Assembly (NCBI GenBank): GCA_963849335.1
Contig: CAWKGZ010000010.1
Location: 81,835 to 145,834 of the forward strand
Length of the DNA stretch: 64,000 bases
Reading direction: 5' to 3'
Origin: an uncultured Chloroflexia bacterium
GTDB taxonomy: Bacteria; Chloroflexota; Anaerolineae; Anaerolineales; UBA4823
Position 1 is the first letter of the stretch; every line of letters begins with the position of its first letter. This document shows positions 1-64,000 of the stretch, piece after piece. The notes under the pieces were generated by a model. That model was not told the DNA's origin and ran no database searches. It saw only the letters and a program-made list of their open reading frames with translations. The translations under genes were made by a program, and so were the position numbers.

Positions 1-1344
1 GCTACTGATGTTTCCGATATCCTCTTTGGTACTCCAGCCCCCATCCTCGGGCAGGCCAACCTGGGCGTTCTCAAGGATGACATGGTCAATGTGGTTGTCC
101 ACGGCCATGAACCCACCCTCAGCCAGATGATCGTGGCAGCGTCTCAGATGCCGGATATCATCGAATACGCCCGTGCTGCCGGCGCCAAAGGCATCAACCT
201 CTCTGGCATCTGCTGCACCGCTAACGAGATCCTCATGCGCCAGGGCATTCCCGCAGCCGGCAATTTCCTCCATCAAGAACTGGCTATCCTTACCGGTGCA
301 GTTGAGGCCATGGTCGTCGACGTTCAATGCATCATGCAGGCGCTGGTTGATCTGGCAACCAATTTCCACACCATGATCATCACCACCTCTCCCAAGGTGC
401 GCATCAAGGGCGCTACCCACATTGAATTCGACGAGCACAAAGCGATGACCATCGCCAAGCAGATCCTGCGCACGGCGATCGATAACTACAAAAATCGCGG
501 TAAAATCCAAATCCCCGATATTCGCGAAGAACTGATCCCTGGCTTCTCCCACGAGTATATCAACTACATGCTTGGCGGCAGCTACCGTGCCTCCTTCCGC
601 CCTCTCAATGACGCCATCATGTCTGGTCGTATCCGTGGTGTTGCCGCCATCGTAGGCTGCAACAATCCCCGCAGCAAACAGGATTATCTCCACAACCATG
701 TTGCTATGGAATTGCTCAAACAAGATGTGTTGATTGTAGAGACCGGCTGCGGTGCCATCGCTGCAGCCAAGCTTGGGCTCATGTTGGGTGAAGCAGGTCT
801 GGAAAAAGTCGGCCCGGGTTTACGCGAAATCTGTGAAACCATTGGTATTCCACCCATCCTGCACATGGGCTCCTGTGTAGATAACACCCGCATCCTTACC
901 GTCCTTACCCAGATGGTGGAAGAAGGCGGTCTGGGCGATGATATCGATCAAATCCCAGCGGTTGGGTTGGCTCCAGAATGGATGAGTGAGAAGGCCTTAT
1001 CCATCGCCACCTATTGTGTGGCCTCAGGCGCCTATGTCATCTTTGGCGGTGCTTCCCCTGTCGGTGGCATGCCTGACCGGGTTTCCGATAGTGATATCGT
1101 CCTTCGTTATATCGGCTCGGGAGGTTGGGAAAAATTATACGGCGGCAAGCTGGAATTCATCCCTGATCCCGCTGAGATGATCCGCCTCACCCTCGAGCAC
1201 ATCGATAAGAAGCGCGCTGCCCTTGGTCTGCCCGTTTACGAATCCACCCGCTTCGGCCGCAGTGGTGATGCCCGCATGCTGGAGCTGGAAAGCCAGCCTC
1301 TGGCCGAGCGCCGCAAGAAGATCTACGGCGTAGCAGCCGACTAG
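1..1344 (+). CDS. cooS: Ni,Fe carbon monoxide dehydrogenase catalytic subunit (5' truncated by window edge)
   Basis: The frame is open from base 1 (ATDVSDILFGTP...). CODH C-cluster motifs are present: HGHEP, GICCTANE, DVQC, GCNN, TGCG, HMGSCVDN and PEWMSEKA. Confidence 0.95.
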   Translation, partial: ATDVSDILFGTPAPILGQANLGVLKDDMVNVVVHGHEPTLSQMIVAASQMPDIIEYARAAGAKGINLSGICCTANEILMRQGIPAAGNFLHQELAILTGAVEAMVVDVQCIMQALVDLATNFHTMIITTSPKVRIKGATHIEFDEHKAMTIAKQILRTAIDNYKNRGKIQIPDIREELIPGFSHEYINYMLGGSYRASFRPLNDAIMSGRIRGVAAIVGCNNPRSKQDYLHNHVAMELLKQDVLIVETGCGAIAAAKLGLMLGEAGLEKVGPGLREICETIGIPPILHMGSCVDNTRILTVLTQMVEEGGLGDDIDQIPAVGLAPEWMSEKALSIATYCVASGAYVIFGGASPVGGMPDRVSDSDIVLRYIGSGGWEKLYGGKLEFIPDPAEMIRLTLEHIDKKRAALGLPVYESTRFGRSGDARMLELESQPLAERRKKIYGVAAD

Positions 1345-1372
1345 ACCGCAAAGAAGATCGAGAGGTCAAACT

Positions 1373-3641
1373 ATGTCACGTTATATCGCTACCCGCGCCA
1401 TCCGTGGCGCCAACGCCCTGGTCACCGAAGCCGAGCTGATGCTGCACAAAGCGCTAACTGAAAAAGGCCCGGAAACCCTGGTTACTTTCCCCAATACCGC
1501 TTACTTCCTCCCGCTTATTAATGGCATGACCGGCATACAGATCGAAAAGCTAGGCCAACTCCCCATTGTGCTTGACCATGCCCGAGAACTGCTTCACCCG
1601 GTTCCATCCCAGAGACGCTGGACACCCTATCTTGGAGAAACTCTTGACAGCGGCATGGCCACCCTGCTTGCTGCGGAGACGATTGAGGCTGTCCGTTTCG
1701 TCTACGGGTTGCAGCCAGAGCCAATGGAGGGGATTTCCCTTGCCGGCAGCACAGCCTATGGAGGAGCCAATGGTCATGGTCACCTCAACGGCCCCATTGA
1801 TGATATCCGTCTGCGCGCCTGGGGCATTCAGTTGGTCGACGGGCGCATGCCCGGCTTTGCAGCCATCGTCGGTGCAGCCAAAAACAATCAAGTCGCCGTC
1901 CAAATCGTCCGTGAGCTGCAAAAACGCAACATCCTTACCTTCCTATCCGGCAATGTCAACGGGCGCAGCATCATCCACCAGCTTCAGGAAGAAGGTGTGG
2001 AGCTGGGATACGATACCTATACCGTCCCCTTTGGCACCGATACGATCTCAGCCATCTACGCCCTGGGCTTTGCTACTCGCTCCGCCCTCACCTTTGGTGG
2101 CTTGAAAGCCGGCCAGGCGCGGGAAATCCTGTTGTACAACCGCGAGCGCGTCTTTGCCTTCGTCCTGGCGCTCGGCGAAGTAGATGATCTCAAGTACGCT
2201 GCTGCTGCTGGCGCGATCAACTTTGGCTTCCCCGTTATTGCTGATACCGTCATCCCCGAGATTCTCCCCACCGGCGTCACCACTTACGAACACGTGGTCA
2301 GCCTGCCGTTTGAAGAAATCGATGGCAAGGATGATCTGGAAAAAGCCGAGCGTCTTGTGCAAAAGTGCATCGAGGTACGCGGGGTTAAGATCAAGATGAC
2401 CGAAGTACCGGTCCCTGTTCCTTACGGCTCCGCCTTCGAAGGTGAGGTTGTCCGTCGCAATGACATGCGCATCGAATTTGGCGGTAAGCATGCCCGCTGC
2501 TTTGAATACCTCTCTATGGCTCCACTCGAAGATGTTGTCGACGGCAAAGTTGAAGTGGTAGGCCCCGGCCTTGATACCATCCCGTCCCAGGGCTACATGG
2601 ATATGGCCATCGTAGTCAAGGTTGCTGGTCGCCAGATGCAGCAAGACTTCGAACCCGTCCTCGAGCGCCAGATCCACTACTTCGTCAACGGCGCTTCAGG
2701 CATCCAGCACATAGGCCAACGTGATATCGCCTGGATTCGCATTTCAAACGCCGCCGCCGACAAAGGTTTCAACCTAGAGCACTTTGGTAAGATCCTGCAT
2801 GCCCGCTTCCACGCCGATTTCGGCGCCATCGTAGACAAAGTCCAGGTTACCATCTACACTGATCTACCACAGGTCGAAGAATGGCTGACCAAGGCTCGAA
2901 CCGCGTACGATTTCCGCAACAAACGCCTGGCTGACTTGACTGATGACAAGGTAGAAGAGTTCTATTCCTGTACCTTATGCCAATCCTTTGCCCCTAACCA
3001 TGTCTGCGTCGTTAGCCCCGAGCGCCTCGGCCTATGCGGTGCTTACAACTGGCTGGACTGCAAAGCTTCCTTTAGCATCAACCCTACCGGTCCCAATCAG
3101 CCCATCAAGCTAGGCAAGGTCATTGATCCTGCCAAGGGGTATTGGACCGGCACCAATGATTACGCCAAAGTAGGCTCACATGGACAGGTCAACGATGTCT
3201 CCATGTACTCCATCATGGAAAATCCCATGACCGCCTGTGGCTGCTTCGAGTGCATTGTCATGCTTATCCCTGAAGCCAACGGAGTGATGGTTGTTTCCCG
3301 CGAAGATCCCAGCATGACCCCGGCGGGCATGACCTTCAGCACCCTGGCTGGCATCGCCGGTGGTGGTTTACAGACCCCAGGCGTTATGGGTGTTGGGAAA
3401 TATTACCTCACCAGCCCCAAGTTCATCTCTGCCGATGGTGGCTTCAAGCGAGTCGTCTGGATGAGCAGCGTGCTTAAAGATATGATGGCTGAAGAATTCA
3501 AAGCCGTCGCAATTCGTGAAGGCGACCCCGACCTGATCGAAAAAATTGCTGACGAACGCAACGTGACCGCTGTCGACGAGCTGTTAGTTTGGATGGAAGA
3601 ACATGCTCACCCGGTGCTCGTCGATGGAATCTATGTTCTAA
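1373..3641 (+). CDS. acsB: Acetyl-CoA synthase (bacterial-type ACS); apparent +1 insertion near 3620
   Basis: A-cluster motifs SCTLCQSFAPNHVC..PER.GLCGA and PMTACGCFE are present. Removing one base near 3620 gives the typical C-terminus HPVLSMESMF and a TAA at 3639-3641. Confidence 0.92.
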
Positions 3642-3658
3642 CCCTAAGGAGAGCGAAT

Positions 3659-4630
3659 ATGCCTGTAGAGATACCAAAAGACACCTGGCCTGGTACTGTC
3701 CGAGCCGTTACCCTGGGCGCTACGGTTGCCCAAGGGGGGACGCGGAAAACCACCGTTACCGTGGGTGGTGAAAAAGCGTTACCCTTCCTCAATTTCGAAC
3801 AGCCAATGCCTAATAAACCGGTTGTTGCCATCGAAATTCGCGATCGCCGCCCCGAAGACTGGTCGTCCCTGCTCTTGCAAACCTGGGGCGAGGCTACAAA
3901 GGATCCAGCTCAATGGGCGAAAGCAGCCGAGGATGCTGGGGCTGACCTGATCCAGCTTGGTCTTAGCCTGAATGACAGCACGGGCACTCCAACCTCCCCC
4001 GAGGCAGCCGTCCAAACCGTCAAGGCAGTCCTGGCTGCCACTGGATTGCCCCTCATTGTTTTCGGCCCCGGTCAAACAGAGGCGGATAATAACTTGCTCG
4101 TTCCGATTGCTGAAGCCACCAAGGGTGAGCGGCTTGTCCTAGGCATCTGCGAGGATAAGAACTACCGTACCATTGTCGCTGCCTCCATGGCCAATGGCCA
4201 CCTGGTCAATGCCCGCACTCCGATGGATGTGAACCTGGCAAAACAGCTCAACATCCTGATCAGTGATATGGGTATGCCCCTTGATCGCATCCTGATGGAT
4301 CCAACCACCGGCGCTTTGGGCTATGGCATTGAGTATGGATACTCCGCCATGGAACGCCTGCGTCTGGCTGCCTTGCAAGGCGATAGCATGACCCAATTAC
4401 CCATGTTGGTAACCCCTGGCTTCGAAGCCTGGAAGACCAAAGAAGCCAAGGTTGAGCTGGGCGTGCCTGCCGCCTGGGGAGACTGGGCTGAACGCTCCAT
4501 CCATTGGGAAACCCTCACCGCCCTCGCATTGATCGAAGCCGGTGCGGATATCATTGTACTCCGCCACCCCGAAAGCCTGCGGCGGGTCAAGCTTGCCATT
4601 GCGGATCTGGCCAACACGCCAGCCGCTTGA
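3659..4630 (+). CDS. acsD: Corrinoid iron-sulfur protein small subunit
   Basis: It has its own SD (AAGGAG, 3646-3651) and an ATG at 3659. Motifs include TVGGEKALPF, DVNLAKQLN, MDPTTGALGYGIEY, MERLRLAALQGD and LRHPES. Confidence 0.92.
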   Translation: MPVEIPKDTWPGTVRAVTLGATVAQGGTRKTTVTVGGEKALPFLNFEQPMPNKPVVAIEIRDRRPEDWSSLLLQTWGEATKDPAQWAKAAEDAGADLIQLGLSLNDSTGTPTSPEAAVQTVKAVLAATGLPLIVFGPGQTEADNNLLVPIAEATKGERLVLGICEDKNYRTIVAASMANGHLVNARTPMDVNLAKQLNILISDMGMPLDRILMDPTTGALGYGIEYGYSAMERLRLAALQGDSMTQLPMLVTPGFEAWKTKEAKVELGVPAAWGDWAERSIHWETLTALALIEAGADIIVLRHPESLRRVKLAIADLANTPAA

Positions 4631-4656
4631 TACGCAGACATTCAGGAGATCATCCT

Positions 4657-5997
4657 ATGGCTCTTAGTGGCATTCAAATCTACAAGTTACTTCCGCAAAC
4701 CAACTGTAAAGAGTGTGGTTTCCCCACCTGCCTGGCCTTTGCCATGAAACTGGCTGCAAAGCAGGTCGAACTGTCTGCCTGCCCCTACGTCAGCGAGACA
4801 TCCAAAACTCAGCTGGCCGAGTCGGCTGCCCCGCCCATCCGCCTTGTCACCCTCAAGGCAAATGGCTTTGAAGTCAAAGCGGGCAATGAAGTGGTACTCT
4901 TTAGGCATGACAAGACATTTTATAACAAACCGGGCATGTTCATCCGCATCTACGATGATACACCGCTCGACGATGTCCAGGCGAAGGTCAAAGCCGCCGA
5001 TAGCTATGCAGTTAACTATGTCGGTATGGATCTGACCCTGGATGGTTTCGGTGTGGCTTCCCGCGCCGGCAATCCTCAAGCCTTTGCTGCAGCTGTCTCG
5101 GCAGTCCGTTCAGTTAGTAAACGCCCTCTCATATTGATGAGCCGTGATCCCGCCATCATGGCTGCCGGACTCAGTGTTCTCTCCAACGAAATCCCACTGA
5201 TCTATGGCGCAGATGCATCGAATCTGGATGCATTTATCGATCTGGCTGTAAAATATAAGGCTCCCCTGGGCGTTCTGGCGTCTGATCTGGATACCATGGC
5301 CGACCTGACCGAAAAGATCAAGGCCAAAGGGGTGGAAGACTTGGTTCTCGATCCTGGTGGACGCGAACTTGGCACTGGCCTGGCTCTTGGGACTCAAATC
5401 CGTCGCCTTGCTGTGAAAAAGAACTTCCGCTCTCTCGGGTATCCGGTTATCGCCTTCCCCGGTGATGCAGCCGAATCAGGGTTGGAAGCTATTGCCGCCG
5501 CGCAGGCACTCGCCAAGTATGCCGGATTTATCGTACTGGATACGTTCACGCCATCCATGGCTTACCCCCTGTTGGTGCTGCGCCAGAACATCTACACCGA
5601 CCCCCAAAAACCGATCCAGGTTCAGCCGGGGATTTACGAGATCAATGCTCCCAAGCCGACAGATCCGGTATTGGTCACTACCAACTTCAGCATCACCTAC
5701 TTCAGCGTTGCGAATGAAGTTGAAGGTTCGGGGCTTCCTGCCTGGCTGCTGGTTACGGATGCCGAGGGCATGAGTGTTCTCACCGCCTGGGCGGCAGGGA
5801 AGTTTGACGCCGAAAGGATTGCCAAGGCAGTCAAGGCCTTCAACGTCGCCGATAAAGTCAGCCGTAAACGCCTGGTTCTGCCTGGTCATGTGGCCGTCCT
5901 CTCCGGTGAGTTGGAAGCAGAATTACCCGATTGGGAAATCCGGGTTGGCCCACGCGAAGCTGTCGATCTGCCCGGTTTCATGAAACAAGCTCTGTAA
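4657..5997 (+). CDS. acsC: Corrinoid iron-sulfur protein large subunit
   Basis: SD AGGAG precedes MALSGIQIYKLLPQTNCKECGFPTCLAFA. Other motifs are IYTDPQKP, VTTNFSITYF and SVLTAWAAGKF. Confidence 0.95.
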   Translation: MALSGIQIYKLLPQTNCKECGFPTCLAFAMKLAAKQVELSACPYVSETSKTQLAESAAPPIRLVTLKANGFEVKAGNEVVLFRHDKTFYNKPGMFIRIYDDTPLDDVQAKVKAADSYAVNYVGMDLTLDGFGVASRAGNPQAFAAAVSAVRSVSKRPLILMSRDPAIMAAGLSVLSNEIPLIYGADASNLDAFIDLAVKYKAPLGVLASDLDTMADLTEKIKAKGVEDLVLDPGGRELGTGLALGTQIRRLAVKKNFRSLGYPVIAFPGDAAESGLEAIAAAQALAKYAGFIVLDTFTPSMAYPLLVLRQNIYTDPQKPIQVQPGIYEINAPKPTDPVLVTTNFSITYFSVANEVEGSGLPAWLLVTDAEGMSVLTAWAAGKFDAERIAKAVKAFNVADKVSRKRLVLPGHVAVLSGELEAELPDWEIRVGPREAVDLPGFMKQAL

Positions 5998-6017
5998 CCA
6001 TTAATTCGCTGGATTGG

Positions 6018-7988
6018 ATGACCGAACATACGGTTACATTCGATATTGCCCGCCAGGCAGTGTGTGTCCCCACCGGCACGCTGCTGAGTGAAGCCGCGCG
6101 CCTGGCGGGCGTTGAGATTGCCCAACCGTGTGGCGGTCAAGGTCGCTGTGGGCGCTGTGCTGTTCAGGTCACATCCGGGGAGGTCCGCAGGCGCAGCTCA
6201 CTCCGGCTTTCCCCGGACGACATTGCCAGGGGATTTGCCCTCGCCTGTCAGTCAGTGGTTGAAGGCGACCTGTGGGTCTCTGTTCCTCCTCAGGAAAAGA
6301 TCGAGCGCCGCCTCACATCTGATCGTACTGCCCTGGAGATCCCGGTCCCCACAGATTATGACCCTGGGTATCACCAATCCCTTCGTCGCTGGTTGCTCAC
6401 CCTGTCCCCACCCCGCCTGGATGACCAGACGGATGACTTGAGTCGTCTCCAAACTGCTTTACGCCAGCAGACCAGGGTTGAGAATCTCCAAATCTCTCTA
6501 CCCCTGCTCCAAAAACTTGGATCCATCCTCCGCCAGGGTGACTGGCTGGTCACAGCCATCCTCGATGCCCAGATTGAGCTGGATGGCAATCGCAAGTCCG
6601 AACGCCTGATAGCTCTCCTGCCTGGTCACCAGGCTGAATATGATCCTCTGTGGGGTGTTGCTATTGATATTGGCACCACCACGGTCACCTGTTGGTTGAC
6701 TGACCTTGCTACCGGCGAAGTGAAAGCGCAGGTTGCCGAGTATAATGATCAGATTGCCCGCGGTGAAGATGTCATCTCCCGCATCATATTTGCTTCCAAT
6801 GATACCGGTCGCCAGGAGCTTCAACAGCGTGTGTTAGGCACCATCAACTCATTGATTGAACGAGCCTGCCAACGCATTCAGGTAGATCCCAACGAGATAT
6901 ATAAAGCCACCATCGCTGGCAACAGTACCATGACCCATTTGTTGTTGGGCATCCCTGCCACCAGTATCCGCCTGTCGCCTTTTGTTACTGGTCTAAACCA
7001 GGCGCCGCTCCTGACCGCCCATCAGGTGGATTTGGCCATCCATCCCGATGCCACTGTCGACTGCTTGCCAGGGGTCGCCAGCTATGTAGGGTCAGACATC
7101 AGTGCCGGAGTGCTTGCTTGCCGTATGGATGAAACGGACAAGCTGACCCTATTCTTAGATGTAGGCACCAACGGTGAAACCGTACTCGGCAGCCGTGAAT
7201 GGCTGGTTACCTGCGCATGCTCCGCTGGACCTGCCTTTGAAGGTGCTGGTGTGCAATTCGGTATGCGCGCCACGAAAGGCGCCATTGAGGAAGTTTGGGT
7301 CTCTGGTCCCGACGCAGCGAATCCTTATCAGCCTTCCTATCGTGTCATTGGTGGTTCAAAACCGCGCGGTATTTGCGGCAGTGGATTAATCTCCCTGCTC
7401 GCCGAGATGTTCCTTACTGGCCTGGTAGATAAAAGCGGCAACATCAATCTTACTTTGGCTTCCACCAACCCTCGGATTCGCTCTGGAGAGCACGGCCCAG
7501 AATACGTAGTCGTCTGGGGCAGCGACACTGAGCACGGTAAAGATATCGCCGTTACAGTCGTGGATATCGACAATCTCAAACGAGCCAAAGCCGCCATATA
7601 TGCCGGCTTTACAGTATTAGCCCAAAGCGTCGGCGTACCTCTTGAATTGGTCGATCAGGTTCTGATCGGTGGTTCATTTGGCAAATACATAAATGTTGAA
7701 AAGGCTGTCCAGATCGGCCTGTTGCCGGATATGCCCTGGGAACGTTTCCAGTTCTTGGGCAATACCTCCGTCCAGGGTGCATACTATGCTTTGCTGGATT
7801 GGCGTAACCGCCAGCGGGTCAGTGATATCGCCGCCTCGATGACTTACATCGAGCTTTCAGCCGATAACACCTTCTATGAAGCCTTTATGTCAGCCATGTT
7901 CTTACCTCACACCGACCTGGAGAGTTTTCCTAGCGTGGCAGCCGCCATGCTCAAGCCTCCATTGCTTGAAACAAGTCCACCAGTATGA
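6018..7988 (+). CDS. acsV: Reductive activator of corrinoid protein (RACo/AcsV; 2Fe-2S plus ASKHA domains)
   Basis: N-terminal CGGQGRCGRC...LACQ. ASKHA motifs DIGTTT, GEDVISRI, DVGTNGE, CSAGPAFEG and GICGSG. Confidence 0.9.
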   Translation: MTEHTVTFDIARQAVCVPTGTLLSEAARLAGVEIAQPCGGQGRCGRCAVQVTSGEVRRRSSLRLSPDDIARGFALACQSVVEGDLWVSVPPQEKIERRLTSDRTALEIPVPTDYDPGYHQSLRRWLLTLSPPRLDDQTDDLSRLQTALRQQTRVENLQISLPLLQKLGSILRQGDWLVTAILDAQIELDGNRKSERLIALLPGHQAEYDPLWGVAIDIGTTTVTCWLTDLATGEVKAQVAEYNDQIARGEDVISRIIFASNDTGRQELQQRVLGTINSLIERACQRIQVDPNEIYKATIAGNSTMTHLLLGIPATSIRLSPFVTGLNQAPLLTAHQVDLAIHPDATVDCLPGVASYVGSDISAGVLACRMDETDKLTLFLDVGTNGETVLGSREWLVTCACSAGPAFEGAGVQFGMRATKGAIEEVWVSGPDAANPYQPSYRVIGGSKPRGICGSGLISLLAEMFLTGLVDKSGNINLTLASTNPRIRSGEHGPEYVVVWGSDTEHGKDIAVTVVDIDNLKRAKAAIYAGFTVLAQSVGVPLELVDQVLIGGSFGKYINVEKAVQIGLLPDMPWERFQFLGNTSVQGAYYALLDWRNRQRVSDIAASMTYIELSADNTFYEAFMSAMFLPHTDLESFPSVAAAMLKPPLLETSPPV

Positions 7989-8043
7989 TCTAACTACCAC
8001 CAATTACGGTTCTTAATCAGACAATTAAATCTAAGGAGATCCT

Positions 8044-8967
8044 ATGTATATTATTGGCGAAAACATCCATATACTTTCAGACAAAGTCAAGGAAGCCCTC
8101 AAGAACAGGGATGGTCGTTTCTTTCAGGAGCTGGCTGTCATGCAAGTCGAAGCCGGCGCTCAAGCGGTAGACCTCAACATGGGCCCTCGTAAAGCTGACT
8201 GGGCAGAAATTTTCCCCTGGATGACCGAGCTCGTTGAGGCTGTTGTGGACGTCCCCCTTTGCTTTGACAGCACCAACCTCCTCGGTATTGAGGCTGGGCT
8301 GAAGAAGATCACCAAAGCCCAGCCAATCATCAACTCCACCTCCGCTGAACCGGAGCGCCTGGAGAAAGTCCCCCTGATTGCCAAGCAGTACAACGCACGG
8401 CTCGTCGCCCTGACCCTCACCCCCAGTGGCATCCCCATTGCCGCTGATGAGCGTGTGAACATCGCCGTTGAAAAACTGATCCCGCGTATGGACGAAATCG
8501 GCTTCCCCATGCAAGATCTGATCATCGATCCCCTTGTGTTGACCGTATCCGGCTGTCAGCAATACTGCCCACACCTGATCGACGCCGTTCGAACCCTCCC
8601 CTACGCCTGGGATCCTGCGCCTGCGATTTCTGTCGGTCTTTCCAATGTATCCAATGCCGTGCCTCGCGAAGACCGCCCCCTGATCAACCGCGTTTACTGC
8701 GCCATGCTGATGGGTGCAGGTCTTCAAATGATGATTGCAGATCCATTAGACGAAGACCTTAAAACCACGATCCGGGTTATTGAGCAGCGCGATCAAACTA
8801 CCCCTCTCGCCCGCCTTTACTTGAAGATTGCCGACCGGATCGCTGCGATGGAAGAACCCATGCTCGAAGATATTGATCTGTCGGATCCAGAGCAGGCTGC
8901 AATCTGGAAAACCGTTCAAATTCTTCTCAACAAAGTCATCTATGCGGATGGCTATTTACAGCAATAA
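8044..8967 (+). CDS. acsE: Methyltetrahydrofolate:corrinoid/FeS protein methyltransferase
   Basis: Pterin-binding family motifs IIGENI, DST, IINSTSA, IDPLVL and GLSNVSN, located within the acs cluster. Confidence 0.9.
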   Translation: MYIIGENIHILSDKVKEALKNRDGRFFQELAVMQVEAGAQAVDLNMGPRKADWAEIFPWMTELVEAVVDVPLCFDSTNLLGIEAGLKKITKAQPIINSTSAEPERLEKVPLIAKQYNARLVALTLTPSGIPIAADERVNIAVEKLIPRMDEIGFPMQDLIIDPLVLTVSGCQQYCPHLIDAVRTLPYAWDPAPAISVGLSNVSNAVPREDRPLINRVYCAMLMGAGLQMMIADPLDEDLKTTIRVIEQRDQTTPLARLYLKIADRIAAMEEPMLEDIDLSDPEQAAIWKTVQILLNKVIYADGYLQQ

Positions 8968-8978
8968 GGAGATGCGTT

Positions 8979-10334
8979 ATGACCATACAAAGCCCCATCA
9001 ACATTGACGCTTTGCTCGCCAAAGCCAAGAAACCTTCAGCAGATGCGATGGTGCTGCACCCCTTCTACCGGGGTAAAGTTGAGACTGCCCTCAAGTGTTG
9101 CGTTCGCGATTTCAACGACTTTGCCATCTGGTACACCCCGGGGGTAGCCGCACCGTGCCGCGCCATTGCTGAGGATCCCGAAAAAGTGTACGAATATACC
9201 AACAAATGGAACACGGTGGCTGTTATCAGTGATGGCACCCGCGTGCTCGGTTTGGGCGATATTGGCCCCAAGGCGGGCTTACCGGTTATGGAGGGGAAAG
9301 CGCTGCTCTATAAATACCTGGGCGGCGTGGATGGTGTCGCCATCATGCTTGATACTAAAGACCCCGATGCGATCATTAATACCACCCTGCTGCTCCAACC
9401 GGGCATTGGCGGTGTTAACCTGGAAGATATTTCCAACCCCAAGTGCTTTTACATCCTTGACACCCTGCGCGAGAAAGCTGAAATCCCCATCTGGCACGAT
9501 GACCAGCAAGGCACCGCTACGGTCACCCTGGCTGGCTTTATCAATGCCCTAAAAGTGGTGAACAAGAAGATCAACGATGTCAAGATCACCTTCATTGGTG
9601 CTGGCGCCTCTAATGTTGCTATCTCCCGCCTGATCTTCAGCGCCGGTGCAGATCCGGCGAAATGTTTTGTCGTCGATAGCAAGGGTATCATGGGCAAGCA
9701 TCGCAGAGATATCGAAATGCGTAAAGCAGAATATGTGGACAAATGGAAATTGTGCAACATCACCAACGCTGAAGGTCGCGAAGGCAACATTCCCGATGCC
9801 ATCAAGGGCGCGGATGTTGTCATTGCCCTTTCTAAGTCTGGTCCAGGCGTCATCCTGCCCGAATGGATCGAGACCATGGCCAAGGATTCCATTGTCTTTG
9901 CTTGCGCCAACCCGGTTCCTGAGATTTGGCCCTGGGAGGCCAAAGCTGCCGGAGCTACAGTTGTCGCCACGGGGCGCTCGGACTTTGACAACCAGGTGAA
10001 CAATTCCCTGGGTTTCCCCGGCATCTTTCGCGGTACGCTGGATGTGCGTGCTCGCACCATTACCGATGAGATGTGCTTCGCGGCGGCCAAAGCCCTGGCC
10101 GATCACATCGGTAGTAACCTGAGTGAGAATCAAATCCTGCCGACCATGGATGACTGGGAAATCTTCCCCCGCGAAGCTGCCGCAGTCGCAGTCAAAGCCC
10201 AGGAACAGGGCCTCGCACGCATTTCGATTTCCTATGAGGATGAGTTCAAGCAAGCCATGGATATCATTTCACGGTCGCGCAATCTGACCCAGATGATGAT
10301 GAAAGATGGCTTCATCGCTGAAGCTCCCGTCTAA
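8979..10334 (+). CDS. Malic enzyme (NAD(P)-dependent, single-domain type)
   Basis: Motifs [48 protein letters not shown] and [12 protein letters not shown]. Confidence 0.93.
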
Positions 10335-10368
10335 ACCTGCCCAATATCAGAAAATGTCGAGGTGAATT

Positions 10369-11274
10369 ATGTATGATCTAATTGTAGTCGGTGGTGGTCC
10401 TGCAGGATTAACCGCAGCCATTTATGCCATTCGAAAACGCTTGAATATCCTTCTGGTCACACGCGACCTGGGTGGGAAAACGAATTTCCGCCTGGCCTTA
10501 CCCTGGGTCGAAGATTACCAGGTGATCCGCGGTTTAGAAATTGTCAACAAATTCAAGAGTGAATTAGAATATCTGGAATTTGCCCGCCACATGGAACCGG
10601 TAGACAAGATCTCCCGCCGCCCGGATGGTTTCGCAGTTCAAACCCGCGGTGGTGGCGAATTATCTACCAAAGCTGTGATCATCGCTACCGGCACCAAACA
10701 GCAGCGCTTGAACGTCCCCGGTGAAAAAGAATTCATGATGCGCGGCCTGTGTTACTCTGCCCTCAGCTATGCGCCTCTCTTTATTGATCGTGAAGTGGCG
10801 GTGATTGGGGATGGAGAATTGGCCCAGCGCTCCACCGCTGAGCTTGCGACTGTCGCTAAAAAAGCCACTTTGATCTGCCCATGCGACACCCTGCCGTTTA
10901 CCTCAGTCACAAAACGATTGGAATCCTCCGCCAATGTCACCATCCTCACCGGGCACCAGGTAGTCGATATCAAGGGTGATGACTACGCCAAATCCCTGGT
11001 GGTGCGTGACAGGCAGGGGAAAACTACAGAGCTGCCCGCCGAAGGCACCTTCGTTGAAATGGCTCTGGTTCCCAACTCCCAGATTGTAGCTGACTTTGTC
11101 GCCCTGGACGAGCAGAAGCGTATCATCATCGATTGCGGCAACCATACCAGTGTTCCCGGTATCTTTGCTGCCGGGGATGTAACCAACACGTACGCTGAAC
11201 AGGTCTTGGTTGCTGTCGGCGAAGGCGCCAAAGCGGCTCTCAGCGCGTACGATTATCTGCTTACCTTACCATAA
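10369..11274 (+). CDS. Thioredoxin-reductase-like FAD oxidoreductase lacking the CxxC motif
   Basis: Motifs GGGPAG, IIATG and FAAGDVT..Q..AVGEG. The canonical CATC position reads SALS (10756-10767). Confidence 0.8.
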   Translation: MYDLIVVGGGPAGLTAAIYAIRKRLNILLVTRDLGGKTNFRLALPWVEDYQVIRGLEIVNKFKSELEYLEFARHMEPVDKISRRPDGFAVQTRGGGELSTKAVIIATGTKQQRLNVPGEKEFMMRGLCYSALSYAPLFIDREVAVIGDGELAQRSTAELATVAKKATLICPCDTLPFTSVTKRLESSANVTILTGHQVVDIKGDDYAKSLVVRDRQGKTTELPAEGTFVEMALVPNSQIVADFVALDEQKRIIIDCGNHTSVPGIFAAGDVTNTYAEQVLVAVGEGAKAALSAYDYLLTLP

Positions 11275-11288
11275 ATAGTTTCCAAACC

Positions 11289-11378
11289 AGGAGTTTGGCA
11301 TTCTCACCCCCGTGTGCAAAGTTCCCGCCAGGTCAGCTTTGGCGAGCCCGTTCACCCCTGGTAGAAGGCCAAACTCCT
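11289..11378. promoter_or_regulatory. About 90 nt extended hairpin between the acs and hdr blocks (possible terminator, attenuator or structured RNA)
   Basis: AGGAGTTTGGC (11289-11299) and GCCAAACTCCT (11368-11378) form a perfect inverted repeat. There is an inner CGCCA/TGGCG stem, and TTATTAAT follows the hairpin. Confidence 0.5.
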
Positions 11379-11560
11379 TTATTAATCCGGAATATTACTT
11401 TTCTCTAAATTTCTTTGTACATCCATCACTTGAATTGCTGTCTGTCATCCGGTTTAATCAGATAATTAATACCTGATTTGTTCCAGTCCTATCAAAGGCT
11501 CCCAATCCTTGGGCGCTTCCATGAAGCTTATGCATCTTGATCCACATTGTAGGATAGGGT

Positions 11561-14500
11561 ATGCCAACCGAGATTACACGCAATGGAAAAACCACCTCTG
11601 CCGAAGCCCTCATTGTTGGAGGTGGAATTGGCGGCATGCGCGCCGCTCTAGACCTGGCAGATGCCGGCCTTAAAGTCTACCTGGTAGAACAGACACCTTG
11701 CCTTGGAGGCCGAGTCGCCCAGCTGGGTTACATGTTCCCCCAACACGACTGTGTATTATGTCGTGGTACACCGGATCATGGCTATGGTTGCACCCGTCCA
11801 TCCATCTCGCCTGCTTATATCCAAAATAATCAGCACCCCAACATTGAAATCCTCACCAATACTGTGGTGTTAGATATTGAAGGCCAGGCTGGCGATTTTA
11901 CCATCGCCCTACGCCAGGAACCGCGCTATGTAGATACCATCAGATGTATCAACTGCGGTTACTGCACCCAGGTTTGCCCGGTTGAGCTGCCCAATGAATA
12001 CCAGTTCGGCATGGTCACCCGTAAAGCCGCTTATAAAGTCGCTACCCGTGCTGCCCCCGACTCATATGTGATTGATAAAGGCCCTTATTGCGATCCTTGC
12101 GGAAAATGTGTTGAGATATGTCCTACCAAAGCCATTAACCTGAATGAACAACCCCGGCTGTATTCCATTGAAGTCGGCGCCATCATCCTGGCCCTTGGTT
12201 TTAAGATTTATGATGCCCACCACCTGGAAGAGCTGGGGTATGGGCGCTATGCCAATGTGGTTGAGTCAATGCAATACGAACGGCTTGCCAGCCGTTCTGG
12301 TCCAACCGAAGGCATCGTAACCCGACCATCCGACGGCAAAAAACCCCGCTCGATTGCCTGGCTGCAGTGCATTGGCTCGCGCGACCAGGAAAACCAATTT
12401 TGCTCATCCATCTGCTGCATGTATGGCACAAAAGAAGCCATGCTGGCCAAACAGCGTCTTGGTGAACAAATACAATGCAGCGTGTTCATCATGGATGAGC
12501 GCGCATTTAACAAAGAATATACCGCCTATTTCGAACAAGCACGTAATGAGCATAATATCCAATACCTCCGCTGCCGTGTCTCAGCCATCCGCGAAGATCC
12601 GATCACCCAGGATCTCATCCTGCAGTATGCCGACCCGAATGGAGTTATGCACCATGAGCGCTATGACATGGTGGTACTGGCAACCGGACTGCAGCCACCT
12701 GATTCAGCCCATCATTTTACCGAGATGCTTGATCTGGAGTTGAACGAATACGGCTTCTGTAAAACCGAAAAGTTTACCCCCCTCACCACCACACACTCTG
12801 GTGTGTTTGTCTGTGGTGCCTTCTCCACTCCCAAGGAAATATCCGAGACAATTATCGATGCCAGTGGAGCAGCCGGTGAGGTGATGCGTCTGCTCAACGA
12901 GCGCATGAATGCCCATCCCTACAACAGAGAGAATCCATTTCTCGCCCCGGCAGATCTGCCCCCCGAGCGGGATATTAGTGCTGAGCCAGTCCGCGCCGGA
13001 GTATTCTTCTGCACCTGTGCAGGCACGATGGGTGAAACCCTTAATTCTTCAATGTTAATTGAGCAGGTGTCCCGCTGGCCAGGCGTTGCCACAGTACAGT
13101 TGTTAGACGTTGCCTGCTTCCCTGATACCCTGGAGAAAATTCAGCAGACAATCCATGAAAAGCAACTTAATCGCGTGGTTGTAGCTGCGTGCAGCAACCG
13201 TACCCATGAGTCGCTCTTTCAACGCGCAGCTCGTATGGCTGGTTTGAATTCCTACCTGCTGGAGTTAGTCAACCTGCGCGATCAATGTAGTGTTGTCCAC
13301 CACAACCAACCTGGGATGGCTAACCGTAAAGCCCTGGAGTTGGTTCGCCTGGCTCTTGGCCGGTTAATGTCCGCACAGGCGGTACATAAACAGGCTTACA
13401 TCTGTACTCCAACCGCCCTGATTATTGGTGGAGGCCTCTCAGGCATGACCGCTGCCCTCTCCATCGGTGATAGTGGTTACGATGTTATTCTGGTTGAACG
13501 CAATGAGTACCTGGGTGGCAACCTACAAAACCTTTACTATGTCGCTGAAGGTTACAATCCGCGTCGCTTAGGCCGTGACCTGATCAACCGCGTCCGCGCT
13601 CACCGCCACATTACCACCTATGCTCGCACCGAAGTGATCCAACACACAGGTCATGTTGGGAATTTCACCTCTCTGCTGCGAACCACCCATCCTGACGGCG
13701 CATCGGATACCTTCCGGGTGGATCATGGCGTGACGATTGTTGCGACCGGCGGTCGTGAAACCCATGATCACCCATGGTTGGCTCACTCTAAAGTACTTAC
13801 CCAATCCGAACTTGAAGAGAAGATTATTCACAAACCGCAGGAAATCGCCACCCTGAAAAATGTGGTTATGCTCCAATGTGCGATACAGCCTGGCGAAACC
13901 ATTTACTGCTCCCGGATTTGCTGCACCAATGCCCTCAAGAATGCCATCCGCCTCAAGCTGTTCAACCCCGGCTGTAATGTATATGTGCTCTTCAAGAATA
14001 TCGTCACTTATGGTTTTCGCGAAGAATACTACACTGAAGCCCGACGGTTGGGTGTTATCTTCATCCGCTATACGGATGAAGCCCCCCCTGACCTGTTTGA
14101 GCAGAATGGCCAGTTGTTTGTTCGTGTTCGCGACTTATCCCTCGATCGTTGGCTGACTCTGCCGGCTGACCTGGTGCCATTAAGCACAGCAATCGCCCCC
14201 AATCCTGGTGCCAAGGAACTGGCGCACACCTTGCGCGTGCCAATTTCCAGTGAAGGTTTCTTTGAGGAGGCTCAAATAAAGCTTCGCCCCATGGATTTCA
14301 TGCGCGAGGGTATTTTCCTGGCTGGTATGGCGCACTACCCCAAGTTTATTGAAGAAAGCATAGCGCACGCTTCTGCCGCTGCCGCCCGCGCCCTCACGCT
14401 GCTCTCCCAGGGTACCCTCTACCTGGGCGGTATTGTTGCCGTTGTAGACCCCGATAAATGCGTTGGCTGTCTCACCTGCACCCGTACCTGCCCCTTCTCC

Positions 14501-14740
14501 ATCCCACAGGTCATTCAGCAGGAGGGACGCAACGGGGTTGGCGGTCTGGGCGGAGCCGCCTTCATTGATCCGGCTCAATGTCAGGGTTGTGGCACCTGCA
14601 CCGGTGAATGTCCAGCCAATGCTATCCAACTGATCAACTATACCGACACTCAAATGCTGATGCGCGACATCGGCGGTCTTGGCAGCTGGCTTCCTCAGCC
14701 CCAGGTAGCCTTTAACCATAGCCCAGGTAACCATATATGA
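11561..14740 (+). CDS. hdrA: Heterodisulfide reductase A-like protein with two tandem HdrA modules
   Basis: Two FAD motifs (GGGIGG and GGGLSG), two C..CC sites (QCIGSRD..CSSICC and CSRICC), inserted and C-terminal 2[4Fe-4S] ferredoxin motifs, and KLRPMDF..GIFLAG.AHYPK. Confidence 0.92.
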   Translation: MPTEITRNGKTTSAEALIVGGGIGGMRAALDLADAGLKVYLVEQTPCLGGRVAQLGYMFPQHDCVLCRGTPDHGYGCTRPSISPAYIQNNQHPNIEILTNTVVLDIEGQAGDFTIALRQEPRYVDTIRCINCGYCTQVCPVELPNEYQFGMVTRKAAYKVATRAAPDSYVIDKGPYCDPCGKCVEICPTKAINLNEQPRLYSIEVGAIILALGFKIYDAHHLEELGYGRYANVVESMQYERLASRSGPTEGIVTRPSDGKKPRSIAWLQCIGSRDQENQFCSSICCMYGTKEAMLAKQRLGEQIQCSVFIMDERAFNKEYTAYFEQARNEHNIQYLRCRVSAIREDPITQDLILQYADPNGVMHHERYDMVVLATGLQPPDSAHHFTEMLDLELNEYGFCKTEKFTPLTTTHSGVFVCGAFSTPKEISETIIDASGAAGEVMRLLNERMNAHPYNRENPFLAPADLPPERDISAEPVRAGVFFCTCAGTMGETLNSSMLIEQVSRWPGVATVQLLDVACFPDTLEKIQQTIHEKQLNRVVVAACSNRTHESLFQRAARMAGLNSYLLELVNLRDQCSVVHHNQPGMANRKALELVRLALGRLMSAQAVHKQAYICTPTALIIGGGLSGMTAALSIGDSGYDVILVERNEYLGGNLQNLYYVAEGYNPRRLGRDLINRVRAHRHITTYARTEVIQHTGHVGNFTSLLRTTHPDGASDTFRVDHGVTIVATGGRETHDHPWLAHSKVLTQSELEEKIIHKPQEIATLKNVVMLQCAIQPGETIYCSRICCTNALKNAIRLKLFNPGCNVYVLFKNIVTYGFREEYYTEARRLGVIFIRYTDEAPPDLFEQNGQLFVRVRDLSLDRWLTLPADLVPLSTAIAPNPGAKELAHTLRVPISSEGFFEEAQIKLRPMDFMREGIFLAGMAHYPKFIEESIAHASAAAARALTLLSQGTLYLGGIVAVVDPDKCVGCLTCTRTCPFSIPQVIQQEGRNGVGGLGGAAFIDPAQCQGCGTCTGECPANAIQLINYTDTQMLMRDIGGLGSWLPQPQVAFNHSPGNHI

Positions 14741-15231
14741 GTAATTCATTCAATTCCTTTGAGCCTGAAATCACTGCCTTTTATTGCATTTACTGCGGTT
14801 ATATGGCTGCGGACACGGCTGGTGCACTTAACCTACAATATCCAGCCAATGTCAAGTTCGTCCGCATGCCCTGTACCGGAAAAACCGACATACGCTACCT
14901 GCTTGAAGCCTTTGAGCAGGGTGCCGACGGTGTCTACGTGGTTGCCTGTCCCATTGGCAACTGTCACCACGTGCGTGGCAATGAGCGCGGGTTGGCCCGC
15001 CTCCAACGCGCCAAAAAGATCCTAGACGATATTGGCATTGGCGGAGACCGTTTGGATATGTTCTTCATGTCCGGCAGCCAGGCAAACATCTACGCTCAGG
15101 CAGCTATAACCATGACCGAGCGAATCAGGCGGTTAGGTCCCAATCCCCTCAAGCTGGCTGAGCTCCGTGCCAACCAGCCGCCTGGCGCTGATGAAGTCGA
15201 GGAAGAGTCGAACTATCGGCGGCGCAAATAA
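14737..15231 (+). CDS. mvhD: MvhD-type [2Fe-2S] hydrogenase delta subunit (Cys form)
   Basis: Motifs FYCIYCGYMAAD, MPCTGK and GADGVYVVACPIGNCHH..GN. The start overlaps the hdrA stop (ATGA). Confidence 0.92.
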   Translation: MSNSFNSFEPEITAFYCIYCGYMAADTAGALNLQYPANVKFVRMPCTGKTDIRYLLEAFEQGADGVYVVACPIGNCHHVRGNERGLARLQRAKKILDDIGIGGDRLDMFFMSGSQANIYAQAAITMTERIRRLGPNPLKLAELRANQPPGADEVEEESNYRRRK

Positions 15232-15283
15232 GAACCTATATGCTAAGCAATGTTCCCGCATCACAACTTAGGTTGTCACAAGG

Positions 15284-18200
15284 ATGAGTAATTTGGTTGG
15301 TAAACCTGAAAATCCGATCGGTGCGGTGATGGTCCTGGGCGGTGGTATTGCCGGCATGCAGGCATCCCTTGACCTGGCTGATCAAGGTTTCAAGGTTTTC
15401 CTGGTTGAGAAACAGTCCGCGATTGGCGGCAAAATGGCCCAGTTGGATAAGACTTTCCCCACCAATGACTGCGCCATGTGCACCATCTCTCCCAAGCTGG
15501 TGGAGACCGGTCGCCACCCCAACATCCATCTCATGACCAATTCTGAGCTGGTCTCCGTTTCCGGACAGGCTGGAAATTTCACCGTCGATATACACCACCA
15601 GCCGCGTTATATTGACCTGAGCAAATGCATTGCTTGCGGCGATTGTGCCAAAGTTTGTCCGGTGATCCGCCCTGATCAATTTAACCAATCGCTGAACGAT
15701 TGCCGGGCCGCCTACAAACTCTACCCGCAAGCTGTCCCCAATGCCTATGCCATTGAAAAACGAGGTATTGCCCCCTGTCGCGACGCCTGCCCCGCCGGGC
15801 AGCGTGCCCAGGGCTACATCGCCTTGATCCGTGAAGGGCGCTGGCAGGATGCCATGCGCGTCATCAAGATGGACAATCCCTTCCCGGGCATCTGCGGGCG
15901 CATTTGCAACCATCGCTGCGAGACAGCCTGTAATCGCGGCCTGGTGGATGAGCCAATCAACATCCGGGCACTAAAACGATTCGTCACCGACCAGGTTTAT
16001 GCTGAGCCCCGCCCGGAAATTCAACCGCTCCCCATCACCCATCCTGAGCAGCGTGTCGCCATAATCGGTGCCGGCCCTTGTGGGCTGACAGCCGCCCAGG
16101 ATATCATCCAGAACGGCTTTCCGGTAACTGTTTTTGAAGCCATGCCCGTTGCCGGTGGCATGCTCCGCCTCGGTGTGCCTGAATTCCGCCTGCCTGCCGA
16201 GATTATCGAACGAGAAGTACAGGATGTCATTGATCTGGGTGTAGAACTGCGTCTCAATACCCAGGTAAACAATCTGGATGATTTGTTCGCTGCCGGCTTC
16301 TCTGCGGTTCTGATTGCCGTCGGTGCCCACGAGGGCATTCGCTTACCCATCCCGGGTGCCAATCTGGATGGTGTTCTGATCAATACCCGCTTCCTCCGTG
16401 ATGTACGCCTGGGCAAGTACCAGGTTACCAATTGTTGGCCTGCAAACTGATCCCGCTGCCCCGCTTCTTGGCAAGCATGTCCTGGTGTTAGGCGGAGGAA
16501 ATGTAGCCATTGATGTCGCTCGCAGTGCCGTGCGCCTTGGTTGCCAGGTATCGATGGCCTGCCTTGAAGGCCAGGATCAAATGCCGGCCCACCCCTGGGA
16601 GGTTGAAGCCGCCCGGGCAGAAGGGATCACTCTGTATCCCAAACGCTCCTTCGAGCGCGTCCTCGGCGACCAAAATGGTCTTGTCACGGGCGTTGAGTGT
16701 ATGCATGTCAGCACTTTTTCCTTCGATGAAACCGGTCGCCTCAACGTAGAGAAGGTCAACGACTCAAACCATGTTCTCCCTTGCGACACAGTCATCTTTT
16801 CTGTCGGTCAGAGAGCCGGTCTGGCTTTCATCCCCGATGACGCCGGTGTCGGTCTGACCACCCGTAAAACCATCGCCGTCAATCCCAACACCTTTGCCGC
16901 CACCCGTCCGGGTGTTTTCGCTGCTGGCGACAGCGTTTCGGGCACTGCTTTTGTGATTGAGTCGGTAGACAGCGGTCATAAATCCGCCCAGGCAATTATC
17001 CGCTACCTGCAGGGCGATCATATGGAGCCGCCTCTCAAGCCCGAGCTTCCGGTGGTCCACCTTGAACCTGCAGAAATCCAGGACCGTTTGCTCAAGGGCG
17101 AGATTAAGCTCCAGCCGCGTATTCCTCTCCCCGAGCTGCCTGTGGAACGGCGCATGAACAACTTCGTCGAGGTGGAATCAGGCTACGATGAAGCCTCTGC
17201 CCAGGCCGAAGCCGCCCGCTGTCTTGCCTGCGGGATCTGTTCGGAGTGTATGTCCTGTGTCTTCGCTTGCGGTGTCAATGCAATCAACCATGACATGCCC
17301 GCAGAACAGGAACGTGTTCAGGTCGGCGCCATCATCCTCACCCCTGGATATGAGGCATATCCTGCCGAGCTCTCCGCAGAGTATGGTTTTGGGCGCTACC
17401 CGAATGTGCTCACCTCCTTACAATTCGAGCGTATGCTCTCTGCATCTGGGCCAACCATGGGCCACATTCAACGGCCCTCTGACCACAAGACGCCTGACCG
17501 GATAGCTTTCTTGCAGTGTGTCGGTTCGCGTGATAAGGATCATGATTATTGCTCTTCCGTTTGCTGCATGGTTTCCACCAAAGAAGCCATCATGGCCAAA
17601 GAGCACGAACGTCACTTGAACATCCAAATCTTCATGATGGATATGCGTGCCTTCTCAAAAGGCTATTCGGCTTATTACGAACGCGCCAGCCAGGCATACG
17701 GTATCCAATACACCCGCTGCCGGATCAGCGCCCTGCGCCAGGACCCATCTTCACAAGATTTGATCGTCACCTACCAGGACGAGTCTGGGCAACGCAACAG
17801 CGAAACATTTGACATGGTTGTACTCTCTGTGGGTATGCAGATCCCCGCATCTACCCGTGCCCTGGGTGGATTGTTGGATATTGAGCTTGATCAATATGGA
17901 TTCTGTCACACCCCAGGGTTGAATCCGCTTGAAACCATCCGCCCGGGTGTCTTTGCCGCTGGCCCCTTCCGCGAGCCAAAAGATATCCCTGAATCTGTGA
18001 TTGAAGCCAGCGCCGCAGCAGCCTCTGCCGCCTGCCTGGTAAGTCCAGCTCGCTTCTCGCTGACCACCCAAATTGAATTTCCCCCCGAGCGAGATGTGCA
18101 CAATGAACAGCCCCGCATTGGAATATTTGTCTGCCACTGCGGCTCGAATATTGGGGGTTACCTGGATGTCCCAACCGTCACCGAATACGCCGCTACATTA

Positions 18201-19901
18201 CCCAATGTGGTTCATGCTGAGAATAATCTCTACACCTGTTCACAGGATAGCATCCGCCATATCACCGAACAGATCCGGGAATATGACCTGAACCGGGTTG
18301 TAGTGGCCTCCTGTACTCCTCGTACCCACGAGCCACTATTCCAGGACAGCCTGCGCGCCGCAGGATTGAACCCCTACCTGTTCGAGATGGCCAATATACG
18401 TAATCACTGTTCCTGGGTTCACTCCTCGGATCGCCCCGCAGCCACACAAAAAGCTCGTGAATTGGTTCGCATGGCCGCCGCCCGGGCTGCCTTGCTCGAG
18501 CCTCAACAAACGATTCAGGTACCAGTCGAACACACCGCTTTGGTGATTGGCGCCGGCGCTGCTGGCATGACAACTGCCATCTCGCTCAGTCAGCAGGGCT
18601 TTCCTGTCCATCTGGTGGAGCGGTCATCAGAACCGGGTGGGAACCTGCACCATCTCTTCACCGCACCACCCCACATTCATCTGGATCATCCACGCCACCC
18701 CCAGATGGTTCTCCAATCCCTTATCCAGCAGGTGCACGCTGACCCTGGGATCACCCTACATCTAAACAGCGAGGTCCTTTCCACACGTGGCTTCACTGGC
18801 AATTTCGTCAGTACACTGCGTTCTGCGGATGGCTCACGCACCGAACTATCTCATGGAGCTACCATCCTCGCCACCGGCGCGGTCGAGTACCGTGGCAACG
18901 ATTATGGGTACGGTTCAGACCCCCGCATCTTGACCCAGCAAGAATTTGAAGCCTGCTATTTTGCCAACCCATCCAATGTGACCAATGCCTCGCTGCCCTC
19001 ATCGGTGGTGATGATCCAATGCATCGGTCCTGCCGAAACCACCTGCACCCGCATCTGTTGTACTTCTGCAATAAAAAATGCGCTTGCCCTCAAAGATAAA
19101 AATCCGTCCGCTGAGGTGGTAATCCTATATAAAGATATCCGCACCTACGGATTGCAGGAACAGCTCTACACCGAGGCTCGCCGTAGAGGTGTGCTCTTCA
19201 TCCGCTACGATACCGCCTCCCGTCCCCAGGTATCCGGTCACGGAATCTCAGACCAACCCCTCAGTGTGCAGGTATGGGAACCTCACCTTAATCGCACTAT
19301 CCTCCTCAACCCTGATCTATTGATCCTCTCCATGCCGGCCATTCCTCAGCCCGATGCCCACGAGTTGGCCGCCCGCTTCAAGGTTCCTGCGGATGCCAGC
19401 GGGTTCCTGCTTGAAGCCCATGTAAAACTCCGCCCGGTGGATTTTTCCAGCGATGGCATCTTCATGGCTGGGATGGCCCATTATCCCAAATCCCTTGATG
19501 AAAGTCTTGTCCAGGCTCAGGCAGCCGCCGCCAGAGCCGCCCGCATCCTTTCCCGTCAAACCATTTCTGCCGGTGGGAGGGTAGCGGTAGTGAACCCCGC
19601 CTTGTGCACAGGCTGCCTCACCTGCGTCCGCATCTGCCCATTCCATGTGCCCGTCATTTCACCCGACTTGGTTGGAGTCGGTGGTATCCGCGGTGCCGCG
19701 CAAATCGAAGCTGCCATCTGCCAGGGCTGTGGCTCCTGCGCAGCCGAATGCCCTGCGCGTGCCATCCAGTTGATGCATTACACTGATTCTCAAATGATTG
19801 CCAAAGTAGGAGCCTTATTAGAACTAGATACATCCCTGATCCCCCTGGCTGAGATTGCTGTCGCAGAACCGGACACCATGCCGTTTGGAGGTGTGTTATG
19901 A
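15284..19901 (+). CDS. hdrA: Giant HdrA/HdrL-like protein (~1540 aa) with an inserted GltD-like FAD/NAD(P)H module; apparent +1 insertion near 16430
   Basis: HdrA N-terminus LDKTFPTNDCAMC. The GltD-like module carries CRDACP..PFPGICGRIC..CETAC, GAGPCG and GGGNVAIDVAR. Tandem HdrA modules follow. ORFs 15284-16450 and 16398-19901 join in a +1 shift. Confidence 0.88.
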
Positions 19902-20344
19902 CCCCCACCCTTCAAATCGTCGCCTATGCCTGTGAACATTGTGCCTATAATGCTGCCGATCTGGCTGGGGGGCTGCGCATGCAATACCCCCCAACGATAA
20001 AGATCGTCCTTTTACCTTGTACGGGTCGCCTGGATGTGATCATGGTATTACACGCCCTGGAAGAAGGTGCCGACGGGATCATGGTCGCAGGTTGACTGCC
20101 CGGCGACTGTCATTACCTGGAAGGTAATGTAAATGCAAAAAGGCGAATTATATACATTAAATCATTACTCAAAGATATCGGGCTGGAACCGGATCGGGTC
20201 CAAATGTACCATATATCATCTGCCCAGGCAGCCCAGTTTGCCCAGGCTGCTACTGAGATGAACGACCGCATCACATCGCTTGGTCCTAATCCGCTGCGTA
20301 TGCCCAGAACACCCATCGGAAACACTGAACCGCCCAATGAATAA
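19898..20344 (+). CDS. mvhD: MvhD-type [2Fe-2S] protein, selenocysteine-containing (UGA 20093-20095), 148 aa
   Basis: It reads GADGIMVAG-UGA-LPGDCHYLEGN. The UGA sits at the conserved Cys seen in the paralog (VVACPIGNCHH). The frame stays open and MvhD-like to TAA at 20342-20344. Confidence 0.9.
20111..20129 (+). promoter_or_regulatory. Bacterial SECIS-like hairpin
   Basis: CATTACCT-GGA-AGGTAATG is a perfect 8 bp stem with a G-containing loop, starting at the 16th nt after the in-frame UGA. Confidence 0.75.
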
Positions 20345-20395
20345 GATCACAATTACCCCGTCAAGGGAATTGGAACCCTAAATAGGAGGTGGAAT

Positions 20396-21082
20396 ATGAT
20401 TGTAGCAGAGCAAAAATCCCTGGAAGAGCTAAAAACCCTGATCGGTGATGCCCGGAAAGTGCTGGTCGTCGGCTGCGGTACCTGCGTGACCGTCTGCTTT
20501 GCCGGCGGCGAGCGGGAGGCAGCCATCGTTTCATCATCGTTGCGCATGGCCAGCACCCTCGAAGGCCGGCCCAGGCAGATCCACGATGTTACGGTTCAAC
20601 GCCAGTGTGAATGGGAATATCTGGATCAAATCGCTGAACAGATCAGCGATGCAGATCTGGTTCTTTCCCTGGCTTGCGGAATTGGGGTCCAGGCGATCGC
20701 TGAACACTTCCCCAAGACCTGGGTTGTTCCAGGTTTGAACACCAGCTTTCTCGGTTTACCCAGTGAGCAGGGTGTTTGGGTAGAGCGCTGTGCGGCCTGC
20801 GGCGACTGCATCCTCGGCCTTACCGGTGGTATCTGCCCGATCGCCCGCTGCTCGAAATCCTTGCTGAATGGTCCTTGCGGTGGCTCCGAAAATGGGCATT
20901 GTGAAATTGACCCCGAAGTCGATTGCGCCTGGCAGCTCATCTATGATCGCCTCACCGCCATGGGAAAAACGCAGGTACTTTTCAACATCCAACCCATCAA
21001 AAATTGGCGTACTTCGCGGGATGGTGGTCCGCGCAAAATCGTCCGTCCAGATTTGCGCCTTGCTGCGGAACAGGAGGAATAA
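20396..21082 (+). CDS. metV: Methylenetetrahydrofolate reductase small subunit (MTHFR_C, Cys-rich)
   Basis: Motifs GCGTCVTVC, RQCE, LACGIG and CAACGDC..TGGICPIARCSKSLLNGPCGG....CE......CAW. Strong SD AGGAGG. Confidence 0.92.
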   Translation: MIVAEQKSLEELKTLIGDARKVLVVGCGTCVTVCFAGGEREAAIVSSSLRMASTLEGRPRQIHDVTVQRQCEWEYLDQIAEQISDADLVLSLACGIGVQAIAEHFPKTWVVPGLNTSFLGLPSEQGVWVERCAACGDCILGLTGGICPIARCSKSLLNGPCGGSENGHCEIDPEVDCAWQLIYDRLTAMGKTQVLFNIQPIKNWRTSRDGGPRKIVRPDLRLAAEQEE

Positions 21083-21085
21083 TCC

Positions 21086-22123
21086 ATGTCTGCTGATGTT
21101 TCTACCAACGGTTATTTAAGCGGTTCCAACCTCGAAAAAGTCCTGCGTTCCGGCGTCTTTGCCGTCACCGGCGAGGTCGGTCCACCGCAATCTGCGGATG
21201 CAAAGGTGGTTCGTGACAAAGCTTCTCTGTTGATTGGCAACTGCGACGCGGTCAACATCACCGATAACCAAACGGCTATTGTGCGCATGTCCAGCATCGG
21301 TGCTGGAACTCTGGTCTTGAACCAGGGTTTGGAACCAATTATCCAGATGGTATGCCGTGACCGCAACCGTTTAGCCATGCAAAGCGACTTGCTCGGTGCT
21401 TACGCCCTTGGTATCCGCAATTTGCTTTGCCTTTCTGGGGATCATCAAACCTTCGGAAATCATCCCAATTCCAAGAATGTTTATGATTTGGATTCTGTCC
21501 AAATGATCCAGATGGTAGCCGAGATGCGCGACAAGCATGTCTTCCAATGCGGTGATCCGATCAAAGGTGTGGAACCCCGTTTCTTTGTCGGTGCGGCAGC
21601 TGCACCCTTTGCTGGTCCGGTCGAATATCGACCCTACCGCCTGGCTAAAAAAGTTCAGGCTGGAGCGAACTTCATCCAGACCCAATTGATCTATGATATG
21701 GATGCCTTCAAAGTTTTTATGGAAAAGGTACGCCAGTTGGGATTGCACGAGAAAACTTATATCCTGGCCGGTGTTGGTCCGATTAAGAGCCCTGCCATGG
21801 CAAAGTATATGAAAGACAGCGTCCCCGGCATCCTGGTTCCCGATGTCCTGATCGACCGCATGACTGCCGCCGGCAAACCCTGGGCTCACATTGGTAAAGA
21901 CCAGCTCACCAAGGAAGACAAGAAAGCTCGCTCCGAAGCCTGGAAGGCAGAAGGTATCAAAATTTGCATCGAGCTGGTCCAACAGCTCCGGGAAATCGAA
22001 GGCGTCGCTGGCGCGCACATCATGTCCATCGAATGGGAAGAAGCCATCCAACCTATCGTCGCAGGCGCCGGGTTGCTGCCCCGCCCTGTGATCCAGGATA
22101 GGCTGCCCCAACCGGTGCCTTAG
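21086..22123 (+). CDS. metF: Methylenetetrahydrofolate reductase
   Basis: Motifs TGEVGPP, NITDNQ, CRDRNR, LSGDH, KKVQAGANFIQTQ and AHIM. Confidence 0.93.
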   Translation: MSADVSTNGYLSGSNLEKVLRSGVFAVTGEVGPPQSADAKVVRDKASLLIGNCDAVNITDNQTAIVRMSSIGAGTLVLNQGLEPIIQMVCRDRNRLAMQSDLLGAYALGIRNLLCLSGDHQTFGNHPNSKNVYDLDSVQMIQMVAEMRDKHVFQCGDPIKGVEPRFFVGAAAAPFAGPVEYRPYRLAKKVQAGANFIQTQLIYDMDAFKVFMEKVRQLGLHEKTYILAGVGPIKSPAMAKYMKDSVPGILVPDVLIDRMTAAGKPWAHIGKDQLTKEDKKARSEAWKAEGIKICIELVQQLREIEGVAGAHIMSIEWEEAIQPIVAGAGLLPRPVIQDRLPQPVP

Positions 22124-22133
22124 GAGTTAGACT

Positions 22134-23555
22134 ATGACCGATCCCCAAATGCCTTCACCGAAACCCTTTACCATCAACCAAAACCTCGCTAGACGAATCC
22201 AGGATGAGCTTGGGCAGAACGTCTTCCTGTGCTACCAATGCATCAAGTGCACCAGTGGTTGTCCTGTAGCCGAATTCTTTGACTGGCAGCCAAATCAGAT
22301 CATGCGCGCGCTTCAATTAGGCGATGAGCAGATTGCGCTCCATGCAGAGACCCCCTGGTTGTGCGCTTCCTGCCAGACCTGCACCACTCGCTGCCCACAA
22401 GATTTGAACATCGCTGGCATTATGGATTTTCTTACCCGTGAATCGGTCAGGGTTGGTGTACAGCCTCCCATCCCGCAGGTGAATACCTTCAACCAGGCCT
22501 TCTTACGCGAGGTGCGCCTGTGGGGTCGTTCCTACGAACCAGGCTTGATGATTGAAATGGCGCTGCATGGTCCCCGGGCATTGCTGGAGGATACAAAGCT
22601 GTATATCAGCATGCTCAAAAAGGGAAAGGTTAGCTTCTTCCCAGAGCTAACCCGTCCGCATCACAATGTAAAACCAATCCCTGGTGCCAACCATGCCGTC
22701 GCATATTATCCTGGCTGTTCTCTCCACTCCAGCGCAACAGAATTCGATCATTCCACCCGGACAGTGTGTGAGGCTCTTGGTCTCAACCTGGTCGAGCCGG
22801 AAGGTTGGCTGTGCTGCGGTGCCAGTGCGGCCCATCGCGCCGATCCACATGAAGCGCTCCGCCTGCCCATGGAAAACCTGGCATTGATTGAGCAGAGCGG
22901 TTTCAATGAGGTTTCGATGCCCTGCGCAGCGTGCTTCAACCGTCACAAAGCTGCTCAGTATGAGATCCGCCACAGCGCGCAGCATAAAGCTGCCATCGAT
23001 GAGCAAATTGGCTATGTTTATCAAGATCAGGTAGCTGTCACCACCATGGTCCAATCGCTGCTGAAGCACATCGGGACGGATAAAATAAGCCGGGCAGTGA
23101 AAAAACCACTCAAAGATCTCAATGTGGTCTGTTATTATGGCTGTCTGATAACCCGTCCACCTCAGATAACGCAGTATGAACATCCCGAAAATCCCACCGA
23201 TATGGATGAGTTGGTCCAGGCGCTGGGAGCCGAGGTTCATGACTGGTCATATAAAACATGCTGCTGTGGTGCCGCACACTCGTTGACCCGCCCAGATATT
23301 GTGGTCAATCTCAGTACCTCTCTGATCTTGAACGCACACGCTGCCGGTGCGGAAGCCATCGTTGTATCCTGCCCGCTCTGTCACATGAACCTGGATGCCC
23401 GTCAAATGCAGATGGATATTGCTGAACCGATGCCCATCCTGTATTTCTCCCAGCTGATGGCAGTGGCACTCGACCTGCCTCTCAAGGCTGCTGCCCTGAA
23501 CAAGAACCTGGTCAACCCAATGCCGCTTCTGCGCCAGAAAGGATTCATCGACTGA
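22134..23555 (+). CDS. Fused HdrC-HdrB heterodisulfide reductase-like protein
   Basis: N-terminal CYQCIKCTSGCP and WLCASCQTCTTRCP (HdrC). Two CCG domains, YYPGC..CCG..PCAAC and YYGC..CCG..SCPLC (HdrB). Confidence 0.9.
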   Translation: MTDPQMPSPKPFTINQNLARRIQDELGQNVFLCYQCIKCTSGCPVAEFFDWQPNQIMRALQLGDEQIALHAETPWLCASCQTCTTRCPQDLNIAGIMDFLTRESVRVGVQPPIPQVNTFNQAFLREVRLWGRSYEPGLMIEMALHGPRALLEDTKLYISMLKKGKVSFFPELTRPHHNVKPIPGANHAVAYYPGCSLHSSATEFDHSTRTVCEALGLNLVEPEGWLCCGASAAHRADPHEALRLPMENLALIEQSGFNEVSMPCAACFNRHKAAQYEIRHSAQHKAAIDEQIGYVYQDQVAVTTMVQSLLKHIGTDKISRAVKKPLKDLNVVCYYGCLITRPPQITQYEHPENPTDMDELVQALGAEVHDWSYKTCCCGAAHSLTRPDIVVNLSTSLILNAHAAGAEAIVVSCPLCHMNLDARQMQMDIAEPMPILYFSQLMAVALDLPLKAAALNKNLVNPMPLLRQKGFID

Positions 23556-23564
23556 TTTAATCGT

Positions 23565-23903
23565 ATGCCTGACTCTAGCACACTGACTCGGAACTTATCC
23601 CTGCGTAAAATCGTGTTGCTAAAGACTGGCCAGGATGTGAGACGCTGCATGGCCTGTCAGTTTTGCGATGTCATACCCAGCCATGAATTGGACATCCCGC
23701 TTACCAGTATGATCCAATTGATCAACCTGAATGATGAAGAGGTTCTTACCAGTAAAACCCTCTGGTCCGCGGAAGTTCTGACCCATGCGAGGGAGGCGTG
23801 CTCTCGCCAATTAAATTTAGAAGCTATCATCCTCGCCCTGCGCAGCGAAGCCGTGCTTCGCGGGCTGGTGCCAGAGGAGATAGCCAAAAAGGATGAACTA
23901 TGA
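23565..23903 (+). CDS. Degenerate HdrC-like small FeS protein
   Basis: GQDVRRCMACQFC...SKTLW...EACSRQLNL..I..LR.EA parallels HdrC but retains only four Cys. Confidence 0.65.
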   Translation: MPDSSTLTRNLSLRKIVLLKTGQDVRRCMACQFCDVIPSHELDIPLTSMIQLINLNDEEVLTSKTLWSAEVLTHAREACSRQLNLEAIILALRSEAVLRGLVPEEIAKKDEL

Positions 23904-24703
23904 AACTAGCCATCAGTGGAAAAGGTGGGGTCGGCAAGACTACTCTCGCTGCATTACTATCGCAGGTTTACGCCGATGCGGGACGCCAGGTCTTGGCCGT
24001 TGACGCAGACCCATCTCCCTGCCTGGCGGGTGCCCTCGGCTTTCCAACGGAGCTGCGCCAGCGCTTGCACCCGATTGCCGAGATGGATGCCCTGATCGAA
24101 GAACGCACCGGGGCAAAACCTGGCACCATCGGTGGCTTCTTCACTATCAATCCCCGAGTGGATGATATCCCCGAACGCTTCAGTGTGATGTACAAAGGTG
24201 TCCGTTTGCTCGAAATGGGCTCCGTAGATCTTGGCGGTTCCGGCTGCATTTGTCCCGAAGCTGCCATGCTTAAAACTCTCTTCACCCACCTGCTTTTCCG
24301 TCCCGATGATATCCTGATCCTGGATATGTACGCCGGCGTCGAACACCTCGGGCGTGCCACGGTTGATTTCGTCGACGCCATGCTGATCGTTGTGGAACCT
24401 ACCCGCCGCAGTATCGGCACCGCCACCCAGATCGTGAAACTTGCGCAGGATATCGGTTTGAAACGTCTCTGGTTGGTCGGCAATAAAGTCCGTAACCCTG
24501 ACGAAGGCAATTTCCTCCTTGAGAATACACCCGGAATCCCTGTTCTCGGTTGGCTGCCTGCTGATCTTGGCGTACAGGAAGCAGACCGGCTCGGAATCCC
24601 CGTCTATGACCATGTCCCTGCCCTGCGCCAGATTGCCAGCCAGCTTGCTGATCTTCTATCTCAACAAATCGCAGCCACAAGCCAGGAGAACACCGCCGCA
24701 TGA
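23900..24703 (+). CDS. cooC: CODH/ACS nickel-insertion ATPase
   Basis: Motifs GKGGVGKT, DADP, GCIC and D..AGVEHLGR. Confidence 0.9.
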   Translation: MKLAISGKGGVGKTTLAALLSQVYADAGRQVLAVDADPSPCLAGALGFPTELRQRLHPIAEMDALIEERTGAKPGTIGGFFTINPRVDDIPERFSVMYKGVRLLEMGSVDLGGSGCICPEAAMLKTLFTHLLFRPDDILILDMYAGVEHLGRATVDFVDAMLIVVEPTRRSIGTATQIVKLAQDIGLKRLWLVGNKVRNPDEGNFLLENTPGIPVLGWLPADLGVQEADRLGIPVYDHVPALRQIASQLADLLSQQIAATSQENTAA

Positions 24704-25491
24704 CCACCACTATCGCATTAGCCGGTAAAGGCGGTGTGGGGAAAACCACCGTCTCAGGCATGATTATAAAATACCTGGTTCAAAATCAATCCGGCCCCAT
24801 CCTCGCCATTGATGCTGACCCAAGCAGCAATCTGAACATGGTTCTTGGCCTTGATTTGGATGTCACCGTCGGTGACATCCGTGAAGACATGCTTGCCCAG
24901 GTAAAGCACTCGCTTCTTGGGACTGGCGCTGCCATGGGCGGGCTGCCCGGTGGTATTTCGAAACACGACTATCTCGACCACCAGATCCGTTCCTCCCTGT
25001 CTGAAGGAAAGGCTTTTGATCTCATCGCCATGGGTCGTGGCGAGGGGACCGGTTGCTACTGCGCTGTCAATCACAACCTGCGTGAAGTTATCGATGCCAT
25101 CAGCAAAAATTATCGCTATGTTGTCATTGACAATGAAGCCGGCATGGAACACCTCAGCCGGCGTACCACTCGCGATGTCCAGCACCTGATCATTGTCAGC
25201 GATCCTACGCAGCGTGGGATAATTGCCGCCAGCCGGATCGCCGAAATAAGTAAAGAGTTGGATATCCGCATCGAAAATGCATATTTAGTCATCAACCGTC
25301 TGGCAGGGGATATCCCACCTGCACTGGACACTTATATTAAAACCAACCTGGATGTACCTCTCCTGGGAACCATCCCTAGCGATTCAATGCTGATGGATTT
25401 TGAGTACAGCGGGCGCCCACTGGTCGAGTTAGGCGATCAATCCCCGGTCTACCAATCCGTTGCCCGCATGCTGGACCAGATTTTATCGTAA
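24700..25491 (+). CDS. cooC: CODH/ACS nickel-insertion ATPase (second paralog, AcsF-like)
   Basis: Motifs GKGGVGKT, DADP, GCYC and DNEAGMEHLSRRT. Confidence 0.9.
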   Translation: MTTTIALAGKGGVGKTTVSGMIIKYLVQNQSGPILAIDADPSSNLNMVLGLDLDVTVGDIREDMLAQVKHSLLGTGAAMGGLPGGISKHDYLDHQIRSSLSEGKAFDLIAMGRGEGTGCYCAVNHNLREVIDAISKNYRYVVIDNEAGMEHLSRRTTRDVQHLIIVSDPTQRGIIAASRIAEISKELDIRIENAYLVINRLAGDIPPALDTYIKTNLDVPLLGTIPSDSMLMDFEYSGRPLVELGDQSPVYQSVARMLDQILS

Positions 25492-25499
25492 AGTGGCAG

Positions 25500-26153
25500 T
25501 TATTTACGCCCCAACCCCCGAAAGAATACCTCTAAGCCTCGAAAACAGCTGGCATTTAACTTGTGCCCCACATCGTGCTCGCAGTATGTAACCTCTGCCC
25601 CGGCCAGATCGAAGGTTTCAACCGCCTTCCGCGCCCGATCAACCGGTACCAGAACGTCCTTCGTTCCATGCGTGATGAACACCGGCAATCCGGTTAATCG
25701 GCGCGAGGAGCGCTCGAGGAGGATCCCTTCAGGCAGGAAGCCGGAAAGCGCTGACAAGCTGGCAACACGCTCTGGATGACTCAGGGTGAAGGCGTAAGCC
25801 AATGCTGCTCCCTGGCTGAATCCGACCAGATGCAGCTCCGAGAAATCCGCCGCCGGAAATCTCGCTTGAGTCAGCCACTCATCCAGTGCTTCCACTGCTG
25901 GATAAAAATGCTCCAGGCGCGGCCATCCGTTGAGCACCGCATGCCAGGCATATCCTCCCTGAGGTGCTGGGTATAGCCCACGTGGTGCGATCAGCAGCCG
26001 CTTGTCCGGCAGCCTGGAAGTGAATACCCACATCGAGTTCTCATCACCCGTCCACCCATGGAGCAGCAAGATCACCGCATACGGCCCGCTGCCTTCAGGT
26101 TGTGTGGTTCGATATACCCAATCCACCTTACCAGGGATTGCGTCCACGAACAC
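25500..26153 (-). CDS. Alpha/beta-hydrolase (phospholipase/carboxylesterase family)
   Basis: Motifs LLHGW, GFSQG, HGTKD..VP and GH. Confidence 0.85.
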   Translation of the reverse strand: MFVDAIPGKVDWVYRTTQPEGSGPYAVILLLHGWTGDENSMWVFTSRLPDKRLLIAPRGLYPAPQGGYAWHAVLNGWPRLEHFYPAVEALDEWLTQARFPAADFSELHLVGFSQGAALAYAFTLSHPERVASLSALSGFLPEGILLERSSRRLTGLPVFITHGTKDVLVPVDRARKAVETFDLAGAEVTYCEHDVGHKLNASCFRGLEVFFRGLGRK

Positions 26154-26383
26154 TACCTCCCATCTCCATTATTCTTACGCACAAACCACTCGATCCCCCA
26201 CAAGATCAATCCCGTCAGCCCCAACGGAGCCAGCCCCGCCAGGATGCACACCATCCCCATAACAGCAGCACCTTGTCCCCAAATAGCATAGATCAGCCCA
26301 TCGCCCACCAGGAACAGGATTAACAGGAAACCCACTAGCAGACGTATATTCGTTTGCTGGGCATATCGTCTCAAATCGCGCAT
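26153..26383 (-). CDS. Small membrane protein (two hydrophobic helices)
   Basis: Hydrophobic ORF whose stop overlaps the next start. A TACAAT hexamer lies 6 nt before the ATG. Confidence 0.65.
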   Translation of the reverse strand: MRDLRRYAQQTNIRLLVGFLLILFLVGDGLIYAIWGQGAAVMGMVCILAGLAPLGLTGLILWGIEWFVRKNNGDGR

Positions 26384-26436
26384 TCATCCATTGTACTCAG
26401 TCCCCCCAATACGGTCAAGAATGGTAAAATTCTCTA

Positions 26437-26787
26437 ATGCCACCAAGACCCATTTGGAAAGAAGATTACCTGGCGGAGATTTCACAGGCTAGAATTGCGC
26501 GCCTATCCGGTAATGAAGGCATGGCCCGCGTCTGCGCCCGCCGTGCTGTGGGCATCCTGCTCGGAGAATATTTATCCCGCCAGGGGATAACCAATCCAGG
26601 ATCGAGCGCCTACGATCGCCTCCGCCTTTTTCAAAGCTTACCTCACCTCGCTCCCCCTTTACCCCAGGTCATTGATCACTTCTTAGTACATGTTTCCCCA
26701 GATCACACCCTACCCGGCAATATTGATTTAATCGCCGAGGCAGAATGGCTTGCATCCCACATCCTCGGAGATGAGCAATTATCATGA
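26437..26787 (+). CDS. Hypothetical protein
   Basis: 116 aa ORF. TGgTAAAAT lies 6 nt before the ATG, and the stop overlaps the next gene (ATGA). Confidence 0.65.
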   Translation: MPPRPIWKEDYLAEISQARIARLSGNEGMARVCARRAVGILLGEYLSRQGITNPGSSAYDRLRLFQSLPHLAPPLPQVIDHFLVHVSPDHTLPGNIDLIAEAEWLASHILGDEQLS

Positions 26788-27572
26788 CTATGCGCATCCT
26801 GGCTGTTTTTACCGGCGATTACGGAGTTCGCCATATTGCCAATCTCAGAATGCATGCCCCCCCTTCGTGGCAGATCAACGAGTGGCGTTCCCCAACCAAT
26901 TTCCCCATCGTCATTGATGACCCCGCAGACTTCATCCCTGCGCACCTGCCTCCCACCGATTTGCTGCTCTCTTTTGCTGAGCACAAAGGTGTTGTCGAGC
27001 TCCTTCCTGACCTTGCCCGCATCTCAGCCGCCAAGGCGGTACTTGCTCCTGTGGACAGCGAGGCCTGGCTGCCGCGCGGGCTTGCTCGCCAGTTGCATGG
27101 TTGGCTGGAAAATATTGGCGTTGCCTGCGCCACCCCCAAGCCGCTCTGCTCCCTCACCGAAACCGATTACCTCGTTACCCGTCGCCAGCGGCGCCCATAC
27201 TCTGACCCTTTCATCTCCGCATTCGCCCAACACTTCGGACAACCCAACTTGATCCTGACAATTGACCCCCACACACACCAGATTATCGCTGCGCAGGTGC
27301 ACAGGGACGCCGTCTGTGGCTGCGCTCGATATGTAGCCCAACAACTGATTGGTGTTTCCGTCGCCGAGGCAGAATATACCGCTGGTATGGCACATCACCA
27401 TTATCCCTGCCTGGCAAGCATGGGTATCGATTCCGATTTCGGGGATACCCTCATGCATATTTCAGGGAATTTGACCAAAGATAATATTGCGGATCAGATC
27501 CTACCCTATAAACAAGTTCGATACATCGCACCAGGGTTTCGTGCCGCTGAAACTGACTTAAAAAAAGACTGA
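26784..27572 (+). CDS. DUF166-like protein (MJ0757-type family)
   Basis: Recognised from motifs G.YG.R, IDDP, PKPLCSL, FG.P, VHRDAVCG and HHYPCLASM....GDT.MH. Confidence 0.65.
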   Translation: MTMRILAVFTGDYGVRHIANLRMHAPPSWQINEWRSPTNFPIVIDDPADFIPAHLPPTDLLLSFAEHKGVVELLPDLARISAAKAVLAPVDSEAWLPRGLARQLHGWLENIGVACATPKPLCSLTETDYLVTRRQRRPYSDPFISAFAQHFGQPNLILTIDPHTHQIIAAQVHRDAVCGCARYVAQQLIGVSVAEAEYTAGMAHHHYPCLASMGIDSDFGDTLMHISGNLTKDNIADQILPYKQVRYIAPGFRAAETDLKKD

Positions 27573-27596
27573 TGCAGAGCAATGTCTGCATCAGTC
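27567..27596. terminator. Intrinsic terminator between convergent genes
   Basis: GACTGATGCAGA-GCAATG-TCTGCATCAGTC is a 12 bp perfect stem preceded by an A-run. Confidence 0.8.
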
Positions 27597-27622
27597 AATA
27601 AATCAGTTATTCTATTATAGTT

Positions 27623-27964
27623 TTAGGCTGCCGAATGGGCTGGGATGATCCGGCGTCTTCGGGATCTACGATTTTGATTGTTGTTTATACCGATCATCTT
27701 GAACAAGGAGATCACCACCCGGATCCACACGCCCAGGATGATGGTTACGCCCATCAAACTCAACACGAGCACTGTAATATTTTTCTTGGCCTGGTTCTCA
27801 ATTATCACGGCCTCCGGGAAAGCGTTGGTTATCACTCGCTCCCGTAATGAATGCACAAATTCCTGGCGCGGTGTTACCGGATGCATCACGGCCCCTAAAA
27901 TGGTTTCAACGTTCATAATTTCCTCCCCGCATGGTTTGCGTTTGAAATTAAATATCCTACCCAT
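27623..27964 (-). CDS. Small single-TM protein downstream of the ECF sigma factor (possible anti-sigma)
   Basis: One hydrophobic helix and a basic tail. The call rests on its position after the ECF sigma gene, and the start is uncertain. Confidence 0.5.
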   Translation of the reverse strand: MGRIFNFKRKPCGEEIMNVETILGAVMHPVTPRQEFVHSLRERVITNAFPEAVIIENQAKKNITVLVLSLMGVTIILGVWIRVVISLFKMIGINNNQNRRSRRRRIIPAHSAA

Positions 27965-28016
27965 TCTTACCTCTTAATTTCTCTACCTTTTCTTCCTTTG
28001 TTATTTCTCCCACACT

Positions 28017-28616
28017 CTATGTCAAATCTGCGCTTTGACTGAATTCCTCAACCAACTTTTCTTGCATATCATTCCGCAGCGAAAGCAGTGTCCGGTGGTA
28101 AAGGCTTTTCACTGCTCCCTCAGTTCGCCCCATGATCTGCCCAATCTCCGCATTCGAGAGATGTTCTACAAATTTAAGGATCAATAACTGCTGCCGTTCT
28201 GCGGGCAGCTTGCGAATGATCCGCAGCAATGCATCATGTTCCTCGGTTTGCAACATGGTCGATTCAGGATGCTCCGGGTGAGCCACAAATGATGTGCTCT
28301 CATCCAGTGGTATCTCCGGGCGACGACCTCGATCGCGGTGCCAGTTGGCTACCAGGTTATGTGCAATCCGGTATAGCCAGGCTGAGACAGGCAAGCCGCG
28401 GTTCTGGTAATCAGAGATCCGCCGCATAGCCCGAAAGAAAACCCGTGCCGTAAGATCTTCCGCCTCATGCATATTGCCGATTCGATAGTATATATAGTTG
28501 TAAATTCGGCCTACGTACTGCTCATACAGCAGTCCAAAAGCCTCCCGATCTCCCTGGATTGCCCGGTTGAGCGCCAGATCATCAGTCAGGTCTGGCATAT
28601 TCGGAATCCTTGGCAA
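28017..28616 (-). CDS. ECF (sigma-70 group 4) RNA polymerase sigma factor
   Basis: Motifs GDREAFGLLY, AEDL, AWLYRIAHN, LSNAEIGQIMG and AVKSLYHR. Confidence 0.92.
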   Translation of the reverse strand: MPRIPNMPDLTDDLALNRAIQGDREAFGLLYEQYVGRIYNYIYYRIGNMHEAEDLTARVFFRAMRRISDYQNRGLPVSAWLYRIAHNLVANWHRDRGRRPEIPLDESTSFVAHPEHPESTMLQTEEHDALLRIIRKLPAERQQLLILKFVEHLSNAEIGQIMGRTEGAVKSLYHRTLLSLRNDMQEKLVEEFSQSADLT

Positions 28617-28717
28617 TTGGAATCTCTACCATCTTAACCCCACCAGTCAACGATAGTTGCTTATAGATACACAATTCATTCAGCATCAAGTCTATTAGAA
28701 GGTAATTACACAGCCAG

Positions 28718-29317
28718 CTACCCGGCATAGTATCTCCAAACACTGATCACACTCCAAATATCCAGCACAAGAATTGCCAACCCCAATCCTGCCACCAGAT
28801 AATCAGCTTTCAGCCTCAATCTTTTCCAGATGATGCTCAAGATTGACCACAAACCATAGCACAGCACCCCCATGGTTGGTCTCCCAATCACTGAATATGC
28901 GTATCGCGCCCCCGGAATGAAAGATTTCACTGGTCGCCCGTCCGTTGATCTGGTTAGGATCATCGACTTGTAAAAGAAAGATCGGCTCCCCGATAGGTGC
29001 TTCTCACACCTGCAATTGGGTAGCTGCGGCTTGATCGATTGAGCGATACCATAAGACTGCATCCCCCGAAGCATACCGTTGCTGGCCTGTCATAAAATCC
29101 GTGATCGATCATCGACTAGGCAACTTCCCGGCGCATTTCTGCATCATTCCCCGGGTTGGGGAATGCAGCGCCAGTTGGCACCCAGTCAGGCGTATTCGAA
29201 ATGTATCGGCTCGTCATAATGCTGCCAGGGTGGGAGTAAAACCAGATTGCTCATTCCAGGTACCAACCCGATGACCAAGACAACCATCAAAGTCAACGGG
29301 GATTTTTTCTGCCCCAT
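28718..29317 (-). pseudogene. Decayed DUF2142-like membrane glycosyltransferase
   Basis: ATG at 29317 leads to PPWQHYDEPIHFEYA, then a TGA (29186-29188), a frameshift and a TAG (29116-29118) within MRREVA*SMIDHGFY. A hydrophobic C-terminal remnant (FIPGARYAY...) follows. Confidence 0.6.
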
Positions 29318-29802
29318 CATTGGCCGAGATTTTCCTTCCGTTCAATGACCAGCGCCTCGATCCGGGGGAGAGCATCCGTTAACAGCTGCTCCAGCTCGGC
29401 TGCGGTATCCTCATAATCAGCAGCACTCCCCCCAATCGGATCCAAGATATCGTGGCTCATCCCGATCATCTCCGAAAGCAGGTAGATCTTGGTGGCGAAC
29501 TTCGGGTAGGCTGCCTGTAAAGCCTCCTTATGGTTACGCTCCATGACTAAGATCAGATCATTATCAAGTAACATATCGTTGCTAGTGCATTGGGAGCGAT
29601 GGTTGCTCAGATCGATACCTTTGCGCCGCAGTGCTTTGACCGCACCTTCTGAGGCACGGTTGCCATCATAAGCCCATACCCCCGCCGATGAGACATGCCA
29701 CTCACCATCAGCTGCCCGCTGCTTTAGCAGGTTCTGATATAACGCTTCTGCCATTGGTGACCGGCACATATTTGCCGAACATACGAATAAAACACTATGC
29801 AT
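29317..29802 (-). CDS. Low-molecular-weight protein tyrosine/arginine phosphatase
   Basis: VLFVCSANMCRSPMAE P-loop and the DILDPIGG motif. Confidence 0.92.
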   Translation of the reverse strand: MHSVLFVCSANMCRSPMAEALYQNLLKQRAADGEWHVSSAGVWAYDGNRASEGAVKALRRKGIDLSNHRSQCTSNDMLLDNDLILVMERNHKEALQAAYPKFATKIYLLSEMIGMSHDILDPIGGSAADYEDTAAELEQLLTDALPRIEALVIERKENLGQ

Positions 29803-29805
29803 TTC

Positions 29806-30015
29806 TCACCTTCGTTTCAGCCATTGTCCGATAACTCGACCCACAAAGCGGGGGATTCCGATCGCATAGCGCCTCCATTTTCCCTTCGGATCCTCTTTCA
29901 ATCGCCAGGCCCATTCCATTCCGATCCGCTCCAGCCACTTGGGCACCGGTTTCTCCCACCCGGCTAAATAATCAAACAGTGCGCCCGCAGACCAGCAAAT
30001 TTCGGCTGGGATTTT
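29806..30015 (-). pseudogene. C-terminal fragment of a WecB/TagA/CpsF glycosyltransferase
   Basis: The minus-strand frame reads CWSAGALFDYLAGWEKPVPKWLERIGMEWAWRLKEDPKGKWRRYAIG. The N-terminus and start codon are absent. Confidence 0.8.
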
Positions 30016-30017
30016 TT

Positions 30018-30106
30018 ACCTCTCGGGATACCTCCCACAGCGACACTTCGCGCAGCGCCAGGTAGAGGGTCAATCGACTCAGCAGCAAGCCCAGGATCAC
30101 CCAGAT
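30018..30106 (-). pseudogene. N-terminal fragment of a membrane protein (flippase/LPG-synthase-TM-like)
   Basis: IWVILGLLLSRLTLYLALREVSLWEV has no start codon and joins the TagA fragment out of frame. Confidence 0.4.
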
Positions 30107-30297
30107 TTATTTAGAGGCTAATAGGTTTCGTATTTCAATTTATCGGGGTTAACTACAAGCGCACAAATCCAAATGTATGCTTATGTATTTATCCAGCAGC
30201 CGCAATACTCAAAGCTCCGCCCTTCCGACATTGATCTGACGGATTCGGATTCGCCTGATGACAGCATCCTCAGGGAGATCAGCTTACCGGCTGGCTC

Positions 30298-30810
30298 TCA
30301 GGAACGCTTTTTTTGTTGGATATGCGCCGCATTCAACTCGACTGGAACATGGCGGTCGCTGAGAAACTGCAGCAAAACACGCACCCGCTCCGTACCGGGC
30401 AGGCGGGCATCAAAGATGGCTTCGTAGCCTGAAAAAGGACCGTAATTGATCAACACCAGATCGCCTGGATTCAGGCCGTCAAATACCTCACCACCGGAGG
30501 CTGCGATCTCAGCCACCTTTTTCTGGATGGCGTAGATCAGGTGGTCAGGCACCGGCGACGGTTCACCGCCAAAAGAGACCAGTCCGGTTGAATGCGGTAG
30601 CCATTTAAATGTAGAGAGACCAACGGCATCGATATCGGCGCGCACAAACAGGTACCCAGGGAAATAAGGCTTTACCTTACGGGCACGCGGATTCACCGGG
30701 TTAACCCGCAGGCGGGGTAAAAACACCTCAAACCCACGCTCGCGCACCTGCTTCCAGACTACGTCTTCTTTGCGCGGTTTGCTGCGCAGCGCATACCACT
30801 GCAATGGCAT
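30298..30810 (-). CDS. NusG paralog (RfaH/UpxY/LoaP-like transcription antiterminator)
   Basis: NGN motifs WYALRSKPRKE and PYFPGYLFV, and the KOW motif GDLVLINYGPFSG. Confidence 0.88.
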   Translation of the reverse strand: MPLQWYALRSKPRKEDVVWKQVRERGFEVFLPRLRVNPVNPRARKVKPYFPGYLFVRADIDAVGLSTFKWLPHSTGLVSFGGEPSPVPDHLIYAIQKKVAEIAASGGEVFDGLNPGDLVLINYGPFSGYEAIFDARLPGTERVRVLLQFLSDRHVPVELNAAHIQQKKRS

Positions 30811-30826
30811 ATCCGTAATACCCCCG

Positions 30827-31060
30827 CTAGCGTAATTTACTCTGGATTGTCCCTGGCGTCCATTTGGACACATCGAAGCTTTTATGGGTAACCACAAATC
30901 GCAGGCGACCTTTTTCCACCACCAGGCGCAGCTCACCGTATTCACCCAGCGAGCTCAATGCTTCATCGATCATTGCAACCTGGGGAGGGGTTAAAAATGA
31001 CCGTCTGTCACCAGCCGTGGTCATAGAGCTGGTATCGTCATCTACCATAGCTTTGCTCAT
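30827..31060 (-). CDS. Small hypothetical protein (DUF2292/YezD-like by eye)
   Basis: The IDEALSSLGEYGELRLVVEKG pattern, with SD GAGG before the ATG. Confidence 0.55.
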   Translation of the reverse strand: MSKAMVDDDTSSMTTAGDRRSFLTPPQVAMIDEALSSLGEYGELRLVVEKGRLRFVVTHKSFDVSKWTPGTIQSKLR

Positions 31061-31194
31061 GATTATTCCTCAACCTTGGGGAACAAAAATTCCTTTTCGT
31101 GGGATTTTTCACCTCTGCGAAAAGCAAGGATAAGAACTCATTAATAATATGGCCAATTTTATCACAATCTAATAAGGGCAGAAAAGACGAAGAT

Positions 31195-31956
31195 TTATAC
31201 TACCTGAAGCCGGGTCACTTTGGAGATCAGCTTACGCACAGCCCACACCGGGATCAAGATCAGGGCATGCACCACAACGCTGATGCCAAATACGGCGGCA
31301 AGGGCACGCAGACCTGAATTTAGCGGTGGGGCAAGATGCTCCACCAACCAGGGGCCGGCACCGGCTAAGAGTACTACGCCAAGCAAAATGCTGAAGACCA
31401 GCAACAGGGGCAGCCATGCCCGCCGGTCTGAGGCGCTGGGCAGCATGGTGCTGCTGATAACAAAGGTCAAATAAAACCAGAGCCAAAAATCGGGCCGCTC
31501 TGCAACCGTCCCCATGGCTCCACCTAGGGATTCGCCTTGACCCGAGACGATGGCGGTCCACATACTATCCAGCCCCAGCCCGCGCATTCCGGTCAATGCC
31601 ACACATATCCCCCCAGTGATCAGCGGTGCCATACCGATCAGGGCATCTCGGAAGATATCGGCGCGTCCTGTTTCTACATAACCCAGCTGCAGGCGACCAT
31701 TCTCCATTGGGCGGGGCAGCAGGGAAACTCTTCCCGTCGGCACTCCTAACACCCGCGACATTAGAAAGTGACTGGCTTCGTGCAGCAGAACACCGGGGAA
31801 GAATAATAAGGAAAACAGCGCCAGAGAGATGTCTGGACGGCGAGTAATTAATAGGAAAACCCCTTGAATCTCCCGGTGCAAGCTGTGCTGCAAAAACAGC
31901 AGAGGGCCCAACAGCAGCAACAGCCAGACGAATCCGTCGATATTTTCGAGCAGCAT
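31195..31956 (-). CDS. Membrane protein with an HExxH motif (M50-like metallopeptidase)
   Basis: Motifs PGVLLHEASH and GMAPL, plus several TM segments. Confidence 0.65.
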   Translation of the reverse strand: MLLENIDGFVWLLLLLGPLLFLQHSLHREIQGVFLLITRRPDISLALFSLLFFPGVLLHEASHFLMSRVLGVPTGRVSLLPRPMENGRLQLGYVETGRADIFRDALIGMAPLITGGICVALTGMRGLGLDSMWTAIVSGQGESLGGAMGTVAERPDFWLWFYLTFVISSTMLPSASDRRAWLPLLLVFSILLGVVLLAGAGPWLVEHLAPPLNSGLRALAAVFGISVVVHALILIPVWAVRKLISKVTRLQVV

Positions 31957-32715
31957 TTACCCGGCAGCCGCCTGTACGATGGCAATGAATTCGGAGGCTT
32001 TCAGACTTGCTCCACCGACCAGCGCGCCGTCGATTTCCGGTTGGTTGAAGAATTCAACGGCATTGCTCGCTTTCACCGAACCACCATACAACACCCGGAC
32101 AGCCTGCGCCGCGGCAGCGCCGTATAATTCGGCAACCGCGGGTCGGATGATATTCGCAATAACTACATTGGCACCTTCCGCCGTGGAGGCACGGCCGGTG
32201 CCAATCGCCCAGACTGGCTCATAGGCAATCACCAGCGGAAAATCCGCAAAAGGCTCAAGACCTGCCAATCCCAGACGCACCTGCCGCTCGACGACCTCAC
32301 CGGTCTCCCCAGCTTCGTATTCGACCAGGGTCTCTCCGACACACACAATCGGGATCAGGTCATGTACGAGGGCAGCTTTTGTTTTAAGGTTGACGGATGC
32401 GTCTGTCTCCCCAAAGTATGTGCGTCGTTCAGAATGTCCCAGGATGACATACTTGCACAGTTCTGCCACCATCGCCGGCGAAACCTCACCGGTAAAGGCG
32501 CCATCCACCTCCCAATGCATATTTTGGGCGCCCAGGCCGAGGTCGGTGCCTTCCAGCAATGCCCGCACAGCGAGTAAGGACGTGAAGGGAGGGCAGAACA
32601 CTTTTTCCACCCCCTGGATGCCGTTCAGGCCCGCCCCCAACTCGATCACCAACTGGCGCGCTTCTGCCACAGTTTTATACATTTTCCAATTTCCAGCTAC
32701 AAATGGTTGGCGCAT
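31957..32715 (-). CDS. tpiA: Triosephosphate isomerase
   Basis: Motifs AGNWKM, GHSERR, AYEPVWAIGTG and LVGGASL. Confidence 0.97.
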   Translation of the reverse strand: MRQPFVAGNWKMYKTVAEARQLVIELGAGLNGIQGVEKVFCPPFTSLLAVRALLEGTDLGLGAQNMHWEVDGAFTGEVSPAMVAELCKYVILGHSERRTYFGETDASVNLKTKAALVHDLIPIVCVGETLVEYEAGETGEVVERQVRLGLAGLEPFADFPLVIAYEPVWAIGTGRASTAEGANVVIANIIRPAVAELYGAAAAQAVRVLYGGSVKASNAVEFFNQPEIDGALVGGASLKASEFIAIVQAAAG

Positions 32716-32736
32716 GCTTCACCTCTAAAAGAATCG

Positions 32737-32767
32737 GGAGGTAGCGCTGAGACCGATCGCTGCCTCC
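32737..32767. other. Intergenic stem-loop between pgk and tpiA
   Basis: GGAGGTAGCG...CGCTGCCTCC near-perfect inverted repeat. Confidence 0.5.
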
Positions 32768-32778
32768 AGGAATTTGGA

Positions 32779-33954
32779 TTACTTATCCAACAGAGCTGCC
32801 AGGCCGGGCAGTTCAAGACCTTCAAGCATCTCGAGCGAAGCCCCACCACCCGTGGAGATATGGGTGATCTTCTCAGCCAACCCAGCCTGATTGATGGCGG
32901 CGACCGAATCACCACCCCCAATGATGGAGATGGCGTCACTCTCGGCTACCGATTTGGCAACCCCAAAGGTTCCCTGTGCGAAGCGGGGGAATTCAAACAC
33001 GCCCATTGGACCATTCCATACGATAGTACCCGCGCTGCTGATTACTTTACCAAAGGCAGTCACCGTTTCGGGTCCAATATCCAGGATGCGCCATCCTGCG
33101 GGAATCTGCCCCATCGGCATGCCCTTCATTTCTGCCTCGGCATCAAAGCGGTCGGCAATGATCACATCCACGGGCAGACGGAGGGTGGTCCCGCCCTTCT
33201 GCAGGAGCTCGCGGGCAGTTTCCAGGGCTTCATCTTCTACCAGGGAATCACTGATTTGATAGCCTTGAGCCTTGAAGAAGGTATTCGCCATACCTCCACC
33301 GATCAACACCTGGTCGGCTTTGGTGAGCAGGTTGCGGATCACGCCGATCTTATCGCTGATCTTGGCACCGCCCAAGATGGCGACAAACGGCCGCTTGGGC
33401 TGATCGATTGCCTGACCCAGGTAGCGGATCTCGTCTTCCATCAGGAAGCCAGCGACAGCAGGCAGGATGTGTGCCACACCTTCCGTTGAAGCATGGGCGC
33501 GATGCGCAGAACCAAAGGCATCATTGACGTAGATATCTGCCAGTGCGGCCAACTGCTGCGCCATTTCTGATTTATTTTTCGTCTCCTCGGGATGGAAGCG
33601 GGTGTTTTCCAACACCAACACATCGCCCGGTTTTAACGCCCTGGCAGCGGCTTCAGCCAGAGGACCGATGCAATCTTCAGAAAAAGCTACCGGCTGTCCT
33701 AAGAGCTCGCTGAGGTGAGCTGCGACCGGGCGCATCGAATATTTCGGATCGGGGCCATCTTTGGGACGGCCAAGATGCGAGCACAAGATCAGAGCCGCAC
33801 CGTGCTGCAGCAGGTACTCCACCGTCGGCATAGCAGCCCGAATGCGGGTATCATCGGTAACTTTGCCTTCGGCAATGGGAACGTTATAATCCACGCGCAC
33901 CAGCACCCGCTTGCCACGCACATCAATATCTCGGATAGATTTTTTATTGAACAT
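32779..33954 (-). CDS. pgk: Phosphoglycerate kinase
   Basis: Motifs [33 protein letters not shown] and [11 protein letters not shown]. Confidence 0.97.
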
Positions 33955-33972
33955 AGCTGCTCCAAGTAAAGA

Positions 33973-34007
33973 CAGCGGATTGCCCTCTTTTACAGAGCAA
34001 TCCGCTG
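33973..34007 (-). terminator. Stem-loop between gap and pgk (terminator or mRNA stability element)
   Basis: CAGCGGATTGC...GCAATCCGCTG 11 bp stem. The minus strand continues TCTTTAC. Confidence 0.6.
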
Positions 34008-34021
34008 ATATATTGTGAGAT

Positions 34022-35077
34022 TTAGAGGCTCTTAGCCATCAAAGCAGCCAGATCAGCTGTCCGGACGGAGTAGCCCCATTCGTTGTCATACCAGGCAACG
34101 ACCTTGGCGAAGTTATTCTTCTCTTTCCCTAGCACCAGGGTGAATGGCAGGTCGATCGATGAGCTGTGGGGATCGCCCTTATAATCGATGCTCACCAGCG
34201 GTTCATCAACTGCCTGTAGGATGCCCTTCAGCGGGCCGGCAGCAGCATCGCGGAAAGCCTGGCGTAGTTCTTCGGTCGTGGTAGCAGTTTCGAGCTCAAC
34301 AGTCAGATCGATCACCGACACGGTGGAGGTAGGAACGCGCAGTGCATACCCGTCCAGTTTCCCAGCCAGGTCAGGAATGACCAGCTTGATCGCCTTGGCA
34401 GCCCCGGTGGTGGTGGGGATAATGCTCATGGCAGCGGCGCGCGCCCGGCGCAGGTCGCTATGCGGCAGGTCGAGGATTTTCTGATCATTGGTATACGCAT
34501 GGATCGTGGTCATGAAACCGCGCACAATGCGATACTTATCATGGACGACTTTGACTGCCGGGGCGAGGCCATTGGTAGTACAGGAAGCGTTGGATACAAC
34601 GTGGTGCTGCATAGGATCGTATTTATCATCATTAACCCCAAGAACGATCGTCAGGTCTTCCCCTTCTGCCGGGGCGGAAATGATGACCTTTTTGGCGCCG
34701 CCTTTGGTAATGTGGTTCTCAGCGCCTTTGACGGTCTTACCTTTCTTATTGACGCCATCTTTCTTGACGGTGAATATCCCGGTGCTCTCGACTACAATGG
34801 ACACACCCAGATCACCCCAGGGAATATTGGCAGGGTCAGTCTCTTTGAAAGCTTTCACTGGTTTGCCATCGACGAGCAAGGCGTCCTCGGCGACTTCCAC
34901 CTTGCCTTCAAAACGGCCATAATTGCTGTCATACCTCAGCAAGTGCGCCATGGTGGGCAGGTCGCCAATATCGTTGAATGCTACCACTTCCAGCGTATCA
35001 GTGTGGTAATCGCGGATTGCTTTCAACACCTGCCGTCCGATGCGTCCGAAGCCATTGATACCTACTTTGATTGTCAT
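34022..35077 (-). CDS. gap: Glyceraldehyde-3-phosphate dehydrogenase (type I)
   Basis: Motifs [18 protein letters not shown] and [15 protein letters not shown] precedes the ATG at 35077. Confidence 0.97.
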
Positions 35078-35169
35078 ATTTACCTCCGTACTAGTATATA
35101 TTTTGCAGTGCATGCGCATACCACTCATGCACTGATAGGCACTAGATAAATTCTGGGCCTCCAAAACCT

Positions 35170-36510
35170 CTATTCTACCAGAGGACCTGTGCGTTCTTGA
35201 TACAAATCGATCAAAACTTCAGCCAATTTTGCAGAATCATGCCGCCAGGGTGTACCACTGTCAACGAGATTGGCAATATATAGAGCATAGTCAGCATCCT
35301 GCTCAGGATCTGCCTTCACCCATTGGACTCCCTCAGGCAGAGTCCCTTCGTAATTATTATTATGCACAACAATATCATATAACGGGCCAGTGACATGTTC
35401 TTCCATCACCCGGACATAATCCCCGCAAGTAAAACCCTCCGTTTCCCCGGTTTCACTGGCAACATTGCTCACATAGATCTTCAAGGCGCGGCTGGCGCGG
35501 ATCGCAGCGGCTACGTCCGGGACGAGCAAATTGGGTAAAATACTGGTATAAAGGCTGCCGGGACCGACGACAATCATCTCAGCCGCCAGGATTGCCTGGA
35601 TGGCTTGAGGATATGCCGGGGGGTTATTGGGCTCTAACCACACTCGCTTGACACTACCAGGAAACTTGGTGATCGAGCTCTCGCCTTCCACCCGCACCTC
35701 ACCAGGTGAATGCTGCATACTCACATCCGCGACCAGGCGAACATCATGCAAAGTCGCTGGCAACACCTGACCTTGCACAGCCAGCACCCGCCCGGATTCA
35801 GCGACGGCATCCTCGAAACCTCCGGTGATCTCGGCCATTGCGCTGATAAACAAATTACCAAAGGCGTGTCCTCCCAGCCCTGCATCCCCGGCAGCAAAAC
35901 GGTATTGAAACAACTGGGTGAGCAGGGCTTCGTCTTTCGACAAAGCAGCCAGGCAATTGCGGATATCCCCGGGCGGTGGGATGCCGAGGGTGCGGCGCAG
36001 CCGGCCGCTTGAGCCGCCATCGTCTGCCACGCTGACTACCGCGGTGAGGTTATTTGTATAGTTCTTTAGTCCCCGCAGCAATGTCGAGAGGCCATGCCCT
36101 CCCCCAATTGCCACAATCCGGGGGCCGCGATCACGGCGCCGGTGATCCGCAAGTTCCTCCACCACCGGGTGGCCTGGTTGCCGGTATGGTGCCAGGATGG
36201 AACGGTACAACCCCCACATGCCGCCAAGCACCAACCCGAACCCTAAACCGCCAAAGATCAGCGCCCGCAGTGGTCGACTCAGGGCTCGCAGAGAAGCCGC
36301 CGACAGTAATGGCAGCCACCAGGTTTCAGGCGCATTGCGATACACATCCAGGATGAGAATACCCAGCCCCACCCCGATCATAGTGGTGCCCAGTAATATG
36401 GGAACAAACCAGCGTTTTACCCCCAGTCCGGGGACCAACCATCTTAATATTCGAAGAACCCCAGCCCACAATCGATTAATAATAGGGAATTCTACTTCTC
36501 TCCATCTCAA
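35170..36510 (-). CDS. yvcK: YvcK/UPF0052 (CofD-like) protein with N-terminal TM helices
   Basis: Motifs [32 protein letters not shown] and GPGSLYTS. Confidence 0.88.
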
Positions 36511-36572
36511 TTATGGATGATAGCAGGCTTTACCCAACTCGTCAACTCAAGATTTATGCTATACTTTGCCTC

Positions 36573-37514
36573 ATGACAGATACCTACCTGGTTGCCGATG
36601 TCGGTGGTACTCAGATTCGAGCTGCTCTCTTCCCCACCGATCAATCTATTCCATTGAAAATTGTTCGCACATCCACTCAAGGGGAAGGAATACCTCCCCT
36701 GGATCGCTTATTAGATCTGATGGCTTCAATATGGCCTTCTTTTGGGCGGGTGTCTGCTCTTGCCGTGGCAGCCCCCGGTCCATCCGATCCATATGAGGGA
36801 ATTGTATTCGAAGCCCCGAACATTCCCGGCTGGAAGAATATTCCGCTTAAAAAACACTTGCAAGAACGCTTCAAAATACCCGCCGCGGTAGGAAATGATG
36901 CCAATCTGGCCGCCCTTGGGGAATGGCGTTTCGGTGCCGGGAGAGGTCACAACCACCTGGTTTATATTACCGTCAGCACTGGCATTGGTGGGGGTGTAAT
37001 TAACGATGGCAAGTTATTGCTTGGTGTACGCGGGCTGGCTGGTGAAATGGGGCATATAACCGTCATGCCTGACGGCCCAATGTGCGGCTGTGGTCAACGC
37101 GGCCATCTGGAAGCACTGGCTTCTGGTCCGGCAATTGTCAAATGGGTAGAAGAGCAGCTGGCACAGGGTGTGCAATCCATTCTATCGGAACAGACGCGCC
37201 TGACTGCCCAAGATATCTCCCGGGCAGCCAATGAAAACGATGTACTAGCGATTGCAGCCCTAAACCGAGCCGGCACGTACCTGGGAATCGCCTTGGCTGA
37301 TTACCTGCATATCTTCAATCCTTCAGCAATCATCATCGGTGGGGGTGTTTCGCGAAGCGGGGATCACTTTTGGTCTCCAATGAAGACCGCGCTGCGCGAA
37401 CATGTGCTATCGGAAGCATACCTCAACGATTTAGTGCTGACTACCGCGTCTTTGGGTGATGAAGTTGGCCTGATGGGGGCATTGGCTCTAGCCCAATCTC
37501 TCGGACAATCCTGA
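36573..37514 (+). CDS. ROK-family sugar kinase (glucokinase-like)
   Basis: Motifs DVGGT, NDANLAALGE, TGIGGG, GEMGH and CGCG..GHLE. Confidence 0.9.
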   Translation: MTDTYLVADVGGTQIRAALFPTDQSIPLKIVRTSTQGEGIPPLDRLLDLMASIWPSFGRVSALAVAAPGPSDPYEGIVFEAPNIPGWKNIPLKKHLQERFKIPAAVGNDANLAALGEWRFGAGRGHNHLVYITVSTGIGGGVINDGKLLLGVRGLAGEMGHITVMPDGPMCGCGQRGHLEALASGPAIVKWVEEQLAQGVQSILSEQTRLTAQDISRAANENDVLAIAALNRAGTYLGIALADYLHIFNPSAIIIGGGVSRSGDHFWSPMKTALREHVLSEAYLNDLVLTTASLGDEVGLMGALALAQSLGQS

Positions 37515-37516
37515 TT

Positions 37517-39220
37517 ATGCAGCCACCGACCAAACGCTGGGTCATAGCCGACCGCCTGACAGATCAAGCGGATGGCGAATTGAAGAAATACCATCCGGTG
37601 CTCCGCCAGATTCTTTACAACCGGGGGTATGGTACAGCCGCAGCAGCTCACCAATATGTAGAAGCTTTACCACCAACGGGTACAGAGGCAGAAAACTTGT
37701 CTAACATGGCTGCAGCTGTTGACCGCATCTCTTACGCCATCAAACATCAAGAGCCCATCGCAGTTTATGGGGATTATGATGCGGATGGCGTCACCGCATC
37801 TGCATTATTGGTTCAGGCGCTGCAAAAACTGAATGCACTCGTACGAGGATATATTCCCGATCGCTTCAGCGAAGGCTATGGGTTGAACATTGATGCTCTG
37901 ACTGCACTGCATCAGGAAGGTGTACGGCTGGTAATTACCGTGGATTGCGGGATCCGATCCATTCAAGAAGCCGAGCATGCCCGCTCCATCGGATTAGATC
38001 TGATAATCACTGATCACCACCATCCTGGAAGCATAATCCCACCAGCCACAGCAGTGATCAATCCCAAGCTTCCCTTTGATACCTATCCCGAAAAGAACCT
38101 GGCAGGTGTGGGCTTGGCGTACAAGCTGGCTGAGGCTTTGTTCCGCCAGGAGCATCAGCCTGAGACCTTGATCGAAGAATTTTTAGACCTGGTTGCATTG
38201 GGAACTGTTACTGACTTGGTTCCTTTGGTGGGTGAAAATCGCTCTCTCGTTCGAGCAGGGTTAGAGCATATCCGCCAACCCCAACGACAGGGAATCCTTT
38301 CCTTGATCGGTGTATCCGGCTTGAATCCCCGCACTATAAGTGCTGGAGATATCGCCTTCATGCTAGGTCCCCGGCTCAACGCAGCCGGGCGGCTGGACTC
38401 CGCGCTGGCTGCATTCAACCTGTTGGTCACCTCAGATGTGGCTCAGGCATCTCGCTATGCCCAGCTGTTGAACAACCAAAATAACGAGCGCCAACGGATC
38501 ACTCGAGAGATACAAGCCCAGGCTGAGGAAATAGCTTTTTCAATTGAGCCAGACCCAATATTGCTATTTGCCGCTGATCCGGATTTCAACCCTGGCGTGG
38601 TGGGGCTGGCGGCTTCTCGCCTTACAGAGCTGTATTATCGTCCCGCAATTGTCGCGACAAAGGGAGAGGAATTCACCCGCGGCTCCTGCCGCAGCATCCC
38701 AGAATTTCACATCACAGAAGCGTTGGATCAATGCGCTGATCTACTCCACCATTATGGCGGTCATGCTGCAGCCGCCGGATTTACGCTATACACCCATTTG
38801 CTGCCCGAATTTATCCACCGGCTGCAGCAGATCACCATCCAACAGATCGGCTCTATGGATCTCCACCCTGTGCTTGAGATTGATGCGGATTTGGATCTTA
38901 CCGACCTGCGGGCGGATCTGCTCCATGCTTTGAATGTGATGCAACCTACCGGAATGGGCAACCGTTCGGCGCTCTTCTTGACCCGAAATGCGTTGATTAA
39001 ATACCAACGCACCCTCGGCAAGGATAACGCACACTTAAAACTGATTCTGGAGGATGCCCAGCGGGTTTCCCATGACGCGATTGCGTTTCGATTGGGTCAC
39101 CTTGCCGGGAACCTGTCGAACCGCATTGATCTGATCTTCGCTTTCGAGAAAAATGAGTATAACGGGCAATCGTACCTGCAGCTAAATGTTCGCGATATCC
39201 GCCCGGCTGGAATTGGTTAA
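37517..39220 (+). CDS. recJ: Single-stranded-DNA exonuclease RecJ
   Basis: Motifs [30 protein letters not shown] and GGHAAAAG. Confidence 0.95.
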
Positions 39221-39900
39221 TTCACAAAACGATATTTCAGCAGCGTCCACATCGCAATCACGGCATCTTTGGCTTTGATCTTCTTCCCCTCCGAATATTC
39301 ACGCGGATTGAATGTGATCGGGACTTCAAAGACTCTTACCTTCTTCTTTAAAATTTTGGCGGTGAATTCCGGTTCAAATTCGAAACCCCGGGCATGCAAG
39401 GGTATGTCCACCACTACCTCACGCCGGAACAGTTTATAGCCTGTCTCCATATCGGTTAATATATTATTGTAAAGAATATTGGTCGTGAGTGTAAGGATTT
39501 TATTCGCTACCATATTCCAGAATAAAATTGGACGGCGGGCCGCACCTAAAAACCGTGATCCATATACCACATCGGCAATGTCTTCCTGGATTGGCCTGAG
39601 CAGGGCTGGATAATCGCGCGGGTCATACTCCAGGTCGGCATCCTGGATCAAGATCAAATCGCTGCTCGCCTGGGCAATTCCCGTCCGTACTGCCGCACCC
39701 TTTCCTTGATTACGTTCATGCAAGATCACCTTGAGCCTGGGAGTATCTACGAGACTTGCCAGTAGCTCCCGAGTACCATCTCGGGAGCCATCATCAACCA
39801 CTAAAATTTCATCCACCAATCCGGTAACCTGCACCCGGCGGAGAATTTCTTGAATGGTTTTCACTTCGTTATATACGGGTATGATCACAGTCAGTTTCAT
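39217..39900 (-). CDS. Glycosyltransferase family 2 (DPM-synthase-like)
   Basis: Motifs [22 protein letters not shown] and TDMETGYK. Confidence 0.9.
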
Positions 39901-40012
39901 GGGTAAAATTATACCTCAGACAAAACTTGCACTCTTGGAATCAATATTTCGTAATAGGCCGTGCTATAATCATAAAGCAATTAGAGTTGATCAAGTACCA
40001 GGAGGCTTTCCC

Positions 40013-41350
40013 ATGGATGCGACACCGCGTGGCAGACCAATTATAACTCCCAGCGGAGCGGGTTCATTTACACCGCCTAACCTGACCAAAATCGAAGATA
40101 CCGGTCTTTCCCAGTTGTGGCTGCAAGACCTGGCATTGAAAATACTGTATTTTCAGGGCTACCTGAGCGGCTTTAAAATGGCGGAAGAAATGACCCTGCC
40201 ATTTACGGGTCTCGTGGATCAGATCCTGGAAGCGCTCAAACGGGAAAAATATGTCGAAGTCAAATCATCCCAGATCGGCCTGGGAGAAGGTGCTTATCTG
40301 TACGCCATTACCGGGGCAGGGATCGCCAGGGCACGCGAGGCGCTGGAACGCAGCCAATATGCTGGCCCTGCCCCGGTGCCAATCCAGGTATACAATGAAT
40401 TAGTACTCCGCCAGGCACAAAGCCGACCGACCATTATCAATCGGACAATGCGCCAGGCACTTTCTCATCTTGTTTTATCTGAAGCGACTTTCCAACGCAT
40501 CGGGCCAGCGGTAAACTCTGGTACGTCCATCTTTTTATATGGCCCCCCGGGAAATGGGAAAACCAGTGTGGCGCGCTCCATCGGTAATATGATCCTGCGC
40601 GAAAGCATCTACATCCCCTTTGCAATTTTTGTCGATGGGCAGGTGATCAAGTTATACGACTCGGTCAACCACCAGCTTGCTGCAGAAGATACGGGATCAA
40701 ATTCAGGTACGGGGGCTCTGCGGGCGAATGTACGCCGCGATCCGCGCTGGGTGCATATTCGCCGCCCCTTCATCATTGTCGGTGGGGAACTGACCCTGGC
40801 AGGCCTGGACCTAGTTTTTGATGATGTGCACAAATTCTACGAGGCTCCTTTCCAGGTAAAAGCCAATGGAGGCATTTTACTGATCGACGACTTTGGCCGC
40901 CAGCTGGTTCGCCCGCGCGACCTGTTGAACCGCTGGATCGTTCCGCTCGAAAACCGGCTAGATTTCCTGACACTGCACACAGGGCGTAAAATCGAAGTCC
41001 CGTTTGATGTGCTGGTTGTCTTCTCAACTAACTTGCCTCCACGTGACCTGGTGGACGAGGCATTCCTGCGCCGGTTGCGACACAAGATCGAAATTGGCGA
41101 TCCCGATTATGGTGAATACCGCGAGATCTTTCGCCGGGTGGCTGCTGCCAAGGGTGTACAGTACAGCGATCCGGGGTTGGCTTATTTACTCCAAGAATGG
41201 TATATCAAGCGCGGCCGGAAATTACGCGCATCACACCCCCGCGATCTGTGCGACCAAATCCTGGACATCAGCCGCTACCTGTCGGTAGAAGCAGCCATGA
41301 CGCGCGACCTGATCGACCGGGCAGGTGCCGCATACTTCGTTGAGCTTTAG
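40013..41350 (+). CDS. AAA+ family ATPase of unknown function
   Basis: Walker A GPPGNGKT, Walker B LLIDD and DEAFLRR. SD GGAGG at 40001 and TGcTATAAT at 39962-39970. Confidence 0.75.
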   Translation: MDATPRGRPIITPSGAGSFTPPNLTKIEDTGLSQLWLQDLALKILYFQGYLSGFKMAEEMTLPFTGLVDQILEALKREKYVEVKSSQIGLGEGAYLYAITGAGIARAREALERSQYAGPAPVPIQVYNELVLRQAQSRPTIINRTMRQALSHLVLSEATFQRIGPAVNSGTSIFLYGPPGNGKTSVARSIGNMILRESIYIPFAIFVDGQVIKLYDSVNHQLAAEDTGSNSGTGALRANVRRDPRWVHIRRPFIIVGGELTLAGLDLVFDDVHKFYEAPFQVKANGGILLIDDFGRQLVRPRDLLNRWIVPLENRLDFLTLHTGRKIEVPFDVLVVFSTNLPPRDLVDEAFLRRLRHKIEIGDPDYGEYREIFRRVAAAKGVQYSDPGLAYLLQEWYIKRGRKLRASHPRDLCDQILDISRYLSVEAAMTRDLIDRAGAAYFVEL

Positions 41351-41370
41351 CTGATTCAAGATAATCCACC

Positions 41371-42129
41371 ATGTATCAGGAATTACCCCGACCAACTATT
41401 TTCGCCCACCGGGGGTCTAAAGCTCACGCCCCTGAAAATACCCTGGCAGCGTTTACACTGGCTGTTAACCAGGGTGCACCTGCCATTGAGCTGGATGCTA
41501 AACTAACTGCTGATGGTGAGATCGTTGTATTTCATGACCAGAAACTCGACCGCACCACAGATGGCAGCGGTAAGCTGTTAAGTCAACCTCTAGCTGCGCT
41601 GAAGGAACTGGATGCTGGCTCGCATTTCTCAAGCGCTTTCAAAGGTGAAAAAATCCCCACCCTGGCTGAGGTCTTCGAAGCGGTGGGGCGTCAGGTCTTC
41701 ATCAATATTGAACTGACCAACTATGCTTCTCCAAGAGACCAACTCCCCAATATAACAGCGGCATTGGTACGCAAGTTTAGCCTGCAGGAACGAATAATGT
41801 TTTCCTCCTTCAACCACTTCGCCTTGCAGCGTGTCAGCCAGCTTCTACCCGAGGTACCACTTGGTCTCCTGGCATCGCCCGGTATCCTCGGTGTTCCTGC
41901 TCGTTCATGGATTGGCAGAACATGGGTGGCTTACCAGGCATTGCATCCTGCAGTAAGGGACGCAAAGCCCAAGCTGATCCAACAAGCTCACCAACGCGGG
42001 CACCGGGTGCATGTGTACACTGTAAACCAGCGCCAGGATATGCTGCGCCTCTTCAAGCATGGTGTGGATGGCATCTTTACCGATGACCCGCCCCTGGCTT
42101 TCGATGTTCTAAAACAAATGGATAAATGA
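41371..42129 (+). CDS. Glycerophosphodiester phosphodiesterase
   Basis: Motifs AHRG....PENTL, IELD, HD..LDRTT, YTVN and IFTDDP. Confidence 0.92.
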   Translation: MYQELPRPTIFAHRGSKAHAPENTLAAFTLAVNQGAPAIELDAKLTADGEIVVFHDQKLDRTTDGSGKLLSQPLAALKELDAGSHFSSAFKGEKIPTLAEVFEAVGRQVFINIELTNYASPRDQLPNITAALVRKFSLQERIMFSSFNHFALQRVSQLLPEVPLGLLASPGILGVPARSWIGRTWVAYQALHPAVRDAKPKLIQQAHQRGHRVHVYTVNQRQDMLRLFKHGVDGIFTDDPPLAFDVLKQMDK

Positions 42130-43073
42130 GCCTCATCCCTCTTCAATGGATCGAACAGGCTGCCGACCGGATTGCCCCACATATCAAGCACACACCGCTC
42201 AGTTATGATCCTGAGCTGAATATTTATATTAAATGGGAAAATCACCAGGTAACTGGGTCTTTTAAGGCACGTGGGGCGCTGAATAAAGTGCTGTGCCTGC
42301 AGGAATGGGAACGTCAACGAGGCTTAGTGACTGCTTCGGCAGGCAATCATGGCCAGGGTGTTGCCCTGGCAGGCAGCCTGTGCGGTGTACCGGTGATCGT
42401 TTTCGCTTCTGATCATGCAGTGCCCGATAAAATTCGGGCAATGCAGAAATTGGGTGCAGAAGTACGGCAAGTAACCGGGGGTTATGCACAAGCGGAGGCA
42501 ACGGGCATTGCTTATGCACATGGATCCGGCATAACCTGGATATCTCCATACAATGATGGACAGGTCATTGCCGGGCAGGGAACAATTGCATTAGAGCTGC
42601 TGCAAGACCTAGCCCAAAAATCCAATCTCAATTGGATAGTTCCTGCCGGTGGTGGAGGCCTGGTGTGTGGCATTGGGTCCGCAATCAGCGCCTATGAACC
42701 GCGCCCCCGTTTGACTGCGGTTCAGTCAGAAGCGTCTTCTTTCCTGTATGCCATCTTCCACCGCGGTACACAGGACGACGTGGTAGAGTTAGACAGCCTG
42801 GCTGATGGCTTGGCGGGACCGGTTGAAGCCGGCTCAGTCACCATTCCGATGGTCAAACGTTATGTGGATGATTTTCTCCTGGTCAACGAGCATGAAATCG
42901 CTGAAGCAATCGCTTTCGCCTGGAGTCATTACCATGAACGGATTGAAGGTTCGGGCGCCGTATCACTGGCAGCAATCCTCACCGGAAAAGTAGCTGAGCG
43001 CCCGGCTGTTGTTGTAATTACTGGTGGAAACATCCAGCCGGAGGTTCATTCTCAGATCATCACTCAATTCTGA
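42126..43073 (+). CDS. Threonine/serine dehydratase (PLP, fold type II)
   Basis: Motifs K.EN.Q.TGSFKARGA, SAGNHGQG, GQGT, GGGGL and TGGN. Confidence 0.88.
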   Translation: MSLIPLQWIEQAADRIAPHIKHTPLSYDPELNIYIKWENHQVTGSFKARGALNKVLCLQEWERQRGLVTASAGNHGQGVALAGSLCGVPVIVFASDHAVPDKIRAMQKLGAEVRQVTGGYAQAEATGIAYAHGSGITWISPYNDGQVIAGQGTIALELLQDLAQKSNLNWIVPAGGGGLVCGIGSAISAYEPRPRLTAVQSEASSFLYAIFHRGTQDDVVELDSLADGLAGPVEAGSVTIPMVKRYVDDFLLVNEHEIAEAIAFAWSHYHERIEGSGAVSLAAILTGKVAERPAVVVITGGNIQPEVHSQIITQF

Positions 43074-43083
43074 GCAACTGGCT

Positions 43084-43890
43084 ATGGATATCACTCCTGA
43101 TGAAATGATGGTGGTATGCATCTCTCGCCAATTACACGATGGAGATGTGGTTGCCCAGGGTCTGGCGACACCATTGGTAGCAGCAGGTTATTTGCTCGCC
43201 CGCCATACGCATGCACCACATTTGTATTTCGCCTCTGCGATCGGTCAAGGTATTTGTCGACACCCGGCTCCGCTCAGTCTCAGTCAGGTCGAATCGCTCT
43301 GGCTTGACCGGGCGCTGTCAAATATCGGCTTTGCGCGGGCGGCAGCAGAAATCCTGCCATCCCTACGACCGAAAGAGTTCTTCCGCCCAGGCCAGGTTGA
43401 TGCCCATGGAAATATCAACAATATCGCCTTCGGAAAAGATTATCAACACCCCCGGCTGCGTATGCCCGGTACCGGCGGCATCCCCGACGTAACCACCTTT
43501 TTAAATGATATCTACCTGTATGTTCCCCGGCATTCCAGAGTTACCTTCGTTTCCCGGCTTGACTTCTGTGCTGGCCTCGGGCATAATGAGGCTCGAATCC
43601 AGGGGAAAGGTCCCGCGTATCTGATTTCCGACCTGGGTCAGTTCGATTTTGAAAACGGTGAAATGCGCCTGGTCAGCTATCACCCCGGCTGCAACATCGC
43701 TGAGATACAAAACCATACCGGGTTCCCATTGACAATAGCGCCACATGTTATGGAAACCCAGGCTCCCACAGCCGAAGAAATCGCTATCCTGCGCAATGAG
43801 ATCGATCCAGCTGGGATACGCAGGTTGGAAACCCTGAGTGGAGCTGCTCGGCGGGAATTAATCCACACAATCCTGGCTACTGGTGGTTAA
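43084..43890 (+). CDS. Family I CoA-transferase beta-subunit-like protein (GctB/IpdB-like)
   Basis: Motifs EMM....RQLHDG, GQVDAHGNIN, RLRMPGTGG, SDLGQFDF and HPG...TGF. Confidence 0.75.
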   Translation: MDITPDEMMVVCISRQLHDGDVVAQGLATPLVAAGYLLARHTHAPHLYFASAIGQGICRHPAPLSLSQVESLWLDRALSNIGFARAAAEILPSLRPKEFFRPGQVDAHGNINNIAFGKDYQHPRLRMPGTGGIPDVTTFLNDIYLYVPRHSRVTFVSRLDFCAGLGHNEARIQGKGPAYLISDLGQFDFENGEMRLVSYHPGCNIAEIQNHTGFPLTIAPHVMETQAPTAEEIAILRNEIDPAGIRRLETLSGAARRELIHTILATGG

Positions 43891-43905
43891 GTACGATTAA
43901 AGATT

Positions 43906-46722
43906 ATGCGAACCAATCGCTTCTACCGCCCCATCATCCTCTTTCTGGTTATCGGCCTGCTTTTCCCAATGACCCTTGGGGAGGCTGCACCAATAAAGCC
44001 AGTACATACCTCCGCTGGCCTTGCGCAGGCACTGCTTGAACGCTTAACCCCGGAAGAGAAGGTGGGGCAGCTCTTTCTGATCACCTTCACCGGACCGGAG
44101 GCAGGAGCCAGTTCGTCTGCCAGCGGCTTGATATATGATCTGATTGTCAATCATCATATCGGCGGGGTGGTGCTGGAAGCAGATAACAACAATTTCATGG
44201 GGCAAGACCAAACGATCCCTACCCTGGTCAGTCTGACAGATCAGATCCAGCGTAATGAATACAATGCATCCCTGCTGCCTCAAGAGAATCCGGTTACCAA
44301 TGAGCAATTCACTCCCGCCTTTATCCCTTTATTCATTGCTATCAGCCAGGATGGAGATGGCTATCCATATGATCAATTGCTCAGCGGTCTGACCCCGCTG
44401 CCCAGCCAGATGGCACTGGGGGCCACCTGGAATCCCGAATTAGCGCGCCAGGTAGGCAATGTCCTTGGCAGTGAACTGTCAACCCTCGGAATCAATATGC
44501 TGCTGGGTCCTTCGTTGGACGTGTTGGAGTCGTCCTATTCGGAAAGGGGTGGTGATCTGAGTATTCGCTCCTTCGGTGGCGATCCATTCTGGGTCGGTGA
44601 GATGGGTCAGGCATTTATCACCGGTCTACACCAGGGCAGCAACGAGTTGGCAGTCATCGCCAAACACTTTCCTGGTTTCGGCGGATCGGACCGGTTACCG
44701 GAGGATGAAGTTGCAACGGTCCGCAGCTCTTTGGAACAATTAAAACAGATAGAACTGGCACCATTTTTTGCCGTTACCGGCAATGCCCCATCTTCTGAAG
44801 CGACAACCGATGGTTTATTGGTCTCTCACATCCGCTACCAGGGTTTCCAGGGGAATATCCGCGCCACCACCCGCCCCGTCAGTTTCGATACCCAGGCACT
44901 CACTCAATTATTAGCACTGCCCCAGTTTACCAGTTGGCGCCAGGCAGGAGGAATCACAGTCAGTGACGACCTGGGTAGCCGGGCAGTGCGGCGATTTTAT
45001 GATCCTACCGGCCAAACATTCAATGGATTGTTCGTCGCCAGGGATGCTTTCCTGGCTGGCAATGATATGCTCTATCTGGGCAACTTCCTCTCAAGTAGCG
45101 ATGAAGATAGCTACACATCCATCATTCGGACCCTGGCCTTTTTTGCCCAGAAATACCGGGAAGATGCTGCCTTTGCAGAACGGGTCGACAATTCTGTGGG
45201 GCGAATTCTCACCTTAAAATATCGGTTATATGATGATGCTTTCTCCGTTACCGAGACCTTACCCAATTATAATGCTCTCAATACCCTCGGACAGGCAGAG
45301 GAGGTTACCTTCGAAGTTGCCCGCCAGGCAGCGACCCTGATCAGTCCTCCGGTTGAAGAACTAAATGACACTCTACCCTCACCACCCGAAAGAAATGATA
45401 ATATCGTCTTTGTCACCGATACCCGTCTTTATCAGCAGTGTAGTACCTATTGCCGCCAAGAGTACACCATAGAAATTGACAGTCTCGCCAATGCTGTAAT
45501 CCGTTTTTACAGCGGCAGTGGTCAGGTGCTACCCGGCAATCTGACATCCTATGCATTTGAAGACCTCACCGAGATGCTGAACGTTGGCAGCGGTGTGGTG
45601 CAAATTGAAAACGATTTACGTCAGGCTGAATGGATTGTGTTCTTAATGAGTGATGTAAATCCTGGTTTGCCCTCATCTCAGGCATTAAGAATATTTCTGG
45701 ATCAACGTCCTGATCTTCAGCAAAATAAAAATATCATCGTTTTCGCATTGGCTGCGCCATATTATCTGGACACCACGGATATTTCTAAACTTACCGCTTA
45801 TTATGCACTTTATAGTCGCTCAAACACATTTATCGAGGTGGCTGCCCGATTGCTTTTTCGCGAGATTCAACCAAGCGGGGAACTGCCTGTGACGGTTCAG
45901 GGGATCAGTTATGATTTGATTGAAATCACCTCCCCGGATCCGGACCAGATCATACCTCTATCCCTGGACCTGGCTCCCCCAATTCAAACCGCCGCCACAC
46001 CGGAAACCCCCACCCCGCCGGTTGCTTTCCGCATTGGTGACGCAATACCTCTCGTTACTGGATTGATTATAGATCATAATGGGCACCAGGTGCCTGATGG
46101 CACACCAGTAAGATTTATGTTATACAACGAAGGGGAAAGCAATCCGGCCCAAACCTATGAAACTCAGACCATGGATGGCATTGCCCATGGTCAATTGCGG
46201 GTCAGCCAGGACGGTGAATTGACCATCAAGGCTGAGAGTGAGCCTGCGGAACTATCTGAGATCATCACCATCGAGATTGCACCCGAGCAAGGGACGGCAA
46301 CCGAAATTCCGGTAACGCCTGAACCTACCTCAACCGCCAGTCCTACCCTCACCCCCACTGATATCCCTACACTGACGCCCACAATGATCTCGACACCTAT
46401 CGTACCTGTTCAGCCGGCTTCTGTTCACTTTGGCGATTGGCTATTAGCCCTATTTCTGACCAGTGGAGTCGGGGGTATAAATCTTGGACTGGCGAAGCGA
46501 AAACATGGTCTTCGCTGGAGTATCCGCGCCACCTTCTTGACCATCATCGGAGGTTTTCTGGCTTATTCATACCTGGCAGTCGGATTGCCGGGCAGCCAGG
46601 AATTGATTGAGTCGAGAGGATCCTGGGGTGTTTTGGGAACGACCTTCTTAGGAGCGCTGGTCGGCGCGGGATCACTATGGGTGTGGCAACTCTACACTAC
46701 CCATCCGAAAAAGCAACCTTAA
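43906..46722 (+). CDS. Secreted, membrane-anchored glycoside hydrolase family 3-like protein
   Basis: Signal peptide, EEKVGQL, RSFG, KHFPG and SDDL, followed by a Pro/Thr-rich linker and three C-terminal TM helices. Confidence 0.8.
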
Positions 46723-47719
46723 TCCGCCCACTGCAAGATCGTAGTGAAAAAACTAAATAACAGCAATGCTACGGTCACCCACAGCAGGATTTGCTCATGC
46801 TGACCTTGTAAAATTGAGCGAATAGAAACGGTTGGTTTACGCCGAGATCCGGCAGTTGGAGGCGTCCAGTTCCCCAACAGCGCCTGTCGAAAACTATCCA
46901 TATCTTGCGGTCTCTCATCCGGGTGCAGATTCATCGCCCATAAGATCGCACGCTCAATTCGTGAGCTCAGGTTGGGATTTATCTGACGCGGCGGCAGCAG
47001 GTGTTCTGGGTGCAAAAAACGTTCGCGCGCGTCTACTGGCGGTTGGTTGGTCAATAAGTGATAAAGTGTTGCCCCAAAGGCATAAATATCACTGCGGCCA
47101 TCCGTGTGACCGGCATCGCCGCCATATTGTTCCAGAGGGGTATATAAAGCAGTACCGCGTCCCTGAAGGATAGTGATTGTCATTTCATCCGAAGCAAGGA
47201 TCTTCACCAGACCGAAATCCACCAATTTGAGTAAACCCGAAGGGGTCAACTTTAAATTGCTCGGTTTTATATCCCGGTGTAAAATCGGCGGTTTTTGGCT
47301 ATGCAAATAGCTGAGCGCATCAGCAAGCTGTTTAGCCCACGCCATTACTTCATTTTCTGCCAGAAAAGCACCGCTCTGCCGCGCCTCAAGCATCAGGGTA
47401 CGCAAATCTTTACCCGGGACATAATCCATCACCAGGTAGTCTCGTCCACCGATCGAGAAGAAATCGGAGACTTTCGGGAGATTGGGATGATCCAGGCGCG
47501 CGCTAATACCGTTGCTTCGCGGAAGAATTGGTCACGAGCTTGCCGGGCCATATCTGTCGGCAGGGTGCGATCATGCTCCACTTCCTTAAGAGCACATTCC
47601 CGACCTTCGAGCCGAAGGTCATCTGCCAGATAAATACTGCCCATGCCCCCTTGCCCAATAATCCGGCGAATCTTATAGCGACTCCTCAGGACTTCTCCTG
47701 CTTTCAAGGGCGTTGGCAT
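46719..47719 (-). CDS. Hanks-type Ser/Thr protein kinase with a C-terminal TM; apparent +2 (GC) insertion at 47496-47503
   Basis: Motifs [21 protein letters not shown] and SDIYAFG. Removing one GC restores [17 protein letters not shown]. Confidence 0.88.
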
Positions 47720-47828
47720 AGGTTAAAACCGCTGGCGTATGCGGACAGTGATATTATACCGTTTAAGAGCCAGTTGATGGGTTGCAAGTTGTGGTATAGT
47801 TGCATCAGCCAAATGTTGGAGGAAATCT

Positions 47829-48509
47829 ATGGTACGCATTCATGATGATATGCCTACATTGGTTGCCCAGACAGGTCCACTCAATGGACAGCGGTGGAGT
47901 TTACAAAAGAGCATCATGATTGGCCGCGACGAGAGCTGTGACCTGATCATTCCCAGCCGGCAAGTGTCCCGATATCATGCTCGTCTGAACATTTCTGCTG
48001 ATGGGGTTCAACTGGAAGATTTAGCCAGTAAAAATGGGACACATTGCAACGGTCAGGTAATAACAGAGCCGCTGATTTTACAAGATGGCGATATCATCCA
48101 AATCGCACTGGCACAGCAGTTTATTTTCTTAAGCTCTGACGCAACACTCCCTTTGGATATCCCGATTGAGGATATAGCCGAGCCATCACTTGGTAAAAAT
48201 CTTCTTCGCCTGGATAAACGCTCCAGGCGGGTATGGATTGGTAAGGTTGAGCTATTACCCCCATTGTCTGTTTCGCAGTTTCAATTATTGGAATTATTAT
48301 ATGATAATCCCGGCAAGGTTGTGACCCGCGATCAAATGATCCAGGTGATTTGGGGACAGGAAGAAGCAGTAGGTGTTTCTGAACAAGCCCTGGATGCATT
48401 GATCCGCCGGCTGCGCGACCGTCTGGCGGCAGGGAATGCCAAACACCCGTTGCTTATCACCGTCCGAGGTCATGGGCTGAGACTGGATAACCCACTGCAA
48501 CACGAATGA
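47829..48509 (+). CDS. FHA-domain plus OmpR-type winged-helix transcriptional regulator
   Basis: FHA motifs IGR, VSRYHA and DL.SKNGT. The C-terminus carries VVTRDQ..IWG, ALDALIRRLRDRL and ITVRGHG. Confidence 0.85.
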   Translation: MVRIHDDMPTLVAQTGPLNGQRWSLQKSIMIGRDESCDLIIPSRQVSRYHARLNISADGVQLEDLASKNGTHCNGQVITEPLILQDGDIIQIALAQQFIFLSSDATLPLDIPIEDIAEPSLGKNLLRLDKRSRRVWIGKVELLPPLSVSQFQLLELLYDNPGKVVTRDQMIQVIWGQEEAVGVSEQALDALIRRLRDRLAAGNAKHPLLITVRGHGLRLDNPLQHE

Positions 48510-48530
48510 TTCAATTGGTAAAATTATAAA

Positions 48531-48554
48531 GACCTCCCGGCATACCGGGAGGTC
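48531..48554. terminator. Intrinsic terminator between convergent genes
   Basis: GACCTCCCGG-CATA-CCGGGAGGTC 10 bp perfect stem with AT-rich flanks. Confidence 0.75.
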
Positions 48555-48589
48555 CTGCAATTATTTTACAGCTTAATAAACGAAGCGGA

Positions 48590-49927
48590 TTATAAATTCG
48601 CCTGCATGCTTACTTGTAATGCCAATCGATACAGCATCTGGATGCGATCATGCAGTTCGACATCTTCACCATCTTGGGTGCGGGTGACCAACGAAGAAAG
48701 TAGCTCCATAAAATCCGGCGTGACCTCAGATTGGTGATCTTGGAGCATCCTTTTCATACGCTCTTCGTCCGGAGCGTCCAACAGATCCTCGATCAAGGAG
48801 ATTTCTTTCGGGGGCGTACTTGCCTGATTTAAAACCTCTTCGATCTGGTTCAAGCGAGCGATTTTATCCAGATCTGCGTTCTTACGCGCCTGCTCACGTG
48901 CTTCGTTAAACACCTGGATAAAATATTCATCCACTGCCGGTAAGTTGTTCAGGGTGTTTTCCTTAATGTTGGGTGACTGAAGGATCGTGTTCAGCAATGT
49001 CCGAGCGCGGTTGGTGTTGGCTTCAACTTGCTGATCGATCATTTGCGTCATTTCAAGGATCTTCGCCCGCAGCTCAATTAATCGTCCTTGCTCTGCCCCT
49101 TGAGCCTGTTCTATCTTCTGGCTTAACAACTGAAAGAAATTGTAATCCATCCCAGGACGGGTTAAACTGACCATTACACTTAACTGGATATCATTGGGGG
49201 CCTGGAGCACCAGATCCAACAGCTTCTCTCGGGTTAACTCCTTACCAATTTTTTGTATTGCCTGAATCGCCGCTTCAACCTCTTTGCCCTGTTCCTGAAT
49301 TTTTCGCCCGTAAGTGGTGATAGGCAGTAATTTTTTCTGCAATGCACTTAACGTCCCCGTTGAGGCCTGGTCGCCACTGGCGAGGGAGGTCTCGATGAGC
49401 CGGTTCAACAGGTTATAAAACTCACCATCTAGTTGGGCATCCTCAGCCCTGGCAAGCTCAACAATTTGATCATCAGAGCTGTTCACCAGTCTCTGCAATA
49501 ACTCCATGCGGTGCTGCTGGGCCTGGATCATCTCTTTGGTGATGCCATCTGCTTCCAAAATCCGCTCGATCATGGTCTGCATGGTGAACATGGTCTGTGG
49601 TCGCAGTAAATATGCTTTTCGCTTTTCTTGAGGCAGGCTGTTGCTTGCTTTGGTGATTAATGGACCGATGATGCGCTCCTGCTCATTGACGGAAACACCC
49701 ATTTCTGGGGGAAAATAAGTCAACAACATTTCCTTATTGGGATCGTGGTAAACAATGGGCGTTGCTACTGAGCCTTGAAAACCACATGCGGGACAGGCAA
49801 TCACATTGATCGCCCCAGACAAGAAGCGCTGTTTGATCGTTGGATCGCTGCCAACATCAAATAATTGTTCAATATCGGCAATAACCGGCTGGTGGCAATT
49901 GGGACAATTGATTCGAGTTTTAGACAT
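48590..49927 (-). CDS. CpXC-domain protein (N-terminal zinc ribbon plus helical region)
   Basis: CPNC...CPACG followed by YHDP..LL.Y.P. Confidence 0.75.
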   Translation of the reverse strand: MSKTRINCPNCHQPVIADIEQLFDVGSDPTIKQRFLSGAINVIACPACGFQGSVATPIVYHDPNKEMLLTYFPPEMGVSVNEQERIIGPLITKASNSLPQEKRKAYLLRPQTMFTMQTMIERILEADGITKEMIQAQQHRMELLQRLVNSSDDQIVELARAEDAQLDGEFYNLLNRLIETSLASGDQASTGTLSALQKKLLPITTYGRKIQEQGKEVEAAIQAIQKIGKELTREKLLDLVLQAPNDIQLSVMVSLTRPGMDYNFFQLLSQKIEQAQGAEQGRLIELRAKILEMTQMIDQQVEANTNRARTLLNTILQSPNIKENTLNNLPAVDEYFIQVFNEAREQARKNADLDKIARLNQIEEVLNQASTPPKEISLIEDLLDAPDEERMKRMLQDHQSEVTPDFMELLSSLVTRTQDGEDVELHDRIQMLYRLALQVSMQANL

Positions 49928-49968
49928 TTATATCTCCTGAAAAGGGTATGTATAGAAGTAACTGCATC

Positions 49969-51522
49969 TTATTGGCGGGGTAACGAGAAACAAAGACGTG
50001 CGCCTTCCCCTGCATGTGGCTCAACCCATATCCTCCCCCCATGGGCCTCAATCACCGCTCGCGCAAGGTATAAACCCAAACCAGCACCTTTGGTGGTACG
50101 GGTTGCATCCTGGGAACGATAAAAACGATCAAAGATATGAGGCATATCCTCTGGCGCAACCCCCATTCCCTGGTCGGTGATACACACGATCACATGGTCC
50201 GCCCGTACCTGTCCATTTATACGAATCTCACCACCGGATGGGGAATACTTTATGGCATTGGATATTAAATTTGAGAATACTTGAATCAAGCGCTCTTCAT
50301 CACCTACGATAATTGGAAAATCAGCAGTAAATTCTACTAGAATTTTATGCTGAGTTGTCTGGGTCAGAAGTCGCTCCGCCGCCCGCTCAGCCAAAGTTTT
50401 AAGATCAACATCCGATAAGTTGATCTTAATGCCCCCAGCCTGCAAGCGTGATGCATCGAGCAAATTCTCGATTAGGATGGTCAAACGATCTGCTTCTTCC
50501 TCTATAACCTTCAGGCTGTCCTCAACGATCTCACGATCCCAGCTGGCATCCTCTCGGCGCAGTGTGCCTACATATCCTTTGATCAAAGCAACTGGCGTCT
50601 TCAATTCATGGCTGATGACAGAAATGAAGGTGCTTTTAATTTCTTCTGCCTCGCGGAAACGGGTGATATCGCGCACAGAGGCAATAATATTCAATAAGCC
50701 TCCTTCTGCAGAGATCAGCGGCGCATATGTGATCCCAACAGGTAAGGGGATTCCTCCCGGTCGGTTCAGATCTCCCTCCACGTACAAGGTGGCATTGGGT
50801 GTAAGCGGCCAACCGCCTGCCTCGGCCTGCTCCAGGGTCATATTATCGCCATGTCGCAGCAATACGACCACCTCTTCATGTGTCTGGCCGATCAACTTTT
50901 GAGGGGATACACCCAGATAATGGGCAAATGCCGGATTACAGCGTGTGATCACATGTTCAGGAGACAAGATTAATATTCCATCGGCAGCCGAGTCAAGCAG
51001 TGCATCCAGACGTTGTTTTTCCTGGGATATCTGAGTGTATAACCGTGCATTATTCACCGCGACTGCAGCCTGGTCAGCAAAACTCTGCAGCAATGCTCGA
51101 TCATTGGCTGAGAAAACCCCGCGATAATTCCGAAAGATAAAGATCACCCCAATTACATGATCCAGTACGATCAAAGGCAGCCCAACCCCAGTGAGCAAAC
51201 CGGAGCTGACCGTGCGGATAACATCCTGGAGGATTCGATTAATTTCCGGAAGCTCAAACTGCCGCGGGTCAGCATGATCGGGTACATTGGCTAACTGCGG
51301 CTCTAAATAACTGGTTAGAGCAGACGGGATTCCGTATGTAGACGCTACCGTCCACCTCCCCCCCTCGGATCGCAAGGCAATCAGCCCTGCCTGGCCAGCC
51401 AGCATCTCCACTGAAATAACCAGAATGCGTTCGAGGAGCTTTTCCAAATCAAGCTCCTGGGTAAGCGCGCGACTTATTTCAAGCAGATAATCGCGTTGAC
51501 GAACGCGATAATCAGGTAACAT
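49969..51522 (-). CDS. Cytoplasmic GAF-PAS sensor histidine kinase
   Basis: H-box SHELKTP, N-box NLISNAIKYS, D.G.G and GAGLGL. Confidence 0.92.
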   Translation of the reverse strand: MLPDYRVRQRDYLLEISRALTQELDLEKLLERILVISVEMLAGQAGLIALRSEGGRWTVASTYGIPSALTSYLEPQLANVPDHADPRQFELPEINRILQDVIRTVSSGLLTGVGLPLIVLDHVIGVIFIFRNYRGVFSANDRALLQSFADQAAVAVNNARLYTQISQEKQRLDALLDSAADGILILSPEHVITRCNPAFAHYLGVSPQKLIGQTHEEVVVLLRHGDNMTLEQAEAGGWPLTPNATLYVEGDLNRPGGIPLPVGITYAPLISAEGGLLNIIASVRDITRFREAEEIKSTFISVISHELKTPVALIKGYVGTLRREDASWDREIVEDSLKVIEEEADRLTILIENLLDASRLQAGGIKINLSDVDLKTLAERAAERLLTQTTQHKILVEFTADFPIIVGDEERLIQVFSNLISNAIKYSPSGGEIRINGQVRADHVIVCITDQGMGVAPEDMPHIFDRFYRSQDATRTTKGAGLGLYLARAVIEAHGGRIWVEPHAGEGARLCFSLPRQ

Positions 51523-52849
51523 TAGTGATTGAATATTCTCTCTCCGCGATGGTTATCGCCTCTTCAAATATGTCCATACCTTCATCCACCTCGCCACGGG
51601 TAATACTGAGCGGGGGAGAAAACCGGATGGTAGATCTGCCGCAGCCCAGGGTCAGTAATCCACGCCGAAAGGCATTATCAACCACCCTGTCGCGCAAATC
51701 GTGAGCTGGCTCCCGCGTATTTTTATCCATGACAAATTCTACCCCAATCATCAATCCAATGCCGCGCACCTGACCAATGCTCAGGTGCCGGGTAGCAATC
51801 TCATTGAGTGCATCGATCGCATAATCCCCAACTTCATGTGCATTCTGCAAATACTCGTCACGGATCAAATCCAGGGTGGCTAGAGCAGCCGCACAGGCGA
51901 TCGGATTGCCTCCATAAGTATTGCCATGCGAGCCTAAAGGCCAGGTGGCAACGCTTTTACGGGCAATGATCGCACCCAGTGGTATGCCTGAAGCAACACC
52001 TTTCCCAACACAGACAATATCCGGCTCAACCCCAAACTGTTCGATTGCCCACCACTTGCCAGTTCGCCCCATACCAGATTGAACCTCGTCCACGATCAGG
52101 AGGATGTCATGCCGGTCGCAGAGCGCTCTCAGAGCAGGGAAGAATCCCGGTGTGGGTACAAGGTATCCACCCTCCCCCTGGATCGACTCGACCAAAACGC
52201 CAGCGACATCTTCAGATGGCAGTAATTTATCCAGCACCTGATCCTCGATGTAGCGCACGACAGTTTCCCCACAATCCTCTCCTGGTTTCACAGCTAATAT
52301 CGGTCGATACGGATTTGGATATGGCACATGCACCACACCACTCATCAGCGGATAAAATCCCTCATGATACAACGGTTTGCTGGCGGTAAAACTCAATGAT
52401 CCCAGGGTGCGTCCATGGAAAGCGCCAAGGAAACCAATAAACTGCGACGCGCCGGTATGGTAACGAGCCAGCTTGATCGCTGCTTCCACACTCTCTGTGC
52501 CTGAGTTGGTCATGAAAGATACCGCATCTTCTTTGAAAGGCGCAATATGGTCCAGACGCTCTCCCAATTCAACCCAGGATTGATGATAAAAATCGGATGA
52601 AATGTGCAGGAATTTTTCTGCCTGCTCCTGAATCGCCTTAACCACTTTCGGGTGGCTGTGTCCGGTTGCGGTAACCGCGATCCCGGCTGCAAAATCAAGG
52701 AACCGGTTTCCATCCACATCCCACACTTCGGTACCCTTGCCATGATCCATGGCAAATGGATATGCCCTGGCATAAGATGGTGAGATCACAGCCTGATCAC
52801 GTGCGATCAGCGCCTTCGCCTTCGGCCCTGGAAGATCATATATCTGCAT
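51512..52849 (-). CDS. Class III PLP aminotransferase (4-aminobutyrate/acetylornithine-like)
   Basis: Motifs NSGTES, FHGRT, IQGEGG, DEVQSG.GRTG and HGNTYGGN. Confidence 0.9.
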   Translation of the reverse strand: MQIYDLPGPKAKALIARDQAVISPSYARAYPFAMDHGKGTEVWDVDGNRFLDFAAGIAVTATGHSHPKVVKAIQEQAEKFLHISSDFYHQSWVELGERLDHIAPFKEDAVSFMTNSGTESVEAAIKLARYHTGASQFIGFLGAFHGRTLGSLSFTASKPLYHEGFYPLMSGVVHVPYPNPYRPILAVKPGEDCGETVVRYIEDQVLDKLLPSEDVAGVLVESIQGEGGYLVPTPGFFPALRALCDRHDILLIVDEVQSGMGRTGKWWAIEQFGVEPDIVCVGKGVASGIPLGAIIARKSVATWPLGSHGNTYGGNPIACAAALATLDLIRDEYLQNAHEVGDYAIDALNEIATRHLSIGQVRGIGLMIGVEFVMDKNTREPAHDLRDRVVDNAFRRGLLTLGCGRSTIRFSPPLSITRGEVDEGMDIFEEAITIAEREYSITNVT

Positions 52850-53053
52850 ACTCTAACTCCTGCTATATTCCTGCATCTGGCCCGTGGTTTTAACCTGAAG
52901 TAAATAGAACCACTGGCTGAGACCCGGTGTTTCCCAATGTGCTGCAGGATGGTCTAGATGTTTTCTATTCGAGTGCTGATTATAACACTTCCCCCCAGCC
53001 TTCTGCAGCCATGCCCGAGAGGCGATGCCGGTGGTTTTTATCATCGGTTATAA

Positions 53054-54175
<1,122 letters not shown>

Positions 54176-54179
<4 letters not shown>

Positions 54180-55000
54180 CTCTCTTTCAATCCATCCTAC
54201 TCGGAATAATTCAGGGCCTGACCGAATTCTTGCCCATCTCCAGCTCAGCACACCTGGTGCTCACGCCCTACCTCCTGGGATGGAATATTCCTGATGAGGC
54301 TGAGTTTACCTTCGATGTACTGGTTCAACTGGGCACATTGGTAGCAGTTATTGCATATTTTTGGCGTGACCTGGTTGGTATTGTAAAATCGTTCTTGCTG
54401 GGAATCTGGCACAAGAAACCATTTGAGGAGGCACAGGCAAGATTGGGTTGGCTGCTGATCTTAGCCACCATCCCGGCGGTGCTGGCGGGCTTGTTATTCA
54501 AAGAACTGGTTGAGCAAGCATTTTCCAGCCCAATTGCAACTGCCCTTTTCTTGATTGTGACCGCGATATTTCTGGTATCTGCCGAGCGGTATGGGCGAAA
54601 AGTTCGAGGTTTAGAACAGCTTAATTGGCTGGATTCCCTTTTGGTGGGTCTTTTCCAGGCTGCGTCCTTATTTCCCGGTGTTTCCCGTTCAGGTTCCACA
54701 ATCACTGGTGGCATGTTGCGCGGTATTGACCGGCGATCCGCAGCCCGTTTCTCCTTCCTGATGTCAGTACCGGTCATGCTTGGAGCTGGGGGATTGGCAG
54801 TTGTTGATCTATTTCAGCTGCCTGATTTCACAGCCCAACTGCCCACCTTGCTGGCGGGATTCGTGGCAGCACTGGTTATGGGCTACCTCTCCATCCGCTG
54901 GCTGCTGGGATATCTCTCTCGGCACTCGTTTTACGGATTCGCTGTTTACTGCTTGATAGTAGCCGCAATCACCTTTATCGTGGCATTGATCCGAGGATGA
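54176..55000 (+). CDS. uppP: Undecaprenyl-diphosphate phosphatase
   Basis: Motifs QGLTEFLPISSSAH, PGVSRSG and AARFSFL. Confidence 0.95.
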
Positions 55001-55732
55001 ATGAGAACCATCCTGCTGGTCATCCTTTCCTTATGCCTGGTCTCTTGTGGAACACCTCTGCGGAGTGAACCTTTGCCAGCCCCAGTCAGTGTTTCCGTAG
55101 CATATCCGTTTATTTTGCAACCCTCGGCAGACCGCGTTATTGAGTGTGCCATCCAGCAACGCCCTATGTCACTATTTCTAACCTCCTTACCCGCAGTCCA
55201 AGTGAGCCTTCCGGGACCGCTTTTACAGCTTCAGCTTGGCGGGGCGATCCCGGGTGGATCAAATGCCTATCAAATCGGGGAAGAAGAAATCTCCTTTATC
55301 GTTAATCCTGAAAATCCTACCACCCAACTATCCACAGACCAACTGTTAGCGATCTACACAGGGAAACAGCTTCACTGGGACTTTGGGAAGCATCCATTTA
55401 TTGAGTTCGTATCTTATCCTGCGGAAGACACCCTGCGTACACTCGTTGAGTCAACTCTGCCCGGTATGCCTCGAATATCTTTCCACGCTGAAATTGTCTC
55501 CTCACCCAGAGTAATCCTCGAAACAGTTATATATCACATAGAAGCGATTGGCTATCTGCCCAGTAGTTGGCTGGGCAGCCTGGATGATGAAATAGAAGGC
55601 TCGGTGAAGGTGTTGACCCTTGATCCTGCACTCACCGAAAGCCTGATCCAGCCAGTATTGGCGATCGTCGATGAGCCACTTTCACCAGAGCTGCAGGCTT
55701 TATTGGGTTGTTTACAACAGCCTGAGGATTAA
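55001..55732 (+). CDS. Lipoprotein with a PBP/phosphate-binding-like domain
   Basis: Lipobox LVSC, plus VNPENP..LS..QL..IYTG...W and AIGY. Confidence 0.6.
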   Translation: MRTILLVILSLCLVSCGTPLRSEPLPAPVSVSVAYPFILQPSADRVIECAIQQRPMSLFLTSLPAVQVSLPGPLLQLQLGGAIPGGSNAYQIGEEEISFIVNPENPTTQLSTDQLLAIYTGKQLHWDFGKHPFIEFVSYPAEDTLRTLVESTLPGMPRISFHAEIVSSPRVILETVIYHIEAIGYLPSSWLGSLDDEIEGSVKVLTLDPALTESLIQPVLAIVDEPLSPELQALLGCLQQPED

Positions 55733-56652
55733 TCTACCTGGTCGTTGGGGTAAATCTTCACCAGATCTCGTCCTGCAGCCTTAGCCATATACAAAGCCTT
55801 ATCCGCTCTCTCGACGAGTCGTTCAAGCGAGAATTCTTCTCCAGGGACTGTGCTGGCAGCGCCCAAACTGGCTCTCACCGAGACCACTCTTTCATCTTTC
55901 AGTGGGATGGCAAGTAATCTAATAGCTATGCGCATCCGTTCGGCGATATACCCGGCTTCCTGTACATTTGCCCCCGGCAAGACCAATAAAAATTCCTCCC
56001 CTCCCCAACGACCAGCATGATCCGACGAACGCTTACGCTCCATGATCGTTTTAGCGACCTGGCATAATACTTCATCACCAACCAAATGCCCATATTGATC
56101 GTTGATCAATTTGAAGTGATCCAGATCAATCATGACCACACTCAGGGGGATGCCAGCATTCCGAGTGCAGGCTTGTTCTTTTTCAATGATCTCATAAAGC
56201 GCCCGCCGGTTTAATAGACCGGTCAGGCTGTCATGCGATGCAAGAGAGGCTAATTGTTGCAGCGATTCCCGCAAGCGTGCTTCCAGGTTAAGGATTCGCT
56301 CTCCAATCCCAACGTGGGCTCTGAATTCACTGATGTCAAAAGGCTTGGTCAGGTAATCATCAGCCCCTGCCTCTAAACCATCAACAATATCATTGAGAGC
56401 CTTCTTGGCAGTTAGCAAGATGAGATAGGTGTAATAAGGGAAATTTGCCTTCCGGATGCGCCTGGTCAACTCTACTCCATCCAACTCTGGAAGCATCCAA
56501 TCTGTGATCACAAAGGATATCGCCTCAGTTTGCAATCGGTTCCAGGCCTGGAGACCATTCGCTGCCTCATAGACCAAATGCCCCTGGCGCTCCAAGATAA
56601 TGCGCAGGAGATGAAGGTAATCTTCGTCATCATCAACGATCAGGATTTGCAT
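55729..56652 (-). CDS. REC-GGDEF diguanylate cyclase
   Basis: Receiver domain (DW.LP, KPF), DLDHFK.IND.YGH, I-site RSSD and GGEEF. Confidence 0.93.
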   Translation of the reverse strand: MQILIVDDDEDYLHLLRIILERQGHLVYEAANGLQAWNRLQTEAISFVITDWMLPELDGVELTRRIRKANFPYYTYLILLTAKKALNDIVDGLEAGADDYLTKPFDISEFRAHVGIGERILNLEARLRESLQQLASLASHDSLTGLLNRRALYEIIEKEQACTRNAGIPLSVVMIDLDHFKLINDQYGHLVGDEVLCQVAKTIMERKRSSDHAGRWGGEEFLLVLPGANVQEAGYIAERMRIAIRLLAIPLKDERVVSVRASLGAASTVPGEEFSLERLVERADKALYMAKAAGRDLVKIYPNDQVD

Positions 56653-56666
56653 GGTACCCCCTTAGC

Positions 56667-57269
56667 TTATTCCCATCCGAAGGAGTGATCTTGAAATAAG
56701 CGAGGTAGGTTACCATAAAGATACCAATAATCCTCTTCCGGAAAACTGGATTTAATCTCATCTCCCCAAATGAAATTTCCCGGAGTGAGTACTGCCCTCA
56801 AGAAATTATCCAAAGCAAGTAAGGATTCACCAGCATCTGTATCAATCTTCCCCCTATCTTTTTCTATGAGGGTAAGAAAAGCCCTCAATCTTACTTCGTA
56901 AGGATACCGGTCTGCATGTGTCTCTGGCAACTCCTGATATTCTTCCAGGAAAATGCGCCACATATTAAGCCGGGCTTGATATGCCCGCTTTGCTTTCTTC
57001 TCCCAAGCCACCCTCCAATGGCTGTGGATTGTATCCATCGCTAGCGATAGTTTCGCGGCTTGACTCTCATCGGTCAGGCGACCACGATAAGCCAGCAGCC
57101 GTTGCCTGGAGAGCAGCAAACCCTCCAGGGTCAATACGGGGTAAGGTGGTTCCCCGGAGGGGGGTTGTAATTCCACCGGCCAATAGGCTGCATCGGCGAG
57201 GAGATAGCTCTCCAATAGCTCTAAACCTATTTCAATATACCGCCGGTCATACTCAAAGGTCGGCATCAT
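56667..57269 (-). CDS. Hypothetical protein
   Basis: 200 aa ORF tightly packed between the response regulator and the cyclase. Confidence 0.65.
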   Translation of the reverse strand: MMPTFEYDRRYIEIGLELLESYLLADAAYWPVELQPPSGEPPYPVLTLEGLLLSRQRLLAYRGRLTDESQAAKLSLAMDTIHSHWRVAWEKKAKRAYQARLNMWRIFLEEYQELPETHADRYPYEVRLRAFLTLIEKDRGKIDTDAGESLLALDNFLRAVLTPGNFIWGDEIKSSFPEEDYWYLYGNLPRLFQDHSFGWE

Positions 57270-57281
57270 GTATCCGAATGG

Positions 57282-57683
57282 TTAGCGGGAACTCTCTAAG
57301 ACGGATCTGACCGCCTCCAATAATTTATCCGGTGTGGTTGGTTTTACCAGGTACTTGGCGGCGCCCAAATCGGATGCCAGGAGCACATCTTCCATGGAGT
57401 ACTTTGCAGATAGAAAAATAACTGGAGGCATCCGATCCAGTGTAGACTGTAAGGAACGGAAAATGTCGAATCCCGACCGATCGGGCATCATAACATCCAG
57501 GATAATCAGATCATAAGGTTGTCGATTATCCTTCGCCTGGGTGATCCGTTCTTGAACCTCCTCCCAGCGTGAGGCTGTCGATACCTCAAAACCTGCTCTT
57601 TTTAAAACCATTCGAATTAATCCAAGCGTATCCAGATCATCATCGATGGATAAGATCCGTGTAACACGATAACGGGAGATCAT
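57282..57683 (-). CDS. Single-domain response regulator
   Basis: Motifs IDDD, LDVMMP, LSA and KP. Confidence 0.9.
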   Translation of the reverse strand: MISRYRVTRILSIDDDLDTLGLIRMVLKRAGFEVSTASRWEEVQERITQAKDNRQPYDLIILDVMMPDRSGFDIFRSLQSTLDRMPPVIFLSAKYSMEDVLLASDLGAAKYLVKPTTPDKLLEAVRSVLESSR

Positions 57684-57710
57684 CAGCCGCCCTTTCTCAT
57701 ATCCTATATT

Positions 57711-58985
57711 TTATACCAAAAGTCGCAAAGGTGCCTGGAAATATTCATCCAAAGCCTGCAAGAAACGCGCACCCTCAGCTCCATCACTGACCCGGTGATC
57801 CACACTCAAGGTTGCTTTCAATTGTGTTCCAGGCTGGATTTCTCCGTCTACCACCACTGGAACCTGTCGAGCAGAGCCCACCGCAAGGATAGCTGCTTCG
57901 GGAGGATTAATGATCGCAGTGAACTGGTAAACATCAAACATCCCCAGGTTACTCACCGTGAAGGTTGAGCCCTCTATGTCGTCGGGACGTACTTTTCCAT
58001 CGCGCGCGCGGCTAACCAACCCTCGTACTTCGCCGGCAATCTGGCGCAGGCTTTTATGAACGGCATCCCGGCAAACCACGGTCAATAAACCATTCGGCAC
58101 CGCCACAGCTACACCAATATTCACCTGCGCATGCTGAATCAGCCGCTCATTCACCAGATCGATCGAGGCATTCAAGTTTGGAAACTCAAGAAGCGAGAGC
58201 GCCGCTGCCTTAATGATAAAGTCATTCACTGACAACTTCTCGTCCTCTAGCAGCAAGGCATTAAGCTGTTTGCGTAGTTCCATTACTGCTTTCACATCAT
58301 AATCGTGGGTGACATAGAAATGGGGCACTTGCTGAGTTGCATCAACCATCCGCCGGGCAATTGCAGCGCGCAGCCGGGTCAAAGCGATTATTCTCGGACC
58401 AATGTCTGTACTCCCGGCAGCTTCTGTGAACGACGCGGGTGCCGCCGGAGCAATTACAACCGGGATCATCTTTTCGATTGGTTGTTTGCGATAGTTTTCA
58501 ACATCCTTGCGGGTGACCCTGCCTCCCGGACCACTACCTTTTACCCGAGTTAAATCAATTCCAAGCTCTTCTGCCATCCTGCGGGCCAATGGAGACGCCC
58601 GCAATCCGCCGGGTAGCTGGGTATCCAGGGCTGTCTCTGCTGCCGTACTTACTTCCTGTTTCTCAGGCTCCACAGCCGCTTCTGTAATTGGGGTAGGCTT
58701 AACCGCTGGAGCACCGGCGGCCGATTCCACTAAATTAACGGCTTCACCTGGCGCACCAATCACCGCAATAGGTGCATTTACCGGTACGATCGTTCCTTTA
58801 GTTACCAGGTGTCGCAGGACTACCCCGTCATACACCGACTTAACTTCAACCGTTGCCTTGTCGGTTTCAATCTCAGCCAACACAGCACCTTTCTGTACCG
58901 ATTCTCCTTCCGCAATCACCCAGCGCACTAATGTGCCCTCAGCCATATCAAAACCCAGCTTAGGCATCGTGACAATTTCAGCCAT
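57711..58985 (-). CDS. pdhC: Dihydrolipoamide acyltransferase (E2)
   Basis: Lipoyl motif ETDKAT, E3-binding ASPLARR and catalytic DHRVSDG. Confidence 0.93.
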   Translation of the reverse strand: MAEIVTMPKLGFDMAEGTLVRWVIAEGESVQKGAVLAEIETDKATVEVKSVYDGVVLRHLVTKGTIVPVNAPIAVIGAPGEAVNLVESAAGAPAVKPTPITEAAVEPEKQEVSTAAETALDTQLPGGLRASPLARRMAEELGIDLTRVKGSGPGGRVTRKDVENYRKQPIEKMIPVVIAPAAPASFTEAAGSTDIGPRIIALTRLRAAIARRMVDATQQVPHFYVTHDYDVKAVMELRKQLNALLLEDEKLSVNDFIIKAAALSLLEFPNLNASIDLVNERLIQHAQVNIGVAVAVPNGLLTVVCRDAVHKSLRQIAGEVRGLVSRARDGKVRPDDIEGSTFTVSNLGMFDVYQFTAIINPPEAAILAVGSARQVPVVVDGEIQPGTQLKATLSVDHRVSDGAEGARFLQALDEYFQAPLRLLV

Positions 58986-59956
58986 TAGAGCACCTCCTTG
59001 ACCGCCCGGATCACATCCTCAACTTGCGGTAAGGCCATTTGCTCCAGGGAACGGTTGTATGGCAGAGGAACCTCTTTTTGAGCGACCCGCTGGATGGGTG
59101 CATCCACATAATCGAATGCCTGTTCGTAAATGCGAGAGGCAACTTCAGAGCCGACCCCATAAGAGCGCCATCCCTCTTCAACGATCACCGCCCGGTTGGT
59201 TTTCTTGAACGACTCCAACACCGGATCCATATCCAATGGGCGGAGCGAGCGCAAATCAACGATCTCTGCTTCAATTCCTTCCCGGGCAAGCTGATCTGCT
59301 GCTTTGGTGGAAATCTCCAGCATCTTGCTGTATGTAACGATGGTGACATCTTTTCCAGGTCGCTGGATTTTCGACTTCCCAATGGGAATATCGTAATCCC
59401 CTTCAGGTACTTCTCCACGCACCTGATATAGAGTCGCATGCTCTATAAATAAAACCGGGTCATCCGACCGGATGGCGGCCTTCAGCAAGCCTTTGGCATC
59501 TTCTGGGGTGCCTGGGGCAACAACTTTTAACCCTGGGAAATGGGCGAAGACGGCATCCGGGGTTTGTGAGTGCGTGGCGCCCAGCTGGCGGCCTCCACCA
59601 CCAACCGCTCGAATGACCAGGGGTAAAACGAATTGGCCTCCGAACATATAATGCAGCTTTGCTGCCTCATTGACAATATGATCCATGGCTGAAAAGGCAA
59701 AATTGATCGTCATTAGTTCGGCTACCGGGCGCAGACCGGTCAGCGCGGCACCAATGGCACCGCCGATTATAGCCGCCTCAGCAATTGGAGTATCGCGTAC
59801 CCGCTCACCGCCAAAATGATCAAAGAATCCTTTGGTGACCGCATAGGTTCCACCCCACACTCCGACCTCCTCGCCCATGATAAAGACATGAGGGTCGTGT
59901 TCCATTTCTTCCCACAATGCCTGGGAAATTGCTTCGCGCATTGTTATTCTAGCCAT
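58985..59956 (-). CDS. pdhB: Pyruvate dehydrogenase E1 beta
   Basis: Motifs GEEVG, DTPIAE, HSQ and DLRSLRPLD. Confidence 0.93.
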   Translation of the reverse strand: MARITMREAISQALWEEMEHDPHVFIMGEEVGVWGGTYAVTKGFFDHFGGERVRDTPIAEAAIIGGAIGAALTGLRPVAELMTINFAFSAMDHIVNEAAKLHYMFGGQFVLPLVIRAVGGGGRQLGATHSQTPDAVFAHFPGLKVVAPGTPEDAKGLLKAAIRSDDPVLFIEHATLYQVRGEVPEGDYDIPIGKSKIQRPGKDVTIVTYSKMLEISTKAADQLAREGIEAEIVDLRSLRPLDMDPVLESFKKTNRAVIVEEGWRSYGVGSEVASRIYEQAFDYVDAPIQRVAQKEVPLPYNRSLEQMALPQVEDVIRAVKEVL

Positions 59957-59971
59957 CGATCACCTCGACTC

Positions 59972-60936
59972 TTACTCTGCATCAACGTAGATGTGCTTAT
60001 ACAGCGCCTCTGGCGGTGGTTCAGGGCTTTTTTCAGCGAATTGCACTGCGGTCAGTGTCTCCAATTCTATCCGTTTATCTCGCGGTCTGTCAAATCTTCA
60101 TCACTGGCAACTCCCGATTCGACCAGGTGCTTCCGGTAGATCCCGATGGGATCATTCTCCTGCCAACAGCGGACTTCATCTGCCTGGCGGTACCGCTCAG
60201 GGTCGCCCATTGAATGGCCGCGGAAGCGATAGGTGAGCACCTCCAGGAAATATGGCCCATTTCCTGCCCGGATGGTAGCCAGCGCATCCTCTGCGGCTTT
60301 GTAGACCTCCAAAACATTCATGCCATCCACCCGGCTGTTCACAATTCCGTAACCTTCTGCTTTCTGCCGGATCTCGGAAACCGCTGAGGCACGCTCAACC
60401 GCAGTCCCCATGCCATATTGGTTGTTTTCACACACCCATAATACCGGCAGTTTCCACACCTTGGACAGGTTGACTGCTTCATGGAAATAACCGATATTGG
60501 TAGCCCCGTCGCCGAACATGCAAATGGTCACCCCGTCATTGCCCTGGTAAAGATCTCCCAGAGCCAGGCCGGCTGCCAGCGGTAAGTGTGCGCCGACGAT
60601 GGCATGTCCACCCCAGAAGTTCTTATTAACATCCGCCATATGCATCGAGCCGCCCTTACCTTTCGAGCAACCGGTCTCCTTACCCAACAGCTCAGCGATC
60701 ACCTCATTGGCAGATAGACCACAATTGATGGCAACGCCATGATCCCGGTATGCGGTGATCACCCGGTCCTGTGGTTTGCGCGCGGCGATTAAACCGGTGC
60801 TGACTGCTTCTTGACCAATATACAGGTGGAGGAAACCCCCGATTTTTCCCTGCTGGTACAACTGGGCAGCCTGCTCTTCAACCATCCTGATCAGCACCAT
60901 CTGTCCATATATTTCCAATGACTGCTCGTTATTCAT
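59972..60936 (-). CDS. pdhA: Pyruvate dehydrogenase E1 alpha; frameshift near 60080
   Basis: Motifs GFLHLYIGQEA, GKGGSMH, FGDGA and YRFRGHSMGDP. The C-terminus AVQFAEKSPEP..LY.HIY continues in a shifted frame to TAA at 59972. Confidence 0.92.
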
Positions 60937-61031
60937 CGTGTGAAAACCTCCTACCCATCATTAACAATATTTTACCCCATCCCCGACTGGAAATGGCAAT
61001 TCGTCTGGATTGTTGTATAATCTGCTCTTGT

Positions 61032-61904
61032 ATGAGCTACCTTACCATCACCCACCCCCTCAATGGGATTCTTAGCATCGCGCTGGGAGTCGGCCTGGGG
61101 ATATTTCTCACCCTGCGCTTCAAAATTAATTGGCGGCTGTGGTGGGTAGGTGTATTTACCTTCATCCTCTCCCAGGTAGGCCACCTGCCCTTCAATATCG
61201 TCATATTAAATCCGTGGATGGCTGACATGCTGGAGACCATCCCTGATGCATGGCGTATCCCCCTCACCGCGGTAGTATTGGGATTAAGCGCCGGTATATT
61301 TGAAGAATTCGCCCGCTACGCTGCCTATCGCTGGTGGATCAAGGATGCTCGCACCTGGTCTCAAGGTCTACTGTTTGGAGCCGGTCATGGCGGCCTGGAA
61401 GCTATCATCGTTGGTGCGTTATCTCTTTACACTTATGCTCAGTTGGTGGCGCTCAAAGGAGCCGATCTGAGCACCATCCTTCCCGTCGACCAGATCAGCC
61501 TGGCGCAAGAACAAATAGCATTGTATTGGTCAATGCCCTGGTACGACAGTTTACTGGGTGCAATCGAGCGTGCTTTTACCATGCCGCTACACTTGGCAGG
61601 GGCAATCCTTGTGCTGCAGGCCTTCACCCGCCAACAATTCCGCTGGGTGTGGCTGGCAGTAGGCCTGCATACGCTGGTGGATGCGCTGGCAGTCTATCTC
61701 TCCCAAACCGTCAATGTTTATGTGGCGGAGTTAGCCATCGGCATCCTGGCAGTGCTGGAGATTGGTCTGATCTTGCTGCTGCGCCGGTCAACACCCATTT
61801 CACCTACCCCACCTCCCCTAAATCCACCGTCGTCGTGGCCTGTTATTCCCATCCACGCAGTGCCAGAAACACCGGATAAGTTGGAAGATACCCGTTACCA
61901 ATAG
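61032..61904 (+). CDS. YhfC-family intramembrane metalloprotease
   Basis: Motifs AGIFEE..R, G.GHGGLEA, ER.....LH and H..VD, with multiple TM segments. Confidence 0.85.
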   Translation: MSYLTITHPLNGILSIALGVGLGIFLTLRFKINWRLWWVGVFTFILSQVGHLPFNIVILNPWMADMLETIPDAWRIPLTAVVLGLSAGIFEEFARYAAYRWWIKDARTWSQGLLFGAGHGGLEAIIVGALSLYTYAQLVALKGADLSTILPVDQISLAQEQIALYWSMPWYDSLLGAIERAFTMPLHLAGAILVLQAFTRQQFRWVWLAVGLHTLVDALAVYLSQTVNVYVAELAIGILAVLEIGLILLLRRSTPISPTPPPLNPPSSWPVIPIHAVPETPDKLEDTRYQ

Positions 61905-61918
61905 AGCTGCGAGTACCT

Positions 61919-62834
61919 ATGATTCATACTGAAAACCTGACCAAAAGATTCAAAACCACCCTGGCTGTAGACGGCCTTAACCTGGATATCCAGGAAGGCG
62001 AAGTGTTCGGCTTCCTGGGGCCAAATGGCGCCGGGAAGACGACCACCGTGCGCCTGCTGACCTGTTTGATCGGCCCCACCAGTGGCAGCGCAATTGTCAA
62101 TGGCTTTCGGGTGGGCCAACAAGATACTCAGATCCGCCGCAGTGTGGGTATCCTCACCGAAACCCCCGGCATGTACGATAACCTGTCAGCTGAATTCAAC
62201 CTGGAGATCTATGCCAATCTTTATGAAGTCAAAGGATCCCAAAGGGCAGGTTGAAAAGTATCTGCGCATGCTGGGTTTGTGGGATCGGCGCATGGATGAA
62301 GCTGGCACATTCTCCAAAGGGATGAAACAAAAACTGGCCATCGCCCGCGCCTCTGCTGCATGAGCCGCGCATTCTCTTCCTGGATGAGCCCACCTCCGCA
62401 CTGGATCCAGAAGCAGCGCTCCTGGTGCGCGAATTTATCGCCGAGCTGCGCAAAGAAGGGCGCACCATCTTCCTTTGCACGCATAATCTTGATGAAGCCG
62501 ACCGGTTATGCGACCGGGTTGGCGTATTCAAGACCGCAATTGCTCGCGTGTGGACACACCTGCCAGGCTGCGATCACAGCTATTTGGTCGGAAAGTGGTC
62601 TTTCACCTGCGCCGAGGCGACGAAGCCCTGGCAGCGCTGGTTCGCTCGCTCTCCTATGTGAAAGACAGTCGCCTTGTGGACAATAAGCTGCTGGTTACCC
62701 TGGATGATCCTGACTTGCACAACCCCGAGATCATTCGCGCCCTGGTCGGCGCCGGGGCAGAGATCCAGTTCGTTGGGGAGCTGCGTCATTCGTTAGAAGA
62801 TGTCTACATGCAGCTGATGGGAAGCGCCCGCTAA
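61919..62834 (+). CDS. ABC transporter ATP-binding protein (several apparent frameshifts)
   Basis: GPNGAGKTT, FSKGMKQK, LFLDEPT and CTHNLDEA are spread over shifting frames (~62236, ~62352, ~62535-62550). Confidence 0.85.
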
Positions 62835-62847
62835 CAGGACAGATGCT

Positions 62848-63637
62848 ATGCATAAGATAAAAACCATTATCCGCAAAGAGTGGGCCGAAGTGTTCAAGAA
62901 CCGCATGGTTCTCTTCACCATCATCTTCATGCCGCTGCTGCTGACCGCCTTGCCATTGATCATCCTGTATGCCACCCGCGATTCAGGAGTTGGCGATATC
63001 GGTTCTGAGCTGCCCGGCACAATTCGCCCAATTTTGCAACGACGATCTGACCATGGGCGAGTGTTTCCAGGTCTACATGGTCAGCCAGTTCATGATCATG
63101 TTCATGATGATCCCGCTTTTCATCCCGGTCAATATTGCCTCCTACTCGGTGGTCGGCGAAAAAACCACCCGCAGCCTGGAGCCTCTGCTGGCTACCCCTA
63201 TCACCACGGCAGAGCTGCTGGCGGGGAAAAACCTGGCCTCGTCGATCCCCGCTGTGGTAGCCTCCTGGATTGGATTTGGTATTTTTGCGCTGGGCACATT
63301 CATTATTGCTGGCAGCCAGCGGCTCACTGCTGCCCTGCTTGATCCTATGTGGCTGCTGGCAATTTTCCTGGTTGGGCCGCTGCTGGCATTGTTATCGGTT
63401 AACTTCAGCATCATGGTCTCGTCCCGGGTCAACGATCCCCGCGTCGCCGAGCAACTCTCCGCTGTGGTGATCCTGCCGCTGTTGGCACTTTTCTTTGGGC
63501 AAATCTCAGGCCTGGTCATTCTGAACAGCAGCCTCATCCTGGGAATAGCTGCCTTCTTGATCGTGCTCGATGCTATCCTGATCTACTTGGCAATCCGTCT
63601 CTTCGAGCGGGAAAACATTCTCACCCGGTGGAAATAA
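62848..63637 (+). CDS. ABC-2 type permease (apparent +1 insertion ~63017)
   Basis: Motifs IIRKEW and SVVGEK..RSLEPLLATP....LL.GK, with multiple TM segments. Confidence 0.85.
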
Positions 63638-63668
63638 CCCCATCGGAATCAAAGATAAGGTACAAAAA

Positions 63669-64000
63669 ATGAAACTTCGCCTCTATCCAATCTTAGCATG
63701 CTTGCTTATCGCCCTGATGGTGACCAGTCCCGCCTACGGGCAGAATGAAGAGCAGTTGGTATTACGTTTAAATCGCGATTTTGGCTACGGAGGCATGGGC
63801 AATGATATCCAGGGGCTTTTCAGCCTGGAAATTCGCAATCCGCCTGCTGACCTGGCGCGGGTTGAATTTACCATTGACGGCGAGCTGCTCGCCGAGGATA
63901 GCGAAGCGCCTTTCAAGATCCAGTTCTCAACCGATAGTTATGCCCTCGGTGAGCATGTATTGGCCGCCACCGGCTACACAACCGATGGTAAAAGCTTGGT
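63669..64000 (+). CDS. Secreted protein with an Ig-like domain (3' truncated by window edge)
   Basis: Signal peptide MKLRLYPILACLLIALMVTSPAYG, then VEFTIDG....D..APF and GEHVL.A. Confidence 0.65.
   Translation, partial: MKLRLYPILACLLIALMVTSPAYGQNEEQLVLRLNRDFGYGGMGNDIQGLFSLEIRNPPADLARVEFTIDGELLAEDSEAPFKIQFSTDSYALGEHVLAATGYTTDGKSL

Follow-up and report, generated by a model that had tools for sequence, protein, structure and literature searches.

A candidate two-front-end variant of the Hdr-type methylene-THF reductase in an Anaerolineae gene block

A 64,000-nt stretch of an Anaerolineae genome (the window; contig CAWKGZ010000010.1) holds a block of closely spaced genes with a single metV-metF pair and a single hdrCB fusion, preceded by two different hdrA-mvhD pairs. 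How might two such pairs serve one methylene-THF reductase, and which parts of the arrangement are new?

Gene content and relation to known reductases

The gene order given in an earlier note (HdrA, MvhD, HdrA, MvhD, metV, metF, hdrCB, HdrC-like) was confirmed from open reading frames and domains, including the tandem-module HdrA of 1059 aa and the Cys-type MvhD at its head. It was also right to assign the block to an Hdr-type methylene-THF reductase and its host to WLP-bearing Anaerolineae; metV and metF cluster with hdrA, hdrB, hdrC and mvhD. The features are:

82..8967, + strand: cooS (3' part), acsB, acsD, acsC, acsV (RACo) and acsE
8979..11274, + strand: malic enzyme and TrxB-like flavoprotein (no CxxC), separating acsE from hdrA1
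11561..14740, + strand: hdrA1, fused HdrA pseudo-dimer, 1059 aa, two TrxR/FAD modules; order FAD1, Cys-pair loop, open inserted 2x[4Fe-4S] domain, HA4; arm domain; FAD2, HA4; C-terminal Fd domain
11750..11800, + strand: HdrA1 relay loop, Cys64/Cys67 pair and a 13-residue insertion bearing His73 and a third cysteine, Cys77
14737..15231, + strand: mvhD1, Cys type, Pro/Asn at the methanogen MvhD His68/Asp71 positions
15284..19901, + strand: hdrL, Moorella-type HdrA, GltD insert with NADH-type motif; frame break near 16433-16436
19898..20344, + strand: mvhD2, in-frame UGA at 20093-20095 (codon 66), likely selenocysteine
20111..20129, + strand: SECIS-like hairpin
20396..21082, + strand: metV (PF12225)
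21086..22123, + strand: metF (PF02219)
22134..23555, + strand: hdrCB fusion, 8 cubane and 10 CCG cysteines
23565..23903, + strand: HdrC paralogue, optional, one-cluster, 112 aa
23900..25491, + strand: two cooC-type (AcsF/CooC) ATPases

Intergenic gaps in the block range from -4 to 52 nt. Promoter and terminator scans remained at chance level (8 vs. 12.5 and 15 vs. 13.6), and co-transcription is putative, suggested by the gene spacing; the sole RNA run contains contigs of relatives only. The acs genes and two cooC genes had both been described as flanking the block: the cooC genes do adjoin it, but the acs genes do not touch it, as the malic enzyme and TrxB-like genes intervene. A natural AcsB-AcsD fusion in the window was considered and rejected because the usual AcsB end is found again in the next frame. 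A hydrogenase locus, hdrCBA-mvhDGA, lies directly upstream of cooS.

Judged by sequence, HdrL, MvhD, MetVF and HdrCB correspond to the known type IV (Hdr-type) methylene-THF reductase (defined in PMC8760232), and this core is not new. According to the passages on them in PMC9430772, PMC8760232 and PMC13391211, the HdrCBA-MvhD-MetVF systems of Moorella thermoacetica and Sporomusa ovata share MetV, MetF, MvhD, HdrC/B and a tandem HdrA of about 1500 aa that contains a GltD NAD(P)H insert and keeps Glu/Lys in both of its modules. In M. thermoacetica, according to PMC9430772, HdrA (1487 aa) carries this GltD insert too, so the pyridine-nucleotide input is not the new feature that it had been taken for. 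Compared with these descriptions, the block has a further tandem HdrA, whose inserted Fd domain is open, paired with a separate MvhD; it also places a fused hdrCB after metF, probably has a Sec-type MvhD2 and has an optional one-cluster HdrC. For Moorella, confurcation of NADH and menaquinol is now proposed in the passages concerned; in contrast, no menaquinone genes (menD, MqnA/D) were found in the 88%-complete genome of the block, so that Moorella's quinone is not simply transferable.

A fused-hdrCB hdrABC-mvhD-metVF cluster, of the same class and likewise in WLP context, was reported in marine Anaerolineae by Sewell et al. 2017 (PMC5736913), whose text on the cluster mentions no second hdrA-mvhD pair, although their Fig. 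2 may draw one. With that cluster and the Moorella insert on record in these sources, much of the architecture, which the earlier note did not recognise in full from characterised systems, is known; the second HdrA-MvhD pair is the addition. Desulfobacterium autotrophicum (PMC2702500) has HdrL/HdrA-MvhD loci with an HdrA-GltD fusion followed by mvhD, one of them a tandem hdrL/hdrA locus, and the passages on these draw no metVF link. The block is likely a common variant in which a lineage-specific second flavin/iron-sulfur module joins the known core, placing a ferredoxin-type port beside a predicted NADH port. Its Hdr proteins score below the cut-offs of the curated methanogen HdrA/HdrB/HdrC profiles (NF041778, NF040770, TIGR03288, TIGR03290); it is predicted to work like Hdr, yet falls outside the curated CoM-S-S-CoB reductase (methanogen HdrABC) families.

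Flavin modules, adaptors and relay site

All four HdrA FAD modules that had been counted in the two proteins keep the Glu/Lys bifurcation signature (Glu356 and Lys409 equivalents; 63/63 HdrA1, 54/54 HdrL). Only module 1 has the Cys pair and the inserted ferredoxin domain, which the second modules of both proteins lack (0/63 and 0/54); together with the arm (HA3, C-terminal Fd, MvhD) these elements occur once per protein, made up of module 1 and the arm that belongs to module 2. Each HdrA is therefore likely a fused pseudo-dimer in which the full set of bifurcation elements is present once, giving two working bifurcating flavins and not four. BamE, another fused HdrA dimer, has a second FAD that does not bifurcate (bioRxiv 10.64898/2026.04.10.717634). 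The second modules considered here may not be idle, since they retain Glu/Lys, unlike BamE with its Gln. BamDEF of the class II benzoyl-CoA reductase (BCRII) of Geobacter metallireducens otherwise offers a close parallel, with an N-terminal module bearing the Cys pair and Lys, an inserted Fd domain as low-potential exit, an MvhD adaptor and an HdrCB-like fusion; its second FAD, however, feeds a tungsten enzyme (same preprint), whereas HdrA1 has Lys in both modules, a three-Cys loop and linkage to MetVF.

The suggestion of a Sec-type second MvhD is supported by the UGA at a Cys ligand position, the SECIS-like hairpin and the sel machinery. UGA stands at the same codon in 47/54 downstream mvhD copies, and selA and tRNA-Sec were found in the genome. 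The 8-bp hairpin 3' of the UGA is weak taken alone (z -1.57); the mean hairpin energy is -7.3 kcal/mol in UGA copies vs. -3.3 in the 7 Cys copies. In hdrCB, all 18 cluster cysteines are kept in 37/37 relatives. The 112-aa ORF, HdrC-like by profile and features, retains 4 of the 8 cubane cysteines in 7/7 copies, enough for one cluster. An extra HdrC-like subunit is thus encoded, as had been noted, but with a one-cluster cysteine set, and its presence in 6/36 informative loci led us to reject it as a core subunit.

Cys64, Cys67 and Cys77 of HdrA1 are kept in 63/63 sequences (in a wider set, Cys77 in 63/64 and His73 in 62/64), and the MvhD partner of HdrA1 has Asn where other MvhD have Asp/Glu. 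The third conserved cysteine beside the Cys pair, together with this Asn, appears to be a new detail. These changes coincide with the site of the MvhD-to-FAD electron-transfer step, and transfer from MvhD to the bifurcating FAD over 22-28 Å is termed a critical gap in 2026 structure papers. The AF2 model of HdrA1 (pTM 0.88) has HdrA as its best fold matches, with a pLDDT below 50 in the relay loop (residues 56-81), where a cofactor is neither shown nor excluded. In a quick tree, from which 37/103 rows were left out, mostly non-Hdr or without the segment, HdrA1 forms one side of a branch with support 99; the tree does not place its origin relative to HdrL. We put forward, tentatively, that HdrA1-MvhD1 could be a distinct bifurcating HdrA clade with a rebuilt MvhD-to-FAD relay, in which the third Cys and histidines of HdrA1 would take the place of the Asp/His ligands of MvhD and bind a specific metal or Fe-S cofactor, while the open low-potential domain would couple methylene-THF to ferredoxin or directly to CO dehydrogenase. 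If so, ferredoxin coupling would be seen here for the first time in a type IV reductase, with a front-end swap among ferredoxin, NADH and NADPH, and such a switchable reductase would occur in about a quarter of Anaerolineae.

Distribution and a two-front-end model

The HdrA1-MvhD1 addition was found in at least 71 of 301 genomes of the class, a lower bound because at least one divergent HdrA1 (L138) escaped the query with the 50-aa loop; like all genome and locus counts given here, this number covers kin and not independent cases. HdrA1 genomes carry metV in 70/71 and acsB in 68/71 cases, and 45/112 genomes with acsB and metV show no match to the HdrA1 loop. Among 77 named loci, of which three are from Acidobacteria (L106, L117, L111; the range of HdrA1 outside Chloroflexota is partly sampled), the order hdrA1-mvhD-hdrL is seen in 70 and all seven genes in order in 42, more than chance would give, the remainder being mostly cut short or having a third module. 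In three-module loci an acidic NADH-type and an Arg-bearing NADPH-type motif are paired wherever both were read (11/11, Nfn as reference). In several genomes hdrA1 stands apart from metVF. A necessary tie of the block to the acs cluster was rejected (18/46 loci only).

An MvhD domain lies at most 1.4 kb upstream of metV in 74/74 loci (a few counted twice), hdrCB is missing from the fetched stretch in 11/20 HdrA1-negative loci, and in 6/20 of these a GltD-Fd-MvhD fusion without HdrA flavin module precedes metV; MetV thus appears to track MvhD, not HdrC. S. ovata pull-downs gave MetV with HdrA, not HdrB. In 7 of 20 loci picked by hand (counted per locus), HdrA1-MvhD stands before metVF and no HdrL separates them; the HdrA1 of these genomes is divergent (42-59% identity), and because the pair stands there alone the front-ends are likely interchangeable ports of ferredoxin, NADH or NADPH type. 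At a probability of about 0.5, our main reading is that two interchangeable HdrA-MvhD front-ends work on a single MetVF-HdrCB core; for one of them the predicted partner is NADH, for the other ferredoxin or something similarly low in potential.

By analogy with methanogen Hdr and BamE structures, each HdrA would fold into a pseudo-dimer that has a single arm, a single bifurcating FAD and three ports. The two-electron port, near -200 mV, would be the arm, made up of the C-terminal Fd domain and MvhD, and here MetV would bind. The low-potential port would be the inserted ferredoxin domain, occupied in HdrL by the NADH-type GltD module and open in HdrA1, and HA4 would lead to HdrCB as the high-potential port, toward a carrier X. 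HdrL may confurcate NADH and X in its reduced form (about -80 mV) onto methylene-THF, or catalyse the opposite reaction when methyl groups are oxidised, much as currently proposed for Moorella; HdrA1 would perform the same confurcation with ferredoxin, which would allow a weaker X of +20 to +100 mV. X might be a dithiol or an ETF, which in BCRII is bound at the HdrCB-like BamD. Against the front-end model, none of the block's genes was recognised as a ferredoxin gene, and gene order does not show binding.

Alternative wirings and what the block may mean

It is unlikely that the two pairs work as a series cascade, in which NADH-level electrons would enter MvhD1, HdrA1 would bifurcate to ferredoxin, and the high-potential electron would pass to HdrL for confurcation with NADH onto methylene-THF (3 NADH + Fd + 2 methylene-THF). 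The prevailing gene order would suit it, two bifurcation modules are linked in BCRII, and two stages would help because one bifurcation from NADH gives only -360 to -440 mV; RnfD was found in 0/80 searched genomes (0/35 HdrA1-positive, 0/45 negative), which points the same way and shows no correlation of Rnf with HdrA1. The seven loci with HdrA1-MvhD before metVF and no HdrL argue against a cascade, as do the acsB+metV genomes without a loop match, and the three-module loci resemble a carrier menu.

We also consider it improbable that HdrA1-MvhD1 is a separate arm, fed by an MvhAG hydrogenase or a formate dehydrogenase encoded elsewhere and sharing only HdrCB and not MetVF, or non-bifurcating through its rebuilt loop. 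The hydrogenase locus near cooS, a similar H2 link proposed for Acetothermia, genes resembling an NAD-linked Fdh complex (by appearance of N-termini only) before hdrA1 in a few loci, and the detached hdrA1 copies would fit, and the three-Cys/His site could hold a structural metal. The upstream hydrogenase, however, carries its own MvhD and HdrA, and HdrA1 keeps close company with metV, standing directly before it in 7 genomes.

The earlier note had NADH entering the GltD module, with one bifurcation sending electrons to ferredoxin and via HdrCB to methylene-THF and no other carrier involved. This wiring is the original Moorella proposal, and the intact Glu/Lys signatures and the inserted Fd domain of HdrA1, ferredoxin-reducing in methanogens, speak for it. 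We regard it as unlikely: the NADH site is part of the low-potential exit domain, a position that speaks against NADH-driven ferredoxin reduction, the Moorella complex showed no NADH oxidation with methylene-THF, its ferredoxin involvement being unconfirmed in the passages on it (PMC8760232), and MetV tracks MvhD while hdrCB is dispensable in many loci. A 'self-contained' enzyme is likewise doubtful, as a third carrier at HdrCB was not identified among the block's products.

The HdrA of about 1540 aa does have a GltD module inside its inserted ferredoxin domain, as claimed, but its gene is split by one extra base into two overlapping frames (15284-16450 and 16398-19901). One base fewer is found at 16433-16436 in contigs of 4 other runs (~90% identical), 54 relatives have a single intact frame of at least 1480 aa, and the extra base is probably an assembly error. 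That hdrL is a true pseudogene in this strain, leaving HdrA1-MvhD1 as sole front-end, is very unlikely: the break stands in the assembled sequence and the best-matching sequencing run, not of the same strain, contains 0.28 of the words, but both halves retain all conserved ligands, and fhs, an fdhA, hdrB and mvhG are likewise broken up and a frame slip joins acsB to acsD, which points to assembly indels.

The family offers natural swaps on one MetVF core: NADH, NADPH and open Fd-type front-ends, a flavin-less minimal form and a rebuilt relay site. Both the energy coupling of type IV methylene-THF reductases, a question since 2014, and the MvhD-to-FAD step are thereby testable by comparison within the family. 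Since sediments abound in WLP-bearing Anaerolineae and RnfD was found in none of the 80 genomes searched, the enzyme may be central to their redox balance.

The gene block and its precedents

The seven-gene block hdrA1-mvhD1-hdrL-mvhD2-metV-metF-hdrCB represents a genuine and conserved version of an established enzyme, the type IV (Hdr-type) methylene-THF reductase. The paper defining this type reports that coupling to ferredoxin and NADH failed (PMC8760232). Related arrangements are described in several other reports: clusters with fused hdrCB in Anaerolineae, from 2017 (PMC5736913), the order hdrA-mvhD-metVF-hdrCB in Actinobacteria (PMC7325909), hdrA-mvhD-metVF in Acetothermia (PMC9586279) and HdrL in D. 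autotrophicum, where it was named (PMC2702500). The NADH input, which the earlier note considered new, is not: the M. thermoacetica HdrA, 1487 aa long, already has a GltD insert together with two TrxR modules (PMC9430772). Neither the double HdrA-MvhD pair nor the three-Cys loop discussed below was found described in the literature searched, which covered few subscription papers; within that scope, no earlier report exists of the second front-end (HdrA-MvhD pair) or of the change at its relay site.

The gene positions noted earlier were confirmed from hdrA1 (11561-14740) through mvhD1, hdrL, mvhD2, metV, metF and hdrCB to a 112-aa HdrC-like ORF and two cooC genes, with intergenic gaps of -4 to 52 nt across the block. 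The single reading frame assumed for hdrL is present in 54 relatives, but in the window the gene occupies two overlapping frames. In contigs of relatives from four further runs, at about 90% identity, one base is absent at 16433-16436. Elsewhere in the same assembly fhs, an fdhA, hdrB and mvhG are split as well, and acsB slips into acsD, so the hdrL break is likely an assembly error. Owing to the acsB slip, near 3620-3640, a single 1085-aa ORF (1373-4630) spans acsB and acsD. Natural AcsB-AcsD fusions may exist in the class, since locus L086 encodes a 1333-aa AcsB-linker-AcsD protein and AcsB frames of over 1200 aa occur in several class genomes.

The acs genes do not flank the block directly, as had been supposed; a TrxB-like flavoprotein gene (10369-11274) and its companion, a malic enzyme gene, lie between acsE and hdrA1, and just 18 of the 46 informative loci have acsE upstream of the block. 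The flavoprotein lacks CxxC, a motif found in only 1 of 11 orthologues. The small HdrC-like protein retains ligands for one cluster only and its gene is optional (6/36 loci). At the same position, after hdrCB, 21 loci (L107:12919-13485 and 20 others) encode a conserved protein of about 188 aa with no Pfam match at E 1e-8.

HdrA anatomy and an altered relay site

Each HdrA is laid out as FAD1, Cys pair, inserted ferredoxin (Fd) domain, HA4, arm domain, FAD2, HA4 and C-terminal Fd domain. The AF2 model of HdrA1 is confident (pTM 0.88) apart from residues 56-81 and the termini, and its best structure matches are HdrA structures. Equivalents of Glu356 and Lys409 are invariant in all four FAD modules, but only module 1 has the Cys pair and the inserted Fd domain (module 2: 0/63 for HdrA1 and 0/54 for HdrL), which makes four active flavins unlikely. 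In the methanogen enzyme, one protomer contributes the arm, and this arm serves its partner's FAD, Cys pair and inserted Fd domain (PMC13580544; PMC12350162). Together these features suggest one full bifurcation kit per fused HdrA. Similarly, in BamE, a fused dimer belonging to the Geobacter metallireducens class II benzoyl-CoA reductase, the structure shows that the first FAD alone bifurcates and that the inserted Fd domain provides the low-potential exit, and the HdrCB-like BamD binds an ETF (bioRxiv 10.64898/2026.04.10.717634). All 18 cluster cysteines of HdrCB are kept in 37/37 relatives.

The low-potential inserted Fd domain is open in HdrA1 and interrupted by the GltD module in HdrL. This module has an invariant acidic residue (54/54) where NADPH-binding Nfn subunits have arginines, and NADH is therefore the predicted carrier.

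Immediately behind its Cys pair HdrA1 carries a 13-residue insertion with a third cysteine (63/64) and His73 (62/64). In the MvhD that follows HdrA1, the residue equivalent to Asp71 is Asn in all 76 readable copies (77 found), and the MvhD after HdrL has Asp or Glu there (63/66). The 22-A gap that separates MvhD from FAD in methanogens holds an unidentified ligand, bound by the Cys pair and Asp71 (PMC13580544); we hypothesize a cofactor at the HdrA1-MvhD site. The two genes are co-inherited, so the pairing of loop and Asn may reflect one evolutionary event rather than many.

The first mvhD encodes Cys in 71/71 copies. UGA66 of MvhD2 is likely selenocysteine, because UGA occurs in 47 of 54 downstream copies together with a conserved hairpin; selA and tRNA-Sec were found in the window's genome.

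Distribution

A genome scan in which the best 80 of 165 relatives were kept gave 77 loci, nearly all with Anaerolineae or Chloroflexota names. Within this set hdrA1-mvhD-hdrL is found in 70 loci, the full seven-gene order in 42 and a third hdrL in 8. Matches to the HdrA1 loop came from 71 of 301 class genomes, 70 of them with metV and 68 with acsB, and from 7 of 301 genomes in a phylum sample, 3 of these outside the class. No HdrA1 match was obtained in 45 of 112 acsB+metV genomes. The window's genome is unusual within its own genus: among the matches listed, none of the other 21 genus genomes, some of them fragmented, had a full-length HdrL-like match.

Redox partners and alternative front-ends

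With MetVF at -200 mV and NADH at -320 mV, a third carrier near -80 mV would be needed, in agreement with the model now current for Moorella, in which NADH and menaquinol are confurcated (PMC13391211). Ferredoxin at -420 to -500 mV would allow a third carrier at +20 to +100 mV. In the window's genome, folD, fhs, Fdh and a single match to ETF alpha are present; menD, MqnA/D and RnfD were not found in it. By our reading of its ORFs, it also appears to encode a group 4-like membrane hydrogenase cluster and complex I. A methanogen-like hdrC-hdrB-hdrA-mvhD-mvhG-mvhA-protease locus (L118:10463-17550, hdrB and mvhG split by frame breaks) extends the cluster 3-9 kb upstream of the window, directly before cooS. 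Two further Hdr-like loci of this genome, L119 and L120, encode GltD-containing HdrA proteins and MvhD, one with Flx-like neighbours.

Across relatives, metV is preceded by an MvhD domain no more than 1.4 kb upstream in 74/74 loci. Among 20 loci fetched from the 45 HdrA1-negative genomes, 11 lack hdrCB in the fetched stretch and 6 have a GltD-Fd-MvhD fusion, without HdrA flavin module, directly before metV. This fusion of about 700 aa, directly before metVF in L126, L130, L135, L137, L141 and L145, is likely a minimal module that feeds NADH electrons to methylene-THF reductase without bifurcation. In L132, L134 and L140, genes for the small and large subunits of a [NiFe]-hydrogenase stand between metV and metF, behind an NADPH-type hdrL-mvhD. 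One family has hdrA1 without adjacent mvhD (L155, L157), followed in L155 by a xanthine-dehydrogenase-family molybdoprotein gene and in L157 by a similar-sized ORF.

A third hdrL-mvhD module occurs in L023, L027, L029, L048, L050, L053, L057, L071, L085, L116 and L117, where the two hdrL copies are separated by signalling genes, response-regulator-like ones among them. Where two HdrL copies are readable, the acidic motif belongs to the first and an Arg-bearing motif to the second (11/11). In a set of 20 loci chosen because their spacing was unusual, 7 have HdrA1-MvhD-MetV-MetF without intervening HdrL at the locus. The simplest reading would be that one MetVF core is served by a menu of carrier-specific front-ends.
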